From the IMG/VR virus record IMGVR_UViG_3300030339_000025: a stretch of 64,000 nucleotides of DNA. One strand, written 5' to 3'. Position numbers and translations under genes: made by a program. Source of the DNA: a virus. This document shows, one piece after another, positions 1 to 64,000 of this stretch. The notes under the pieces are model-generated. The model was not told the origin of the DNA and searched no databases. It saw nothing but the letters and a program-made list of their open reading frames with translations. Within the stretch, counting starts at the first letter, position 1, and each line of letters starts with the position of its first letter.

Positions 1-8
1 GATATTTT

Positions 9-221
9 TTATTTTGATGATATTTTTGCTAATTTCTTTAATTTAAGTTTTCTAGTTCTTTGTTTATTAAATTTATAATTTTCACATTCAGGATTAATAC
101 AACCTATTTTTGGACCAAAAAAATAATATTTATTAGATTCTGTTGAGCCACAATTAGGACACGTACCTTCAGTACCTTCAGTTATAATTCTACAAAGTGG
201 TGGTGCTGGTTTTTGTTTCAT
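9..221 (-). CDS. small zinc-ribbon protein with C-terminal KLKLKKL tail
   Basis: CxxC...CxxC pairs in translation; C-terminus RKLKLKKLAK matches recurrent EKLKKL-type tail motif. Confidence 0.35.
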   Translation of the reverse strand: MKQKPAPPLCRIITEGTEGTCPNCGSTESNKYYFFGPKIGCINPECENYKFNKQRTRKLKLKKLAKISSK

Positions 222-223
222 AA

Positions 224-715
224 TTATTTTAAATTAATAAATTTTCCACGAATTCCACAATATTTTAATATTTCTACATTATTTTTGCCATATGCTACAA
301 GAACAGATGGTGCTCCAGCATTTGCTGATGCTTTTTCACCTGTTACATAATGAAAAAATAATCTACCTTCAATAAATAATAGAGCATCAGCTTTATTCCA
401 CACATGATCAAAAAACATTCTAGTTTCAGTTCTGGCAAATATTAATGCTATTCCATTACCATGTTCGGCAAGTTTGTTCAACCAATCCGCAGCTTGTAAC
501 CCATATGGTGGATTACACCAAACTCTACCAAACCATTTTTGTTTTAGTCCATTATCTTCAATTGTAAATTTATTTTTTGCTGTAGTCCAAGGTGATATTA
601 TTGGCGCACAAGGATCTAAATCAAAAATATCTAAAGCATCTAAAATATGTGGTGGTGTTAACCATTCATCATTTTGCATATTTGATGATTGATGCGATCC
701 TATTCCTTTTCTCAT
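224..715 (-). CDS. phage-type DNA N6-adenine methyltransferase (Dam-like)
   Basis: NPPY catalytic motif (WCNPPYG), overall similarity to phage Dam MTase family; inference from motif and length. Confidence 0.7.
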   Translation of the reverse strand: MRKGIGSHQSSNMQNDEWLTPPHILDALDIFDLDPCAPIISPWTTAKNKFTIEDNGLKQKWFGRVWCNPPYGLQAADWLNKLAEHGNGIALIFARTETRMFFDHVWNKADALLFIEGRLFFHYVTGEKASANAGAPSVLVAYGKNNVEILKYCGIRGKFINLK

Positions 716-1347
716 ATTTTAATAGATTCTAAAATATCACAGCAAAACACTGTCATTTCATAATTAATTGGAACAAAATCAAAAGATAACCCTAATTCTG
801 ATGGTGCTTTATAATCTGGCATAATTATATTCCAAATTCTTTTTCTTTCATCCCATTCTTTTTCCAATTCTTTTTGACGTTCTTCTGCCATTATATTCCA
901 ATCTTCTTTATCCCAATCATAATTACTTTGATCTGTATTATTTTGATAATGATAATCTTTAAATTGTGAATATTTATTTAATACTTGTTTTTGATAATCT
1001 CTTGGTAATCCAAATAGTTGAATATAGATATTGTTTTCACAAAAATAAACAACTGCTGAAGCAGAAATATTAAATGGATGGTGTTCACCTATTTTTTCTT
1101 CTTTCCTAATAATATTTTCTAAAATAAATTCTGAAAAATTTATTTCTTTTAATTCTTTCCAAGTTAAATCTGAAGGTAGAAACGGATATCTATCTTTTTT
1201 TAAAATCCAATCAGCAGAAGAAAAATTACATTTCATTAACATATTTTTTGTTAATTCAATATACTCTTTCTTAATCTCTTTTAATACTGATATAAGTTCT
1301 TCTCCATTACCTTCAAATTTGAAAGCATTATAAATTTTTGTACTCAT
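712..1347 (-). CDS. hypothetical protein
   Basis: 211-aa intact ORF, stop/start coupled with neighbours (ATGA overlaps). Confidence 0.35.
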   Translation of the reverse strand: MSTKIYNAFKFEGNGEELISVLKEIKKEYIELTKNMLMKCNFSSADWILKKDRYPFLPSDLTWKELKEINFSEFILENIIRKEEKIGEHHPFNISASAVVYFCENNIYIQLFGLPRDYQKQVLNKYSQFKDYHYQNNTDQSNYDWDKEDWNIMAEERQKELEKEWDERKRIWNIIMPDYKAPSELGLSFDFVPINYEMTVFCCDILESIKI

Positions 1348-2237
1348 TAAATTGATTTAATTTTTTCTAATTTTTCTTTTCTTTCTGCTTTTAGTAAATC
1401 AAATTTTGCATTTAATATAAGATCAAAATCAATTGGTGTTACTTGAATGTTATGTGATTTAATATAATCATCAATTTCAGTGTTATTTTCTTCAGTCAAT
1501 CTTTTTATTACGTTATACGATTTAACTTCTTCGCCTTTTTCTTTTGCTTCTTTTTCGATTTGTTTTATAACAGAATTTCTAGCAAATCTTCTAATACGAG
1601 TTTCTTCTGATGGTATAAATTTTAATATTTTATTTATCAATTCAGAACCACGAAAATTATCATTTAATGAATTCCAATAATGATTAGGATCAAATAATTG
1701 AATTTTTATACTAAATCCTCTAACTTCATCAAATGCATACCAATCTTTTTCTCGTTGTTTCCATTGCTGTCTTGATACACTTTCGTCTGGATCACATTGA
1801 TTTTGACAATACCAGTCTTCTAAAAATTCTAATAAAATGTTTTTGTGCTCATTTACTATAATACTAGGATATACTAATATTTTTCTATTATTGATGGCTT
1901 GTATAGATATATTTAAATGAGCCATAAAATCATTTATATAAGTACATTTAGATAGAATTTTTGATGCTTGAAATAGATATGATAATATTGTTGTATCATC
2001 ATTGATTTCTATTTTTTTTATTTTATCTTTTAATTCTACTTCGGTAATTGCTTCATATTCAATCCTTTTTATTATATCATAATGTTTATCAATATGATCA
2101 GTAAAAGCAGCTGCATAACTTTTTGCTAATTTGTTTTCTGATGCTTCTTTAAATCTATCTAATCTTTTAACAATTTCGTCTTGTATAAATTTGATGCTTT
2201 TTCTAGACATCATTCCATCATATGCTTTTAAACTCAT
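1347..2237 (-). CDS. hypothetical protein
   Basis: 296-aa ORF in same-strand block, coupled to downstream gene. Confidence 0.35.
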   Translation of the reverse strand: MSLKAYDGMMSRKSIKFIQDEIVKRLDRFKEASENKLAKSYAAAFTDHIDKHYDIIKRIEYEAITEVELKDKIKKIEINDDTTILSYLFQASKILSKCTYINDFMAHLNISIQAINNRKILVYPSIIVNEHKNILLEFLEDWYCQNQCDPDESVSRQQWKQREKDWYAFDEVRGFSIKIQLFDPNHYWNSLNDNFRGSELINKILKFIPSEETRIRRFARNSVIKQIEKEAKEKGEEVKSYNVIKRLTEENNTEIDDYIKSHNIQVTPIDFDLILNAKFDLLKAERKEKLEKIKSI

Positions 2238-2239
2238 AA

Positions 2240-2641
2240 TTATAACACTTTTTTAATACAATCACTTACAATTTTACCATCATATTTTTTACCAAAAAAT
2301 TCTTTTGATTCAGCAATTATTTTACCCATATCTCGTATGGTATATAATTTTTCATGATAATATTCCTGACGATCAAAAATATTTTGCAAAAAATCTAATA
2401 CTTCTTTTTCAGTTACTTTTTCTGGCATATATGTTGAAAGTATTTTAACTTCAGAAATGTTATTACATTCTGTTGCACCTTCAATCATTCGTTTAAGTAT
2501 TTTAAGTACTTGTTCATCAGTAAGTTCTTTACTTTCTTCTCGACTCATTTCTCCTACAACTACTTTTAGCAGATTCCTTTTAGGAATATTTGTAGTCATT
2601 GATTCTTTTAAATCATTTTTAATTTGTTCTTGTAATATCAT
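2240..2641 (-). CDS. hypothetical protein
   Basis: 133-aa ORF, acidic/lysine rich. Confidence 0.3.
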   Translation of the reverse strand: MILQEQIKNDLKESMTTNIPKRNLLKVVVGEMSREESKELTDEQVLKILKRMIEGATECNNISEVKILSTYMPEKVTEKEVLDFLQNIFDRQEYYHEKLYTIRDMGKIIAESKEFFGKKYDGKIVSDCIKKVL

Positions 2642-2647
2642 TATATT

Positions 2648-3187
2648 TTATTTTTTTAATAATTCTTCTAGTAAATCCCACATTTCAATATATTCTGGTT
2701 TTTCAAAAAATTTCCAAAATGATTTTCTTCTTTTGAGCATTTTTTTAAAGTGATAATTTTCTTTACGATATAGATCCGCCATTCTACTTCCACCATTGGT
2801 ACTATATTTAACATTTGCCAATCTGTCACACAATTTGACAAAAGTTGCATATTTAGTATTTCTAATCCCCTTATAATATTTATCATTTGCTCTTTCTGCT
2901 CTGTTTCTACCTTTTTCATTAGTACAGGCGTATGCAATTTCCGCAACCATTATATTTGTTGACTTTTTAAGGTCGTTAAAGGTGACGCTAGATACATCTT
3001 CAATAATATCATGGCACCAGCAACCAGATATAACATTATTTCTATCTTTTTCTGGTATTAAGTGAATAAATAGTTTAGCAAAATATTCAGCCATTTCTAA
3101 ATGATAATCATATGAATGACCATTGTATTTTTGATTTATTGATTTGTGTGAATCAATAGCTAATTTTTTTGCGATTTCTATATTCAT
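2648..3187 (-). CDS. HD-domain phosphohydrolase
   Basis: H...HD...D metal-binding pattern (HSYDYH ... CWCHDIIED). Confidence 0.5.
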   Translation of the reverse strand: MNIEIAKKLAIDSHKSINQKYNGHSYDYHLEMAEYFAKLFIHLIPEKDRNNVISGCWCHDIIEDVSSVTFNDLKKSTNIMVAEIAYACTNEKGRNRAERANDKYYKGIRNTKYATFVKLCDRLANVKYSTNGGSRMADLYRKENYHFKKMLKRRKSFWKFFEKPEYIEMWDLLEELLKK

Positions 3188-3291
3188 GATATTTAATTTT
3201 TAATTTTTACAAATATAATAAATATATTTCAATAAACAAAATTAGTTTGAAAAATGACACAATTGAAGATTGAATTTTTATATATAGAATT

Positions 3292-3825
3292 ATGAGAATT
3301 TATAAAACTACAAATAAGATTAATGGTAAAATTTATATAGGTCAAGATAAAAATGATAGAAAAAATTATTTTGGCAGTGGTTATATTATAAAAAATGCTA
3401 TAAAAAAATATGGTAAATCTAATTTCACTAAAGATATATTAGAGGTTTGCAACAATGAAAAAGAATTAAATGATAGAGAATACTTTTGGATTAAATTTTT
3501 TGATTCTAAAAATCCAAAAATAGGGTATAATATAAAAGACGGAGGAGGATATGTAGGAAATAAATTGGATATACACGCAAATAGAATAAATATTTTGAAA
3601 AAAATATCAGAAAATCATGCTGATGTTAGTGGTGATAAAAATCCAATGTATGGAAAAAAACATAGCGATGAGTCAAAGAAAAATATGTCAATAAATACTA
3701 AAAACACGTTTAAAAATAATCCTAATTTAATTAAAAATCATAGTATCACCATGAAGGAAAAATCCAAAGGTAGAAATAATTCTAATTATAATCCAACTGA
3801 AGTTTTACAAATTAGAATCTTGTAA
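3292..3825 (+). CDS. GIY-YIG homing endonuclease with NUMOD3-like repeats
   Basis: N-terminal RIYK...KIYIGQ (GIY/YIG) motifs; C-terminal NPMYGKKHSDESKKNMS repeats typical of phage Seg/I-Tev-like HEGs; lone plus-strand gene inside a minus-strand block. Confidence 0.7.
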   Translation: MRIYKTTNKINGKIYIGQDKNDRKNYFGSGYIIKNAIKKYGKSNFTKDILEVCNNEKELNDREYFWIKFFDSKNPKIGYNIKDGGGYVGNKLDIHANRINILKKISENHADVSGDKNPMYGKKHSDESKKNMSINTKNTFKNNPNLIKNHSITMKEKSKGRNNSNYNPTEVLQIRIL

Positions 3826-3830
3826 TTTCA

Positions 3831-4238
3831 TTAGTTTAGATCCCAACAAAGTTCTGTCATAAATCTGTGATTATCTGGATATTCAGAAATTTCCTTATCA
3901 GCTGCATCTAAAAACATTTTTAGATCATTATTTTTTAGGCATAGTTGGTCATAATGATTTAATTTAGCAATATGAATTATATAATCATAATCTTCATCTC
4001 TTAAGTGCCCTTTTAACGGTATAATTCTACCTACACAACTTTCCCAATGAATATTTTTACCATCAAAAGTAATATAATACCAATCTTCACCATCATCACC
4101 AATGGCTATTAATCTTTCAGTTTTAAAAAATGCATCAGTCATAATATGTTGACCTTTTAATCTGTTAAATTCTTCTAAAATTATTTTAAGATTACCATCT
4201 GGATTTTGTAGATGCTCTTCCCATTCTTGTTTGTTCAT
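3831..4238 (-). CDS. hypothetical protein
   Basis: 135-aa ORF downstream of gmd. Confidence 0.3.
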   Translation of the reverse strand: MNKQEWEEHLQNPDGNLKIILEEFNRLKGQHIMTDAFFKTERLIAIGDDGEDWYYITFDGKNIHWESCVGRIIPLKGHLRDEDYDYIIHIAKLNHYDQLCLKNNDLKMFLDAADKEISEYPDNHRFMTELCWDLN

Positions 4239-4248
4239 AATAAAAATT

Positions 4249-5247
4249 TTAATTATTTAAATCGTATTCCATCATAATTTTAACCAATTCTTTAAATTTA
4301 ACTTTTGATTCCCAGCCTAAAACATTTTTTGCTTTTGTTGAGTTTCCTAAAAGTAAATCTACTTCTGATGGTCTGAAGTATTTAGAATCTATTTTAATTA
4401 CAGTTTTACCTGTTTTTTTATCTATTCCTATTTCATCATTACCAGAGCCTTTCCATTCAATTTCAACATGAATATGCTTAGAAGCTTCTTCAATAAATTC
4501 CCTATTTGTGTGTCCTTCTCCTGTTGCAATAACAAAATCATCTGGCTCTGAATGTTCTAAAATTTTTATCATGGCATCACAATATTCTGGTGCATATCCC
4601 CAATCTCTTGAACTATCAATATTTCCTAAATGAATAGGCTCTCCTGTTTTTGTCCATTTAACTAAACCTTGAGTTATTTTTTTTGTAACAAAATTACCAC
4701 CCCGTCTTTCTGATTCATGATTAAATAATATTCCATTTGAAATAAACATATTATAAGAATCTCTATAATTTTTAGAAATCCAAAATGAATATAATTTTGC
4801 AACGCCATACGGTGATCTAGGATGAAAAGGTGTAGATTCCGTTTGTGGTATTTCTTGAACTTTTCCAAATAATTCTGATGTTGTAGCATTATAAACTCTA
4901 CATTCTGGACAATGCTTTTTAACAGCTTCTAAAATCATTAAAGTACCTAATCCATCAGTTTGAGCTGTGTATAAAGGCAAAAAGAATGATATTTGTACGT
5001 GACTTTGAGCTGCTAAATTGTAAATTCTATCCGGTTTTATTTTGTTAATTATTTCATCTATACTTAATGGATCAGTTAAATCTCCATAATGCAAATTTAG
5101 TTTATCAAATATGTGATCTATTCTACTGGTATTAAATGAGCTTGATCTTCTTATAACTCCATGAACTTCATTTCCTTGTTCTAATAATTTTTCCGCTAAA
5201 TAGCTCCCATCTTGACCTGTCACTCCTGTTATTAATATTTTTTTCAT
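4249..5247 (-). CDS. gmd: GDP-mannose 4,6-dehydratase
   Basis: N-terminal ILITGVTGQDGSYLAEKLL Rossmann motif and near full-length similarity to Gmd. Confidence 0.9.
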   Translation of the reverse strand: MKKILITGVTGQDGSYLAEKLLEQGNEVHGVIRRSSSFNTSRIDHIFDKLNLHYGDLTDPLSIDEIINKIKPDRIYNLAAQSHVQISFFLPLYTAQTDGLGTLMILEAVKKHCPECRVYNATTSELFGKVQEIPQTESTPFHPRSPYGVAKLYSFWISKNYRDSYNMFISNGILFNHESERRGGNFVTKKITQGLVKWTKTGEPIHLGNIDSSRDWGYAPEYCDAMIKILEHSEPDDFVIATGEGHTNREFIEEASKHIHVEIEWKGSGNDEIGIDKKTGKTVIKIDSKYFRPSEVDLLLGNSTKAKNVLGWESKVKFKELVKIMMEYDLNN

Positions 5248-5254
5248 TTATTTT

Positions 5255-6184
5255 TTATTTTAATGTACTTAGATAATTTTTATAAGTTTCTATTATGCCT
5301 TCTTTTAATTCTATTGTATGAAACCACCCTAATGAATGTATTTTAGATACATCTAATAATTTTTTTGGAGTTCCATCAGGTTTAGAAGAATCAAAAAATA
5401 TGTCACCTTCAAACCCTATATATTTTTTCATTAGAAATGCTAATTCCTTTATTGATAAATCTGTACCAGAACCAACATTTATTATTTCACTATCATTATA
5501 ATTTTCCATTAAAAATATACAAGCATCAGCTAGATCATCAACATGTAAAAATTCTCTATAAGGCGAGCCTGTTCCCCAAAGTATTATATATTTATCACCT
5601 CTAATTTTAGCTTCATGAATTTTCCTTATTAATGCTGGAAATACATGTGAATTTTCTAAATGGTAAGAATCGTTTATTCCATATAGATTTGTTGGCATTA
5701 CAGAAATATAATTAGTATTATATTGTTTATTATATGATTGACACATTTTAATGCCAGCAATCTTTGCAATTGAATATGCATCATTTGTTTCTTCTAAATA
5801 GCCAGATAATAAGTATTCTTCTTTAATTGGTTGAGTACAATTTTTAGGATAAATACAACTTGATCCTAAAAACAATAATTTTTTTATATTAAACTTATAA
5901 CAAGCGTTTATTACATTTGCTTCAACCATTAAATTTTGATAAATAAATTCGGCTGGATAAAGATTATTTGCCATAATTCCTCCAACTTTAGCAGCAGCTA
6001 AAAATACATACTCTGGTTTTTCATTTTTAAAAAAATTATAAGTTTTTTTTTGATTTGTGAGATCAACCTCTTTATGACTTACAGTAATTATATTTGTGTA
6101 TCCCTGATTTAATAATTCTCTTAATATTGCACTACCGACCATTCCATTATGACCAGCTACAAAAATTTTACTATTTAATTCCAT
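5255..6184 (-). CDS. fcl: GDP-L-fucose synthase (GDP-4-keto-6-deoxymannose 3,5-epimerase/4-reductase)
   Basis: IFVAGHNGMVGSAI..., LAAAKVGGI, LFLGSSCIYPK, SVMPTNLYG, KPDGTPRKLLDVSK — nearly colinear with enterobacterial Fcl. Confidence 0.85.
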   Translation of the reverse strand: MELNSKIFVAGHNGMVGSAILRELLNQGYTNIITVSHKEVDLTNQKKTYNFFKNEKPEYVFLAAAKVGGIMANNLYPAEFIYQNLMVEANVINACYKFNIKKLLFLGSSCIYPKNCTQPIKEEYLLSGYLEETNDAYSIAKIAGIKMCQSYNKQYNTNYISVMPTNLYGINDSYHLENSHVFPALIRKIHEAKIRGDKYIILWGTGSPYREFLHVDDLADACIFLMENYNDSEIINVGSGTDLSIKELAFLMKKYIGFEGDIFFDSSKPDGTPKKLLDVSKIHSLGWFHTIELKEGIIETYKNYLSTLK

Positions 6185-6196
6185 ATTTAATTTCTT

Positions 6197-6541
6197 TTAT
6201 TTGTGTCCTTTATAAAGTTTTACAGAGTCTTCAATTAGTGATTTTCCTTCTATAATTGATTTTTCCATCATTCTATTAATAGCCTCTACATATTTTGGCC
6301 TTTTTTGTTTAAAACAAATGTCAATTTTTCTTTTTAAGTCTGCAATTTCTATATCTGATGTTGATGATCCAATTGCATCTTCTAAATACCACATTCTACA
6401 ATGTAATATAGATAATTTTTCTATAACTTCACCAATATTATCAGTCTCAATAATATCTGACGGCATATCTACTTTTATTGATTTATTTAATGTATTATTA
6501 ATTGTTTCTTTAATAATATCTTCTATTCGTTCTCCTATCAT
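6197..6541 (-). CDS. hypothetical protein in glycan operon
   Basis: 114-aa ORF between fcl and DegT-like gene. Confidence 0.3.
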   Translation of the reverse strand: MIGERIEDIIKETINNTLNKSIKVDMPSDIIETDNIGEVIEKLSILHCRMWYLEDAIGSSTSDIEIADLKRKIDICFKQKRPKYVEAINRMMEKSIIEGKSLIEDSVKLYKGHK

Positions 6542-6542
6542 G

Positions 6543-7697
6543 TTACATATTTTTATTTATTATATCACAAATATACTCTACTTCTTTTAGACCTATATCT
6601 GGATTATTTGGTACATATAGACCATATTTATCTACTATATCTGCAAAGTTAAAAGATTGCTTTCCATATATTTTTATCCAATAAGGTTGATTTCCAATAG
6701 ATCCACAGATTAATGGTCTACAATCAACTCCACCTTTATTTAATTCTTCTGCAATTTTTTTTCTATTTGGATGAATTATAGGATAAGCAAAATTTGAAAT
6801 GTATGTATTTGGAAGATCAGTTATCTTCCAGTAATCATTTTTAATTAATGCATTATAATAGTAATAATTATATTGTCTTATATTTACAATTTTATCAACT
6901 TTATCTATTTGATTTATACCTATGAATGCCTGCAAATCAGTTGATCTTAGATTAAATCCAGGATAATAGAATGTATATAAATCTTTAAATTCATCTATTT
7001 CAAATCCTTTTTTTAATTTTGATTTAAACGAATCATCTAAATCCCTATTCCATCCGTGAGCCCTAATAGATTTTAAAATGTTATATAATTCATAGTCATC
7101 TGTTGTGATCATTCCGCCTTCTATTGTTGATAAATGATGGCCAAAATAGAATGAAAATGAACTCATTAAACCAAATGATCCAGTTTTTATTCCATTATAA
7201 GTTGAACCAATACTTTCACAAGAATCTTCTAACAAAATAATATTATTTTGATCACATAATTCTATTATTTCGTTCATTTTATTTGGAAATCCTAGCACAT
7301 GAACCAATATTACAACAGAAGGATTGTATTCTTTGATTAATCTTTTTAAATCATTAATATCTAAACCAAGTGTTTCTTTATCACATTCACAAAGAATAGG
7401 CGTTAGTCCAAATTGAATAATTGGAGTTACTGTTGTTGTCCATGATACTGCTGGTACTATAATATTATTATTTTTCAATTTACCAGAAATTAATAAACTA
7501 TAAATCATAGCAAGATTTGCTGATGAACCAGAATTAACATATACTGAATATTTTCTATTTTGATATTTAGAAAATTTTTCTTCAAATTCTATAGTAAGTT
7601 TATTCTTGGTAAGAATTGGATTTGTTTTTAACCATTCTATTAAAAGATTAATATCATTAGCATCAATAGTATCCTTAACTAAAGTTATTCGATTCAT
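6543..7697 (-). CDS. DegT/DnrJ/EryC1-family PLP/PMP enzyme, His-variant (ColD/E1-like sugar 3-dehydratase candidate)
   Basis: DegT-family fold signature; position of the usual PLP-lysine reads FSFYFGHHLSTIEGG (HH instead of K), the hallmark of GDP-4-keto-6-deoxymannose 3-dehydratase ColD / AscC. Confidence 0.65.
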   Translation of the reverse strand: MNRITLVKDTIDANDINLLIEWLKTNPILTKNKLTIEFEEKFSKYQNRKYSVYVNSGSSANLAMIYSLLISGKLKNNNIIVPAVSWTTTVTPIIQFGLTPILCECDKETLGLDINDLKRLIKEYNPSVVILVHVLGFPNKMNEIIELCDQNNIILLEDSCESIGSTYNGIKTGSFGLMSSFSFYFGHHLSTIEGGMITTDDYELYNILKSIRAHGWNRDLDDSFKSKLKKGFEIDEFKDLYTFYYPGFNLRSTDLQAFIGINQIDKVDKIVNIRQYNYYYYNALIKNDYWKITDLPNTYISNFAYPIIHPNRKKIAEELNKGGVDCRPLICGSIGNQPYWIKIYGKQSFNFADIVDKYGLYVPNNPDIGLKEVEYICDIINKNM

Positions 7698-8463
7698 TTC
7701 TTGTCTTAATTTTTTCTATCTCAGAGATAGTATCTTCATATAGATTATTATATAGAATTTGTTTAGATTTTAAGTAAAAAATATGTTCATTTGAAGTAAT
7801 ATTTTCTTTATAATCTTCGGTTACAAATTCATCATATTTCATATTAAAATGTGAATATAAAGTTCTAATAAAATCATTAACAAAAATTAATCTACCTGAA
7901 CCAATTATATTATCTGAAGTGGCTTTTATAGATTGATCTACAATAAATTTAGGATGTAATAATTCTCTATAAAAATAAGTATTACCAATCGTTATTTTCT
8001 TTTCATTAATAATGGAATCAAAAATTTTAGAAAATAAAAACCCTTCTTTCCGATAAATAGAATTAAAATTAAAAGGATGAAGAATTATAATATTTGAAAA
8101 TAATTTACTTATTATATTAATTAACAATCTTTTAGAATCAATATAATCTGTAGATCTGTAATCGTAAGGTGTACTTATATCAATAGCACCATCATAATTA
8201 TTCCATAGTTCACTTGTACCGTATATTATAATATTATTTGATGTCTTACTAAAATGCCTTATTATATTAATAATATAATCTACATTAGTATCTAAAAATA
8301 ATTGTTTATTATTTTGTATAAATGTTCTTTGTTCTGCTAAGCAAATATAAACTCTATCATATCTTTTATTTGTAAATTGAATATTCCTTGACGATATTTT
8401 TTCATAATTATCTGGAAAATAATATGATAATTGTGATGTGTTACCTATTACTAAATTTTTCAT
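7675..8463 (-). CDS. hypothetical protein, possible Rossmann-fold sugar-modifying enzyme
   Basis: N-terminal LVIGNTSQLS weak dinucleotide-binding-like motif; position in glycan operon. Confidence 0.25.
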   Translation of the reverse strand: MKNLVIGNTSQLSYYFPDNYEKISSRNIQFTNKRYDRVYICLAEQRTFIQNNKQLFLDTNVDYIINIIRHFSKTSNNIIIYGTSELWNNYDGAIDISTPYDYRSTDYIDSKRLLINIISKLFSNIIILHPFNFNSIYRKEGFLFSKIFDSIINEKKITIGNTYFYRELLHPKFIVDQSIKATSDNIIGSGRLIFVNDFIRTLYSHFNMKYDEFVTEDYKENITSNEHIFYLKSKQILYNNLYEDTISEIEKIKTRNESNNFS

Positions 8464-8480
8464 TTTTATTTAATTTTTAT

Positions 8481-9641
8481 TTATAATATTATTTCATGTA
8501 TAGTTTCATTAAAATAACTAAATTTTAATTTTACTTTACTTTCATCTACAATTATTCTATTTATAATAAAAAAATAATTTACGTTTTTTGCTATATGAGG
8601 ATATAATGCACCATATGATATATCAAAATTGCCATCATTATTTAAATCTATATAAGAATTAATGGTAATATTATATAAATCTTTATAACATTGAAAATTA
8701 ACTTGGTTATTTGTTCTTAATATATTTAATTCTTTAATATATTTTTTATTAAAAAATAAATTATATTTTTTAATAATTTCATCATTAATAATATCAAATA
8801 TATTATCACTATCATTATTAGTAATTAATATTCTGTCAGATTTACTAAATTCAGAGTAAAAAGCTATAATATAACTTGATGTTATTGCAATAAATGTTTT
8901 ATTAAAATCGTTGAAATTATGTTTTGTTAATGTATAACAATATGGACCAGATGCTCTACCAATTATTATATTACAAAACGTTGATAAATAAGATATTTCA
9001 TTCAAATCTGGTAAATTACAATTTATAAGATTGTTAGTAAATAAAATATTATCTTTTACTATATCTATTTTTTTAGTTAATATAAAATCAATATTTGGAT
9101 ATATATCTGATAATTTGTTAATTATAGAATCAAGTAAAATATTTGATTGAGCTGACAACACATCACCATTGCAAATTAGAATTTTAAATTTTTCATTATT
9201 TTTAATATATTTATCTACATTTTCTATTTCGAATTTTGAATAATCTATTTCTGGAATGTAAGAATTTTTTTCATTTAATTGTATAGTGAGTTTATTGTAA
9301 ATAAAAGAATAATATTTATAATATGCATCAAGTAAGGATTTATATGCTAACCATTCATTATCTTTTAATGCGAAATAATAAAGAATATTTGTTCTCATAA
9401 AGTGAATGTTTATATAAACATCTTGATTTATCTTATAATATGTTTGATCTATAAAACAATTTTCATTTAATTTTCCAAATTTAAGATTTTGTATATCAGA
9501 TAATAATTTTGACGATGATTTTTTTTCTAATATATAATATTCATCAAAATCAGTTTTATATATTATATCTTTCATAAATTCTCTATAATAATGTAAATCA
9601 CCATTGTGACAATTGAAATTATTAAAATAAAGTATTTTCAT
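8481..9641 (-). CDS. hypothetical protein in glycan operon
   Basis: 386-aa ORF, Asn/Ile/Tyr-rich. Confidence 0.3.
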   Translation of the reverse strand: MKILYFNNFNCHNGDLHYYREFMKDIIYKTDFDEYYILEKKSSSKLLSDIQNLKFGKLNENCFIDQTYYKINQDVYINIHFMRTNILYYFALKDNEWLAYKSLLDAYYKYYSFIYNKLTIQLNEKNSYIPEIDYSKFEIENVDKYIKNNEKFKILICNGDVLSAQSNILLDSIINKLSDIYPNIDFILTKKIDIVKDNILFTNNLINCNLPDLNEISYLSTFCNIIIGRASGPYCYTLTKHNFNDFNKTFIAITSSYIIAFYSEFSKSDRILITNNDSDNIFDIINDEIIKKYNLFFNKKYIKELNILRTNNQVNFQCYKDLYNITINSYIDLNNDGNFDISYGALYPHIAKNVNYFFIINRIIVDESKVKLKFSYFNETIHEIIL

Positions 9642-10842
9642 TTATATTTAATGTTTTTAATATAGATTTATAAACTTGATCTGGCGTTGGATGGCATTCA
9701 TACGTTAATTTATTTAAATAACAAATACCAGATTTTAATATTTGAGTACTATTGGTTTGATCAATTGATATTTTTGGATTTGCTAGGCATTCAGCTTGAC
9801 ATATACCTCTAACATAACTTAAATTATAATTTTCTATTCCTTTCCTTTTTCTATAATAACTTGTGTCCCAAGATGTTGACAATTCTGTAATATGATTATC
9901 TAAATTACAAAGTGATAATATATATAATCCATTATTCATAGTTACAAATGTTTTACTTTTATTTATTATATGATAAGCTTGTGAAATTGTATTTTGACAA
10001 GGATTATTTAATAAATTTAATCCATTTTTAATTTGAATATTAGAAAATTTTTTTGTTAGATTAGAATCTAAATATGTTTCTTTTCCTATTGCAACTATTG
10101 GAATATGCTCTTGTATTAATTCTATAAATTTTTGCCAATTGTTGTGACCCCAAGTTCTTTCAGGTTCTGTTTCAGATGGATTTATACAAATAAAATTTTC
10201 AGGTAAATTTTTAATATTCTCAAAAGGATCTGGATAAAATTCCATATCAAGTTCATTTGATTTTAATTGAAATCCACAATTATATGCACAAATTTGTTTA
10301 TGATCTATCAATCTCCAATTTGTATTCATAAGATTAAATAAGTGATGTATATCAAAATTAGTATCAAATGAATCTAATAATTGATTTAAATTATTATTTA
10401 TTTGTATAATTTTCTCAATATATGGATTATTAATAAATGCTGATGATATATAGGTTAATATTATAATCTTTTGATTATATATTTCTGACATTTTTTTTAT
10501 TGTTGGCGTTGCTGCTAAATTATCACCAATACCAACTTCTGAATGTAAAACTAAAACTTGCTTTTTTATTTTTTGATTATAAATAGTTTTAAAATTAAAA
10601 AATTGATCCTTAATTATATTATTGTTATATATAATCTCAACCTTTAACCCCTTTAATTCACTTAATTGTGTTGTTGAATACCATAATTCATTATGATCAA
10701 AAAAAGATAATGTACTATATAATAATATTGTACTATTATTATAAGAATTCCAATCATATAAATTAATTTTAGCTTTTAAAGTATAATCACAAGAGATATA
10801 TGTTTTGTTTTCATCTAAATTACATCTTACATTAAAATTCAT
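9622..10842 (-). CDS. glycosyltransferase, GT9 (heptosyltransferase)-like
   Basis: VLVLHSEVGIGDNLAATPTIKK resembles GT9 N-terminal GD...TP motif; weak. Confidence 0.35.
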   Translation of the reverse strand: MNFNVRCNLDENKTYISCDYTLKAKINLYDWNSYNNSTILLYSTLSFFDHNELWYSTTQLSELKGLKVEIIYNNNIIKDQFFNFKTIYNQKIKKQVLVLHSEVGIGDNLAATPTIKKMSEIYNQKIIILTYISSAFINNPYIEKIIQINNNLNQLLDSFDTNFDIHHLFNLMNTNWRLIDHKQICAYNCGFQLKSNELDMEFYPDPFENIKNLPENFICINPSETEPERTWGHNNWQKFIELIQEHIPIVAIGKETYLDSNLTKKFSNIQIKNGLNLLNNPCQNTISQAYHIINKSKTFVTMNNGLYILSLCNLDNHITELSTSWDTSYYRKRKGIENYNLSYVRGICQAECLANPKISIDQTNSTQILKSGICYLNKLTYECHPTPDQVYKSILKTLNINENTLF

Positions 10843-10846
10843 TTAT

Positions 10847-11598
10847 TTAATTTTTTATATTTTTTAATGCATCATTATAAAATTCTTCAACTCTCTCACT
10901 ACCAATATAACAACACTTTTTGTTTATGCAAGCTTTTGCCGTTGTGGAGATGCCAGAAAATGGATCATATATTAAAGATTTTTCAGGAAAATAGATATGA
11001 ATTAATTTTTCAACTAATTCACTTGAGTATGTTGCTTTTAGTTTAGTTTTAAAGCCATCATTATTTTTAGCTTCTATTAAATTAGTATAGTTTTTATAGA
11101 AATTTTGACCTGTTTTTTCATTAATTGTACTGATTTCTTTATTTGTTATAAAATCATGTAAATGGTTTTTTTTAACAATAATATATATTAATTCGCAAAT
11201 TCTACTCAATTTTGTTGGAGAGGTCTGGAATGGTATACTGGTTTTTTTTTTTTCCAGCTTATCACATCTGCTAGTGTTAAGTTGGTTTGTTTATGTACCT
11301 CTGAGATAAGTAGTTGAGGCAATATTGGATTTTCATTGTGATATGAAATATTGTAACATATCACACCATCATCTTTTAAGATCCTTTCAAATTCTTTAAA
11401 TTCGTTTAATCTTATTGATAAATATTCATCTTCTGGTAAGCCATCTGTTTCAGAATATCCATTATTATAATAACAATCATTTCTTTTACTACATATTGAA
11501 TAAGGTGGAGATGTTATAATTCCAGATATAAATTTATCTGACATTCTATTCATGGTAGTTAAATTATCTTCATTATAAATTTTATTTATTTCTATCAT
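10847..11598 (-). pseudogene. beta-class DNA (N6A/N4C) methyltransferase split in two ORFs at a 12-nt poly(A) tract
   Basis: ORF 11206..11598 carries motif IV SPPY. ORF 10847..11209 carries motif I DPFSGISTT, has a TTG start, and is 1 nt out of frame. A12/T12 homopolymer at 11242-11253 lies just upstream of the frame break. Confidence 0.55.
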
Positions 11599-11798
11599 TA
11601 ATATTTTATGTTTATATATAAAAAATGAATAAAAAAGTTTTATATATACTTATAAATAAAGAATAATAAATATGAAAACAAAAAAAACATTCACAATAGA
11701 TGAAAAACTTTGGAAAAAATTTGAAATTATTTCTAATAAATTGTCTATCAATAAATCATTATATTTTGAAAATTGTATAAAAAAATTAATAAAGGAAA

Positions 11799-12926
11799 AT
11801 GATAATTCAGAAAACGATAAAATTTAAAGTAAATAGTAAAGATATAAAATATTACAATAATTTAGGTTATAATATAAATTCATGTGTTGAAATAGAAATA
11901 CCCATAATAGATTTACAAAAAGGTAGTTGTAGAAAAATAAAAGTTAAGTGCGATATATGTGATGATGAAAAAATGTTATCTTATGCCATGTATAATATGA
12001 ATATTAAAAAAACTAATATTTATTGTTGTTGTGAAAAATGTGCAAATATTAAACGTGAAAAAACAAATATTAAAAAATATGGTAAGAAATATCAAGTTGA
12101 AACTGATAATTTTAAAATTAAATCTAAGAAAACAAAATTAGAAAAATATAACGATGAAGGTTATACAAATAGAGAGAAATATATTGAAACATGTGAAAAA
12201 AAATATAATTGCATTAATGTTTTTCAAACAGATGAAGTTAAAGAAAAGTTAAGAATAACAAAAAAGGAGAAATATGATAACGAAAGCTATAATAATTATA
12301 ATAAAATTAAATTAACAAAAAAAGAAAAATATAATGATGAAAATTATAATAATCATGAAAAATATGTTGAAACCTGTTTAGAGAAATATAATGTGGATAA
12401 CACATTATCACTTATAAATAAAGAAGATAGAATAAATAATATTAAGGAATGGTTTAAAAATAATCCAGAGGAACGTATAAAACGAAAAATATGGATGGCA
12501 TCTGATAAATTTAAACAAAAATCTAAAAAAACATGCGTAGAGAGATATGGCGTAGACCATCCTATGCATCTTGATTCAGTTGTTTTAAAAAATCATATAT
12601 CTGGATATTGGCTGAAAAAATATAAAGATACAGAATTATATTATAGAGGAACATATGAACTTAATTTTTTAGATAAATACTATAATAAAATAGATATTAA
12701 TAATTGTAAATCATTATATTATATTTTTAATAATAAAAAAAGAAAATATTATCCTGATTTTTTTATTGAAAGTTTAAATTTGATAATTGAAATAAAATCT
12801 ACATACACCTATAATAAGTTTTTAGAAATGAATTTAGAAAAACAAGCAGAATCTATAAGAAGTGGATTTAATTTTATATTTATTATAGATAAACATTATA
12901 CAGAATTTGAAAATTGTTTAAAATAA
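11799..12926 (+). CDS. putative PD-(D/E)xK nuclease with N-terminal Cys-rich region and internal EKYNDExYNN repeats
   Basis: C-terminal YYPDFFIESLNLIIEIK fits PD...ExK; ~2.5 internal ~40-aa repeats (TKKEKYDNESYNN...). Confidence 0.35.
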   Translation: MIIQKTIKFKVNSKDIKYYNNLGYNINSCVEIEIPIIDLQKGSCRKIKVKCDICDDEKMLSYAMYNMNIKKTNIYCCCEKCANIKREKTNIKKYGKKYQVETDNFKIKSKKTKLEKYNDEGYTNREKYIETCEKKYNCINVFQTDEVKEKLRITKKEKYDNESYNNYNKIKLTKKEKYNDENYNNHEKYVETCLEKYNVDNTLSLINKEDRINNIKEWFKNNPEERIKRKIWMASDKFKQKSKKTCVERYGVDHPMHLDSVVLKNHISGYWLKKYKDTELYYRGTYELNFLDKYYNKIDINNCKSLYYIFNNKKRKYYPDFFIESLNLIIEIKSTYTYNKFLEMNLEKQAESIRSGFNFIFIIDKHYTEFENCLK

Positions 12927-12961
12927 AAAAGAGACTATTTTGAAAATAATCTCTTTTTTTA
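12923..12961. terminator. bidirectional rho-independent terminator between convergent genes
   Basis: inverted repeat gagactatttt-ga-aaaataatctc flanked by A-run and T-run. Confidence 0.6.
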
Positions 12962-12974
12962 TATTATTAATTTA

Positions 12975-15900
12975 TTAATTAAATAGGTATTTAATACCAA
13001 ACATCATTTGCCATCTTGAACTAATACCTGTTGAATTTTGGTATGGTTGAGTAAATGGAGTTGTTCCTGTCTGGAATGGAAGCGAAAATGAAGGAGTTTT
13101 TCCATCTGCAGCGAGACCTTCATATTTTAATATGTTAGTAGCTGTAGGAATTTTAACAACACCCCAATCTCTGTTAATTAAGTTTCCAGCATTAATCATA
13201 TCCACTGAAAACTTAAGTGTGTGTGTCTTAAATTTAATATCTTGTGTAATATTTAAATCTAAGTGACTAAAGTATGGCGCTACAGTTGCATTTCTTTTAG
13301 AGTATTGACCCCTGTGAGTATTAAGATAGGTTGAATTAGAAATAAAAGCGTCTAATTGTGACCAAATTTGTGCAGATGTTCTTGTGTCAGTAACACCTGT
13401 TGTAATTGTACCTAAACCTCCAGAGCCGACTTTAACTAGGTTGATGTCAGCAATTGTTTTTGGAATATACATCAAGTCATTACCTGAATTACCATCACCA
13501 TTTAAGTCACCATTATAAACATATGAATTTACACCGTTATTAGTTAATTCGTAAATTGCTCCAAATGTTGTAGCAAGATATTTTCCTTCATTTAGTTTGT
13601 AAGCGAAGTTGGCAATAAGTCTGTTTGGCTGATAATATGACGCATAACCCAAATTAGCCGCATTAGGATCCTGATTAGAAACAGGTACTGCACTCCATAA
13701 TGACGAGGCTGTTGATCCATATTCTGCGGTGTTCTTGGATACTGAACGTGTGTATGCTATACCATAGGCTAAATTTTCAGTAGTTCTTTGAATTTTTGCA
13801 GTCAAAGTGTAAACATAGCCTTTACTTGAATTACTCATTAAAATTGCATTACCTATATTAGGATTTTCTAAGGTCGCTGTTGGCGTTCCTGCATAATATT
13901 TGTTAGTATTTGCAACCGAAGTTAAGTAACGGGTTCTGTTATCAACACCACCTAATGCAAATCCGTTGGACTCATTTAAATTTATGTTAGAGTAATAAAC
14001 TGCATTAATGTCTTGTGTATAATTGTATTCAGCGCCAATCATCCAGCCATCTTCCAATCTCTTATCAATAGCTAAAGATGACTTCCAAGCTGTTGGATAT
14101 TTAAAGTTGCTAGAAACCAAAGCAGTACTATAAGAAGCATTAGCAGATCCAGCTGTTGGTCTTAAAGCATTAGGATCAACATTAAACGCTGTTTTGTTAG
14201 CTGCATTGGTGAATGAACCAAATTGAATACCATTGTTTGAAGCCTGGTTAGAAATCCAAACGAATGGTGGAGGTCCTGCGAAGATACCAGTACCTCCTCT
14301 GACTTGTAATGTTTTATCACCTTTAGGATTCCAGTTGAAACCTAATCTTGGTGAAACAATAATATTATTCATTGGAGCTTTACCAATGTTATAAGTCGAT
14401 CCATCTTTGAATTTTAATGCATCAAATGTTGGATTATCTGTCATTGACTGTTTGTAGAAGGTTTCATCAAGTCTCAAGCCAAAAGTTAAGGTGAAATCAT
14501 TTGATACTTTCCACTTATCCTGTATGAACTGAGATAATTCTGTTGATCCGGCATTAGCCCAAGGAAATTCACCATTAGGTAAAGCTGAATATTGCAAGTA
14601 GTATGATTTAGCATTTAACTTTCCGTTTTTTGCTGAATTATAAAAGTCTGTCAAGCTATTGAATTGATAAACACCTTGATAACCAGGCGCAAATGCGTTT
14701 TGATATTTTTTAATTGAGTTTTGAGTACCTACTGTGAGTTCATGCGCACCTTTATAATAAGTTAAGATGTCATTTAATTGATAAACGTCTGTATTCAATA
14801 CGTTATTGTAAGTGTACATTTCGTAACCAAAGGTTGTATAAATATTACCATTGTTTAAAATATCAACTAATGGGAAAGTTCCACTACTAGAATGAGGAGA
14901 ACGGAAATCTCTCAATGCAGTATAACCAATTTGTAATTTATTTGATAGCCTATTATTGAAATGAGTATTCAATTCAGCAATAAAAATATTAAAGTTATTA
15001 TTGATTACATAACCACTACCATAGAAAGGCATTGAATAGGTACCTGGCTGCCCACCAGTTGTTTGACCAGAGCCTGGTCTTGAAGTAGATGCAAATTGAT
15101 CGGATGATGATTTTAAGTAGTTGTATTTTAATGTAAAAGTATTCTTACTATTAATGTTCCAGTCTAATTTTGCAGTAATTTTATCAGAATAGGTTTTGAA
15201 AGTATAACCTTGAAAAGCACCTGGATCATATCCAAACTTGGTCTTTAAGAAACTAGATAAAGCTGATAAAGTGTCAGCGTTTGCTTGAGAATAGTTTCCA
15301 CCAGCAGCATGAGATGCGTCTGAAGGCAGCATGGAAGTCGCTGGTGCATCTTGTCTAACTTGTTCTCCACTTACGAAGAAAAATAATTTGTCTTTGATAA
15401 TTGGACCTCCTAAACTAAATCCTTTGATAGAATAATCAAAAGGAGTTTTTACAACTGTTGTTGGACCAACATTGTAACCTAAATAATTTTCATTCCTAGA
15501 ATATTGATAAATAGTTCCTTTGAAAGTATTTGTTCCACTTTTAGTTACGGTGTTAACGCCTGTTCCAGCAAATCCACCTTGCTTAACATCATATGGTGAT
15601 ACGTTAACTTGAATTTGTTCAATAGCTTCTAATGAAATTGGTTGTGCGGATGTTTGTCCACCTAAGATAGATGATAGACCAAATGAGTTATTAAAATTAG
15701 CTCCATCAACTGTCATATTATTATATTGACTACTTCTGCCGCCAATATTCAATCCTTGGGAGGTAGGTTCTAATTTTACAAAATCTTGAATTGAACGATT
15801 TATTGTTGGTAAACGATCAACTTGAGCTCTTGTTATTAACTCCTGAGAACCAGTTCTTGAACTACTAAATGTCTTGTCTTGAACGCCTTTTACAATAACT

Positions 15901-16250
15901 TCTCCTACTTGGATCGCTTCATCAGTAAGTTCAAAATTTTGTTTAAATGTTTGACCTAAATTCAGAAAGATATTGTTTATTTTTTCTGATTTAAGTCCAA
16001 CAAAAGCTGTTGTTAAAGTATATGGCCCACCAATTTTTAAATTTGGTAAGTTATAACGACCATCAGTTCTAGTCGTTGTCATATACTTAGTGCCTGTTGG
16101 AACATGAACTGCCATTACTACAACATCTTGTAATGGCGACTTGCCTTCTAAAATTGTTCCTGAAATTTCAGAAGTGGTTTCTTGTGATTTTGCTATTATT
16201 GAAAACAATATAAGCATTATCACTAACATCACTCTTTTTAATTTTCTCAT
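12975..16250 (-). CDS. TonB-dependent outer-membrane receptor, SusC/RagA-like
   Basis: Signal peptide MRKLKRVMLVIMLILFSIIA. Carboxypeptidase-regulatory-like N-domain, plug and a large beta-barrel. C-terminal ...GIKYLFN aromatic terminus. Confidence 0.8.
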   Translation of the reverse strand: MRKLKRVMLVIMLILFSIIAKSQETTSEISGTILEGKSPLQDVVVMAVHVPTGTKYMTTTRTDGRYNLPNLKIGGPYTLTTAFVGLKSEKINNIFLNLGQTFKQNFELTDEAIQVGEVIVKGVQDKTFSSSRTGSQELITRAQVDRLPTINRSIQDFVKLEPTSQGLNIGGRSSQYNNMTVDGANFNNSFGLSSILGGQTSAQPISLEAIEQIQVNVSPYDVKQGGFAGTGVNTVTKSGTNTFKGTIYQYSRNENYLGYNVGPTTVVKTPFDYSIKGFSLGGPIIKDKLFFFVSGEQVRQDAPATSMLPSDASHAAGGNYSQANADTLSALSSFLKTKFGYDPGAFQGYTFKTYSDKITAKLDWNINSKNTFTLKYNYLKSSSDQFASTSRPGSGQTTGGQPGTYSMPFYGSGYVINNNFNIFIAELNTHFNNRLSNKLQIGYTALRDFRSPHSSSGTFPLVDILNNGNIYTTFGYEMYTYNNVLNTDVYQLNDILTYYKGAHELTVGTQNSIKKYQNAFAPGYQGVYQFNSLTDFYNSAKNGKLNAKSYYLQYSALPNGEFPWANAGSTELSQFIQDKWKVSNDFTLTFGLRLDETFYKQSMTDNPTFDALKFKDGSTYNIGKAPMNNIIVSPRLGFNWNPKGDKTLQVRGGTGIFAGPPPFVWISNQASNNGIQFGSFTNAANKTAFNVDPNALRPTAGSANASYSTALVSSNFKYPTAWKSSLAIDKRLEDGWMIGAEYNYTQDINAVYYSNINLNESNGFALGGVDNRTRYLTSVANTNKYYAGTPTATLENPNIGNAILMSNSSKGYVYTLTAKIQRTTENLAYGIAYTRSVSKNTAEYGSTASSLWSAVPVSNQDPNAANLGYASYYQPNRLIANFAYKLNEGKYLATTFGAIYELTNNGVNSYVYNGDLNGDGNSGNDLMYIPKTIADINLVKVGSGGLGTITTGVTDTRTSAQIWSQLDAFISNSTYLNTHRGQYSKRNATVAPYFSHLDLNITQDIKFKTHTLKFSVDMINAGNLINRDWGVVKIPTATNILKYEGLAADGKTPSFSLPFQTGTTPFTQPYQNSTGISSRWQMMFGIKYLFN

Positions 16251-16311
16251 ACTTAATTTTTGATTTTTTTTGTTAATTAATTTTAATTTGATTTTTATAT
16301 AAAAAAAATGT

Positions 16312-16327
16312 TGTAGTTTAAACTACA
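16312..16327. promoter_or_regulatory. perfect 16-bp palindrome upstream of TonB receptor gene (candidate operator)
   Basis: tgtagttt|aaactaca, within larger near-palindrome aaaatgttgtagtttaaactacatttt, ~65 bp upstream of start at 16250. Confidence 0.3.
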
Positions 16328-16421
16328 TTTTTCATTTTTGAAGAATTTTCTCTGATTATTTTATCTTTAATTTTTTTAAATGTTTAATATTATTATAATT
16401 TTTATTTATTTTTTAACATTT

Positions 16422-16661
16422 TCATTTATAAGATTGTAACATTTTTAATTTTTCAACTCTATTTTTTTTAAATAAAAGAGGACAAAAATCAGGAGTTATT
16501 TTATCAGGTCCGATATTACCTAACATTAATTGTGGACCATTTTTCGTTATAATTATATTTTTATGATAGCAAGAATATGGATTTTTTATATAAAGATTGA
16601 CTTTTTTTAAATGCTCACAATCTTTGCAAGAAAAAACTTTTATTAAAATTGGGCCTTTCAT
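16422..16661 (-). CDS. small Cys-rich protein, paralogue of 16658..16924
   Basis: MKGPILIKVFSCKDCEHL...ITPDFCPLLFKKNRVEKLKML; tandem duplicate. Confidence 0.4.
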   Translation of the reverse strand: MKGPILIKVFSCKDCEHLKKVNLYIKNPYSCYHKNIIITKNGPQLMLGNIGPDKITPDFCPLLFKKNRVEKLKMLQSYK

Positions 16662-16924
16662 TTTAATTTTTTTAATTTTTCAACTCTATTTCTTTTAAAT
16701 AAAAGAGGACAAATGTCAGGTGTTATTTTATCATACCTTATTGGGCATACAAAAAATGTACTACAATCTGGATATTCTAATTTTAGTTCATCTTCTTGTA
16801 TAACTATATCTTTATGATTACATAGATATGGTGGTTTTTGGATTGAAAAATTAAGTCCTGTAGTATCTACTAAATGAATACAATCTTTGCAAGAAAAAAT
16901 TTTTATTAATATTGGTCCTTTCAT
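16658..16924 (-). CDS. small Cys-rich protein, paralogue of 16422..16661
   Basis: MKGPILIKIFSCKDCIHL...ITPDICPLLFKRNRVEKLKKLK. Confidence 0.4.
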   Translation of the reverse strand: MKGPILIKIFSCKDCIHLVDTTGLNFSIQKPPYLCNHKDIVIQEDELKLEYPDCSTFFVCPIRYDKITPDICPLLFKRNRVEKLKKLK

Positions 16925-18199
16925 TTAGATATTTTTTATTATTTCAAGTGCTTTATTAGCAGAATTCTTCCAAGAAAATTCAGTTCTAATTAATTCTGAA
17001 TCTTCTAAAGCTTTCTTTTTATATTTCCAATAATTAACATAAACATCTCTCATCACTTTAGACAAATCATCAAAATCTGGTTCATAATAATTTCCTACAC
17101 CATTTGGTATAGGTTTTTCATCTAATATTTTAATTGGATGACCTTTTCCTTTTGCAAATTCTAATTGAGCACTACAGTTAGAATATATTGATGGTGTGCC
17201 ACAAGCCATAGATTCACACAATGGAAGATTCCAGCCTTCTGATCTTGAACAAGATAAAAATACATGACCATTTTTTAAATAATTAACATAATCTTGTCTA
17301 TTTACAAAATGTAAAATTTTTAATCTATTATCTTTAAAATTATAATGATTTAATCTTTCTTCTGTTGTTTTTAAACCATCATTACTATAATCAGCATTAT
17401 CTACTGCTAATATTAAATCAACTGGTTCTTCTGGCTTGAATGTTTTTAGAAATGTTGAAATAATTTCTGTTGTGGCTTTTCTATATTCCCATCTTCCAAA
17501 TAATACAAATTTGAATCTATTATCTTTATACATATCTAAATTATAATTAAAAAAATCTGGATTAAATATAGAATCATCAACAGCTTCAGGAACAATAAAA
17601 ATTTTATCTGTTGGATAACCTTGTTCTATAGCACATTGTTTTTGCCATTTTGATGGACACCAAAATTGATCAAATTTTTTAAGTATTTCAAAGAAAGTGT
17701 TATCATATTTTGTTGATTCCCAAACATTATATGCTATTTTAAATCCAGTATATTTATCAAGGCAATAATAATAATGGTGATTAGTTTCACTTAAAAGTAA
17801 ATCTATTTTTGATAAATTTGAATATTTTGCTTCTTCATTAACTTCATAATCACATAATCCAGATCCATAACTATTTTTTGATCCTTGATTACAATATAAA
17901 GTTTGTATATTTATTAGTTTTCTCTGATAATCAGTAATATATGTTTCTTTTGAGTGAGGATCATTATATCTACCATTTGAGTTAATTGATCCTAGTCCAT
18001 TCCAAGTTTTTCCTACTGTAAAATTTCTAATTTTTAATGGTGTTTTATAACTTAATGCGGTAAAGAAATCTCTAGCGTGTGCATTATAACCTGTTTGACC
18101 AATAAAACTTGTATGCCCTTGTATAAAAAAATCATTCATTTTTATTTTTTTATTTTTATAATTAATCCAAACATTGGAATTGAAAAATTGGATATCCAA
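16925..18199 (-). CDS. glycosyltransferase family 1 (GT4-type)
   Basis: C-terminal SRSEGWNLPLCESMACGTP motif (E-x7-E GT1 signature). Confidence 0.6.
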   Translation of the reverse strand: MDIQFFNSNVWINYKNKKIKMNDFFIQGHTSFIGQTGYNAHARDFFTALSYKTPLKIRNFTVGKTWNGLGSINSNGRYNDPHSKETYITDYQRKLINIQTLYCNQGSKNSYGSGLCDYEVNEEAKYSNLSKIDLLLSETNHHYYYCLDKYTGFKIAYNVWESTKYDNTFFEILKKFDQFWCPSKWQKQCAIEQGYPTDKIFIVPEAVDDSIFNPDFFNYNLDMYKDNRFKFVLFGRWEYRKATTEIISTFLKTFKPEEPVDLILAVDNADYSNDGLKTTEERLNHYNFKDNRLKILHFVNRQDYVNYLKNGHVFLSCSRSEGWNLPLCESMACGTPSIYSNCSAQLEFAKGKGHPIKILDEKPIPNGVGNYYEPDFDDLSKVMRDVYVNYWKYKKKALEDSELIRTEFSWKNSANKALEIIKNI

Positions 18200-18263
18200 T
18201 TTTTTTGCTTATCATAGAAAATCCCAATCCAAAAATCATACCATTTGAATATAAATTTTATTT

Positions 18264-19091
18264 TCATTCTCCATATAATTCTTTTATTCTTTGAAGTTTT
18301 TTAGCTCTATAATATCCTATACTTCTAGTATTTATTTTTAAAAATTGATGTTTTTGATTTATTCCTATATCATCAACAGAAAAAAATATAGATAAGGTTT
18401 TTTGATAAAAACTTATATTAGAATATTCTTGTGTTATTATATTATCATTTTCATCAGTTAAAATAGTACAAATTACTCCAGGTTGATCTATATTATTTTT
18501 ACGACCAATTAAAATTATATCATCATCAATTAAATCATCAATAATATATGGAATATTACCAATTAAAAGATTATCATTGGTGTCATATGATAAATTCATA
18601 TCTAATAAATAATTTAGAATATATTTATATGTATTATTATTTGATACTAACCATTGCGCTGGACCTAGTCTACCTTCAGACGCAATATAGTTACTTGCTG
18701 ATATAAGTTTAGAATATACTTTTTTTGAAATTGATGATGAATCGTCGTTTATATTTTGTATATTAATAATATCTAATTTATTCATAGGTGCATTTATTCT
18801 ATTTTTTTCACCTAATTCTGTTATTATTTTAAAATATGCCTTATTTATTTCATTTTTAATATAATTATATAAAAAATATGTTTTTTGTATATCATTTGTT
18901 CTATCTAATAATACGTTTTCTTCAATAATAATGTCCAAATTATGTAAATTAATATTTTTTGAAAATATTTGCGGTGAAATTGAAAATGAACTTCTTTGAA
19001 GATCAATAAATTTCACATTTATTTTATGTTTATTAACTCCTTTTACTATATAAAATTTATTATCAAAAAGTTCTGCTTTTATTTTTTGCAT
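18264..19091 (-). CDS. hypothetical protein
   Basis: 275-aa ORF. Confidence 0.3.
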   Translation of the reverse strand: MQKIKAELFDNKFYIVKGVNKHKINVKFIDLQRSSFSISPQIFSKNINLHNLDIIIEENVLLDRTNDIQKTYFLYNYIKNEINKAYFKIITELGEKNRINAPMNKLDIINIQNINDDSSSISKKVYSKLISASNYIASEGRLGPAQWLVSNNNTYKYILNYLLDMNLSYDTNDNLLIGNIPYIIDDLIDDDIILIGRKNNIDQPGVICTILTDENDNIITQEYSNISFYQKTLSIFFSVDDIGINQKHQFLKINTRSIGYYRAKKLQRIKELYGE

Positions 19092-19110
19092 GATTATTTA
19101 TTTTTTTTTT

Positions 19111-19497
19111 TTAATATTCAAAATCTCTAGCTATTGTCCAATCAATATCATTTATAATATTTTCTAAAGATTTATAAATATCAATATTACCATCATCAAA
19201 CCATATAATGCCTAATATTTTCATATTCATAGTAGTCAATGATGCTATGCATAATCTAGTTTTTAATACTGTTGGGTATTCTTCTTGATATTTTTTTATG
19301 AGTTGATATGGTTCATTATATGTAATTTTATTGCATATTTCAATAGCGTTATCTATAAAAATATGTTCATCATCAACTACTCTTTTTACACTTGATATAT
19401 ATACACCAGAATATGTGTTACTAGTATATGTACAATCTATTTTTATTTCTTCATTTAATTTGTAAGTTTTAAATGGTCCTGTTCCAGCTTGAATCAT
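19111..19497 (-). CDS. hypothetical protein
   Basis: 128-aa ORF. Confidence 0.3.
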   Translation of the reverse strand: MIQAGTGPFKTYKLNEEIKIDCTYTSNTYSGVYISSVKRVVDDEHIFIDNAIEICNKITYNEPYQLIKKYQEEYPTVLKTRLCIASLTTMNMKILGIIWFDDGNIDIYKSLENIINDIDWTIARDFEY

Positions 19498-19573
19498 TAT
19501 TTAGAATTATTTTTAATAACATATACTAAAAATGTGTTTTTGTTTTTTAATATATAAAGAAAAAAGTGCGACA

Positions 19574-20179
19574 ATGGAAAAATTTACGCAAATAGAAGAT
19601 AAACCAATTATACCTGATGAAGAGATTTTATTTAATGGAAAATTTTTAGATGTTATTAAATATAAAGAAACAGAAATTCTACAAGTTAAAGATAAGATTG
19701 CAATATTACCATATTTTAGAGACGAAGCAACATTTTTAATGAGATTAGAATATCTTCCTGCCTATCAATATAAAAATATAGATAAATCTAATCTTAAAAG
19801 AATTACAAATTATTTAACTATGATCACTGGAACAATGGAAGAAGGTGAAACTCCAGAAAAATCTATTAGAAGAGAATTATATGAAGAAGGTGGAGTACTT
19901 ATAAACAATTTATTTCAATTTGAAATTGAAGGCCCATATTTTCTAGATAAATATAGCACAAGTCAAGTTTGGATTTGCTTATTAGAATTACCAGTTAATA
20001 CTTATCGTCAAATTAAGCCTCCTACCGATGGTTCTAAAATAGAAAAATTATCAAAATGTATTAGAGTTTCAATAGGCGATATTAATAGTATAGTTAATAA
20101 CGATTTGATTAGTAAATATTTAATTACAAAATTAATAAATAGAATTGCCACAAAAAATGATAATGAATATTATAACTAA
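19574..20179 (+). CDS. Nudix hydrolase
   Basis: Nudix box GTMEEGETPEKSIRRELYEEGGV; start moved to internal ATG at 19574 (MEKFTQ). Confidence 0.6.
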   Translation: MEKFTQIEDKPIIPDEEILFNGKFLDVIKYKETEILQVKDKIAILPYFRDEATFLMRLEYLPAYQYKNIDKSNLKRITNYLTMITGTMEEGETPEKSIRRELYEEGGVLINNLFQFEIEGPYFLDKYSTSQVWICLLELPVNTYRQIKPPTDGSKIEKLSKCIRVSIGDINSIVNNDLISKYLITKLINRIATKNDNEYYN

Positions 20180-20181
20180 TA

Positions 20182-20637
20182 ATGAAGTATTTAAAAAAAT
20201 ATGAAAATTTTAATAAGACCACTTATTATGAGTTTGATGCTATTAAATTTTATAATGATTTCAAAAAAATATTTCATAATGAAAGAGATAACAATTTTAG
20301 GTCTACTGATTTTTTTAAAAATTTAGACAAGTTAGTACCTAACTGGTTAACAGTTCCATTAGATGATACAGTTGAGAAATTAATTCAAGATATACTTATA
20401 AAAAATAGAAAAGTTGTATTTGTTGGTTTAAATGGTGATTTATATGATGGTAAAGTTACATATGTTAAATTTTTTTATTCGGTTTTTTTTAAAAAAATTA
20501 CTTATTCAATAATATTAGATGAAAAAAATAAGTTTATTGATGTTGATTTTACTAAACCAGTTAAGATATATGGAGAACCAACAGAAATAGAAAATATTGT
20601 TGATTTATATTCAAATACAAATAAATATAATATATGA
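20182..20637 (+). CDS. MKxIKxFE/KYNI-family protein (array 1, member 1)
   Basis: MKYLKKYENF...KYNI; stop fused to next start. Confidence 0.55.
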   Translation: MKYLKKYENFNKTTYYEFDAIKFYNDFKKIFHNERDNNFRSTDFFKNLDKLVPNWLTVPLDDTVEKLIQDILIKNRKVVFVGLNGDLYDGKVTYVKFFYSVFFKKITYSIILDEKNKFIDVDFTKPVKIYGEPTEIENIVDLYSNTNKYNI

Positions 20638-21122
20638 AATATTTAAAAAAATTTGAAATATTTGCTACAAATCCAAATCCAAGATTAGATGATCTTAAAA
20701 AGTTATTAAGTCATTTAGTAGAAATGTTTAAAGAATTAGGATATTATCATTTGCCAAAATATGATGAATTTGAATATGTTAATAATTTTTTTAGTAATAA
20801 AATAGGTTTATTTAGTCATTTAGACCGTGGACATCCTGGACATAATTGCTTTGATATTAATGGTGAGTTTTCTAATTCATTAATATTTTTATCAATTACA
20901 GAAAGAATTGGAAGTACAAATGATGATTTAGCAAATTTTATTCCTGAATATTTTAAAACTATAAAAGGATTAAAATTACATAGTGAAGATAATATGTTTT
21001 TTCAGGTAAATTTTGAAGTTGTTGATAATGTTGATAATATAATAAATAAAATATCAATAGAAGATTTTAAACAAAAATTACAATTAAAAAATATAATATA
21101 TGAAACATATAAAATTATTTGA
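20634..21122 (+). CDS. MKxIKxFE/KYNI-family protein (array 1, member 2)
   Basis: MKYLKKFEIF... Confidence 0.55.
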   Translation: MKYLKKFEIFATNPNPRLDDLKKLLSHLVEMFKELGYYHLPKYDEFEYVNNFFSNKIGLFSHLDRGHPGHNCFDINGEFSNSLIFLSITERIGSTNDDLANFIPEYFKTIKGLKLHSEDNMFFQVNFEVVDNVDNIINKISIEDFKQKLQLKNIIYETYKII

Positions 21123-21363
21123 AAATATAGATGATAAAAAACTTATCATTATGAGAGGTGATGATTGGGAAGGAGTTTATTATAATGGTAAATTATTATA
21201 TCAAGGACATTCTATTCGTTGGGATGAGGTATTAAAAAAATTAGGATATAATATAACGTCTAATTATATTGAAGATGATGATTGGGAGAATCTTAACTGG
21301 TCTTTATCAGAAAATATAGAAGATGTAGAAATGATAATAAATTCTAAAAAATATAATGTATAA
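21100..21363 (+). CDS. MKxIKxFE/KYNI-family protein (array 1, member 3)
   Basis: MKHIKLFENI...KYNV. Confidence 0.55.
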   Translation: MKHIKLFENIDDKKLIIMRGDDWEGVYYNGKLLYQGHSIRWDEVLKKLGYNITSNYIEDDDWENLNWSLSENIEDVEMIINSKKYNV

Positions 21364-21366
21364 AAT

Positions 21367-21672
21367 ATGAGATATATAAAAACATTTGAATTTTTTTCAA
21401 CTGAAACAGGGCAAGCATTAGATTATGAAGAAGGTGATATTGTGATTTGTTCTGATGATAAATACAATCCGACAGGTAAATATTTCGCAATAGATAAAGG
21501 TGATAAATACAAAGTTCTAAAAATATATAAATTGCCAGAAGATAAATTTTTAAAAAAAGATTATATGAGAGTTGATGTTGTAAATTTAGAAACTAATGAA
21601 ATTACAAAGGGTTGGGAGTCAACAAGATTTAAGACGACCCTTGAATTTGATGTTGATAAATATAATTTATAA
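21367..21672 (+). CDS. MKxIKxFE/KYNI-family protein (array 1, member 4)
   Basis: MRYIKTFEFF...KYNL. Confidence 0.55.
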   Translation: MRYIKTFEFFSTETGQALDYEEGDIVICSDDKYNPTGKYFAIDKGDKYKVLKIYKLPEDKFLKKDYMRVDVVNLETNEITKGWESTRFKTTLEFDVDKYNL

Positions 21673-21675
21673 AAT

Positions 21676-21966
21676 ATGAAACATATAAAAAAATTTGAAA
21701 ATGTGTATTCCATAAAAAAAGATAACTTATCTATTTTCAAAAATAAATATAAAGATTTTAAAGAAGGTAAATATGTTAAATTTAATGCTAATATTAAGTT
21801 TAATTTGGATGATTATGATGAGATTTTTAGAATAGATTCAATTTCTGAACCAACTTTGCAAGTCTGGGTAAAGTCACTTGAAACAAATAATCATCATTGG
21901 ATTTTATTAAAAAATTTACGATTATTAACAGAATTAGAATTAAATGCATTAAAATATAATATATAG
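21676..21966 (+). CDS. MKxIKxFE/KYNI-family protein (array 1, member 5)
   Basis: MKHIKKFENV...KYNI. Confidence 0.55.
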   Translation: MKHIKKFENVYSIKKDNLSIFKNKYKDFKEGKYVKFNANIKFNLDDYDEIFRIDSISEPTLQVWVKSLETNNHHWILLKNLRLLTELELNALKYNI

Positions 21967-21969
21967 AAT

Positions 21970-22164
21970 ATGAAACACTTAAAAACATTTGAAAATTTAT
22001 TTCCTGAGATTAATCCAATAGAATTTGTTGCACCTACAAGAGAGCATCCATCATATAAAAATGAAGAAAGAAAGAAAAAAAGAAAAAAAATTGGTGAAAT
22101 TGAGCCAGTTATGATGCCGCCTAATCACACAAAAGATGTTATTTCATTTAAAGGAAAGCCTTAA
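21970..22164 (+). CDS. MKxIKxFE-family protein (array 1, member 6; short, basic tail)
   Basis: MKHLKTFENLF... Confidence 0.45.
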   Translation: MKHLKTFENLFPEINPIEFVAPTREHPSYKNEERKKKRKKIGEIEPVMMPPNHTKDVISFKGKP

Positions 22165-22177
22165 ATATAATAAAAAA

Positions 22178-22912
22178 CTATATATAATTTAATTTTAAAT
22201 TACCATTATAATCTTCTATTATATAACTACAGTTTTCAATAAAATCACCAGTGTTATAATATTCATGTTTTATTATTTTAGGTGAATGTGTATGCCCCAT
22301 TAATATAGAATTGCAATTTACTTCTTTAAGTTTTAGTTTAGAAATTTTTTCATATTCATTAATATATTTAATAGCATTTTTAACTTTTGATTTTAGATAG
22401 GATGAAAGACTCCAATAATTAAGTCCAAATATTTTTCTAAAAAAATTATATACTTTATTTATTTTTATTGATAATTCATATGCGGTATCACCTAACCAAT
22501 ATATAAATGTATGCATTCTAATAAATCCATCAAATTGATCACCATGAGTTATGTATATTTTTTCAGTTTCAGTTTCATATATATAGTCATCACAAATTAA
22601 TATATTGCCAAGATAAATGTTAGTACTGTCTATTATATTTCTTATATACATATCATGATTACCAATTATATAATATATATTAACATCTTTAGAATATTTT
22701 AAAATTTTTTGTATAACTTCTAAGTGCGTTTCATTCCAACTAAATTTTTTCCTTTTCATATAGGTCATATCTATAATATCACCTATTAAAAAAAGATTTT
22801 TAAATTCATATTTTTTAAATACTTCTAATATTTTATCTGCCTGAGAGTTTTTATTTCCTAAATGTAAATCACTTATAAATAGTGATTTTATTTTTATTTT
22901 TTCTTGTTTCAT
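22178..22912 (-). CDS. calcineurin-like metallophosphoesterase (LpxH-like)
   Basis: FISDLHLG ... IGDIID ... GNHD motifs. Confidence 0.55.
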   Translation of the reverse strand: MKQEKIKIKSLFISDLHLGNKNSQADKILEVFKKYEFKNLFLIGDIIDMTYMKRKKFSWNETHLEVIQKILKYSKDVNIYYIIGNHDMYIRNIIDSTNIYLGNILICDDYIYETETEKIYITHGDQFDGFIRMHTFIYWLGDTAYELSIKINKVYNFFRKIFGLNYWSLSSYLKSKVKNAIKYINEYEKISKLKLKEVNCNSILMGHTHSPKIIKHEYYNTGDFIENCSYIIEDYNGNLKLNYI

Positions 22913-23601
22913 TAAAAATAATTTATTTTTTCTTTATAATAATTCTCATTATTTTTATTTACTAGTGTCTTATAAAATAATTTTATAACACCAAAATATC
23001 CTATTTTTTTAAATCTTCTATCATCAGAATACACAAATGAATTTACTATATTAAACTTTTTTTTATTTATTTTCCTGCTTAAATTGTAATCCTCAGCGTA
23101 TTGATCATATTTATTAAATCCTTCCAATTCATCAAATTTACTTTTTCTAATAAAAAAGTACATACCAGTTGCAAATGGTTTGTCAAATTTTGATAAAAAT
23201 TGAAATTTATTATTAATAATATAAATGAGATTTGCTATTTTATTATTTCTACATGATATGTTAGTAGTTATTAAATCTAAATTATTATTATTTATTAGGG
23301 TTATTGATTTTTGTAATAAATTATTATCCTTTATAGTTATATCAGCATCTATAAATAGTATAAATTTAGATTTACTTTTTTTTGCACCATTATTTCTGCC
23401 AACTCCAGGCAAACCACCTTTAACTATTTTTATTTTGTGTGATATTTTGTGTGATAAAATATTAAGTATAGTAAAATCAGTAGAATCTGCATCTGCTATA
23501 ATTATATCAAAATCTTGAAAAGATTGTTGTTTTAAACAATCTAATAGACTTACTATATTATTTTCTTCATTTTTTACTGGAATTACAATGGACAAAATCA
23601 T
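22912..23601 (-). CDS. glycosyltransferase family 2
   Basis: SIVIPVKNEE ... DIIIADADSTD (DxD). Confidence 0.6.
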   Translation of the reverse strand: MILSIVIPVKNEENNIVSLLDCLKQQSFQDFDIIIADADSTDFTILNILSHKISHKIKIVKGGLPGVGRNNGAKKSKSKFILFIDADITIKDNNLLQKSITLINNNNLDLITTNISCRNNKIANLIYIINNKFQFLSKFDKPFATGMYFFIRKSKFDELEGFNKYDQYAEDYNLSRKINKKKFNIVNSFVYSDDRRFKKIGYFGVIKLFYKTLVNKNNENYYKEKINYF

Positions 23602-23667
23602 ATATTATATATATGGGAAATACATAAAATATACTTGAAAATCAGTTAAGTTTTGGTTACAATTTGG

Positions 23668-23946
23668 TTACACTCCAGTTACTTTTAATATATTTTCTAA
23701 TTTTAATTTTCTTTCTTCTTTAATATTAATAAAATAATCATGGAAATATATTTCATTTTCTCCGATATATCCTTCTACATATTCAGTTGATTTATTTAGT
23801 CTAAACCTATAATCACTAAAAGGTATATCTTCATTATCATTTATTGTTATAAAGTCATTTGGCTCAAACACAGAGCTTATTCTAATAACTTCATATAATT
23901 TACCTTCGATAAATCCAAAATATGTTTTTTTACAAAATACTTTCAT
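23668..23946 (-). CDS. hypothetical protein
   Basis: 92-aa ORF; C-term KEERKLKLENIL tail motif. Confidence 0.3.
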   Translation of the reverse strand: MKVFCKKTYFGFIEGKLYEVIRISSVFEPNDFITINDNEDIPFSDYRFRLNKSTEYVEGYIGENEIYFHDYFINIKEERKLKLENILKVTGV

Positions 23947-24202
23947 TAATTTTAATTAATTTTTCTTTTCTTGAGAAAGATTTAATTCTATATATTTTAA
24001 ATATTTCTTCTGATTTATATAAATGATGCTCTGTTGCTTCATATTCCCCCCATTCTTCAATACAATGATAATTATCATTCCATCCAGATTTAAAAATAGT
24101 TAAAGATACTGCATTATCTTCATCATGATATTTATAAAAATGTGTAGATTTATATTGAATAAAATTATATTTAGCATTATTAACCGGAACTATCATTCCC
24201 AA
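23930..24202 (-). CDS. hypothetical protein
   Basis: 90-aa ORF. Confidence 0.3.
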   Translation of the reverse strand: MGMIVPVNNAKYNFIQYKSTHFYKYHDEDNAVSLTIFKSGWNDNYHCIEEWGEYEATEHHLYKSEEIFKIYRIKSFSRKEKLIKINESIL

Positions 24203-24666
24203 GTATTATAAGGAAATTTAATTAAATTACAATTATAATATTTTGAATCATTGCTAACTTCTTTTATTAGCCAAGATGGTGATAAAAAAAATTCATTTTC
24301 TTCTTTTAATTCAATTTCAGCAACTACAAGTCCTTTATTTTCACCAGAGAAAATATCAACATCCCAATGTTTTTTACCATATTCAATAACTGTCCGTTCT
24401 TTAATTATTGTTTTATCACACATTTTAAGTAGATCCTTAGCATCTTGAATAGGTATTTCATATTCAAATTCATCTCTAGAAATATTTTCAGTTTTACCTT
24501 TGATTGTAACAAATCCAGTTGTATCTTGTATTCTTATTCTGACTGTTATTCCATTATTACACAAATAGCCTTGTTCTATTTGATATTTATCAACTATTTC
24601 AATAGAACGAATTTCGGACATAAGTTTATATTTATCAACTATAAATTTTCTTTCAATTTCTTTCAT
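24193..24666 (-). CDS. CYTH-domain protein (CyaB-like class IV cyclase / triphosphatase fold)
   Basis: N-terminal EIERKFIV motif and acidic residues spaced as in CYTH. Confidence 0.5.
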   Translation of the reverse strand: MKEIERKFIVDKYKLMSEIRSIEIVDKYQIEQGYLCNNGITVRIRIQDTTGFVTIKGKTENISRDEFEYEIPIQDAKDLLKMCDKTIIKERTVIEYGKKHWDVDIFSGENKGLVVAEIELKEENEFFLSPSWLIKEVSNDSKYYNCNLIKFPYNTWE

Positions 24667-24982
24667 TATCTATTTTATTTAATTTTATTTTTCTAATTTC
24701 TTTTTTTGTATAAAAATAATCTTCAAAATTTGGAAGATATAAATTGTGAATTTCGTTAGTTGAGATAAATGACCATCCTTCATGTGGTGTTTCTTTTCCA
24801 CGAAATACCAAATTAATAATATTATACATAATAACATTAGTAATGTTATTTTCTTTATTCCAGTGTGTGATTTTTTCTATATTATATGTTTTATTTTTAA
24901 GAAAAAGTATGTTAGTATTTTTTACTTTGTAATTTTTCTTACATAAAACTTTATCTCCAATATTAAAATCAATTTTGACCAA
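24653..24982 (-). CDS. hypothetical protein
   Basis: 109-aa ORF; C-term KKEIRKIKLNKI. Confidence 0.3.
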   Translation of the reverse strand: MVKIDFNIGDKVLCKKNYKVKNTNILFLKNKTYNIEKITHWNKENNITNVIMYNIINLVFRGKETPHEGWSFISTNEIHNLYLPNFEDYFYTKKEIRKIKLNKIDNERN

Positions 24983-25478
24983 TTTCTAATATTTTTTTAA
25001 GTTTTTGTTTTCTAACTTCTTTTATACTATCCTCACTTTCAAGCCATTCTATGTCAGAAGTCTTTCTTAGAGATGAAAATTTAGTTCTCATAGTTCTTTT
25101 TACATAATCAAATTGAGTATTATCAAATCCAGATATTAATTCAACATCAGTTAGTTCAATTTTAGACATACCATTAGTGTATCTATCTAATTCTTTAACA
25201 TATAAAATACATCTATATAGTTCACCTGGCGAATTATTTTTATAATCTTCAGGAGACATAAGATTGACGGTGTTATCATAATAACCTTTTCTATTAGACA
25301 TAGTTAATTCTTTTTTTAAGTTATTAAAATTTTCTAATAGTGTTGAGTAGTTTAATTCGGTTTTTTGTAAATTTGAATTAGTTTGTGAACATTTTTTTAT
25401 AATTTTTATATATAAAACAAGAAAGAGTATGCTTGTTGAAAAACATACTCCTAAAGCTATTAAGATCAAAACTGACAT
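24969..25478 (-). CDS. membrane-anchored protein, paralogue of 33311..33706
   Basis: N-terminal TM helix; shared YTNGMSKIELTD ... IEWLESEDSIKEVRKQKLKKI with 33311..33706. Confidence 0.4.
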   Translation of the reverse strand: MSVLILIALGVCFSTSILFLVLYIKIIKKCSQTNSNLQKTELNYSTLLENFNNLKKELTMSNRKGYYDNTVNLMSPEDYKNNSPGELYRCILYVKELDRYTNGMSKIELTDVELISGFDNTQFDYVKRTMRTKFSSLRKTSDIEWLESEDSIKEVRKQKLKKILEIGQN

Positions 25479-25545
25479 ATATTATATTTTTTAATTCATC
25501 TTTTATATTAAAAATTTCTATTCAAGTTTAATTTTATTTTTTATT

Positions 25546-26421
25546 TTAAAAATTCATTTCAACATTCACATCAAATCCAACGCTCTCTTTCATCCTTACT
25601 TCAGCCATTTTCATAATTAATTGTAAATCTGAAAGTGATGCTTTGTTCATTAGAGCACAAATACTTTCTACAATAGTTTTCAATTTTTCTTGATAAGATT
25701 GAAATTTATGATCAAAAAGACCACGAATATAAGAATCTTGATTATCAATTTCGTTTTCATTCAATATAATACTTTCACTCATATCAATAGCACAATTACC
25801 TTTGATCATAATTGAATTGAAGCCAGTTTTAAAAACTAGTATTTTATTATTTTGACGACAAAGATTTTTTGCGGTTTTAATTGCATCATAATCTTGTTTC
25901 ATTTGGTCTGCATAAGACTCACCATCAAAAATACGAACATCAACAATTATTCTATTTTCATCAACACAAACAATTAATATCTTTTTTGTTTTATCCCAAA
26001 TATTTGATTCAAAGAAATTTGGTTCCGAATTCAAATATGAACTAATATTTGTGTCACCACCAGTCCTCATTTGAGCGTTTTTCTTATTAAAATGTACTTT
26101 TATTTCTTTGACTTCAAATAGACCTTTGAAATCCATACCACGTTCATTTTTAGGTAATTCTCTATCAAGCAATAGAGCTATAATATTTTCAACAAATCCT
26201 GATGCTTTAACATCAAGTTTATTTTCTCTAAAAATACGGAAAGCAACATCAAGATTGATACCTTTGAGTAACTGAAGTTTTTCAATAATTTCGTTTGCAA
26301 TTTTCATAATATTTCTTTGTATTTTACAAGCCACCAAACCTATAATCAGTAGTAATATTAAGTACTGATCGTATTGATTCTGCTGCAAATTTGAAACCTT
26401 TACCATTTTCATCAACAGCAT
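25546..26421 (-). CDS. hypothetical protein, possible PD-(D/E)xK nuclease
   Basis: GMDFKGLFEVKEIK resembles D...ExK; weak. Confidence 0.25.
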   Translation of the reverse strand: MLLMKMVKVSNLQQNQYDQYLILLLIIGLVACKIQRNIMKIANEIIEKLQLLKGINLDVAFRIFRENKLDVKASGFVENIIALLLDRELPKNERGMDFKGLFEVKEIKVHFNKKNAQMRTGGDTNISSYLNSEPNFFESNIWDKTKKILIVCVDENRIIVDVRIFDGESYADQMKQDYDAIKTAKNLCRQNNKILVFKTGFNSIMIKGNCAIDMSESIILNENEIDNQDSYIRGLFDHKFQSYQEKLKTIVESICALMNKASLSDLQLIMKMAEVRMKESVGFDVNVEMNF

Positions 26422-26713
26422 TTACTGGGAATTTTGGAGCTTTTGTATTAAGTTCGGTGATTGTGAAATTGACACCTCTGTTTGTGAAAGTTTTTCCGAT
26501 TATGTCTTCTGGCAAATTAAGCATTTGATAAATATAAGAACTGTACTTTTTAACTGCATTTACAACTTCAACTTTCATTTTCATTGTAAAATCATTTTCT
26601 CCTAGAATACCACCGTTATTTTTAATGGATACACCGTACTTTTTTGCGATATTTTCTAATGCAATTTGTGATTCTTCTGAGATTTTCTTGGCTAAGTTTT
26701 TATCAAATGACAT
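26324..26713 (-). CDS. hypothetical protein
   Basis: 129-aa ORF overlapping downstream gene start region. Confidence 0.25.
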   Translation of the reverse strand: MSFDKNLAKKISEESQIALENIAKKYGVSIKNNGGILGENDFTMKMKVEVVNAVKKYSSYIYQMLNLPEDIIGKTFTNRGVNFTITELNTKAPKFPVNAVDENGKGFKFAAESIRSVLNITTDYRFGGL

Positions 26714-26770
26714 AGTATGTGTTTAATTGTTTAATAGTACAAAGATAAGGAAAAATTTTGATATGACAAA

Positions 26771-27343
26771 TTATTTGAACATTTTTTCTTCAACTAATTC
26801 ACAAATAATATGACCTATCATGATATGAGACTCCTGAATTCTTGGTGTATCAGTTGATGGCACATTAATTATATAATCACTTAATTTTTCAATATTACCA
26901 CCAATTCCAGTAAATGCTATAGTTAGCATACCTCTTTCTTTTGCAATTTCAAAGGCTTTAATGATGTTTGTAGAATTGCCAGATGTAGATATTCCTACTA
27001 ATATATCATTCTTCGTTCCCATCGCCTGTACAAGACGTGAATATATTACATCAAATGAATAGTCATTTGCAACAGCAGTTACATAGGAAGAATTTACATG
27101 TAATGCTTCAGCAAATAATGGTGGTCTATCAAAATAAAATCTACCAGACAATTCTGCTGCAATATGTTGTGCATCAGAAGCACTACCACCATTTCCACAA
27201 AAAAGAACTTTCCCACCATTTTGATAGCAATTAACAATTATTTCTACTATATTTTCAATAGTTTTAAGTAATTTATCATCACTATAAATTGTTTCTTTGA
27301 CACTTATTGAGTGCCGTATTATATTTTTAATCTTTTTTTGCAT
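26771..27343 (-). CDS. gmhA: SIS-domain phosphoheptose isomerase
   Basis: GGKVLFCGNGGSASDAQHIAAEL nearly identical in pattern to GmhA/DiaA signature. Confidence 0.8.
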   Translation of the reverse strand: MQKKIKNIIRHSISVKETIYSDDKLLKTIENIVEIIVNCYQNGGKVLFCGNGGSASDAQHIAAELSGRFYFDRPPLFAEALHVNSSYVTAVANDYSFDVIYSRLVQAMGTKNDILVGISTSGNSTNIIKAFEIAKERGMLTIAFTGIGGNIEKLSDYIINVPSTDTPRIQESHIMIGHIICELVEEKMFK

Positions 27344-27652
27344 TTATAAATTATATTTTCTTATATAATCATATTCATATTTTAATTCTTCAGCATATTT
27401 CCAAAAACTTTCTATTGGCACCCAATTATCTTCTTCTTCTTTAAATTTTGTATAGGTAGTTTCACCAATATGTCGTCTATCTCCAGTTGACCAAATTCCT
27501 TTATCTTCAACATAATGTACCGAACCTTCTTTTATAAAGGTGATTCTATTTAACCAATGATATGATCTATGAGCAGTTATCGTTATATCTGATTTTTTGT
27601 ACCAATATCTTTCACCAAATTCATTTAACCAATATTTTTTATCTTCAGTCAT
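27344..27652 (-). CDS. hypothetical protein
   Basis: 102-aa Trp/Tyr-rich ORF. Confidence 0.3.
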   Translation of the reverse strand: MTEDKKYWLNEFGERYWYKKSDITITAHRSYHWLNRITFIKEGSVHYVEDKGIWSTGDRRHIGETTYTKFKEEEDNWVPIESFWKYAEELKYEYDYIRKYNL

Positions 27653-27771
27653 ATATTATTTATTTTTATTAACAATATCTTTATCAGCAACATCTTCATT
27701 TTCTACATATTCTTGTTCTTGCTGAAAATTATTAATTTTTGGTAAATACCAATCAACTACATATATATGAT

Positions 27772-28335
27772 TTAATTCTTCCATAATTTATTGAGTCTTT
27801 TTAATTTTTTTAATCTCTCTTCTTTTATATCATTCAATTCAAATTTGTTTATGATATTTTTTAATAAATATGCATTATCATTACTATCAAATACAATTAT
27901 TTTATTAATGTAACTTGTATTAGTTTTACTATTTCTTAATAATTGAAAAATAATATTCCATTTAGAAGGGGTTAATGTTGTTGTATCTTTTAACACCATT
28001 AATTCGTAAACTTCATTTTTAATAAAACTACAATAATTTATTTTTGCTTTAACAGTTTTTAATTTAGTAGTATAATTTTCTAATATCTGTTTTTCTATTT
28101 TTTTGAATTTTTTATTATACTTAATAGAATTTATAATAAATGGAATATAAAATATAAAATTAAAAAAAACTGAGAAAATAATATATAAAGGACTAAATTT
28201 ATAATTTTTGATTATGAAATATTTAATTATTTCGATAATAATTATGATAAAAGGCAAAATAATACTTGCACGTTTTATATAATCATATTGTTCTCTAAAC
28301 GTCCATTTATCATCAATATATCTTAAAAGTCTCAT
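27772..28335 (-). CDS. membrane protein
   Basis: two predicted TM segments; C-term KEERLKKLKRL tail. Confidence 0.3.
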   Translation of the reverse strand: MRLLRYIDDKWTFREQYDYIKRASIILPFIIIIIEIIKYFIIKNYKFSPLYIIFSVFFNFIFYIPFIINSIKYNKKFKKIEKQILENYTTKLKTVKAKINYCSFIKNEVYELMVLKDTTTLTPSKWNIIFQLLRNSKTNTSYINKIIVFDSNDNAYLLKNIINKFELNDIKEERLKKLKRLNKLWKN

Positions 28336-28514
28336 TTTGATCTATATGTTTCTTCAAAACACATTTCTAATGCTAATTTAACATTGTTTAATGATAAATA
28401 TTTATTTGATTCAGTTAAACTTCCTTCTGTATTTAATTCAATTTCTACAAAATTACTTTTACAAAAATCATCCAATTTTTTAATAACATCTTGCTTAATT
28501 TCTTCTTTTGTCAT
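28332..28514 (-). CDS. hypothetical protein
   Basis: 60-aa ORF. Confidence 0.2.
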   Translation of the reverse strand: MTKEEIKQDVIKKLDDFCKSNFVEIELNTEGSLTESNKYLSLNNVKLALEMCFEETYRSK

Positions 28515-28921
28515 TTTATTTTCTTTGTATATTTTCTTTTTGCTAATATTAACGCACTATTAGGCTTTGATGGATTTGATAATTCATTAAAAAAAACTTT
28601 TGCGTCTTTTTCAGATTTTAATATGGTAGGTTTCTTTTTAGTTGTAGTTTTCTTTTCAGTTATGATTTTAGGTTTCTTTTCAGTTATTATTTTAGGTTTC
28701 TTTTCAGAAACTTTATGATAAGGACGAAATTCTGTAATTCCTAATTCATTTAAACATTTTTCACAATAAATCGTAGTATAATCACGATCAGGTACTTGTG
28801 CAACAAATAAATTTTTTGCATCAAAATCTCCAATACATTCTGAGCAAATATGAGTTGTACATTTTGTTTTTTTTGATACTACTTTTTTAGGATACATTTT
28901 TATTGTTTTTAAGTGAAGCAC
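28511..28921 (-). CDS. zinc-ribbon protein with tandem EKKPKIIT repeats
   Basis: CxxC...CxxC pairs; 27-bp DNA tandem repeat x3 at ~28640-28710 encodes the repeat. Confidence 0.4.
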   Translation of the reverse strand: MLHLKTIKMYPKKVVSKKTKCTTHICSECIGDFDAKNLFVAQVPDRDYTTIYCEKCLNELGITEFRPYHKVSEKKPKIITEKKPKIITEKKTTTKKKPTILKSEKDAKVFFNELSNPSKPNSALILAKRKYTKKIK

Positions 28922-29033
28922 AAAGATACGGCTTTTATTCAGAATAAAAAATTAATATATAATTAAAAAAATAAAAATCGCTTGGAGCATTTTAGCACCT
29001 AAAATATTTTATATATACTTAAAAAAATAAATT

Positions 29034-39461: not shown

Positions 39462-40172
39462 ATGAAAGTAAAAATATCATGTGGACCTGAATATGATTCT
39501 AAATATGATTGGAATTGTTTCTGTCAAGGCGGTAGTAATGGAATTGTTTTACCAAGCGGCAGTATTGATAAAATATTTGGTTCTGATCCAATTAAAGGTT
39601 TATCTGAAGGTATAGCCAATAAAGAGTCTTATACTACTGCATTTTTTGAAGCATTTCCAAAAGAACCATCTTGTTTTCTTCGTGGTGAAGGTAAAACAAT
39701 AGAAGATGCAGAAGAATCTTGCTGGATAAAATATCAAAAGGTTTTAAATTGTAACCATGAAATGGAACGTAGGGATAGAACTGATGGTTACGGATATTGT
39801 AAACATTGTTCTTATTCATCTATGGTATTTGAACCACTGACAAAATGCTGTAAATGTAATAAGCCAACAGCATTTAGTAAAGATTATAAAGATAAATATT
39901 ATTGCGAAAAGCATAATCAATCAAAACCAAAAAATCCAAATCCATCAAAATGGGAACCAAAATTTGATAACCGTGTTCCAAGAAAAAGAAAGAAGATGTT
40001 AAAGAAATGTGCAAAATGGAAATTTGAAAAAGACGGTGTATTTGGCAAAGTCACATTTTCATATAAATTTTCAAAAAAATTTACATGTGGTAAATATCAA
40101 TATAATATAATGTTTCATAGGCAAGAAATTAGTTTAATCAATGAATATAAAAATAATCTTACAAAAAAATAA
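39462..40172 (+). CDS. Cys-rich hypothetical protein
   Basis: many Cys in C..C / CxxC spacing; lysine-rich C-terminus. Confidence 0.3.
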   Translation: MKVKISCGPEYDSKYDWNCFCQGGSNGIVLPSGSIDKIFGSDPIKGLSEGIANKESYTTAFFEAFPKEPSCFLRGEGKTIEDAEESCWIKYQKVLNCNHEMERRDRTDGYGYCKHCSYSSMVFEPLTKCCKCNKPTAFSKDYKDKYYCEKHNQSKPKNPNPSKWEPKFDNRVPRKRKKMLKKCAKWKFEKDGVFGKVTFSYKFSKKFTCGKYQYNIMFHRQEISLINEYKNNLTKK

Positions 40173-40178
40173 AAAATT

Positions 40179-40421
40179 ATGAAAATTACAGTTCAAGGTA
40201 CATTTATTGACACAGAAAAAATTTATGCTATTGAAAAAATTTATGGTGATAATAATGGAAAATTTTGTTTTGATATTATATATTATAATGATCTCGGTCG
40301 TAAAACAGTTATGATAAATAAAGTTAATATTGAAAAACAGATAGAACTTTCTAAATTTTTAAACGAAAAAGGTCCAACATATTCTGAAGAAGATAAAATA
40401 AAAATTGCTGATTCACGGTAA
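40179..40421 (+). CDS. hypothetical protein
   Basis: 80-aa ORF. Confidence 0.3.
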   Translation: MKITVQGTFIDTEKIYAIEKIYGDNNGKFCFDIIYYNDLGRKTVMINKVNIEKQIELSKFLNEKGPTYSEEDKIKIADSR

Positions 40422-40548
40422 GAAATATTTTCAGTAAATAAAGAACGATTAGAAAAAATGAGACTTGATATTGTCAAACTGTGGTCTGATAATCAATCAA
40501 CAATTCCATCATTTGAAATTGAAAACTATTAAATAAAAATTAAATATT

Positions 40549-40977
40549 ATGAATAATATCAATCCTAGAGTAGGAGTAGCAGTAATAATAAGAAATAAAA
40601 AAAACGAAATATTACTTGGCTATAGAAAAAATATTAATTTAGGTTATCATACTTGGGGATTACCTGGGGGTAAACTTGATTTTGGTGAAGACCTAAAAGA
40701 TTGTGCTATAAGAGAATTAAAAGAAGAAACAAATTTAACTGTGGATTATAATAATCTTGTACTTGCTGGTGTTACTAATGCTATTTTTGATAAAGAAACT
40801 CATTATATTACAGTTATATATGAAGTTGTAAAATATATTAATAAAAATGAACTTAATAATTTAACAATTGTTGAGCCAGACAAATGTGAAGAATGGAAAT
40901 TCTTTAATTTTAAAGAATTTCCAGAAAATCTATTTTTGCCATTGAAAAATTTTGTGTATGAAAGAAAAATATTTTAA
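40549..40977 (+). CDS. Nudix hydrolase (MutT-like)
   Basis: Nudix box GGKLDFGEDLKDCAIRELKEETNL. Confidence 0.65.
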   Translation: MNNINPRVGVAVIIRNKKNEILLGYRKNINLGYHTWGLPGGKLDFGEDLKDCAIRELKEETNLTVDYNNLVLAGVTNAIFDKETHYITVIYEVVKYINKNELNNLTIVEPDKCEEWKFFNFKEFPENLFLPLKNFVYERKIF

Positions 40978-41233
40978 TAGGTTTTGTGATTATTCTTTTA
41001 AAGAAGGAGATTTTGTAATATGTAAACAAAATAGTGGATTTAGTCACGATTTAATATTAGGTAAAAAATATAAAGTAATAACATCAACATATGTGAAATT
41101 TGGTGCTAATCAGATTGACATAATAGGTGAAAATGGATTTTTATCTGGATTATTTGCAAGCAGGTTTACTACAGTTAAAATAGAAAGAAAAAATAAATTA
41201 ATAAACATAAATAAAATAAAAGATGAAAACTAA
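40952..41233 (+). CDS. hypothetical protein
   Basis: 93-aa ORF. Confidence 0.3.
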   Translation: MCMKEKYFNRFCDYSFKEGDFVICKQNSGFSHDLILGKKYKVITSTYVKFGANQIDIIGENGFLSGLFASRFTTVKIERKNKLININKIKDEN

Positions 41234-41411
41234 GTCATTAGAAAAAGTAAGTGTGCCAGATGGTACTTACAAAGGATTATGGTCAGGTTACACGGTGCAA
41301 GTTATATTACCGGGTATAGTATCTGTGCCATTTAAGGTAAACAATGGTATTAGAGGCATCAATTGTAAGTGTGAAGTTGAAATTATTGATGGCTGGATGT
41401 TTGTTAAATAA
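41223..41411 (+). CDS. hypothetical protein
   Basis: 62-aa ORF. Confidence 0.25.
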   Translation: MKTKSLEKVSVPDGTYKGLWSGYTVQVILPGIVSVPFKVNNGIRGINCKCEVEIIDGWMFVK

Positions 41412-41585
41412 AAAAAGGCCCCCAAAAATTAAGCACAACTACTTTACCAATAAAATCAGTTTTCTTAATTTTTTTAAAGTTGATATTTGTGAACAATTTT
41501 AAATCAAAAACCAACATGAGAAATTTTTTTAAAGTAATAGTTTTTTGTTCCATTCTTTTCACTGGAGGATGGAATTATCAGGACA

Positions 41586-41692
41586 TAAAAAAACCCCGGT
41601 TCCAAACCGAGGATTTGTTCCGGGCCTTCCGAGGTCGTACAACCTCTTTGGTCTAGAGACTACAAATATACACTTGTTTTTTGAAAATTGTA
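41586..41692 (-). ncRNA. candidate small structured RNA or structured 3' UTR downstream of csp, with intrinsic terminator
   Basis: Local GC-rich island in AT-rich DNA. Nested complementary segments (cccgg...ccggg; gagg...cctc; cggtt-tgg-aaccg) followed by a T7 run on the minus strand. A TAtaTTTG-like element lies just upstream on the minus strand. Confidence 0.3.
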
Positions 41693-41791
41693 TCGCAATT
41701 GAATGAATTTTGAAAAAAATTAAAGGATCGATAGAAGTGAACTAGGATAAGAATATTAAAAAAGTTTGTTTAGAAAATGTTTAAAAATATC

Positions 41792-41992
41792 TTAGTTTAA
41801 AACTCTAACATTTACTGCATTCTGACCTTTTTTACCTGGTACAACTTCATACTCAACTTCGTCATTTTCTCTAATTTCATCAATTAAACCTGTAGCGTGT
41901 ACGAAAACCTCGTTACCTGTCTGATTTTCAATTAAAAATCCAAACCCTTTCGCGCTGTTATAAAATTTGCAGGTTCCATTCAATTTACTCAT
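41792..41992 (-). CDS. cspA: cold-shock protein
   Basis: KFYNSAKGFGFL ... VFVHATGL RNP1/RNP2 CSD motifs. Confidence 0.9.
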   Translation of the reverse strand: MSKLNGTCKFYNSAKGFGFLIENQTGNEVFVHATGLIDEIRENDEVEYEVVPGKKGQNAVNVRVLN

Positions 41993-42018
41993 TTTTTATT
42001 TATTTATTTTTTATTTGC

Positions 42019-42032
42019 GGAAAATTCCGCAT
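42019..42032. promoter_or_regulatory. perfect palindrome gcggaaaattccgc in csp upstream region
   Basis: 14-bp inverted repeat ~30 bp upstream of csp start. Confidence 0.25.
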
Positions 42033-42085
42033 ACTATATAGTAATAAAAATAACTAAGTTTTAGATATATTTAAAAGCAAATAAA

Positions 42086-42112
42086 AAAACCTCTTAAATA
42101 GAGGTTTAGTAG
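42086..42112 (-). terminator. rho-independent terminator for 42130..42534
   Basis: minus strand aacctct-attta-agaggtt followed by T7. Confidence 0.55.
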
Positions 42113-42129
42113 ATAGAATTCTTTATTTA

Positions 42130-42534
42130 TTATTGTTCTTTTTCTTTTATTGTGTTATAGAGTTTATCAAAACGAGAATCTGTGCTTTTTTCTAATTTTT
42201 TGTGTGATTTTACCCATTCATTTAATTCTATTTGAATATCACTTAAAAAACCTCTATGCAATTCTTCAAAATCTAAATTTGTTTGTTTTTTATACTCTTC
42301 TAAATTTTTCAAGTGTAAATCAGAGATTTCTTGTATATTTTTATAAAGATCATTTATCGAAGATGATAATGATTGATCATTTTCATCCATTCTTTTTCTT
42401 ATTCCGTCAAGTTGAGCTTTGACTTTCTTCTTAAATTTTATTGATCTACAAGACACCACACTTAACCATACTAAAAGTACAACTAAACCAGCACCTAACA
42501 ATGTCAATAAAATTGTTGCTAAAATTATATTCAT
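42130..42534 (-). CDS. membrane-anchored coiled-coil protein
   Basis: N-terminal TM helix ILATILLTLLGAGLVVLLVWL then heptad-like charged region. Confidence 0.35.
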   Translation of the reverse strand: MNIILATILLTLLGAGLVVLLVWLSVVSCRSIKFKKKVKAQLDGIRKRMDENDQSLSSSINDLYKNIQEISDLHLKNLEEYKKQTNLDFEELHRGFLSDIQIELNEWVKSHKKLEKSTDSRFDKLYNTIKEKEQ

Positions 42535-42619
42535 TTTTTTTATTATTTTTTTTGTAGAATTCTATCTATTCAATTATAGATAAATATTTATTTTAGTTTT
42601 GAAAAATTATATATAGAAT

Positions 42620-42937
42620 ATGAAAATTAAAAGATTTAATGAATCATTAAGCAGACCAAAATATGATCATACTGAAAAATTATTAAAGGTACAAATTAGT
42701 GGTGAATTTTTAGTTCCATTAAGTAAAATAAAAGAAACTGAAGCTTATTATAAAATTATAAATAAAGGCTATAGGCAAGATTATTATTCTGCAATATGGT
42801 ATGGTATAGAAGAATATGCTGCTGAACGCGGTGAAAGTGAATTTTCTTGGATATTAGTTGATGGTAACGGTAATGTTATTGAAGATGAGAAAGAATTTGA
42901 TAAACAAGTAGAAATAATTAAAAAATATAACGTATGA
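42620..42937 (+). CDS. MKxIKxFE/KYNI-family protein (array 3, member 1)
   Basis: MKIKRFNESL...KYNV. Confidence 0.5.
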   Translation: MKIKRFNESLSRPKYDHTEKLLKVQISGEFLVPLSKIKETEAYYKIINKGYRQDYYSAIWYGIEEYAAERGESEFSWILVDGNGNVIEDEKEFDKQVEIIKKYNV

Positions 42938-43416
42938 AATTTATAAAAACATATGAAGGCTATGGTTATAAATGGAAAAATATAGTTGAAAAAAATGACA
43001 AATTATATATTAATTTATATCAATTAGCACGTGAAATGGAATATTCTGCTAATAATGAAAGAGAATTTAAAAAATTAAGAAGAGGACATTATTCTACACC
43101 TTCTGATATAGAAATTATATCAAATCAGGAATGTGAATATAGGAATTTAATTTTTAAGTTATTAATTGACAAAGTTATATCATTTGAAGATGAAAATTCT
43201 AATTCACATTTTGGTATATGTGATAGAATTTCGTTTGAATCAGGGCCAAGCGGATTCGTTAAAGAAATTCAATATACATTTCAATTTGAATATATAAGTA
43301 TAAGAATATATGAAGAAGATGAATGGTATAATGTAGGCGCAGGAAATAAAGATGTTATAGTACATTTAAATATAGATCCTGAAATATATAAAAATAATAT
43401 AAAATTTAATATATGA
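42934..43416 (+). CDS. MKxIKxFE/KYNI-family protein (array 3, member 2)
   Basis: MKFIKTYEGY...KFNI. Confidence 0.5.
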   Translation: MKFIKTYEGYGYKWKNIVEKNDKLYINLYQLAREMEYSANNEREFKKLRRGHYSTPSDIEIISNQECEYRNLIFKLLIDKVISFEDENSNSHFGICDRISFESGPSGFVKEIQYTFQFEYISIRIYEEDEWYNVGAGNKDVIVHLNIDPEIYKNNIKFNI

Positions 43417-44108
43417 TAACTAAATTCGAATTATATAATGAAAGTATAAATTTTAATTTAAAACTTATAACAAGTTTATTTCCAATATTATATAAAAAGG
43501 CAATAAAAAATATTATTAATATACATCAATCATTATCAGAGGATCATATTCTTGAATTTATAAACCATTATATTTATAATAACTATGGTGTAGATTTGCC
43601 TAACTCTAAAGAAATATATAATTATGTTAAATATTTAGTTCATAAAAATTTTATACATAAAAACGATAATATGTCTGAATCATTAATGTCATACACATTT
43701 ACAACTAGTGGAATGACAAGTAAAAAATATTATTTACCAACTACACCTATTGATAGTAGGGATTTATTTATTTATATTAGAACTCTTGATATTATAAAAA
43801 CTAAAAATTTATTAAAACAAGGTGCAGATGTAAATATTCAAGATAAAAATTTTGGAAGGACACCATTAATCAAACTTATATTAGGATATAGTCATAACGC
43901 GGAAAAAATAATTAAAATGATTAAAATATTAGTTAAATATGGTGTAGATTTAGACATTCAGGATTACAACGGATGTACTGCATTAATGGCAGCATCTGGT
44001 GCTAAATATATAGTATCTTATCCAATAATGTATGAATTAATAGAACTTGGTGCAAATTGGAATATTAAAACATTAGATAATAAAGATTTTATAGATATAT
44101 TGATGTAA
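43413..44108 (+). CDS. ankyrin-repeat protein with family-type N-terminus
   Basis: MITKFELYNES N-term; GADVNIQDKNFGRTPL ... GVDLDIQDYNGCTALM ankyrin consensus. Confidence 0.55.
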   Translation: MITKFELYNESINFNLKLITSLFPILYKKAIKNIINIHQSLSEDHILEFINHYIYNNYGVDLPNSKEIYNYVKYLVHKNFIHKNDNMSESLMSYTFTTSGMTSKKYYLPTTPIDSRDLFIYIRTLDIIKTKNLLKQGADVNIQDKNFGRTPLIKLILGYSHNAEKIIKMIKILVKYGVDLDIQDYNGCTALMAASGAKYIVSYPIMYELIELGANWNIKTLDNKDFIDILM

Positions 44109-44184
44109 GTTGATAAATCTATAGTTGAAGAATTGAAAACAAAATATCCAGAAAAATTTAAAAAATATCTAATTAAAAAAGAAA

Positions 44185-44466
44185 TTGATAAATATAATTT
44201 ATGAAATAACCATATGGTTTAAAAAATATAAGTTTATTATGAAAAAAACTAAAACGGAAATTATAAAGAGTGAAAAAATTACAAAAGATATGGCATTATA
44301 TGAATTATCTAATAATGATTTATCTAAAGATGAAATAGATGAATATCTTGAAATAATAACAGCTATTAATGAAGGATTATATGTTTATAACCTTACAACA
44401 ACTAATGGTGAATATTTATTATATGCTAAAGATGAGGCGATTAAAGATACAAAAAAGAAAAAATGA
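44185..44466 (+). CDS. hypothetical protein
   Basis: 93-aa ORF inside array 3. Confidence 0.3.
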   Translation: MINIIYEITIWFKKYKFIMKKTKTEIIKSEKITKDMALYELSNNDLSKDEIDEYLEIITAINEGLYVYNLTTTNGEYLLYAKDEAIKDTKKKK

Positions 44467-44984
44467 TAACAAAATTTAAAATCTTTGAACAAAGTTCAAA
44501 TCTGAATAATCAGATATTTGAAAATGTAAAAAATGATTATATGCTTGGTAAGGATCAATTCTTTATTAATGATGTTATGAAATATTTAGATATTGATGTT
44601 GATACGATGATCATGGATGAAAAAACTGAACTTAAAAGTAAATATAATATAGATGTTATTGATTTTATTAAAGAAATTCTATTAAATAAAACTATTATAT
44701 TTCAAAATGAGAATAGAATTCAAAAAAATCCAATTAGAAAAGGTAAAGTTATTAATGTTAATATTTTTTTTTATAAAGATGATTTTTGGCTTCATGTCAA
44801 TTTAAAAACTCCACAAATTTTAATAGATAAAAAATTTGTGGAGTACCAAGGAACGTTAAATGGTTGTGGTGATTTTTTAATAAAAAATAATAGTATAGTT
44901 ACAATTTATGATTATGATGCTGATAATAAACCATTACATAAATTAGTTAAATTAAAAAAGGAAACTGAAAAATATAATATATGA
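44463..44984 (+). CDS. MKxIKxFE/KYNI-family protein (array 3)
   Basis: MITKFKIFEQ...KYNI. Confidence 0.5.
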   Translation: MITKFKIFEQSSNLNNQIFENVKNDYMLGKDQFFINDVMKYLDIDVDTMIMDEKTELKSKYNIDVIDFIKEILLNKTIIFQNENRIQKNPIRKGKVINVNIFFYKDDFWLHVNLKTPQILIDKKFVEYQGTLNGCGDFLIKNNSIVTIYDYDADNKPLHKLVKLKKETEKYNI

Positions 44985-45490
44985 AACATATACAATTATA
45001 TGAGGCATTTAAAAAGCATCTTGTAGGTTGGGTTGGACCATCATTTATACATCGTGAGCAACCAATTAGAGATGAATTTGCTAAGGTTAAAGATGAATTA
45101 TATAAATCATTTAATTTAAAAAGTTTAAAAGAAGATTGTCAAACATATGGTATTGATTTTTATAATTTAGTTAAAGAATTAATTATAAATAAAAAAATAG
45201 CATTTCAATGCACTTGGTGCTATAGTTCAGATTTTTTTGAGGATTTTCCACATTCTAAACCTCATAGTATTATTGGTGTGTGTAAAGATGTTATATTTGA
45301 AAATCCAAGATATCATGATTCTGATCTTTTAGTTAAAATTGATAATGATGATAAGTGGCACACATTATTTGTAAGGTTTAATAACCCTAAATCTCAACCT
45401 AAGTTTAGCGTTAGAATATATAATTATACAGAAGGAATATTAATTAAAAAATTAGAAATGCTAAAAAATATGGAAAAATATAATATATAA
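44981..45490 (+). CDS. MKxIKxFE/KYNI-family protein (array 3)
   Basis: MKHIQLYEAF...KYNI. Confidence 0.5.
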   Translation: MKHIQLYEAFKKHLVGWVGPSFIHREQPIRDEFAKVKDELYKSFNLKSLKEDCQTYGIDFYNLVKELIINKKIAFQCTWCYSSDFFEDFPHSKPHSIIGVCKDVIFENPRYHDSDLLVKIDNDDKWHTLFVRFNNPKSQPKFSVRIYNYTEGILIKKLEMLKNMEKYNI

Positions 45491-45636
45491 TGGATTATAC
45501 TTATAAAATTTGTAATTTATGTGATGCTAGAGGATATGATAGTAATACTAAAATAACATGTCAAAAATGTAAAGGTAAGGGAATTGAAATATTTCCAATA
45601 ATTAAAAAAGATGATAAAAAAGATGATAAAGATTAA
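45490..45636 (+). CDS. small zinc-ribbon protein (48 aa, below ORF-track cutoff)
   Basis: ATG at 45490 fused to the preceding TAA; MDYTYKICNLCDARG...CQKCKGKG. Confidence 0.3.
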   Translation: MDYTYKICNLCDARGYDSNTKITCQKCKGKGIEIFPIIKKDDKKDDKD

Positions 45637-45793
45637 TATTTATTACATTTTTCAGTAGTTAATTGTGATTTTAACTCTCCTTCATATATTATATAACCTT
45701 CTATTTTTTCTTTTAATTTTTTATTTTCCTTTTCTAATAATTTTATTTTATTTTTTAATTTTTCAATTTCTAAATTTATATTCATATTAGTTT

Positions 45794-46426
45794 TTATATT
45801 ATATATAATTTTTTTAAGATTTTATTCTTTAATTTTTTAAAAAAATCAAATGTTAATACTTTCATATTATAAATTTCTTTTATTTTATGATTTCTTATAT
45901 TATATCTATAATGTGGTGCCAATTTATGTATTAAGACACCCAATTTACCATCTTCATTTGAATCTATTAATGTGCTTTCCATGACCATCAATTCATTTAA
46001 TTTATAATATTCACTCAGCCAAGGTATTGTTAATATTAATTTCACTGTGTTACCGCAATAAATAGGTACTAATACATTTAATTTATCATATTCATTCAGT
46101 CTATCTTTAATAAATGTGCTGATATTATTATGCGTAGTTGAATAATTTTTATATAAAAAATAATACACCTCATCGTATTTATAATAAAAACGATTGTTTT
46201 TCCAATCTTGCTCAAATAAACAAATCCCTGTAACCTTTGATGGTAAAGTAATTGGTAATCCTGATATTTTACACAATTTTATTTTCCTAATAAATTGTGT
46301 ATCATAAAACATAAATATGGATTGTGGATAATCTTTGTGTGTAACAGGATAACATGAATTATATAAATTACAAAACCAATTTATTATTTCTTCTTTTGTT
46401 ATTTTTGGGTTTCTTGGTTTGTTCAT
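45794..46426 (-). CDS. hypothetical protein
   Basis: 210-aa ORF. Confidence 0.3.
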   Translation of the reverse strand: MNKPRNPKITKEEIINWFCNLYNSCYPVTHKDYPQSIFMFYDTQFIRKIKLCKISGLPITLPSKVTGICLFEQDWKNNRFYYKYDEVYYFLYKNYSTTHNNISTFIKDRLNEYDKLNVLVPIYCGNTVKLILTIPWLSEYYKLNELMVMESTLIDSNEDGKLGVLIHKLAPHYRYNIRNHKIKEIYNMKVLTFDFFKKLKNKILKKLYII

Positions 46427-46896
46427 AATAAATGTTCTAAAACAGCATTCCAGTCTTGATATTCATTCATACTATCTGTAATATGATTATATCCAAATTT
46501 TATTAATTCACCTTCAAATTCACCGGCACCATTTTTTTCTCTATCATCAATTAATATGTCTCCTTTTAACATATCTTTTCTATGAGTTAGAATTAATCTT
46601 TTATGAAACATATTTCCAAAATATGTTTCAATCCAATATCGTTTATCTGTTGCAGCATCAGGATTACCCCAAGGCGCGGCTGTTGCAATATACATATCAT
46701 ATTTTCCAGATAGATATAATTTATTAATTGCATCTATCGCACCTGGATATGGTTTAGGATTTCTAAATATGCCATGTATATGATCTGGACAATGTTCATA
46801 TTTGTCAAATAAATATGGATATTTTTCAAAAAATTCTTCTATGTGTTTTTTTAGGTCAACTATAACACCGTCCATATCAATAAATAGTGTTCTCAT
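46423..46896 (-). CDS. HAD-family 5'(3')-deoxyribonucleotidase
   Basis: N-terminal FIDMDGVIVD motif I. Confidence 0.6.
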   Translation of the reverse strand: MRTLFIDMDGVIVDLKKHIEEFFEKYPYLFDKYEHCPDHIHGIFRNPKPYPGAIDAINKLYLSGKYDMYIATAAPWGNPDAATDKRYWIETYFGNMFHKRLILTHRKDMLKGDILIDDREKNGAGEFEGELIKFGYNHITDSMNEYQDWNAVLEHLL

Positions 46897-47099
46897 TCGA
46901 TATCTTTTAATTTTTCTAGTTTTTTTCTACGTAAAAATTTTTCAATTTCAGCAATAGGTATTCGTTCTAAGGTATCTTCGTTTGTTACATTTTTTCTTAT
47001 ATAGTATTTATTATATAATTGTGTATAACTACTATAATTATATGGTAAAAATTTAGCACCATCATAATTTAAATCAATCCAATCTTTATCATCATTCAT
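46893..47099 (-). CDS. hypothetical protein
   Basis: 68-aa ORF; C-term RRKKLEKLKDIE tail. Confidence 0.3.
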   Translation of the reverse strand: MNDDKDWIDLNYDGAKFLPYNYSSYTQLYNKYYIRKNVTNEDTLERIPIAEIEKFLRRKKLEKLKDIE

Positions 47100-47104
47100 A
47101 AAAT

Positions 47105-47692
47105 TTATCCTTTTAATTTTTTTAATTCATTATTAATTAATTTAACATTTTCAAATTTATCTGTCCATAATTTGAAAAATTCTTCTTTTTTACGATAAGA
47201 ATATATAATTCTAGAAATCATTTTAGCGACAATTTCAGTATCATTTTTTAACCAATCTTGATATGTATCTTCGATAATCTCTTTCATTTGTTCAAGATCA
47301 AGAAAAACAAGTTTTTCTTTTCTATCATGTTGTTTGCCTATTAATTTTTCAATTTCGTAAATATCAGGACTATATATAGTTTCTCTCAATTTAGTAGTTA
47401 ATGTTTTTATTTCCACAGAAAAATTATCAGTTATTAATTCAGAAAGATGATTTGCAATTGGTGGTATATTTGTGCCATATGATATATAAGAAAATGCAAA
47501 ATTTATTCTAAATTCTATAGTAAATTTATAACCATTATAATCTGGACTTTTATATATAGTTCTATCTATTTTTAATTCTTCTGTCCATTTTGTCATATCA
47601 TTTTGTAAAGATAATATAAATAACTCTTCATATTTTTTCTTACGATATGAATCTTCAATTTCCCATACATCGTTATAATATCTGTTTGCCAT
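47105..47692 (-). CDS. hypothetical protein
   Basis: 195-aa ORF. Confidence 0.3.
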   Translation of the reverse strand: MANRYYNDVWEIEDSYRKKKYEELFILSLQNDMTKWTEELKIDRTIYKSPDYNGYKFTIEFRINFAFSYISYGTNIPPIANHLSELITDNFSVEIKTLTTKLRETIYSPDIYEIEKLIGKQHDRKEKLVFLDLEQMKEIIEDTYQDWLKNDTEIVAKMISRIIYSYRKKEEFFKLWTDKFENVKLINNELKKLKG

Positions 47693-47799
47693 ACTATTTA
47701 TATAATAATTTAATCAAAAGTATTAAAAAAAATTTAATAAAAAAAATTATTTTTTTTTATCTAAAACTTTTATGTATATTTGTTTTAAATATAAATAAG

Positions 47800-47958
47800 A
47801 TGAATAAAATAAAACTTTGGTGGATTATAGTATTGGTATTTTTAATACTTAGTATTTTTGCAAATGGAATACTTTCAAATTTACTTTTATTTATCAGTAT
47901 ATTTACATTAATTTGGAATCTTGGCGAATTATATTTAAATAGAATAGAAAATAATTAA
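47800..47958 (+). CDS. small two-TM membrane protein
   Basis: MNKIKLWWIIVLVFLILSIF...; internal start chosen because the longer ORF overlaps the upstream minus gene; TAtaTTTG motif ~15 nt upstream. Confidence 0.3.
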   Translation: MNKIKLWWIIVLVFLILSIFANGILSNLLLFISIFTLIWNLGELYLNRIENN

Positions 47959-47960
47959 AA

Positions 47961-48713
47961 ATGAAAGAAAACAATTCAATGACAAATATTTTTCAAGGAA
48001 ATGATTTGATAAAACAGGTGATAGCGAAAAATCTTGGTTATAATATTTCAAAGAATTATATAGGAGCATCATTTACGGAAGATATATTTTTTTCAACTTT
48101 TTTTTATCTCTCAAAACGTTTTGGTCCGCCAACTATGTTTGATGACGGTAAAGAGGCTGGTACGTGGAATTTTAAAGTTAAAAATTTTGAAATTGGTATT
48201 AGACTTAATAGTTGCTGGGTCGAATTTATGATTTTTGGAAAAATTGGTAATCCTGAAATTCATAGTCCTTACATTGTGAAATTAAGAAGGGAATGGAAAA
48301 AAAAGAGAAATAACTTACTTTCAGAATATGGTGAATGGAACGAAAATGAAAAAAAATTATCAAATATTTGGTTTAAAGATTTCTGTTTAGAATTTAAAAT
48401 TCCAAATGAAATAACTCAAGAAGAATTTAATGAAAAGTTTAGCTATAAATGGTATGAATTTATATGTAAGAGAAATAAAGAAATACTTAATATTGATTAT
48501 AAAGAAATAGAATCAAAATATGGTAATTTATATCAAAATTCATATACACGTTATGCGCTAAAAACATTAGATAAATTTTTAAAAAATATGCTAACCCCTA
48601 TTTGGATAAGGGATGTGTCGTATAATATTAAAGGTCAGATAAGCAATGATGATTTTAAGAAATGTTGTAATTATGAAAATAATATTAAAATAGAGATTGA
48701 AGATGAAGAATAA
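47961..48713 (+). CDS. hypothetical protein
   Basis: 250-aa ORF. Confidence 0.3.
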   Translation: MKENNSMTNIFQGNDLIKQVIAKNLGYNISKNYIGASFTEDIFFSTFFYLSKRFGPPTMFDDGKEAGTWNFKVKNFEIGIRLNSCWVEFMIFGKIGNPEIHSPYIVKLRREWKKKRNNLLSEYGEWNENEKKLSNIWFKDFCLEFKIPNEITQEEFNEKFSYKWYEFICKRNKEILNIDYKEIESKYGNLYQNSYTRYALKTLDKFLKNMLTPIWIRDVSYNIKGQISNDDFKKCCNYENNIKIEIEDEE

Positions 48714-48866
48714 TAAATGTAAAAACGAAGTTTTAACAGATCCTGAATATATATGGAGCAAAGAAAAAATTGATGAAATTAAAAGTATTATTGATTTGGA
48801 ATTAAGTAAATTATCACCAGACGAATTAAAAGAAATTGAATTACTTGTAAAAAAATATAACACATT

Positions 48867-49571
48867 ATGATTAAAAACATTGAAGATTGGGATAAATTTA
48901 CAAAAGATTTATCGGAAAATATACTTCCACTTTATCAGCATCATGAGAACACATTTGATAAATATGGTATTCATGGTAGACTTCATATCTCACGTGCAGT
49001 CTTATTTGCCGAATTTATGTCCAGATTCTATTTTAATGAATTTGATAGAGATATAGAATTCACAGGAATAAGATATGCTATAGCATTTCATGATTCTGGT
49101 AGACAAGGCAATGGTATGGATATTTGGGAAAGTGACAGTTCAAAAAATTGTTATAATTATTTATTATCAAAAGGTTACGATGATAACTATTCAGATTATG
49201 TGTCACATTTTATAGAAAAAACTGGATGGATGGATGTAGATAAGCAAATTGTACAAGATGCTGATGTATTAGAAATAATGAGACCTTGTTGCTATCATGG
49301 CGGTAGAGATGGCTTTATGCCGGATAGACTTAAATTTTTAACTTCAACCTGGTCTAAGAAACCTGCTAATGTTCGTTATTTGGAAGACCATGTTAAACGA
49401 GTAATTGATGTTAGAAACAATTTAATAGAGGACAGCTGGAAATTTATAAAATATACTGAAGATAATAAACAGTTATTTAATAATAATGAAAATAATCATC
49501 TATATACAATGATTGATATTCTTGAGAAAAATAGAAATGATTATTCAGTATTAAACCAATTAATAGAATGA
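48867..49571 (+). CDS. HD-domain protein
   Basis: HGRLHISR ... AFHDSGR pattern. Confidence 0.45.
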   Translation: MIKNIEDWDKFTKDLSENILPLYQHHENTFDKYGIHGRLHISRAVLFAEFMSRFYFNEFDRDIEFTGIRYAIAFHDSGRQGNGMDIWESDSSKNCYNYLLSKGYDDNYSDYVSHFIEKTGWMDVDKQIVQDADVLEIMRPCCYHGGRDGFMPDRLKFLTSTWSKKPANVRYLEDHVKRVIDVRNNLIEDSWKFIKYTEDNKQLFNNNENNHLYTMIDILEKNRNDYSVLNQLIE

Positions 49572-49603
49572 AATGGTTAAAAGAAGAAAAACTAAAACTT
49601 GGA

Positions 49604-49837
49604 TTAAATTAAAGTAGTTAAAAGTTTTAATTGAGTTTCAATTATTTCTATATTAATTTTATTGCCAATAATTTTGATAATAAAATGATCGAAAACCCAA
49701 AACCATTTTGCATTAATTTGTATTTCACATTTACAATCATTCTTATCGCATAATTCTTGCACACATTTATTAAAATGCGCCCGTACATTTTTAGAACTAA
49801 TGAGTTTTATTTTATATGTTGTTTCAAATATTTCCAT
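49604..49837 (-). CDS. hypothetical protein
   Basis: 77-aa ORF. Confidence 0.25.
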   Translation of the reverse strand: MEIFETTYKIKLISSKNVRAHFNKCVQELCDKNDCKCEIQINAKWFWVFDHFIIKIIGNKINIEIIETQLKLLTTLI

Positions 49838-49849
49838 TTTTATTTTGTT

Positions 49850-50318
49850 TTATTCTGCAAATTTAAATCCACTTTTTTCTTTTAATAATCTTTCACGAAT
49901 TTTGTTTAATCTAGAAATAAATTCTCTTTTTGTTAAAACTGTTTCGCTTTCTTTTGACTTGCCTATTTCATGTGTTAAAACAGATTTGCCAGATGCAATA
50001 AGTGCTTTTTGAAATGACTTATTTTCTGATAGTGCATCAAATGCTCTATCCAATAGATCCTGATATTCTTGTGATGACCTATCATACACTATTCCAATAT
50101 AATTTTTGATCTGTGTACCATTTTTTAGGTTTACCACGAAATTTTGCTTTGAGCCCAACCAATTTACAGACTTCTTTCTGCATATCAAAGTTTTTAAATT
50201 TCAAGCTTTGTAAAAATCCTTCCATTGAATTAATCTCAACCCCATCAAAAATAAATGGATGTGGTGCAAAATTACTTAGAGCATTTGATGGGTACTCTTT
50301 CCCTGATCCTATATCCAT
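49850..50318 (-). pseudogene. NADAR (YbiA-like) domain gene interrupted by a frameshift
   Basis: ORF 50082..50318 matches NADAR N-half (YPSNALSNFAPHPFIFDGVEINSMEGFLQSLKF). ORF 49850..50188 matches the C-half (ALIASGKSVLTHEIG...LTKREFISRLNKIRERL). The two lie in different frames and overlap by ~100 nt. Confidence 0.5.
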
Positions 50319-50329
50319 TATTTTTTATA

Positions 50330-50653
50330 TTACCATGAGTAACTTACATATTCAATTTCATTATCTTCCCAAACTTTATATACCGCATTAATAAATGGCT
50401 CAAGCCAATCTTTACCATCTTCCTTAACCCATTCAATTTTACATTCAGCACTTTCGCCCAAATCAACAGACTGAATTGAATCATTGGTTAATTCTGAATT
50501 AAAATAGTTTAGCCATTCATGCCATAAATCTTTATAATCACCACCAATCACGTTATGATAATCTCTGAAAAGGTTTTCTTTAATGCCCATTTCTTTACAT
50601 ATCTCAGATTTAATATCTGACCAATCAAAAACTACTATTGTTTTATTTTTCAT
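50330..50653 (-). CDS. hypothetical protein
   Basis: 107-aa Trp-rich ORF. Confidence 0.3.
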   Translation of the reverse strand: MKNKTIVVFDWSDIKSEICKEMGIKENLFRDYHNVIGGDYKDLWHEWLNYFNSELTNDSIQSVDLGESAECKIEWVKEDGKDWLEPFINAVYKVWEDNEIEYVSYSW

Positions 50654-51108
50654 CTTTTAAATTTCTTGATATAAACTATTAATATTTTTATTTTATTGTC
50701 GTCCAATTTTTTATTATAAGATGGCATATTATTTTCACCATTTAATAATACATAATAAATATATTTATCATTGTGAGTTTCTTTTGTTAAATCAAATGGG
50801 CAAATAGTTGGATTTAATCTTGCTTTAACACCGTCACCTTTACCATCTTCACCATGACAAAATTTACAATTTGTTTTATATAAATTTTTATCTTTAAGTT
50901 CTTTAAGAGTCACAATTTGGCTCAAATAAATTTTATCAGGATTTGTATCATTTATTTCTACATGAGTAATTGGAAGCATTTCGTAAATACTATCCTTTAA
51001 TACTATTGTGCTTGATTTTTTAATATCTTGTTCCTGTTTCTTAAATATAGCAAACCAAGATATCCAAATGAAAAGAAAAAATAAAGAAAAGAAAACAACT
51101 TTTTTCAT
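50650..51108 (-). CDS. class I c-type cytochrome (c553/c6-like) with N-terminal membrane anchor/signal
   Basis: CKFCHG heme-binding CxxCH; downstream NNMPSY Met-ligand region and LDDNKIKILIVYI resembling c553 C-terminus; hydrophobic N-terminus. Confidence 0.65.
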   Translation of the reverse strand: MKKVVFFSLFFLFIWISWFAIFKKQEQDIKKSSTIVLKDSIYEMLPITHVEINDTNPDKIYLSQIVTLKELKDKNLYKTNCKFCHGEDGKGDGVKARLNPTICPFDLTKETHNDKYIYYVLLNGENNMPSYNKKLDDNKIKILIVYIKKFKR

Positions 51109-51125
51109 AATATGATTTTTTATTT

Positions 51126-51476
51126 TTAAGCTAAAACTTTTTTATTTGCTTTTGTTTTAATATCGTCTAAAATTTTTGCAATTTTTGTTAAGCATTTTTC
51201 AGAATTTTCAATAGTGAATTTTCTAATATTTACTTCTTTAATAGATTTTGTAACACATTCAACTTCCCCTTTATATGTTACACTCATAATGAAATATCTG
51301 CTATTTTCCATTATTCCATTAGACCAAGTGCTTGACTTATCAAGACTAAAAGTTAAAAAAATGGTTGCTTTATTTTCACCGCCTAATGTTGATACTTTAG
51401 TAGATGAATAAGGAAACCTCTTTTGAAGCTCTTTTTTGATACTTCCCTCTAACATTTTAATTTCTGTATAGTTCAT
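51126..51476 (-). CDS. hypothetical protein
   Basis: 116-aa ORF. Confidence 0.3.
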   Translation of the reverse strand: MNYTEIKMLEGSIKKELQKRFPYSSTKVSTLGGENKATIFLTFSLDKSSTWSNGIMENSRYFIMSVTYKGEVECVTKSIKEVNIRKFTIENSEKCLTKIAKILDDIKTKANKKVLA

Positions 51477-51539
51477 ATTATTCTTTTTAAGTGTACAACA
51501 AAGATACTATTTTTATACGAGACCAACAAATTTATTTTA

Positions 51540-51881
51540 TTAAATTTGTTCATTTAAATGATCAACTAATTGTTGCAATTTTTGTGCATCTTCTGGATTA
51601 AAAATAAATTCATCAAAGGCACCATAACGGCATTGATATCCTAAAATATATTTGATGCCATATTTAAGTCTATCTAAAAAAGAATGTTTATTAAGATGAA
51701 TATGTACATAACACATTGGATACTTTTTATCAAATATTAATTTACCAGATTCGTCTCTCATTTCATTTCCATTAGCATCCTTTTTAATTTCTTCTTCATA
51801 TTCATGTAATAGAATGAGTTGATGCTCTGTATTATGACATGAGCATATTAACAATTCAATTGGTAATTTTTTTTCTTTCAT
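51540..51881 (-). CDS. hypothetical protein
   Basis: 113-aa ORF. Confidence 0.3.
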   Translation of the reverse strand: MKEKKLPIELLICSCHNTEHQLILLHEYEEEIKKDANGNEMRDESGKLIFDKKYPMCYVHIHLNKHSFLDRLKYGIKYILGYQCRYGAFDEFIFNPEDAQKLQQLVDHLNEQI

Positions 51882-51899
51882 AATAATTATAATTATTTT

Positions 51900-52796
51900 T
51901 TATTCATTTTCGTAATTTAAAAAATCTTTAATATTTTTCCATTCTTTATAAAAAATCCAAGGATTACTTGGTATTTCATTTGGTTTATCATTTTTACAAA
52001 ATTTTACCCAATCTCTATATGTTTTTAAGTTTTTATCTTTTAAATATAATTTTGATTGATCGTATGTGAAATAATTAACTTTATTATTTTTTCTTTTTCT
52101 ATTTTTATCATAACCTAGCCAATCTTGCCAATTTATCCATCCTATATTTTTATATTCAATATTTGGTGCTGAAGGTATGTTATTTGGTTTTTCGCCTGAA
52201 TTACAATATATAGTCCATTCCAAATTACTACCTAAATTTAATTTTTTTACAAAATTTTTAGCATCTTCATATTGTAAAAATATTTTATTCTTATTTGAAA
52301 CAATTTCCGTACCTAACCAATCTGACCAACTAACCCATCCGCTATATTTATAATATTCATCTGGTCTTTTTGGTAATTCATTCGGCATTTTTTTATATTT
52401 TGATAATAATCTCCAATTTAATGTTGTTTTTATATTTAAACTTCTTGAAATAATCTTTGCTTCATCATATGTTAATTTATATAAAATCATTTGTGGACTA
52501 CGCCCACCAATCAATAAATTAGTTAATCTATGACCATTTTCTTTATAAAAATTAATCCAATATATTTCCCTTTCTTCCCAATTATATATGGTGCATTCTT
52601 CAATAATTTCAAAAACAATTTCTATATTTTGTTCTTGTGACAAACGAATCCAATTAAGTTTATGATATGAAAATAATCTTATTTTTTCTTTTAAATGTTC
52701 TTTTAATCTATTCAAAGGACGACAAGTTTTACCAATATATCTAAATTCATCTGAGCCTAAATTTTTTAATCCATATATAAATATTTTTCTATCCAT
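51900..52796 (-). CDS. GIY-YIG endonuclease with three C-terminal P..IP..P..Y..GW..W.DWLG repeats
   Basis: N-terminal KIFIYGL...RYIGKT GIY-YIG; three ~35-aa repeats. Confidence 0.55.
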   Translation of the reverse strand: MDRKIFIYGLKNLGSDEFRYIGKTCRPLNRLKEHLKEKIRLFSYHKLNWIRLSQEQNIEIVFEIIEECTIYNWEEREIYWINFYKENGHRLTNLLIGGRSPQMILYKLTYDEAKIISRSLNIKTTLNWRLLSKYKKMPNELPKRPDEYYKYSGWVSWSDWLGTEIVSNKNKIFLQYEDAKNFVKKLNLGSNLEWTIYCNSGEKPNNIPSAPNIEYKNIGWINWQDWLGYDKNRKRKNNKVNYFTYDQSKLYLKDKNLKTYRDWVKFCKNDKPNEIPSNPWIFYKEWKNIKDFLNYENE

Positions 52797-52956
52797 AATA
52801 TTTTTATATATAAATTTTGTAATTATTCATTCATTCGTCAGTTTTTTTCTTATCATCAGTTTTTCTTTGACTTAACAACCAAGCAAGCAAACTTTCAAAA
52901 GTTTCTTTTTCAAGAGCATTATCTAATAATATTTCGAGTTCTTTCAAATCTAACAT

Positions 52957-53268
52957 TTATTTTTCATATTTTTCTTTTATTTTTATTAATTTTTCAAGTC
53001 TTCTATATTTTTTATTTTCTACTACCATTTTTCTTTTAGTATCATATATTAAATTTGTTTTTGTTATTCCTGGATTTTTTGTGCCAGTACAACTTATAAT
53101 AAATCTACCATCATCATAAAGTTCTGGTATTCCATCATTAATTTTACATAAATTATATGTAGTACCATCATCATCATAACTGACAATTATATATAGACCA
53201 TTAGCCCAACTAAAACTTTTTAATTCAAATATAATATTTATAATTTCCATTATTCTAATTCCTTCCAT
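52957..53268 (-). CDS. hypothetical protein
   Basis: 103-aa ORF. Confidence 0.3.
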   Translation of the reverse strand: MEGIRIMEIINIIFELKSFSWANGLYIIVSYDDDGTTYNLCKINDGIPELYDDGRFIISCTGTKNPGITKTNLIYDTKRKMVVENKKYRRLEKLIKIKEKYEK

Positions 53269-53924
53269 CTATCAGGATAAAGTTCAGTTAATTTATTTAA
53301 CCACCATCCTGTTTTTATTTTTGCTTTAGGCATTCTTTGACCCTTCATTAAAGTTGAACGTTTACAAACGACACCTTCTTTAACATTAGGATATAAACAA
53401 TTTGGCTTAGTCCAGTCATTATTTACAATAGAATTGATGAAATCTTTTGTTAGTTTGCCACTATATATGAGTTCTGGCACTTCAATATTACTGTATCCAT
53501 CAAAGAGTTTATAAAATATTTTTGGTTCAATGTAACCTTTCTTTTTAAGAAATATATCAATCAAGCACAATTTTAATTCTTCACCAGGAATATGAAATCC
53601 ACTAAAAGTATTTTCACCGTACCATTCACAAAATATTGTAATTTCTTCAATGCCAGTAAATACTCCACCTTTTTTTGAATTATCTATTATAATTTTTTTG
53701 ATTGTTGCTGTCATATTTAGTTTGAAATATTGCACTGCTTTACCAAACTGCTCACTTGTTTCATCCACATTTTGTGTTTTAGAACCAAACATTGTGAATT
53801 CTTTTTGCTTTGGTGAATATTTAGCGCAAAAATTCTGACCATCAATTTTATTTGATGCCCAGATTTCTTCGCCTAACAAAAGTTGGTCATATTTTATATT
53901 TTCGAAACTATCGTAATGTTTCAT
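53250..53924 (-). CDS. Rnl2-family RNA ligase (nucleotidyltransferase domain)
   Basis: SFEN...EEIWASNKIDGQNF aligns with T4 Rnl2 SLEN...GEWVAREKIHGTNF (motif I KxDGxN); downstream EWYGE, EGVVCK, K-x-K motifs. Confidence 0.65.
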   Translation of the reverse strand: MKHYDSFENIKYDQLLLGEEIWASNKIDGQNFCAKYSPKQKEFTMFGSKTQNVDETSEQFGKAVQYFKLNMTATIKKIIIDNSKKGGVFTGIEEITIFCEWYGENTFSGFHIPGEELKLCLIDIFLKKKGYIEPKIFYKLFDGYSNIEVPELIYSGKLTKDFINSIVNNDWTKPNCLYPNVKEGVVCKRSTLMKGQRMPKAKIKTGWWLNKLTELYPDRWKELE

Positions 53925-53941
53925 ATTAAAATTTTAATAAT

Positions 53942-54301
53942 TTAATCATCATAATCCATATATAAGTTTTCACTTATTAAAATTGAATCTTCATCATTTT
54001 CGGATGATAGTAAACCAAATTTAATTTGGTTATTTTTTTTAGCAATTTCCCAGGCTTCTTGTCTACCAACAAATCTATCTAATGAAGTTATAAAGCCTTG
54101 ATGCTTTCTATATTCATCATCAGACATATTGATGCTTTTGAAATATTCATTTGAATCACCTTTTAAATCTGTAATAGTTTGATAACAATTATTATGCCTT
54201 CTACCACAAATAACAAATCCAATTTCAATATTAATTGGCTGTTGTTTATGCTTAATTTGGTCATTTACCCAAATAGCTGCACATAGTATATGTTCGTTCA
54301 T
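53942..54301 (-). CDS. hypothetical protein
   Basis: 119-aa ORF. Confidence 0.3.
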   Translation of the reverse strand: MNEHILCAAIWVNDQIKHKQQPINIEIGFVICGRRHNNCYQTITDLKGDSNEYFKSINMSDDEYRKHQGFITSLDRFVGRQEAWEIAKKNNQIKFGLLSSENDEDSILISENLYMDYDD

Positions 54302-54316
54302 TTTTGAGTTGTTTTA

Positions 54317-54565
54317 TTAAAAATCAGACTTTTTAAGAACTAAATAATTCTTTTTAGGAACCATATTTATAATCTTTTCGACATCATTGATATCACCAGG
54401 ACAATAGAAAAAAAAGCAATTATATAATTGCATTTCAAGTTGTAGCAATTTTTCAAAATCGCCATTAACTAAATTAAAAAGAAATTGCTCTTGATTCTTG
54501 CTTCTATTTACTTTAGACGTGAGTAAATTTAATCTTTCTTTATCAAGTTCGTATTTAAGTTCCAT
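54317..54565 (-). CDS. hypothetical protein
   Basis: 82-aa ORF. Confidence 0.25.
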   Translation of the reverse strand: MELKYELDKERLNLLTSKVNRSKNQEQFLFNLVNGDFEKLLQLEMQLYNCFFFYCPGDINDVEKIINMVPKKNYLVLKKSDF

Positions 54566-54692
54566 AATTATAAAAAATTAAAATTCATTTAATGATGAGA
54601 CAAAAGTACAAAAAAATTTAATATAAACAAATAATAAATTTGAAATAATTTGAATTATAAAATATTTTTATTATTTTTGTTAAAAATGAAAA

Positions 54693-54971
54693 ATGAAAAT
54701 AAAACTTAAAAATTTATATCTTGCTCTTAAAGAACAATTACCATTAAATAGAGCTTTTAAGAACTTCTTTATTACAGGTAACGCTATGGGACTATTTAGT
54801 ATTAGAAGTCACCAGAGAGAAGATGGTAAGTTAAAGGTGATGTATAATACTAAGGAGACTGCAAATAAAGCTGCAGAAAGTATGGCTAAAAAAATGAATA
54901 AACATTTCTCAGTATATAAATGCATATATTGTGATGGATATCATCTTGGTAAGAATAGAGAAAATAAATAA
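54693..54971 (+). CDS. hypothetical small basic protein
   Basis: 92-aa ORF; TAttTTTG-like motif upstream. Confidence 0.3.
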   Translation: MKIKLKNLYLALKEQLPLNRAFKNFFITGNAMGLFSIRSHQREDGKLKVMYNTKETANKAAESMAKKMNKHFSVYKCIYCDGYHLGKNRENK

Positions 54972-55241
54972 AAAAACCTCAACTTGAGGTTTTTTTATTC
55001 TATGAAAATAATATAAATTGTTACTCAATATCCCAGCCATCTTCCATTTTATTGGGTGATCTTCTTCAGTTGGTAGTTCTGGCTCATCTAATGGCGGATG
55101 ATAAGCATTGACATTAACATATCTATGATTACAAGAACATCCACGATGCACACAGTCATCACAAAAATAAGGAGACCCATCAGAAAATCCAGGAAGATAA
55201 CACCAAGATGCAACTTTCCCGCAATCACATAATTCTTTCAT
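54909..55241 (-). CDS. Cys-rich small protein (3' end probably over-extended through terminator)
   Basis: N-terminal CDC...C..C...CDDC..H..CSC cluster; hydrophobic tail overlies terminator hairpin. Confidence 0.3.
   Translation of the reverse strand: MKELCDCGKVASWCYLPGFSDGSPYFCDDCVHRGCSCNHRYVNVNAYHPPLDEPELPTEEDHPIKWKMAGILSNNLYYFHRIKKPQVEVFLFIFSILTKMISITIYAFIY
54972..54998. terminator. rho-independent terminator
   Basis: aacctc-aactt-gaggtt followed by T9. Confidence 0.7.
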
Positions 55242-55459
55242 AATTCTTTCAATTTATTTTTCCTTATAATTTTCAGTTTTTCTTCATTAAAAGGTACGTC
55301 CTTATACTCTAAAACCCTTTTACCGAAAAAGAAATAAGCATAAGTTGTTATTTTAAATTTGTCAGCATGTTCAATATTTTCAACGTCATTTTCATGAGTA
55401 AAATATAATCCAGTTTCTTTATGTTTTAACACAAATGGGCCAACTTTATTACTTTTCAT
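55238..55459 (-). CDS. hypothetical protein
   Basis: 73-aa ORF. Confidence 0.25.
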   Translation of the reverse strand: MKSNKVGPFVLKHKETGLYFTHENDVENIEHADKFKITTYAYFFFGKRVLEYKDVPFNEEKLKIIRKNKLKEL

Positions 55460-56067
55460 TTTTTAATTTCTTCACTTAATTTTAAGAATAAATTATAATA
55501 ATCATATGGATTGAAATAATTAAAATTATTCATTATTTCGCTTTTTGTTTCATTCATACTAGAATAATCAACAATTGTTTTATTTTTTTTGATCTGAATA
55601 CCAAAATCTAAAATTCTTAGCGCATGAAAAACATTTTTAGCACAAGATTCCATATTTTCATCTTTATATGCTAAATTTGCAAAATGCCAACTAGCTGATG
55701 CTTTTTGTATAATTTTTTTTGATAGTTCTTTATCATTATATTTTGTGATTCCAAAATTCATTTTCTTTTGAATAATCTTATCTTCTGGTAAGAAAATGCA
55801 TTCTAATGCGCCAATTTCATAGTTGTTTATTGCATCAATAAACCCTGATCTTGAGTAACAAACACCTTGAATTTCTCTATCATCTGATGATATAGCATTA
55901 TCTCTAAATGCACCGCTTGGAAGCAACGAAGATTTAAAAATAATAATATAATCACTATCAGAAAATTCATCTGCGGTACCATATATTTTTGATCCATATG
56001 GATAAATGTTCAATACTTTAGAATAATCTAATCCTAATTCATTACAAATGTGTTCTGCGTTATTCAT
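55456..56067 (-). CDS. minimal nucleotidyltransferase (Pol-beta superfamily) domain protein
   Basis: YGSKIYGTADEFSDSDYIIIF fits hG[GS]-x9-13-DhD. Confidence 0.4.
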   Translation of the reverse strand: MNNAEHICNELGLDYSKVLNIYPYGSKIYGTADEFSDSDYIIIFKSSLLPSGAFRDNAISSDDREIQGVCYSRSGFIDAINNYEIGALECIFLPEDKIIQKKMNFGITKYNDKELSKKIIQKASASWHFANLAYKDENMESCAKNVFHALRILDFGIQIKKNKTIVDYSSMNETKSEIMNNFNYFNPYDYYNLFLKLSEEIKK

Positions 56068-56175
56068 TTTTATTTATTATTATCACGATATTTTGCATCA
56101 TTATCAATGTTGATGATAATGATGCAAAATACACATTATATAGTATAACTATATAATGTGTGTCCATATTCAACT

Positions 56176-56430
56176 TTAATATTTTTTATATTCTTTAAAA
56201 AATGCATCAACATTAATATTTTTACCTTCAGTATATTCATCTTTTTCAGACTTCATAAATTTTTTTAATTCTCTCTTTATTGTACCTTCAGTTTCAAGAA
56301 TAATGCCATTTGAAGTTAAATAATCTTTAAATTCTGTTTGACAATCATTACACACATAACCAATACCGTCAATATATGTATCACACATTATATTTTCGCA
56401 ACATTTTCTATGACAACTCATTACACCCAT
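56176..56430 (-). CDS. Cys-rich small protein
   Basis: CHRKCC...C...C..C pattern. Confidence 0.3.
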   Translation of the reverse strand: MGVMSCHRKCCENIMCDTYIDGIGYVCNDCQTEFKDYLTSNGIILETEGTIKRELKKFMKSEKDEYTEGKNINVDAFFKEYKKY

Positions 56431-56713
56431 ATTCTTGTATTTTTTTTAATTTTTCTTTTCTAAGGATTTTATTTTCTATTTCTTTTATATTCATATCTTT
56501 AAGATTATTTTTTTTATAAAGTTGAAGTAGATCATAAATTCTATTTATAATATCTTTTTTTGTTAATAATTCTTCTCTATTGAATCTACCTTTATTGATA
56601 ATAATGCTTGTATCATTTATTTTAATTATAAAATCATAATCTTTACAGGTAAAAAGTAATCCAGTAGAAATATTAAGACCGTTATCTTTTAAATAATCAT
56701 CACAAGTTTTCAT
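56408..56713 (-). CDS. hypothetical protein with RKEKLKKI tail
   Basis: C-terminal ILRKEKLKKIQEYG. Confidence 0.3.
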   Translation of the reverse strand: MKTCDDYLKDNGLNISTGLLFTCKDYDFIIKINDTSIIINKGRFNREELLTKKDIINRIYDLLQLYKKNNLKDMNIKEIENKILRKEKLKKIQEYGCNELS

Positions 56714-57098
56714 TAATTTTTTTTAATTTTTCTTTTCTTAATAATTGATTTTTTAATTCTGAAAAAGAATTTTGAATTTCCATTTGCATACTGTGCTTTG
56801 GTAAAGAAATATATTGACAATTATTTGTTAATATTGCTTTCCAAATTGCACCTATTTTAATAGTTTTTACATTATTTTCTCTGGATACAAATTTATCATT
56901 TAGTCTATAATGTCGCTCATGAGTTTCAAAATTTCCACTTTCAAATTCAATTATATCCATTTCAATTAAAGTCTTAATCAATTCACGATCAATAATTTCA
57001 TAAGGTTTTGAATTATATTTATTTAAACAACATTCTACCAAACCGTCAATTGTTGTAATTTCAGCACCACATATTATTTTTTTCAGAATGTTTTTCAT
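56700..57098 (-). CDS. hypothetical protein with RKEKLKKI tail
   Basis: C-terminal QLLRKEKLKKINENL. Confidence 0.3.
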   Translation of the reverse strand: MKNILKKIICGAEITTIDGLVECCLNKYNSKPYEIIDRELIKTLIEMDIIEFESGNFETHERHYRLNDKFVSRENNVKTIKIGAIWKAILTNNCQYISLPKHSMQMEIQNSFSELKNQLLRKEKLKKINENL

Positions 57099-57337
57099 TT
57101 AACTAGAGTTAGCCATTCTTTACATTTTACAACAGTCTTTTTTTTATCATTAAATTTTACTTTTGAACCGTCCCAAATACCTTGTATTTTTATTTTAATA
57201 TTTTTCTTTGTGACTATATCAGTACATGCATAGCAATATTCAACCAAGTCTCCAGGCTTAATTTCATCTCTTATTTCATTAATCAAATTTCCATAAGAGT
57301 CATATTTTGAATTATACCATTTAGTTGTATTGTCCAT
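57095..57337 (-). CDS. hypothetical protein
   Basis: 80-aa ORF. Confidence 0.25.
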   Translation of the reverse strand: MDNTTKWYNSKYDSYGNLINEIRDEIKPGDLVEYCYACTDIVTKKNIKIKIQGIWDGSKVKFNDKKKTVVKCKEWLTLVK

Positions 57338-57341
57338 GATT

Positions 57342-57629
57342 TTACAATTTTTCGTTATGTATTTTATCTAGCATTTTAATAGCATCATTAATATTATCAG
57401 ATTGATATAAAATATTTGGTTTATATAATTTATCTTTTATATCATCACCAATTATTAATTTATCATTAAAGTAATATCTAATTACAAAAGTATTTATATA
57501 ATCAACTTCAGTATCTATAACTTTATGTAATTCAATATACTTAAAGTTGTTACAATTTTTAACTATATTTTTAACTATGATGTAATCATCAACTTCATCA
57601 ATAACAGTTTGTTCAAACTTGCGTTTCAT
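57342..57629 (-). CDS. hypothetical protein
   Basis: 95-aa ORF. Confidence 0.25.
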   Translation of the reverse strand: MKRKFEQTVIDEVDDYIIVKNIVKNCNNFKYIELHKVIDTEVDYINTFVIRYYFNDKLIIGDDIKDKLYKPNILYQSDNINDAIKMLDKIHNEKL

Positions 57630-57960
57630 ATAAAAATACTCACATCAAATAAATTAAATAGAATAATCAATATATTCGCCAGTCGAACCCATTTTAAATG
57701 TTCCAATAACTAAATAACTACCATTTTCATCCAAAATTACTAATTTATCACCAATACGTCTCATAATAATTGTTTTTAAGTTTAACAAATACAAAGATAG
57801 AAATATATTTTTGAACAAACAAATATTTTTAAATCTTTTAATTTTTATTTTGCACCAAATATTAAAGCTAATACTATTGCACAGAAAGAATTTTAAAATT
57901 AAAAATATTAGGAATATAGTTACCGATAAACTTGTTCCTTGTTTTGTTTTTGTGCTCATT

Positions 57961-58605
57961 TTATTTATTTATTTTTTTATTATTTAAAAATCTAAAACGG
58001 GATTCTCTCATTTTTATTTTTGTTTCAGAAGAAAGTGATTTTCCTTTATTACAAGAAACTTTACCCATATGTGATATTGATAATTTTATTTTAGTTTCTT
58101 CTGATATTATTTTTCCTTTATTACTATTTCCTATTTTTCGTTTTGTTTCTTCTGAAAATTGTCTTCCTTTATTTCCTTCACTAATTTGTTTTTTATGTTC
58201 TTCTGATAATTTTTTTCCTCTTTTACTGTTTCTCATTTTTTCTATAGATTCTAATGACATTTTTCCACCTGTTCCACCATTAGTGCCATTTGTTAAATCA
58301 GAACCTATTTCTTTATAAAACTTGATCCATTTTATTTCTGCATTATTCAATTGTTCTAAATTATTACATTCTTCTAAAACCAAGACCTTTGCTCTAAAAT
58401 TATTTTTTAGCAAAGATAATATCCACATGTTTTTATGTGTTTTATTTTTTAATTCAGAGTTTTTGTAATGTTTTTTAATTCTGTCATATAGATTAACTGT
58501 TTTGCCTATATATCTTATTTGTTCAGTTATTGGATCACATAAACAATATATTACATTATTATTAGGTAATCCAATAATATCATCTATATATTTTTTATTA
58601 TTCAC
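57961..58605 (-). CDS. GIY-YIG homing endonuclease with NUMOD3 repeats
   Basis: VIYCL...IRYIGKT; repeated EEHKKQISEGNKGRQFSEETKRKIGNSNKGK. Confidence 0.65.
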   Translation of the reverse strand: MNNKKYIDDIIGLPNNNVIYCLCDPITEQIRYIGKTVNLYDRIKKHYKNSELKNKTHKNMWILSLLKNNFRAKVLVLEECNNLEQLNNAEIKWIKFYKEIGSDLTNGTNGGTGGKMSLESIEKMRNSKRGKKLSEEHKKQISEGNKGRQFSEETKRKIGNSNKGKIISEETKIKLSISHMGKVSCNKGKSLSSETKIKMRESRFRFLNNKKINK

Positions 58606-59332
58606 TAAAACTTATTATTTTTGGTATAAGTTTGTTATCTTTTTCAATAAGATCAATTATAATTGGTTTATATATTGGTTTATATTTTTCTGTACAAATA
58701 GAAGCATTAATAAATGTTGTGCCATTTTTTTCGATAACATTATGACCAGAATGAATATGGCCAAATATATGAAGTACTGGCTTAATTCTATTGACATGAT
58801 CAAGTAAACTTTCACAACCTAACGAGGCTTTTTGTCCAATCACGTTATCTAACACGCCAAATGGCGGACCATGAGTTATTAAAATCTGTACGTCTTCTGG
58901 AATTTTTTCCCAATAAATTTGAATTTTATCCCTATCAACATTGAAAGCCCAATCAAAAAATCTTGGTTGCCAAGGTGATCCATAAAATTTAATTGGTTGT
59001 GAAAATTCTGATGTTTTAATTATAAATTCTGAATCTTCCAAATAAGTACAATTGCATTGAGAAAGATTTTCTTCGTTAATATATTGATATAGCCAATTTG
59101 GTTTTGATTCGAATGAAATATCGTGGTTTCCAGCAATGAAAATTTTATTAGAAAAACCTTGTAAATTTTTGAACCAGTATATAAATTCTCTAACGTCGTG
59201 TTCTTTTCCGATATTTGTAAAATCACCAGAGTGTATTAAAATATTATCTTGATTTGGATCAAGTAAACTATTTACATTGTATATCATTTCCATATGCAAT
59301 GAATGTGTGTCAGATATACAAATAAGTCTCAT
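58598..59332 (-). CDS. calcineurin-like metallophosphoesterase
   Basis: ICISDTHS, HSGDF, IAGNHD, ITHGPP, GHIHSGH motifs. Confidence 0.65.
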   Translation of the reverse strand: MRLICISDTHSLHMEMIYNVNSLLDPNQDNILIHSGDFTNIGKEHDVREFIYWFKNLQGFSNKIFIAGNHDISFESKPNWLYQYINEENLSQCNCTYLEDSEFIIKTSEFSQPIKFYGSPWQPRFFDWAFNVDRDKIQIYWEKIPEDVQILITHGPPFGVLDNVIGQKASLGCESLLDHVNRIKPVLHIFGHIHSGHNVIEKNGTTFINASICTEKYKPIYKPIIIDLIEKDNKLIPKIISFSE

Positions 59333-59418
59333 AATATTTTTTTATTAAAAATGATTTTTTATATTATATATATATATAAAATCATCAAGTTGATAATTTT
59401 AACGAATTGTTTTTTATT

Positions 59419-59607
59419 TTATAAATTAAAATTTCGATGAATAATATATGATAAACAGGATATGATAAATCCAAATCCACCACAAAGTATAACAAGTGTA
59501 CACCAAATATATTTTAATATATTATTATCATAATTCATAAAAGAATTATAAATAATAGCACCTAATATACCTAATTTAAACCAAATTAACCAACATAATA
59601 TTATCAT
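59419..59607 (-). CDS. small membrane protein
   Basis: two hydrophobic segments. Confidence 0.25.
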   Translation of the reverse strand: MIILCWLIWFKLGILGAIIYNSFMNYDNNILKYIWCTLVILCGGFGFIISCLSYIIHRNFNL

Positions 59608-59756
59608 TTTATATATTTATTTTTACAACAAAAAATGTAATCAATTAAGAGTGTAGGTATATTTCAGTGCGCGGTACCTAAATTCACGTTGTTATACTGA
59701 ATTACAAGGCTGTGATGCCTTTTGACAACATTCTTAAATTGATTACATTTTAGAAC

Positions 59757-64000: not shown

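Follow-up and report, generated by a model that had tools for sequence, protein, structure and literature searches.

Rhodobacter cytochrome cy and the Bacillus cytochromes c550 and c551, which are held by a lipid or a helix, consist of an anchor, a linker and a class I domain, and they carry electrons from quinol:cytochrome c oxidoreductase to cbb3- or caa3-type oxidases. Phages also encode electron carriers, as cyanophages do with plastocyanin and ferredoxin, and the phage genes of this kind known so far are mostly photosynthetic or very host-like recent captures. In addition, amoC phages encode a NapC/NirT multiheme cytochrome (bioRxiv 10.64898/2026.06.18.733297), and the cytochromes c-552 Kustc0562 and Kustc0563 of Kuenenia stuttgartiensis, each about 85 residues long, are monoheme class I carriers with His/Met ligation (PMC8388095).

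We asked how one phage locus compares with those systems. The window, meaning the whole 64-kb stretch of DNA that was analysed, is a fragment of a huge-phage genome with LR756500 and LR756501 (462-735 kb) among its relatives, and the preliminary description had placed in it a membrane-anchored class I cytochrome c of c553/c6-like type. The sequence and the predicted fold indicate that the product of this gene is a real class I c-type cytochrome, monoheme and with predicted His/Met ligation. The gene and the parts of its protein are the following:

50650..51108, minus strand: complete cytochrome c gene, 152 aa plus stop (ORF list, codons verified in the raw sequence)
51043..51099, minus strand: N-terminal hydrophobic anchor, aa 4-22, VVFFSLFFLFIWISWFAIF, after MKK (19-residue window, mean Kyte-Doolittle 2.5)
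50923..51042, minus strand: acidic, poorly conserved and probably disordered tether, aa 23-62 (pLDDT, alignment, pI)
50653..50922, minus strand: class I cytochrome c domain, aa 63-152 (AlphaFold2 domain model and Foldseek)
50851..50868, minus strand: heme attachment motif CKFCHG, aa 81-86, with C81, C84 and the proximal ligand H85 (sequence reading)
50797..50802, minus strand: C103-P104 in ICPFDLTK, signature of the phage family and invariant within it
50716..50733, minus strand: NNMPSY, aa 126-131, with the distal axial ligand M128 (sequence reading)

The N-terminal anchor, flexible linker and single class I domain by which cy-type membrane-anchored shuttle cytochromes are recognised are thus all present in the window protein, and the anchored cytochromes cy, c550 and c551 appear to be its best functional analogue. 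The likeness is one of architecture and not of specific sequence kinship (E 0.07 to the CcoP-cy fusion 6xkx_p), and different phyla are concerned. With the cyanophage carriers and the NapC/NirT cytochrome of amoC phages, the phage cytochrome would have in common that a host-derived electron-transfer protein sustains the energy metabolism of infection. Those carriers have other folds or cofactors or are multiheme quinol dehydrogenases, belong to other hosts and are close to host homologs, whereas the phage cytochrome appears as an old phage-specific lineage with only 35-42% identity to any cellular protein.

Heme-protein identity and fold

The search with the Cytochrom_C family proposed in the preliminary description gave 26.5 bits for PF00034 (Cytochrom_C, cutoff 21.3), while PF13442 (Cytochrome_CBB3) reached 44.8 bits against a cutoff of 27 (E 1.6e-11). 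Moreover, CKFCHG is the sole CxxCH among the 113 non-overlapping ORFs of the window (19,715 residues), where composition predicts about 0.1. Because the Pfam scores are above their cutoffs and the motif occurs once against this expectation, the CxxCH is not a chance occurrence.

The best solved sequence relative is the Kuenenia cytochrome c-552 7o38 (E 9.5e-10), in which both the CxxCH and the MP methionine are aligned, M128 pairing with the Met of 'NKMPAW'. C81, C84 and H85 do not vary across 79 aligned relatives; M128 is likewise invariant within the phage family and conserved to at least 90% in the 79 relatives including outgroups. These heme-binding residues stay unchanged across relatives of 35-67% identity. 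M128-P129 also provides the distal Met in an MP motif, some 40-50 residues beyond the His, that is expected of class I. The heme motif and the distal methionine proposed from the first reading of the sequence were therefore both recovered in the alignments.

A domain-only AlphaFold2 model built from 79 sequences (pLDDT 85, pTM 0.74) has the class I all-helical fold, in which the N- and C-terminal helices cross, and Foldseek matched it to 7o38, 5mxy, 6lod_E, 6f0k_E and 6btm_E at an rmsd of about 2 Å. Among the 50 Foldseek PDB matches listed, all were cytochrome c domains, the best at 1.8-2.2 Å. The class I assignment is consequently supported by Pfam scores, PDB sequence matches and fold, and the doubts raised beforehand, that a second axial ligand might be missing or the fold inconsistent, are answered by M128 and by the model. 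In the c553/c6-like label, the c6 half is imprecise. Bacillus c553 matches the fold at about 2 Å; for cytochrome c6 (PetJ), NCBIfam NF045930 scored 28.2 bits against a cutoff of 135 and c6 structures gave an rmsd of about 4.4-7.3 Å, around 6 Å. CcoP of the cbb3 oxidase was rejected as well (TIGR00782, 35.6 bits against 179.95), considering that its second heme domain alone was matched, that the window protein has a single CxxCH and that no cco genes are its neighbours.

By sequence and by fold, Kustc0562 and Kustc0563 (7o38, 5mxy) are the best solved matches, with target-normalised TM scores of 0.79-0.81 and an rmsd of 1.9-2.2 Å; unlike the phage protein, to which they are 24-32% identical, they are soluble proteins of a planctomycete anammoxosome and have no membrane tether. 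ActE, from Flavobacterium johnsoniae (6btm_E), Rhodothermus marinus (6f0k_E) and Roseiflexus (6lod_E), is like the phage cytochrome a membrane-tethered monoheme class I domain, and its fold matches with query-normalised TM scores of 0.71-0.75 at about 2 Å rmsd. The sequence match reaches E 4e-5 for 6f0k_E and is not significant for the Flavobacterium protein (E 0.7). ActE is a lipoprotein of the Bacteroidota respiratory chain and a fixed subunit whose gene belongs to the actABCDEF operon, whereas the phage gene has no act neighbours; an identity as ActE of Alternative Complex III was rejected on this ground and also because the window protein has no lipobox.

Membrane tethering

The N-terminal hydrophobic anchor announced by the preliminary description was found at aa 4-22, and a full-length AlphaFold2 model shows a helix at residues 2-33, in which the first 20 residues exceed a pLDDT of 80. 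The model was made from 18 sequences and is poor overall (pLDDT 55), being superseded for the domain by the 79-sequence run; in it, aa 30-61 have pLDDT below 50. The same tether region is gap-rich and variable in the alignment, with a pI of 4.9 versus 9.3 for the cytochrome domain. A rule-based check of the window protein found no Cys before aa 81, hence no lipobox, and no small-x-small cleavage site. Most likely, aa 4-22 form an uncleaved signal anchor with the N terminus inside and the domain in the periplasm.

The lipobox suggested for checking is thus missing from the window protein, and a bacterial lipoprotein processed by signal peptidase II was rejected for it; on the contrary, 37 of 58 family members carry a lipobox (L/I/F-x-S/A-C). 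About two thirds of the members are therefore lipoproteins and the others have a membrane anchor. Members without lipobox have a median uncharged run of 19 residues, whereas in lipoprotein members the run that ends at the lipobox Cys has a median of 12. Because the relatives with a lipobox use it in place of the helix anchor, the conserved feature, as read from these sequences, is membrane tethering with a periplasmic domain.

A phage family with Bacteroidota affinity

Together with the window protein, about 65 protein clusters from metagenomes make up a monophyletic family, supported by 88 of 100 bootstraps in an NJ tree. When defined by motif, the family looked non-monophyletic only because of one member, P0045, which has CPYNL. 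Profile scores leave a gap between at least 101 bits within the family and at most 61 bits outside. The identical 152-aa protein is present on 23 metagenome contigs, and in a motif scan of 185,579 species genomes the signature [IL]CP[FYH]DL[TS]K[EI] led to no relative of the cytochrome. PHROGs has no family for the protein, BFVD gave no structural match (best E 3.0), the literature searched for phage or viral cytochrome c contained no description of this phage family, and the word cytochrome is absent from the huge-phage paper PMC7162821.

What is specific to the phage proteins is the Pro after C103 together with a one-residue insertion (CP[FYH]DL). C103 itself had been considered as a phage-specific extra Cys, either a heme-regulatory Cys-Pro or an alternative ligand, and this was rejected considering that the same Cys occurs in many cellular Bacteroidota homologs (DTEC-GDF, DISCGDF), others having S, V, M, I or P. 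Judging from these alignments its role is probably structural, and a change of partner or of function could lie behind the signature with its insertion. The aligned Cys of Kustc0562 goes undiscussed in the structure paper (PMC8388095).

The sister group of the family in the NJ tree consists of small Bacteroidota cytochromes c, the nearest cellular relatives being only 35-42% identical over the domain. Those proteins (Chitinophagaceae, Ferruginibacter, Bacteroidia and Flavobacteriaceae MAGs) are exported, have 125-160 aa and share with the phage cytochrome CK.CHG..GKGDG.KA, the MP methionine and often Cys 103. This motif matched at least 120 genome stretches, and among the matches listed 80 of 80 were Bacteroidota. 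The cellular proteins differ by a cleavable-looking signal peptide, a PWxVP..K.K.NP segment, a conserved respiratory operon and the lack of CP[FYH]DL with its insertion, whereas the phage copies are solitary, lie in varying contexts and are tethered by lipid or helix.

GC content is 0.23 for the cytochrome gene, 0.25 for the window and 0.34 for a recently captured receptor gene. Considering the gap in profile scores, the monophyly of the family and a gene GC near that of the window, the best explanation of these sequence data would be an acquisition from a Bacteroidota host by an ancestor of these AT-rich huge phages, long ago. The gene is carried by a phage genome and, as its Bacteroidota sister group indicates, host-derived, two of the properties by which an auxiliary metabolic gene is recognised; for the third, expression in infected cells with an effect on their metabolism, the sequence offers a candidate promoter at 51499..51530. 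We regard it as possible, with prospects slightly short of even, that the phage cytochromes are a lineage kept over a long span (monophyletic, with phage base composition and with lipoprotein, helix-anchored and diheme forms), a phage-made component of host periplasmic electron transport and the first phage-specific family of respiratory c-type cytochromes.

As to the present host, Shine-Dalgarno motifs precede only 1 of 105 window genes, and the TonB-dependent-receptor-like gene of the window is 85-94% identical to genes of Prolixibacteraceae and other Bacteroidia. The missing Shine-Dalgarno sites, the Bacteroidota-type promoters and the captured receptor gene point to a host that is probably a member of the Bacteroidia, with Prolixibacteraceae as the likely family; two small cytochromes c from the same Pfam family as the window protein are encoded in one Prolixibacteraceae MAG.

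Proposed role during infection

Building on what was found here, namely that the protein is a cytochrome, its fold and anchor, the phage context of its gene, the structure of the family and its affinity to Bacteroidota, we lean, by a small measure, towards reading the phage cytochrome as a tethered monoheme His/Met class I protein, encoded by an old Bacteroidota-derived huge-phage gene, matured by the host and acting as a shuttle that sustains host respiration during infection. The gene would be transcribed during infection from a Bacteroidota-type promoter, and its product presumably exported through Sec and supplied with heme by the host System II (CcsBA). The transmembrane helix and a flexible tether of about 40 residues would then hold the domain on the periplasmic face of the host inner membrane, the gene being kept under selection for heme binding. 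There, the protein could act as a one-electron shuttle from a host quinol:cytochrome c oxidoreductase, of NrfC/NrfD or Alternative Complex III type, to a periplasmic or terminal acceptor, possibly a cbb3- or caa3-type oxidase of the host. Respiration and proton-motive force might in this way be sustained through the long and costly replication of a huge phage. As the preliminary description had suggested, host respiratory electron flow might thereby be redirected.

Reliance on host maturation and host complexes is the best reading, because no CcsBA maturation homolog and no NrfD homolog were found in huge phages. The only CcsBA matches were short faecal contigs named 'Bacteriophage sp.'.

In this case, a whole clade of the largest known phages would have kept a c-type cytochrome of respiration that depends on export to the periplasm and on heme attachment by the host. 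If true, huge phages take an active part in maintaining or rewiring the respiratory chain of their Bacteroidota hosts. This would matter for the question of how phages several hundred kilobases long meet the cost of replication, and for the turnover of carbon and nitrogen in low-oxygen freshwater and peat, the habitats known for related phages; the respiration of oxygen or nitrogen oxides in wetlands and lakes might also be affected. Since so small a protein is easily expressed, the idea is directly testable.

Among other roles, the cytochrome might serve an anaerobic or alternative branch, taking electrons from an NrfC/NrfD-type quinol dehydrogenase and passing them to a reductase of the periplasm (for nitrite, nitrous oxide or similar), and so diverting the electron flow of the host in low-oxygen habitats. 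Bacteroidota homologs, the nearest cellular relatives, indeed lie directly behind genes for NrfC/DsrO-like FeS and NrfD/DsrP-like membrane subunits, and some of these loci also hold multiheme cytochromes and Crp/Fnr-type regulators; one homolog adjoins a ResB-CcsA fusion. The likely host family belongs to the Bacteroidia, and the closest solved structures are carriers of the anaerobe Kuenenia. However, no reductase gene was found beside any phage copy or in the 8-kb cellular loci inspected, and the cellular partners are not readily transferable to the phage protein because identity is only 35-42%. We consider this branch unlikely, though worth keeping in mind, and it differs from the respiratory shuttle favoured above in the acceptor alone.

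Rather improbable, too, is a non-respiratory heme protein of the periplasm, engaged in scavenging of reactive oxygen species, heme or iron holding, redox sensing or an envelope change that blocks superinfection. No conserved neighbour or partner gene was found in the eight phage contexts examined, where the flanks differ every time; the invariant Cys-Pro and the insertion specific to the family might mean a changed function, and the captured receptor-like gene suggests that the phage remodels the envelope. Against this, the full architecture of known tethered shuttles is retained, the invariant His and Met ligands favour electron transfer over catalysis or ligand binding, and the Cys, common in cellular homologs, is probably structural.

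Phage context of the locus

The 25% GC window holds no capsid, portal or terminase gene and no tRNAs; as structural genes are missing, its relatives and its gene content are what mark it as phage DNA. In agreement with the phage-type neighbourhood described before, it encodes homologs of T4 30.3, Y16D, RNA ligase, a SegE-type homing endonuclease, endonuclease VII and endolysin. A search of 50,697 phage records matched the cytochrome solely to LR756501 and LR756503, and an 803-aa vault-like window protein solely to LR756500, LR756501 and LR756503. Nothing in the phage collection matched the 438-aa ORF at 34512..35828. In LR756501 the cytochrome homolog and the large terminase gene are 2.5 kb apart, two homologs come from viral contigs in IMG/VR (147 and 155 kb), and all 8 family contexts examined are dense small-ORF regions resembling huge phages.

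One could argue from the missing structural genes, and from the cell-like genes of the window (TonB-dependent-receptor-like, sugar-nucleotide enzymes, RCC1 and vault-like proteins), that the contig comes from an AT-rich bacterium, or was mixed together in assembly, and carries an ordinary cellular gene. This is very improbable and largely refuted by the curated huge-phage genomes that hold both cytochrome and vault-like homologs, once beside a terminase gene, by the phage homologs of the window and the viral contigs just mentioned, by the lack of the signature in the species genomes scanned, and by the independent assembly of the same locus in many samples. Practically negligible is the idea that the CxxCH is a chance or zinc-binding motif of a non-cytochrome protein, a doubt raised in the preliminary description, as HMM scores exceed curated cutoffs, the whole domain including the Met ligand aligns to solved cytochromes, the class I fold is modelled at pLDDT 85 and the window has this single CxxCH.

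The following features surround the cytochrome gene:

51499..51530, minus strand: Bacteroidota-type promoter candidate TTTG-N20-TATCTTTG, in the spacer upstream of the 51126..51476 gene (pattern search)
51126..51476, minus strand: upstream gene, 116 aa, phrog_3308, ending 17 nt before the cytochrome start, same putative transcription unit
50330..50653, minus strand: downstream gene, 107 aa, no family match, whose ATG overlaps the cytochrome TGA as ATGA

The ATGA overlap suggests a possible translational coupling of the cytochrome and the downstream gene, which is not kept beside the cytochrome in other phages. Of the six matches of the promoter pattern in the window, five are intergenic and precede a gene of the same orientation, and the candidate at 51499..51530 is the probable start of the cytochrome transcription unit.

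Identity and fold of the cytochrome

The preliminary description had placed a class I cytochrome c at exactly the ORF recovered here, whose codons, with those of its two motifs, were read in the raw sequence:

50650..51108, minus strand: cytochrome c ORF, 152 aa
50851..50868, minus strand: CKFCHG, aa 81-86
50716..50733, minus strand: NNMPSY, aa 126-131
aa 4-22, minus strand: unbroken hydrophobic stretch VVFFSLFFLFIWISWFAIF, directly after MKK

The product is a genuine cytochrome c of class I. It scored above cutoff for both Pfam PF13442 (Cytochrome_CBB3, 44.8 bits vs 27) and PF00034 (26.5 bits vs 21.3), and its top sequence match among solved structures was the Kuenenia stuttgartiensis cytochrome c-552 Kustc0562 (7o38, E 9.5e-10), in an alignment that spans the entire domain and sets CxxCH opposite CxxCH and NNMPSY opposite NKMPAW; the second axial ligand is present. 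Further solved-structure matches were, in order, cytochrome c subunits of bc1 complexes, ActE of Alternative Complex III and CcoP. A chance CxxCH is excluded: the motif occurs once in the window, in the cytochrome itself, and composition predicted about 0.1 over the 113 non-overlapping ORFs (19,715 residues).

Modeled at full length from 18 sequences, the protein gave a poor AlphaFold2 result as a whole (pLDDT 55), with a confident N-terminal helix at aa 2-33 and disorder at aa 30-61, while the domain alone (aa 55-152, 79 sequences) reached pLDDT 85 and pTM 0.74. All 50 best Foldseek matches in the PDB were cytochrome c domains, and the predicted fold is consistent with the assignment; neither its fold nor its ligands are unusual for class I. 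The proposed likeness to c6 was imprecise, as cytochromes c6 lay at about 6 A rmsd from the domain model, against about 2 A for Kustc0562, Kustc0563, Thioalkalivibrio c552, ActE (6lod_E, 6f0k_E, 6btm_E) and Bacillus pasteurii c553, so that "c552/ActE/c553-like" is the better label. The NCBIfam models for CcoP, QcrC, c6, c550 and c551 matched below threshold and at the domain level only, which puts the protein outside those named equivalogs.

A tether reached by two routes

The N-terminal membrane anchor was borne out by a 19-residue hydrophobic window of mean hydropathy 2.5, within the confidently predicted helix. By rule-based inspection the window protein lacks a lipobox, its first Cys being at aa 81, and shows no small-x-small cleavage site. 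A Bacteroidota-style lipobox (e.g. LVSC-G, ISC-N, FTSC-D) is present in 37 of 58 family members, where the hydrophobic region is short (median length to the Cys, 12 residues), and the remaining 21, the window protein included, carry a longer uncharged run (median 19). Tethering to the membrane with the domain outside is therefore the conserved feature, achieved in two ways, and we infer this topology, with an uncleaved anchor, for the window protein. Between anchor and domain, aa 23-62 form a variable tether of low pI (4.9, acidic) that is predicted to be disordered; the domain is basic (pI 9.3).

A cytochrome family of huge phages

Sequence search returned 18 relatives. In a profile search about 65 clusters scored at least 101 bits, followed by a sharp fall to 61 bits or less for cellular proteins, and among 1.84 billion representatives searched exhaustively by profile, about 20, most of them with a single domain, were listed at about 100 bits or more. 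Copies identical to the window protein lie on 23 contigs, which come from several samples. Two metagenome homologs, P0003 (222 aa) and P0019 (190 aa), are diheme, with two tandem domain copies and the CP signature in each. No relative carrying the signature [IL]CP[FYH]DL[TS]K[EI] was found in 185,579 species (one genome each), and the cytochrome had no family in PHROGs and no match in the BFVD viral structure set.

All homolog contexts examined (the window, contigs L007 of 59 kb and L009 of 26 kb, LR756501, two IMG/VR contigs (147 and 155 kb) and further contigs (92 and 66 kb)) were dense, small-ORF, huge-phage-like regions, with genes that include Cpn60, ClpB, sigma factor, thymidylate synthase, giant ORFs and helicases. 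In every one the cytochrome had different flanking genes. A cellular origin of the contig is largely excluded. In agreement with the phage-type neighborhood first described, the window (GC 25%, no tRNAs) holds T4-type genes (30.3, Y16D, RNA ligase, SegE-type and NUMOD3 homing endonucleases, endonuclease VII and endolysin, with which we also count Dam and N6/N4 methylases, NT5C and NUDIX). A sugar-nucleotide cluster is present too, as are genes for a TonB-dependent-receptor-like barrel, for a vault-like protein and for an RCC1-repeat protein. The 64 kb include neither a capsid gene nor a terminase gene.

Among 50,697 phage records the cytochrome matched only LR756501/LR756503 (50.6% identity), the 735 kb genome from Al-Shayeb et al. 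2020. The LR756501 homolog is a 138-aa lipoprotein located 2.5 kb from a 755-aa ORF matching large-terminase PHROGs. The vault-like protein (803 aa, 30782..33193, minus strand), which has major-vault-protein shoulder and repeat domains, matched only LR756500 (462 kb) and LR756501/LR756503 among the phage records, at full length and 50-53% identity. In the huge-phage paper the largest genomes are assigned to the "Mahaphage" clade with predicted Bacteroidetes hosts, and the word "cytochrome" is absent (PMC7162821). Phage-borne electron carriers are already a known idea, and no description of this family was found in the literature searched; the novelty lies in setting and history, a phage-restricted, old and diversified lineage in the largest known phages.

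Origin and host

A degenerate DNA pattern for CK.CHG..GKGDG.KA matched at least 120 genome stretches, and the 80 matches listed were all from Bacteroidota (Chitinophagaceae, Ferruginibacter, Bacteroidales, Flavobacteriaceae, Prolixibacteraceae and others). Most of these cellular proteins shared 35-42% identity with the window domain (median 36%), and none scored above 67 bits, where phage homologs reached 99-157 bits. In a neighbor-joining tree rooted on a diheme outgroup, the phage family was monophyletic in 88 of 100 bootstraps, with Bacteroidota proteins as sister. The gene matches the phage in composition (GC 0.23, GC3 0.15), which fits an old acquisition and not a recent capture. We also considered Cys103 as a phage novelty and rejected it, as this Cys is common in cellular homologs (DTEC-GDF, DISCGDF), where it alternates with S, V, M, I and P; at the signature only the Pro after Cys103 and a one-residue insertion are phage-specific.

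A different history was seen for one gene:

12975..16250, minus strand: TonB-dependent-receptor-like outer-membrane barrel, 1091 aa (CarboxypepD_reg, Plug, OMP_b-brl_4)

Its product shares 85-94% identity with cellular genes named Prolixibacteraceae, Mariniphaga and Bacteroidia; a 91% homolog sits in an ordinary chromosomal setting with NadA, Ddl and HisRS, and the phage and chromosomal genes share 87.6% DNA identity over 3.27 kb. The GC of 0.34 falls between the phage (0.25) and the bacterial locus (0.38). The gene was captured from a host very recently and is a strong clue to host identity, pointing to a Prolixibacteraceae-like host (order Marinilabiliales). In a Prolixibacteraceae MAG, two small cytochromes c fall into the same Pfam family as the window protein.

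Judged from sequence patterns, gene expression in the phage appears to rely on Bacteroidota signals of the host type. A Shine-Dalgarno-like motif precedes 1 of 105 window genes, against 6% in coding controls, and the Bacteroidota -7 element TAnnTTTG is threefold enriched upstream of window genes. The full promoter TTTG-N19-21-TAnnTTTG occurs 6 times against 3.7 expected, overall no excess over chance; of the six matches, however, five fall within intergenic spacers, each immediately 5' of a same-strand gene. These five, all perfect matches to the pattern, are candidate promoters:

3210..3240, minus strand
26740..26770, minus strand
51499..51530, minus strand
54601..54631, minus strand
54649..54679, plus strand

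The candidate at 51499..51530 precedes a 116-aa gene that lies 17 nt upstream of the cytochrome, whose stop overlaps the start of the next gene (ATGA). Promoter, 116-aa gene, cytochrome and 107-aa gene therefore probably form one unit.

Proposed function

Genes for an NrfC/DsrO-like FeS protein and for an NrfD/DsrP-like membrane subunit immediately precede the cellular homologs, which at other loci adjoin multiheme cytochromes, a cytochrome b or a fused ResB-CcsA maturation protein. In Bacteroidota, these two genes and a family-less one (183-328 aa) form a conserved trio ahead of the homolog:

L014, 6116..6520: Bacteroidota genome, locus for this arrangement
L066, 1869..5706: the same
L045, 1787..5761: the same
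L041, 4746..7517: the same

The trio looks like an uncharacterized quinol:cytochrome c oxidoreductase module. These neighbors suggest that in cells such cytochromes take electrons from a quinol-oxidizing membrane module and are matured by System II. No CcsBA or NrfD homologs occur in the huge phages of the phage collection, so the phage protein must rely on host maturation and host partners.

Cytochrome cy and Bacillus c550 and c551 are known tethered shuttles. The architecture of the window protein matches theirs and that of ActE, and we therefore interpret the protein as a one-electron shuttle on a tether. As an addition to the host chain in infected cells, it would keep respiration running, drawing electrons from a host quinol-oxidizing membrane module as its cellular homologs would and passing them, presumably, to an oxidase or periplasmic reductase; this acceptor and the benefit to the phage are our suggestions. 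Alternatively, the cytochrome may serve a specific anaerobic branch, or may have a non-respiratory periplasmic role.

Other features of the window

The T4 gene 30.3 homolog (PF08010, 49850..50318, minus strand) is split in two overlapping ORFs (78 and 112 aa), and the second is bounded differently from one assembly of this locus to another (95 or 79 aa), which suggests a frameshift or variable site. A 298-aa ORF (51900..52796, minus strand), without Pfam or PHROG match, has three repeats of the form GW(V/I)xWxDWLG and an N-terminus that is GIY-YIG-like by eye; in assembly L001 it is split into ORFs of 139 and 162 aa. The RCC1-repeat protein (60285..62609, plus strand, 774 aa) has 13 RCC1 repeats over nearly its whole length (PF25390, RCC1-like domain, 575 bits) and a weak RHS-repeat match at its N-terminus. 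The sugar-nucleotide/glycosylation cluster (224..10842 and 16925..18199) encodes GDP-mannose 4,6-dehydratase, an epimerase, a DegT-type aminotransferase, a SIS-domain protein and GT2 and GT4 glycosyltransferases, and its GC is very low in part (0.19 at 8-10 kb); in the related phage contig L137 the cytochrome is embedded in a comparable cluster.
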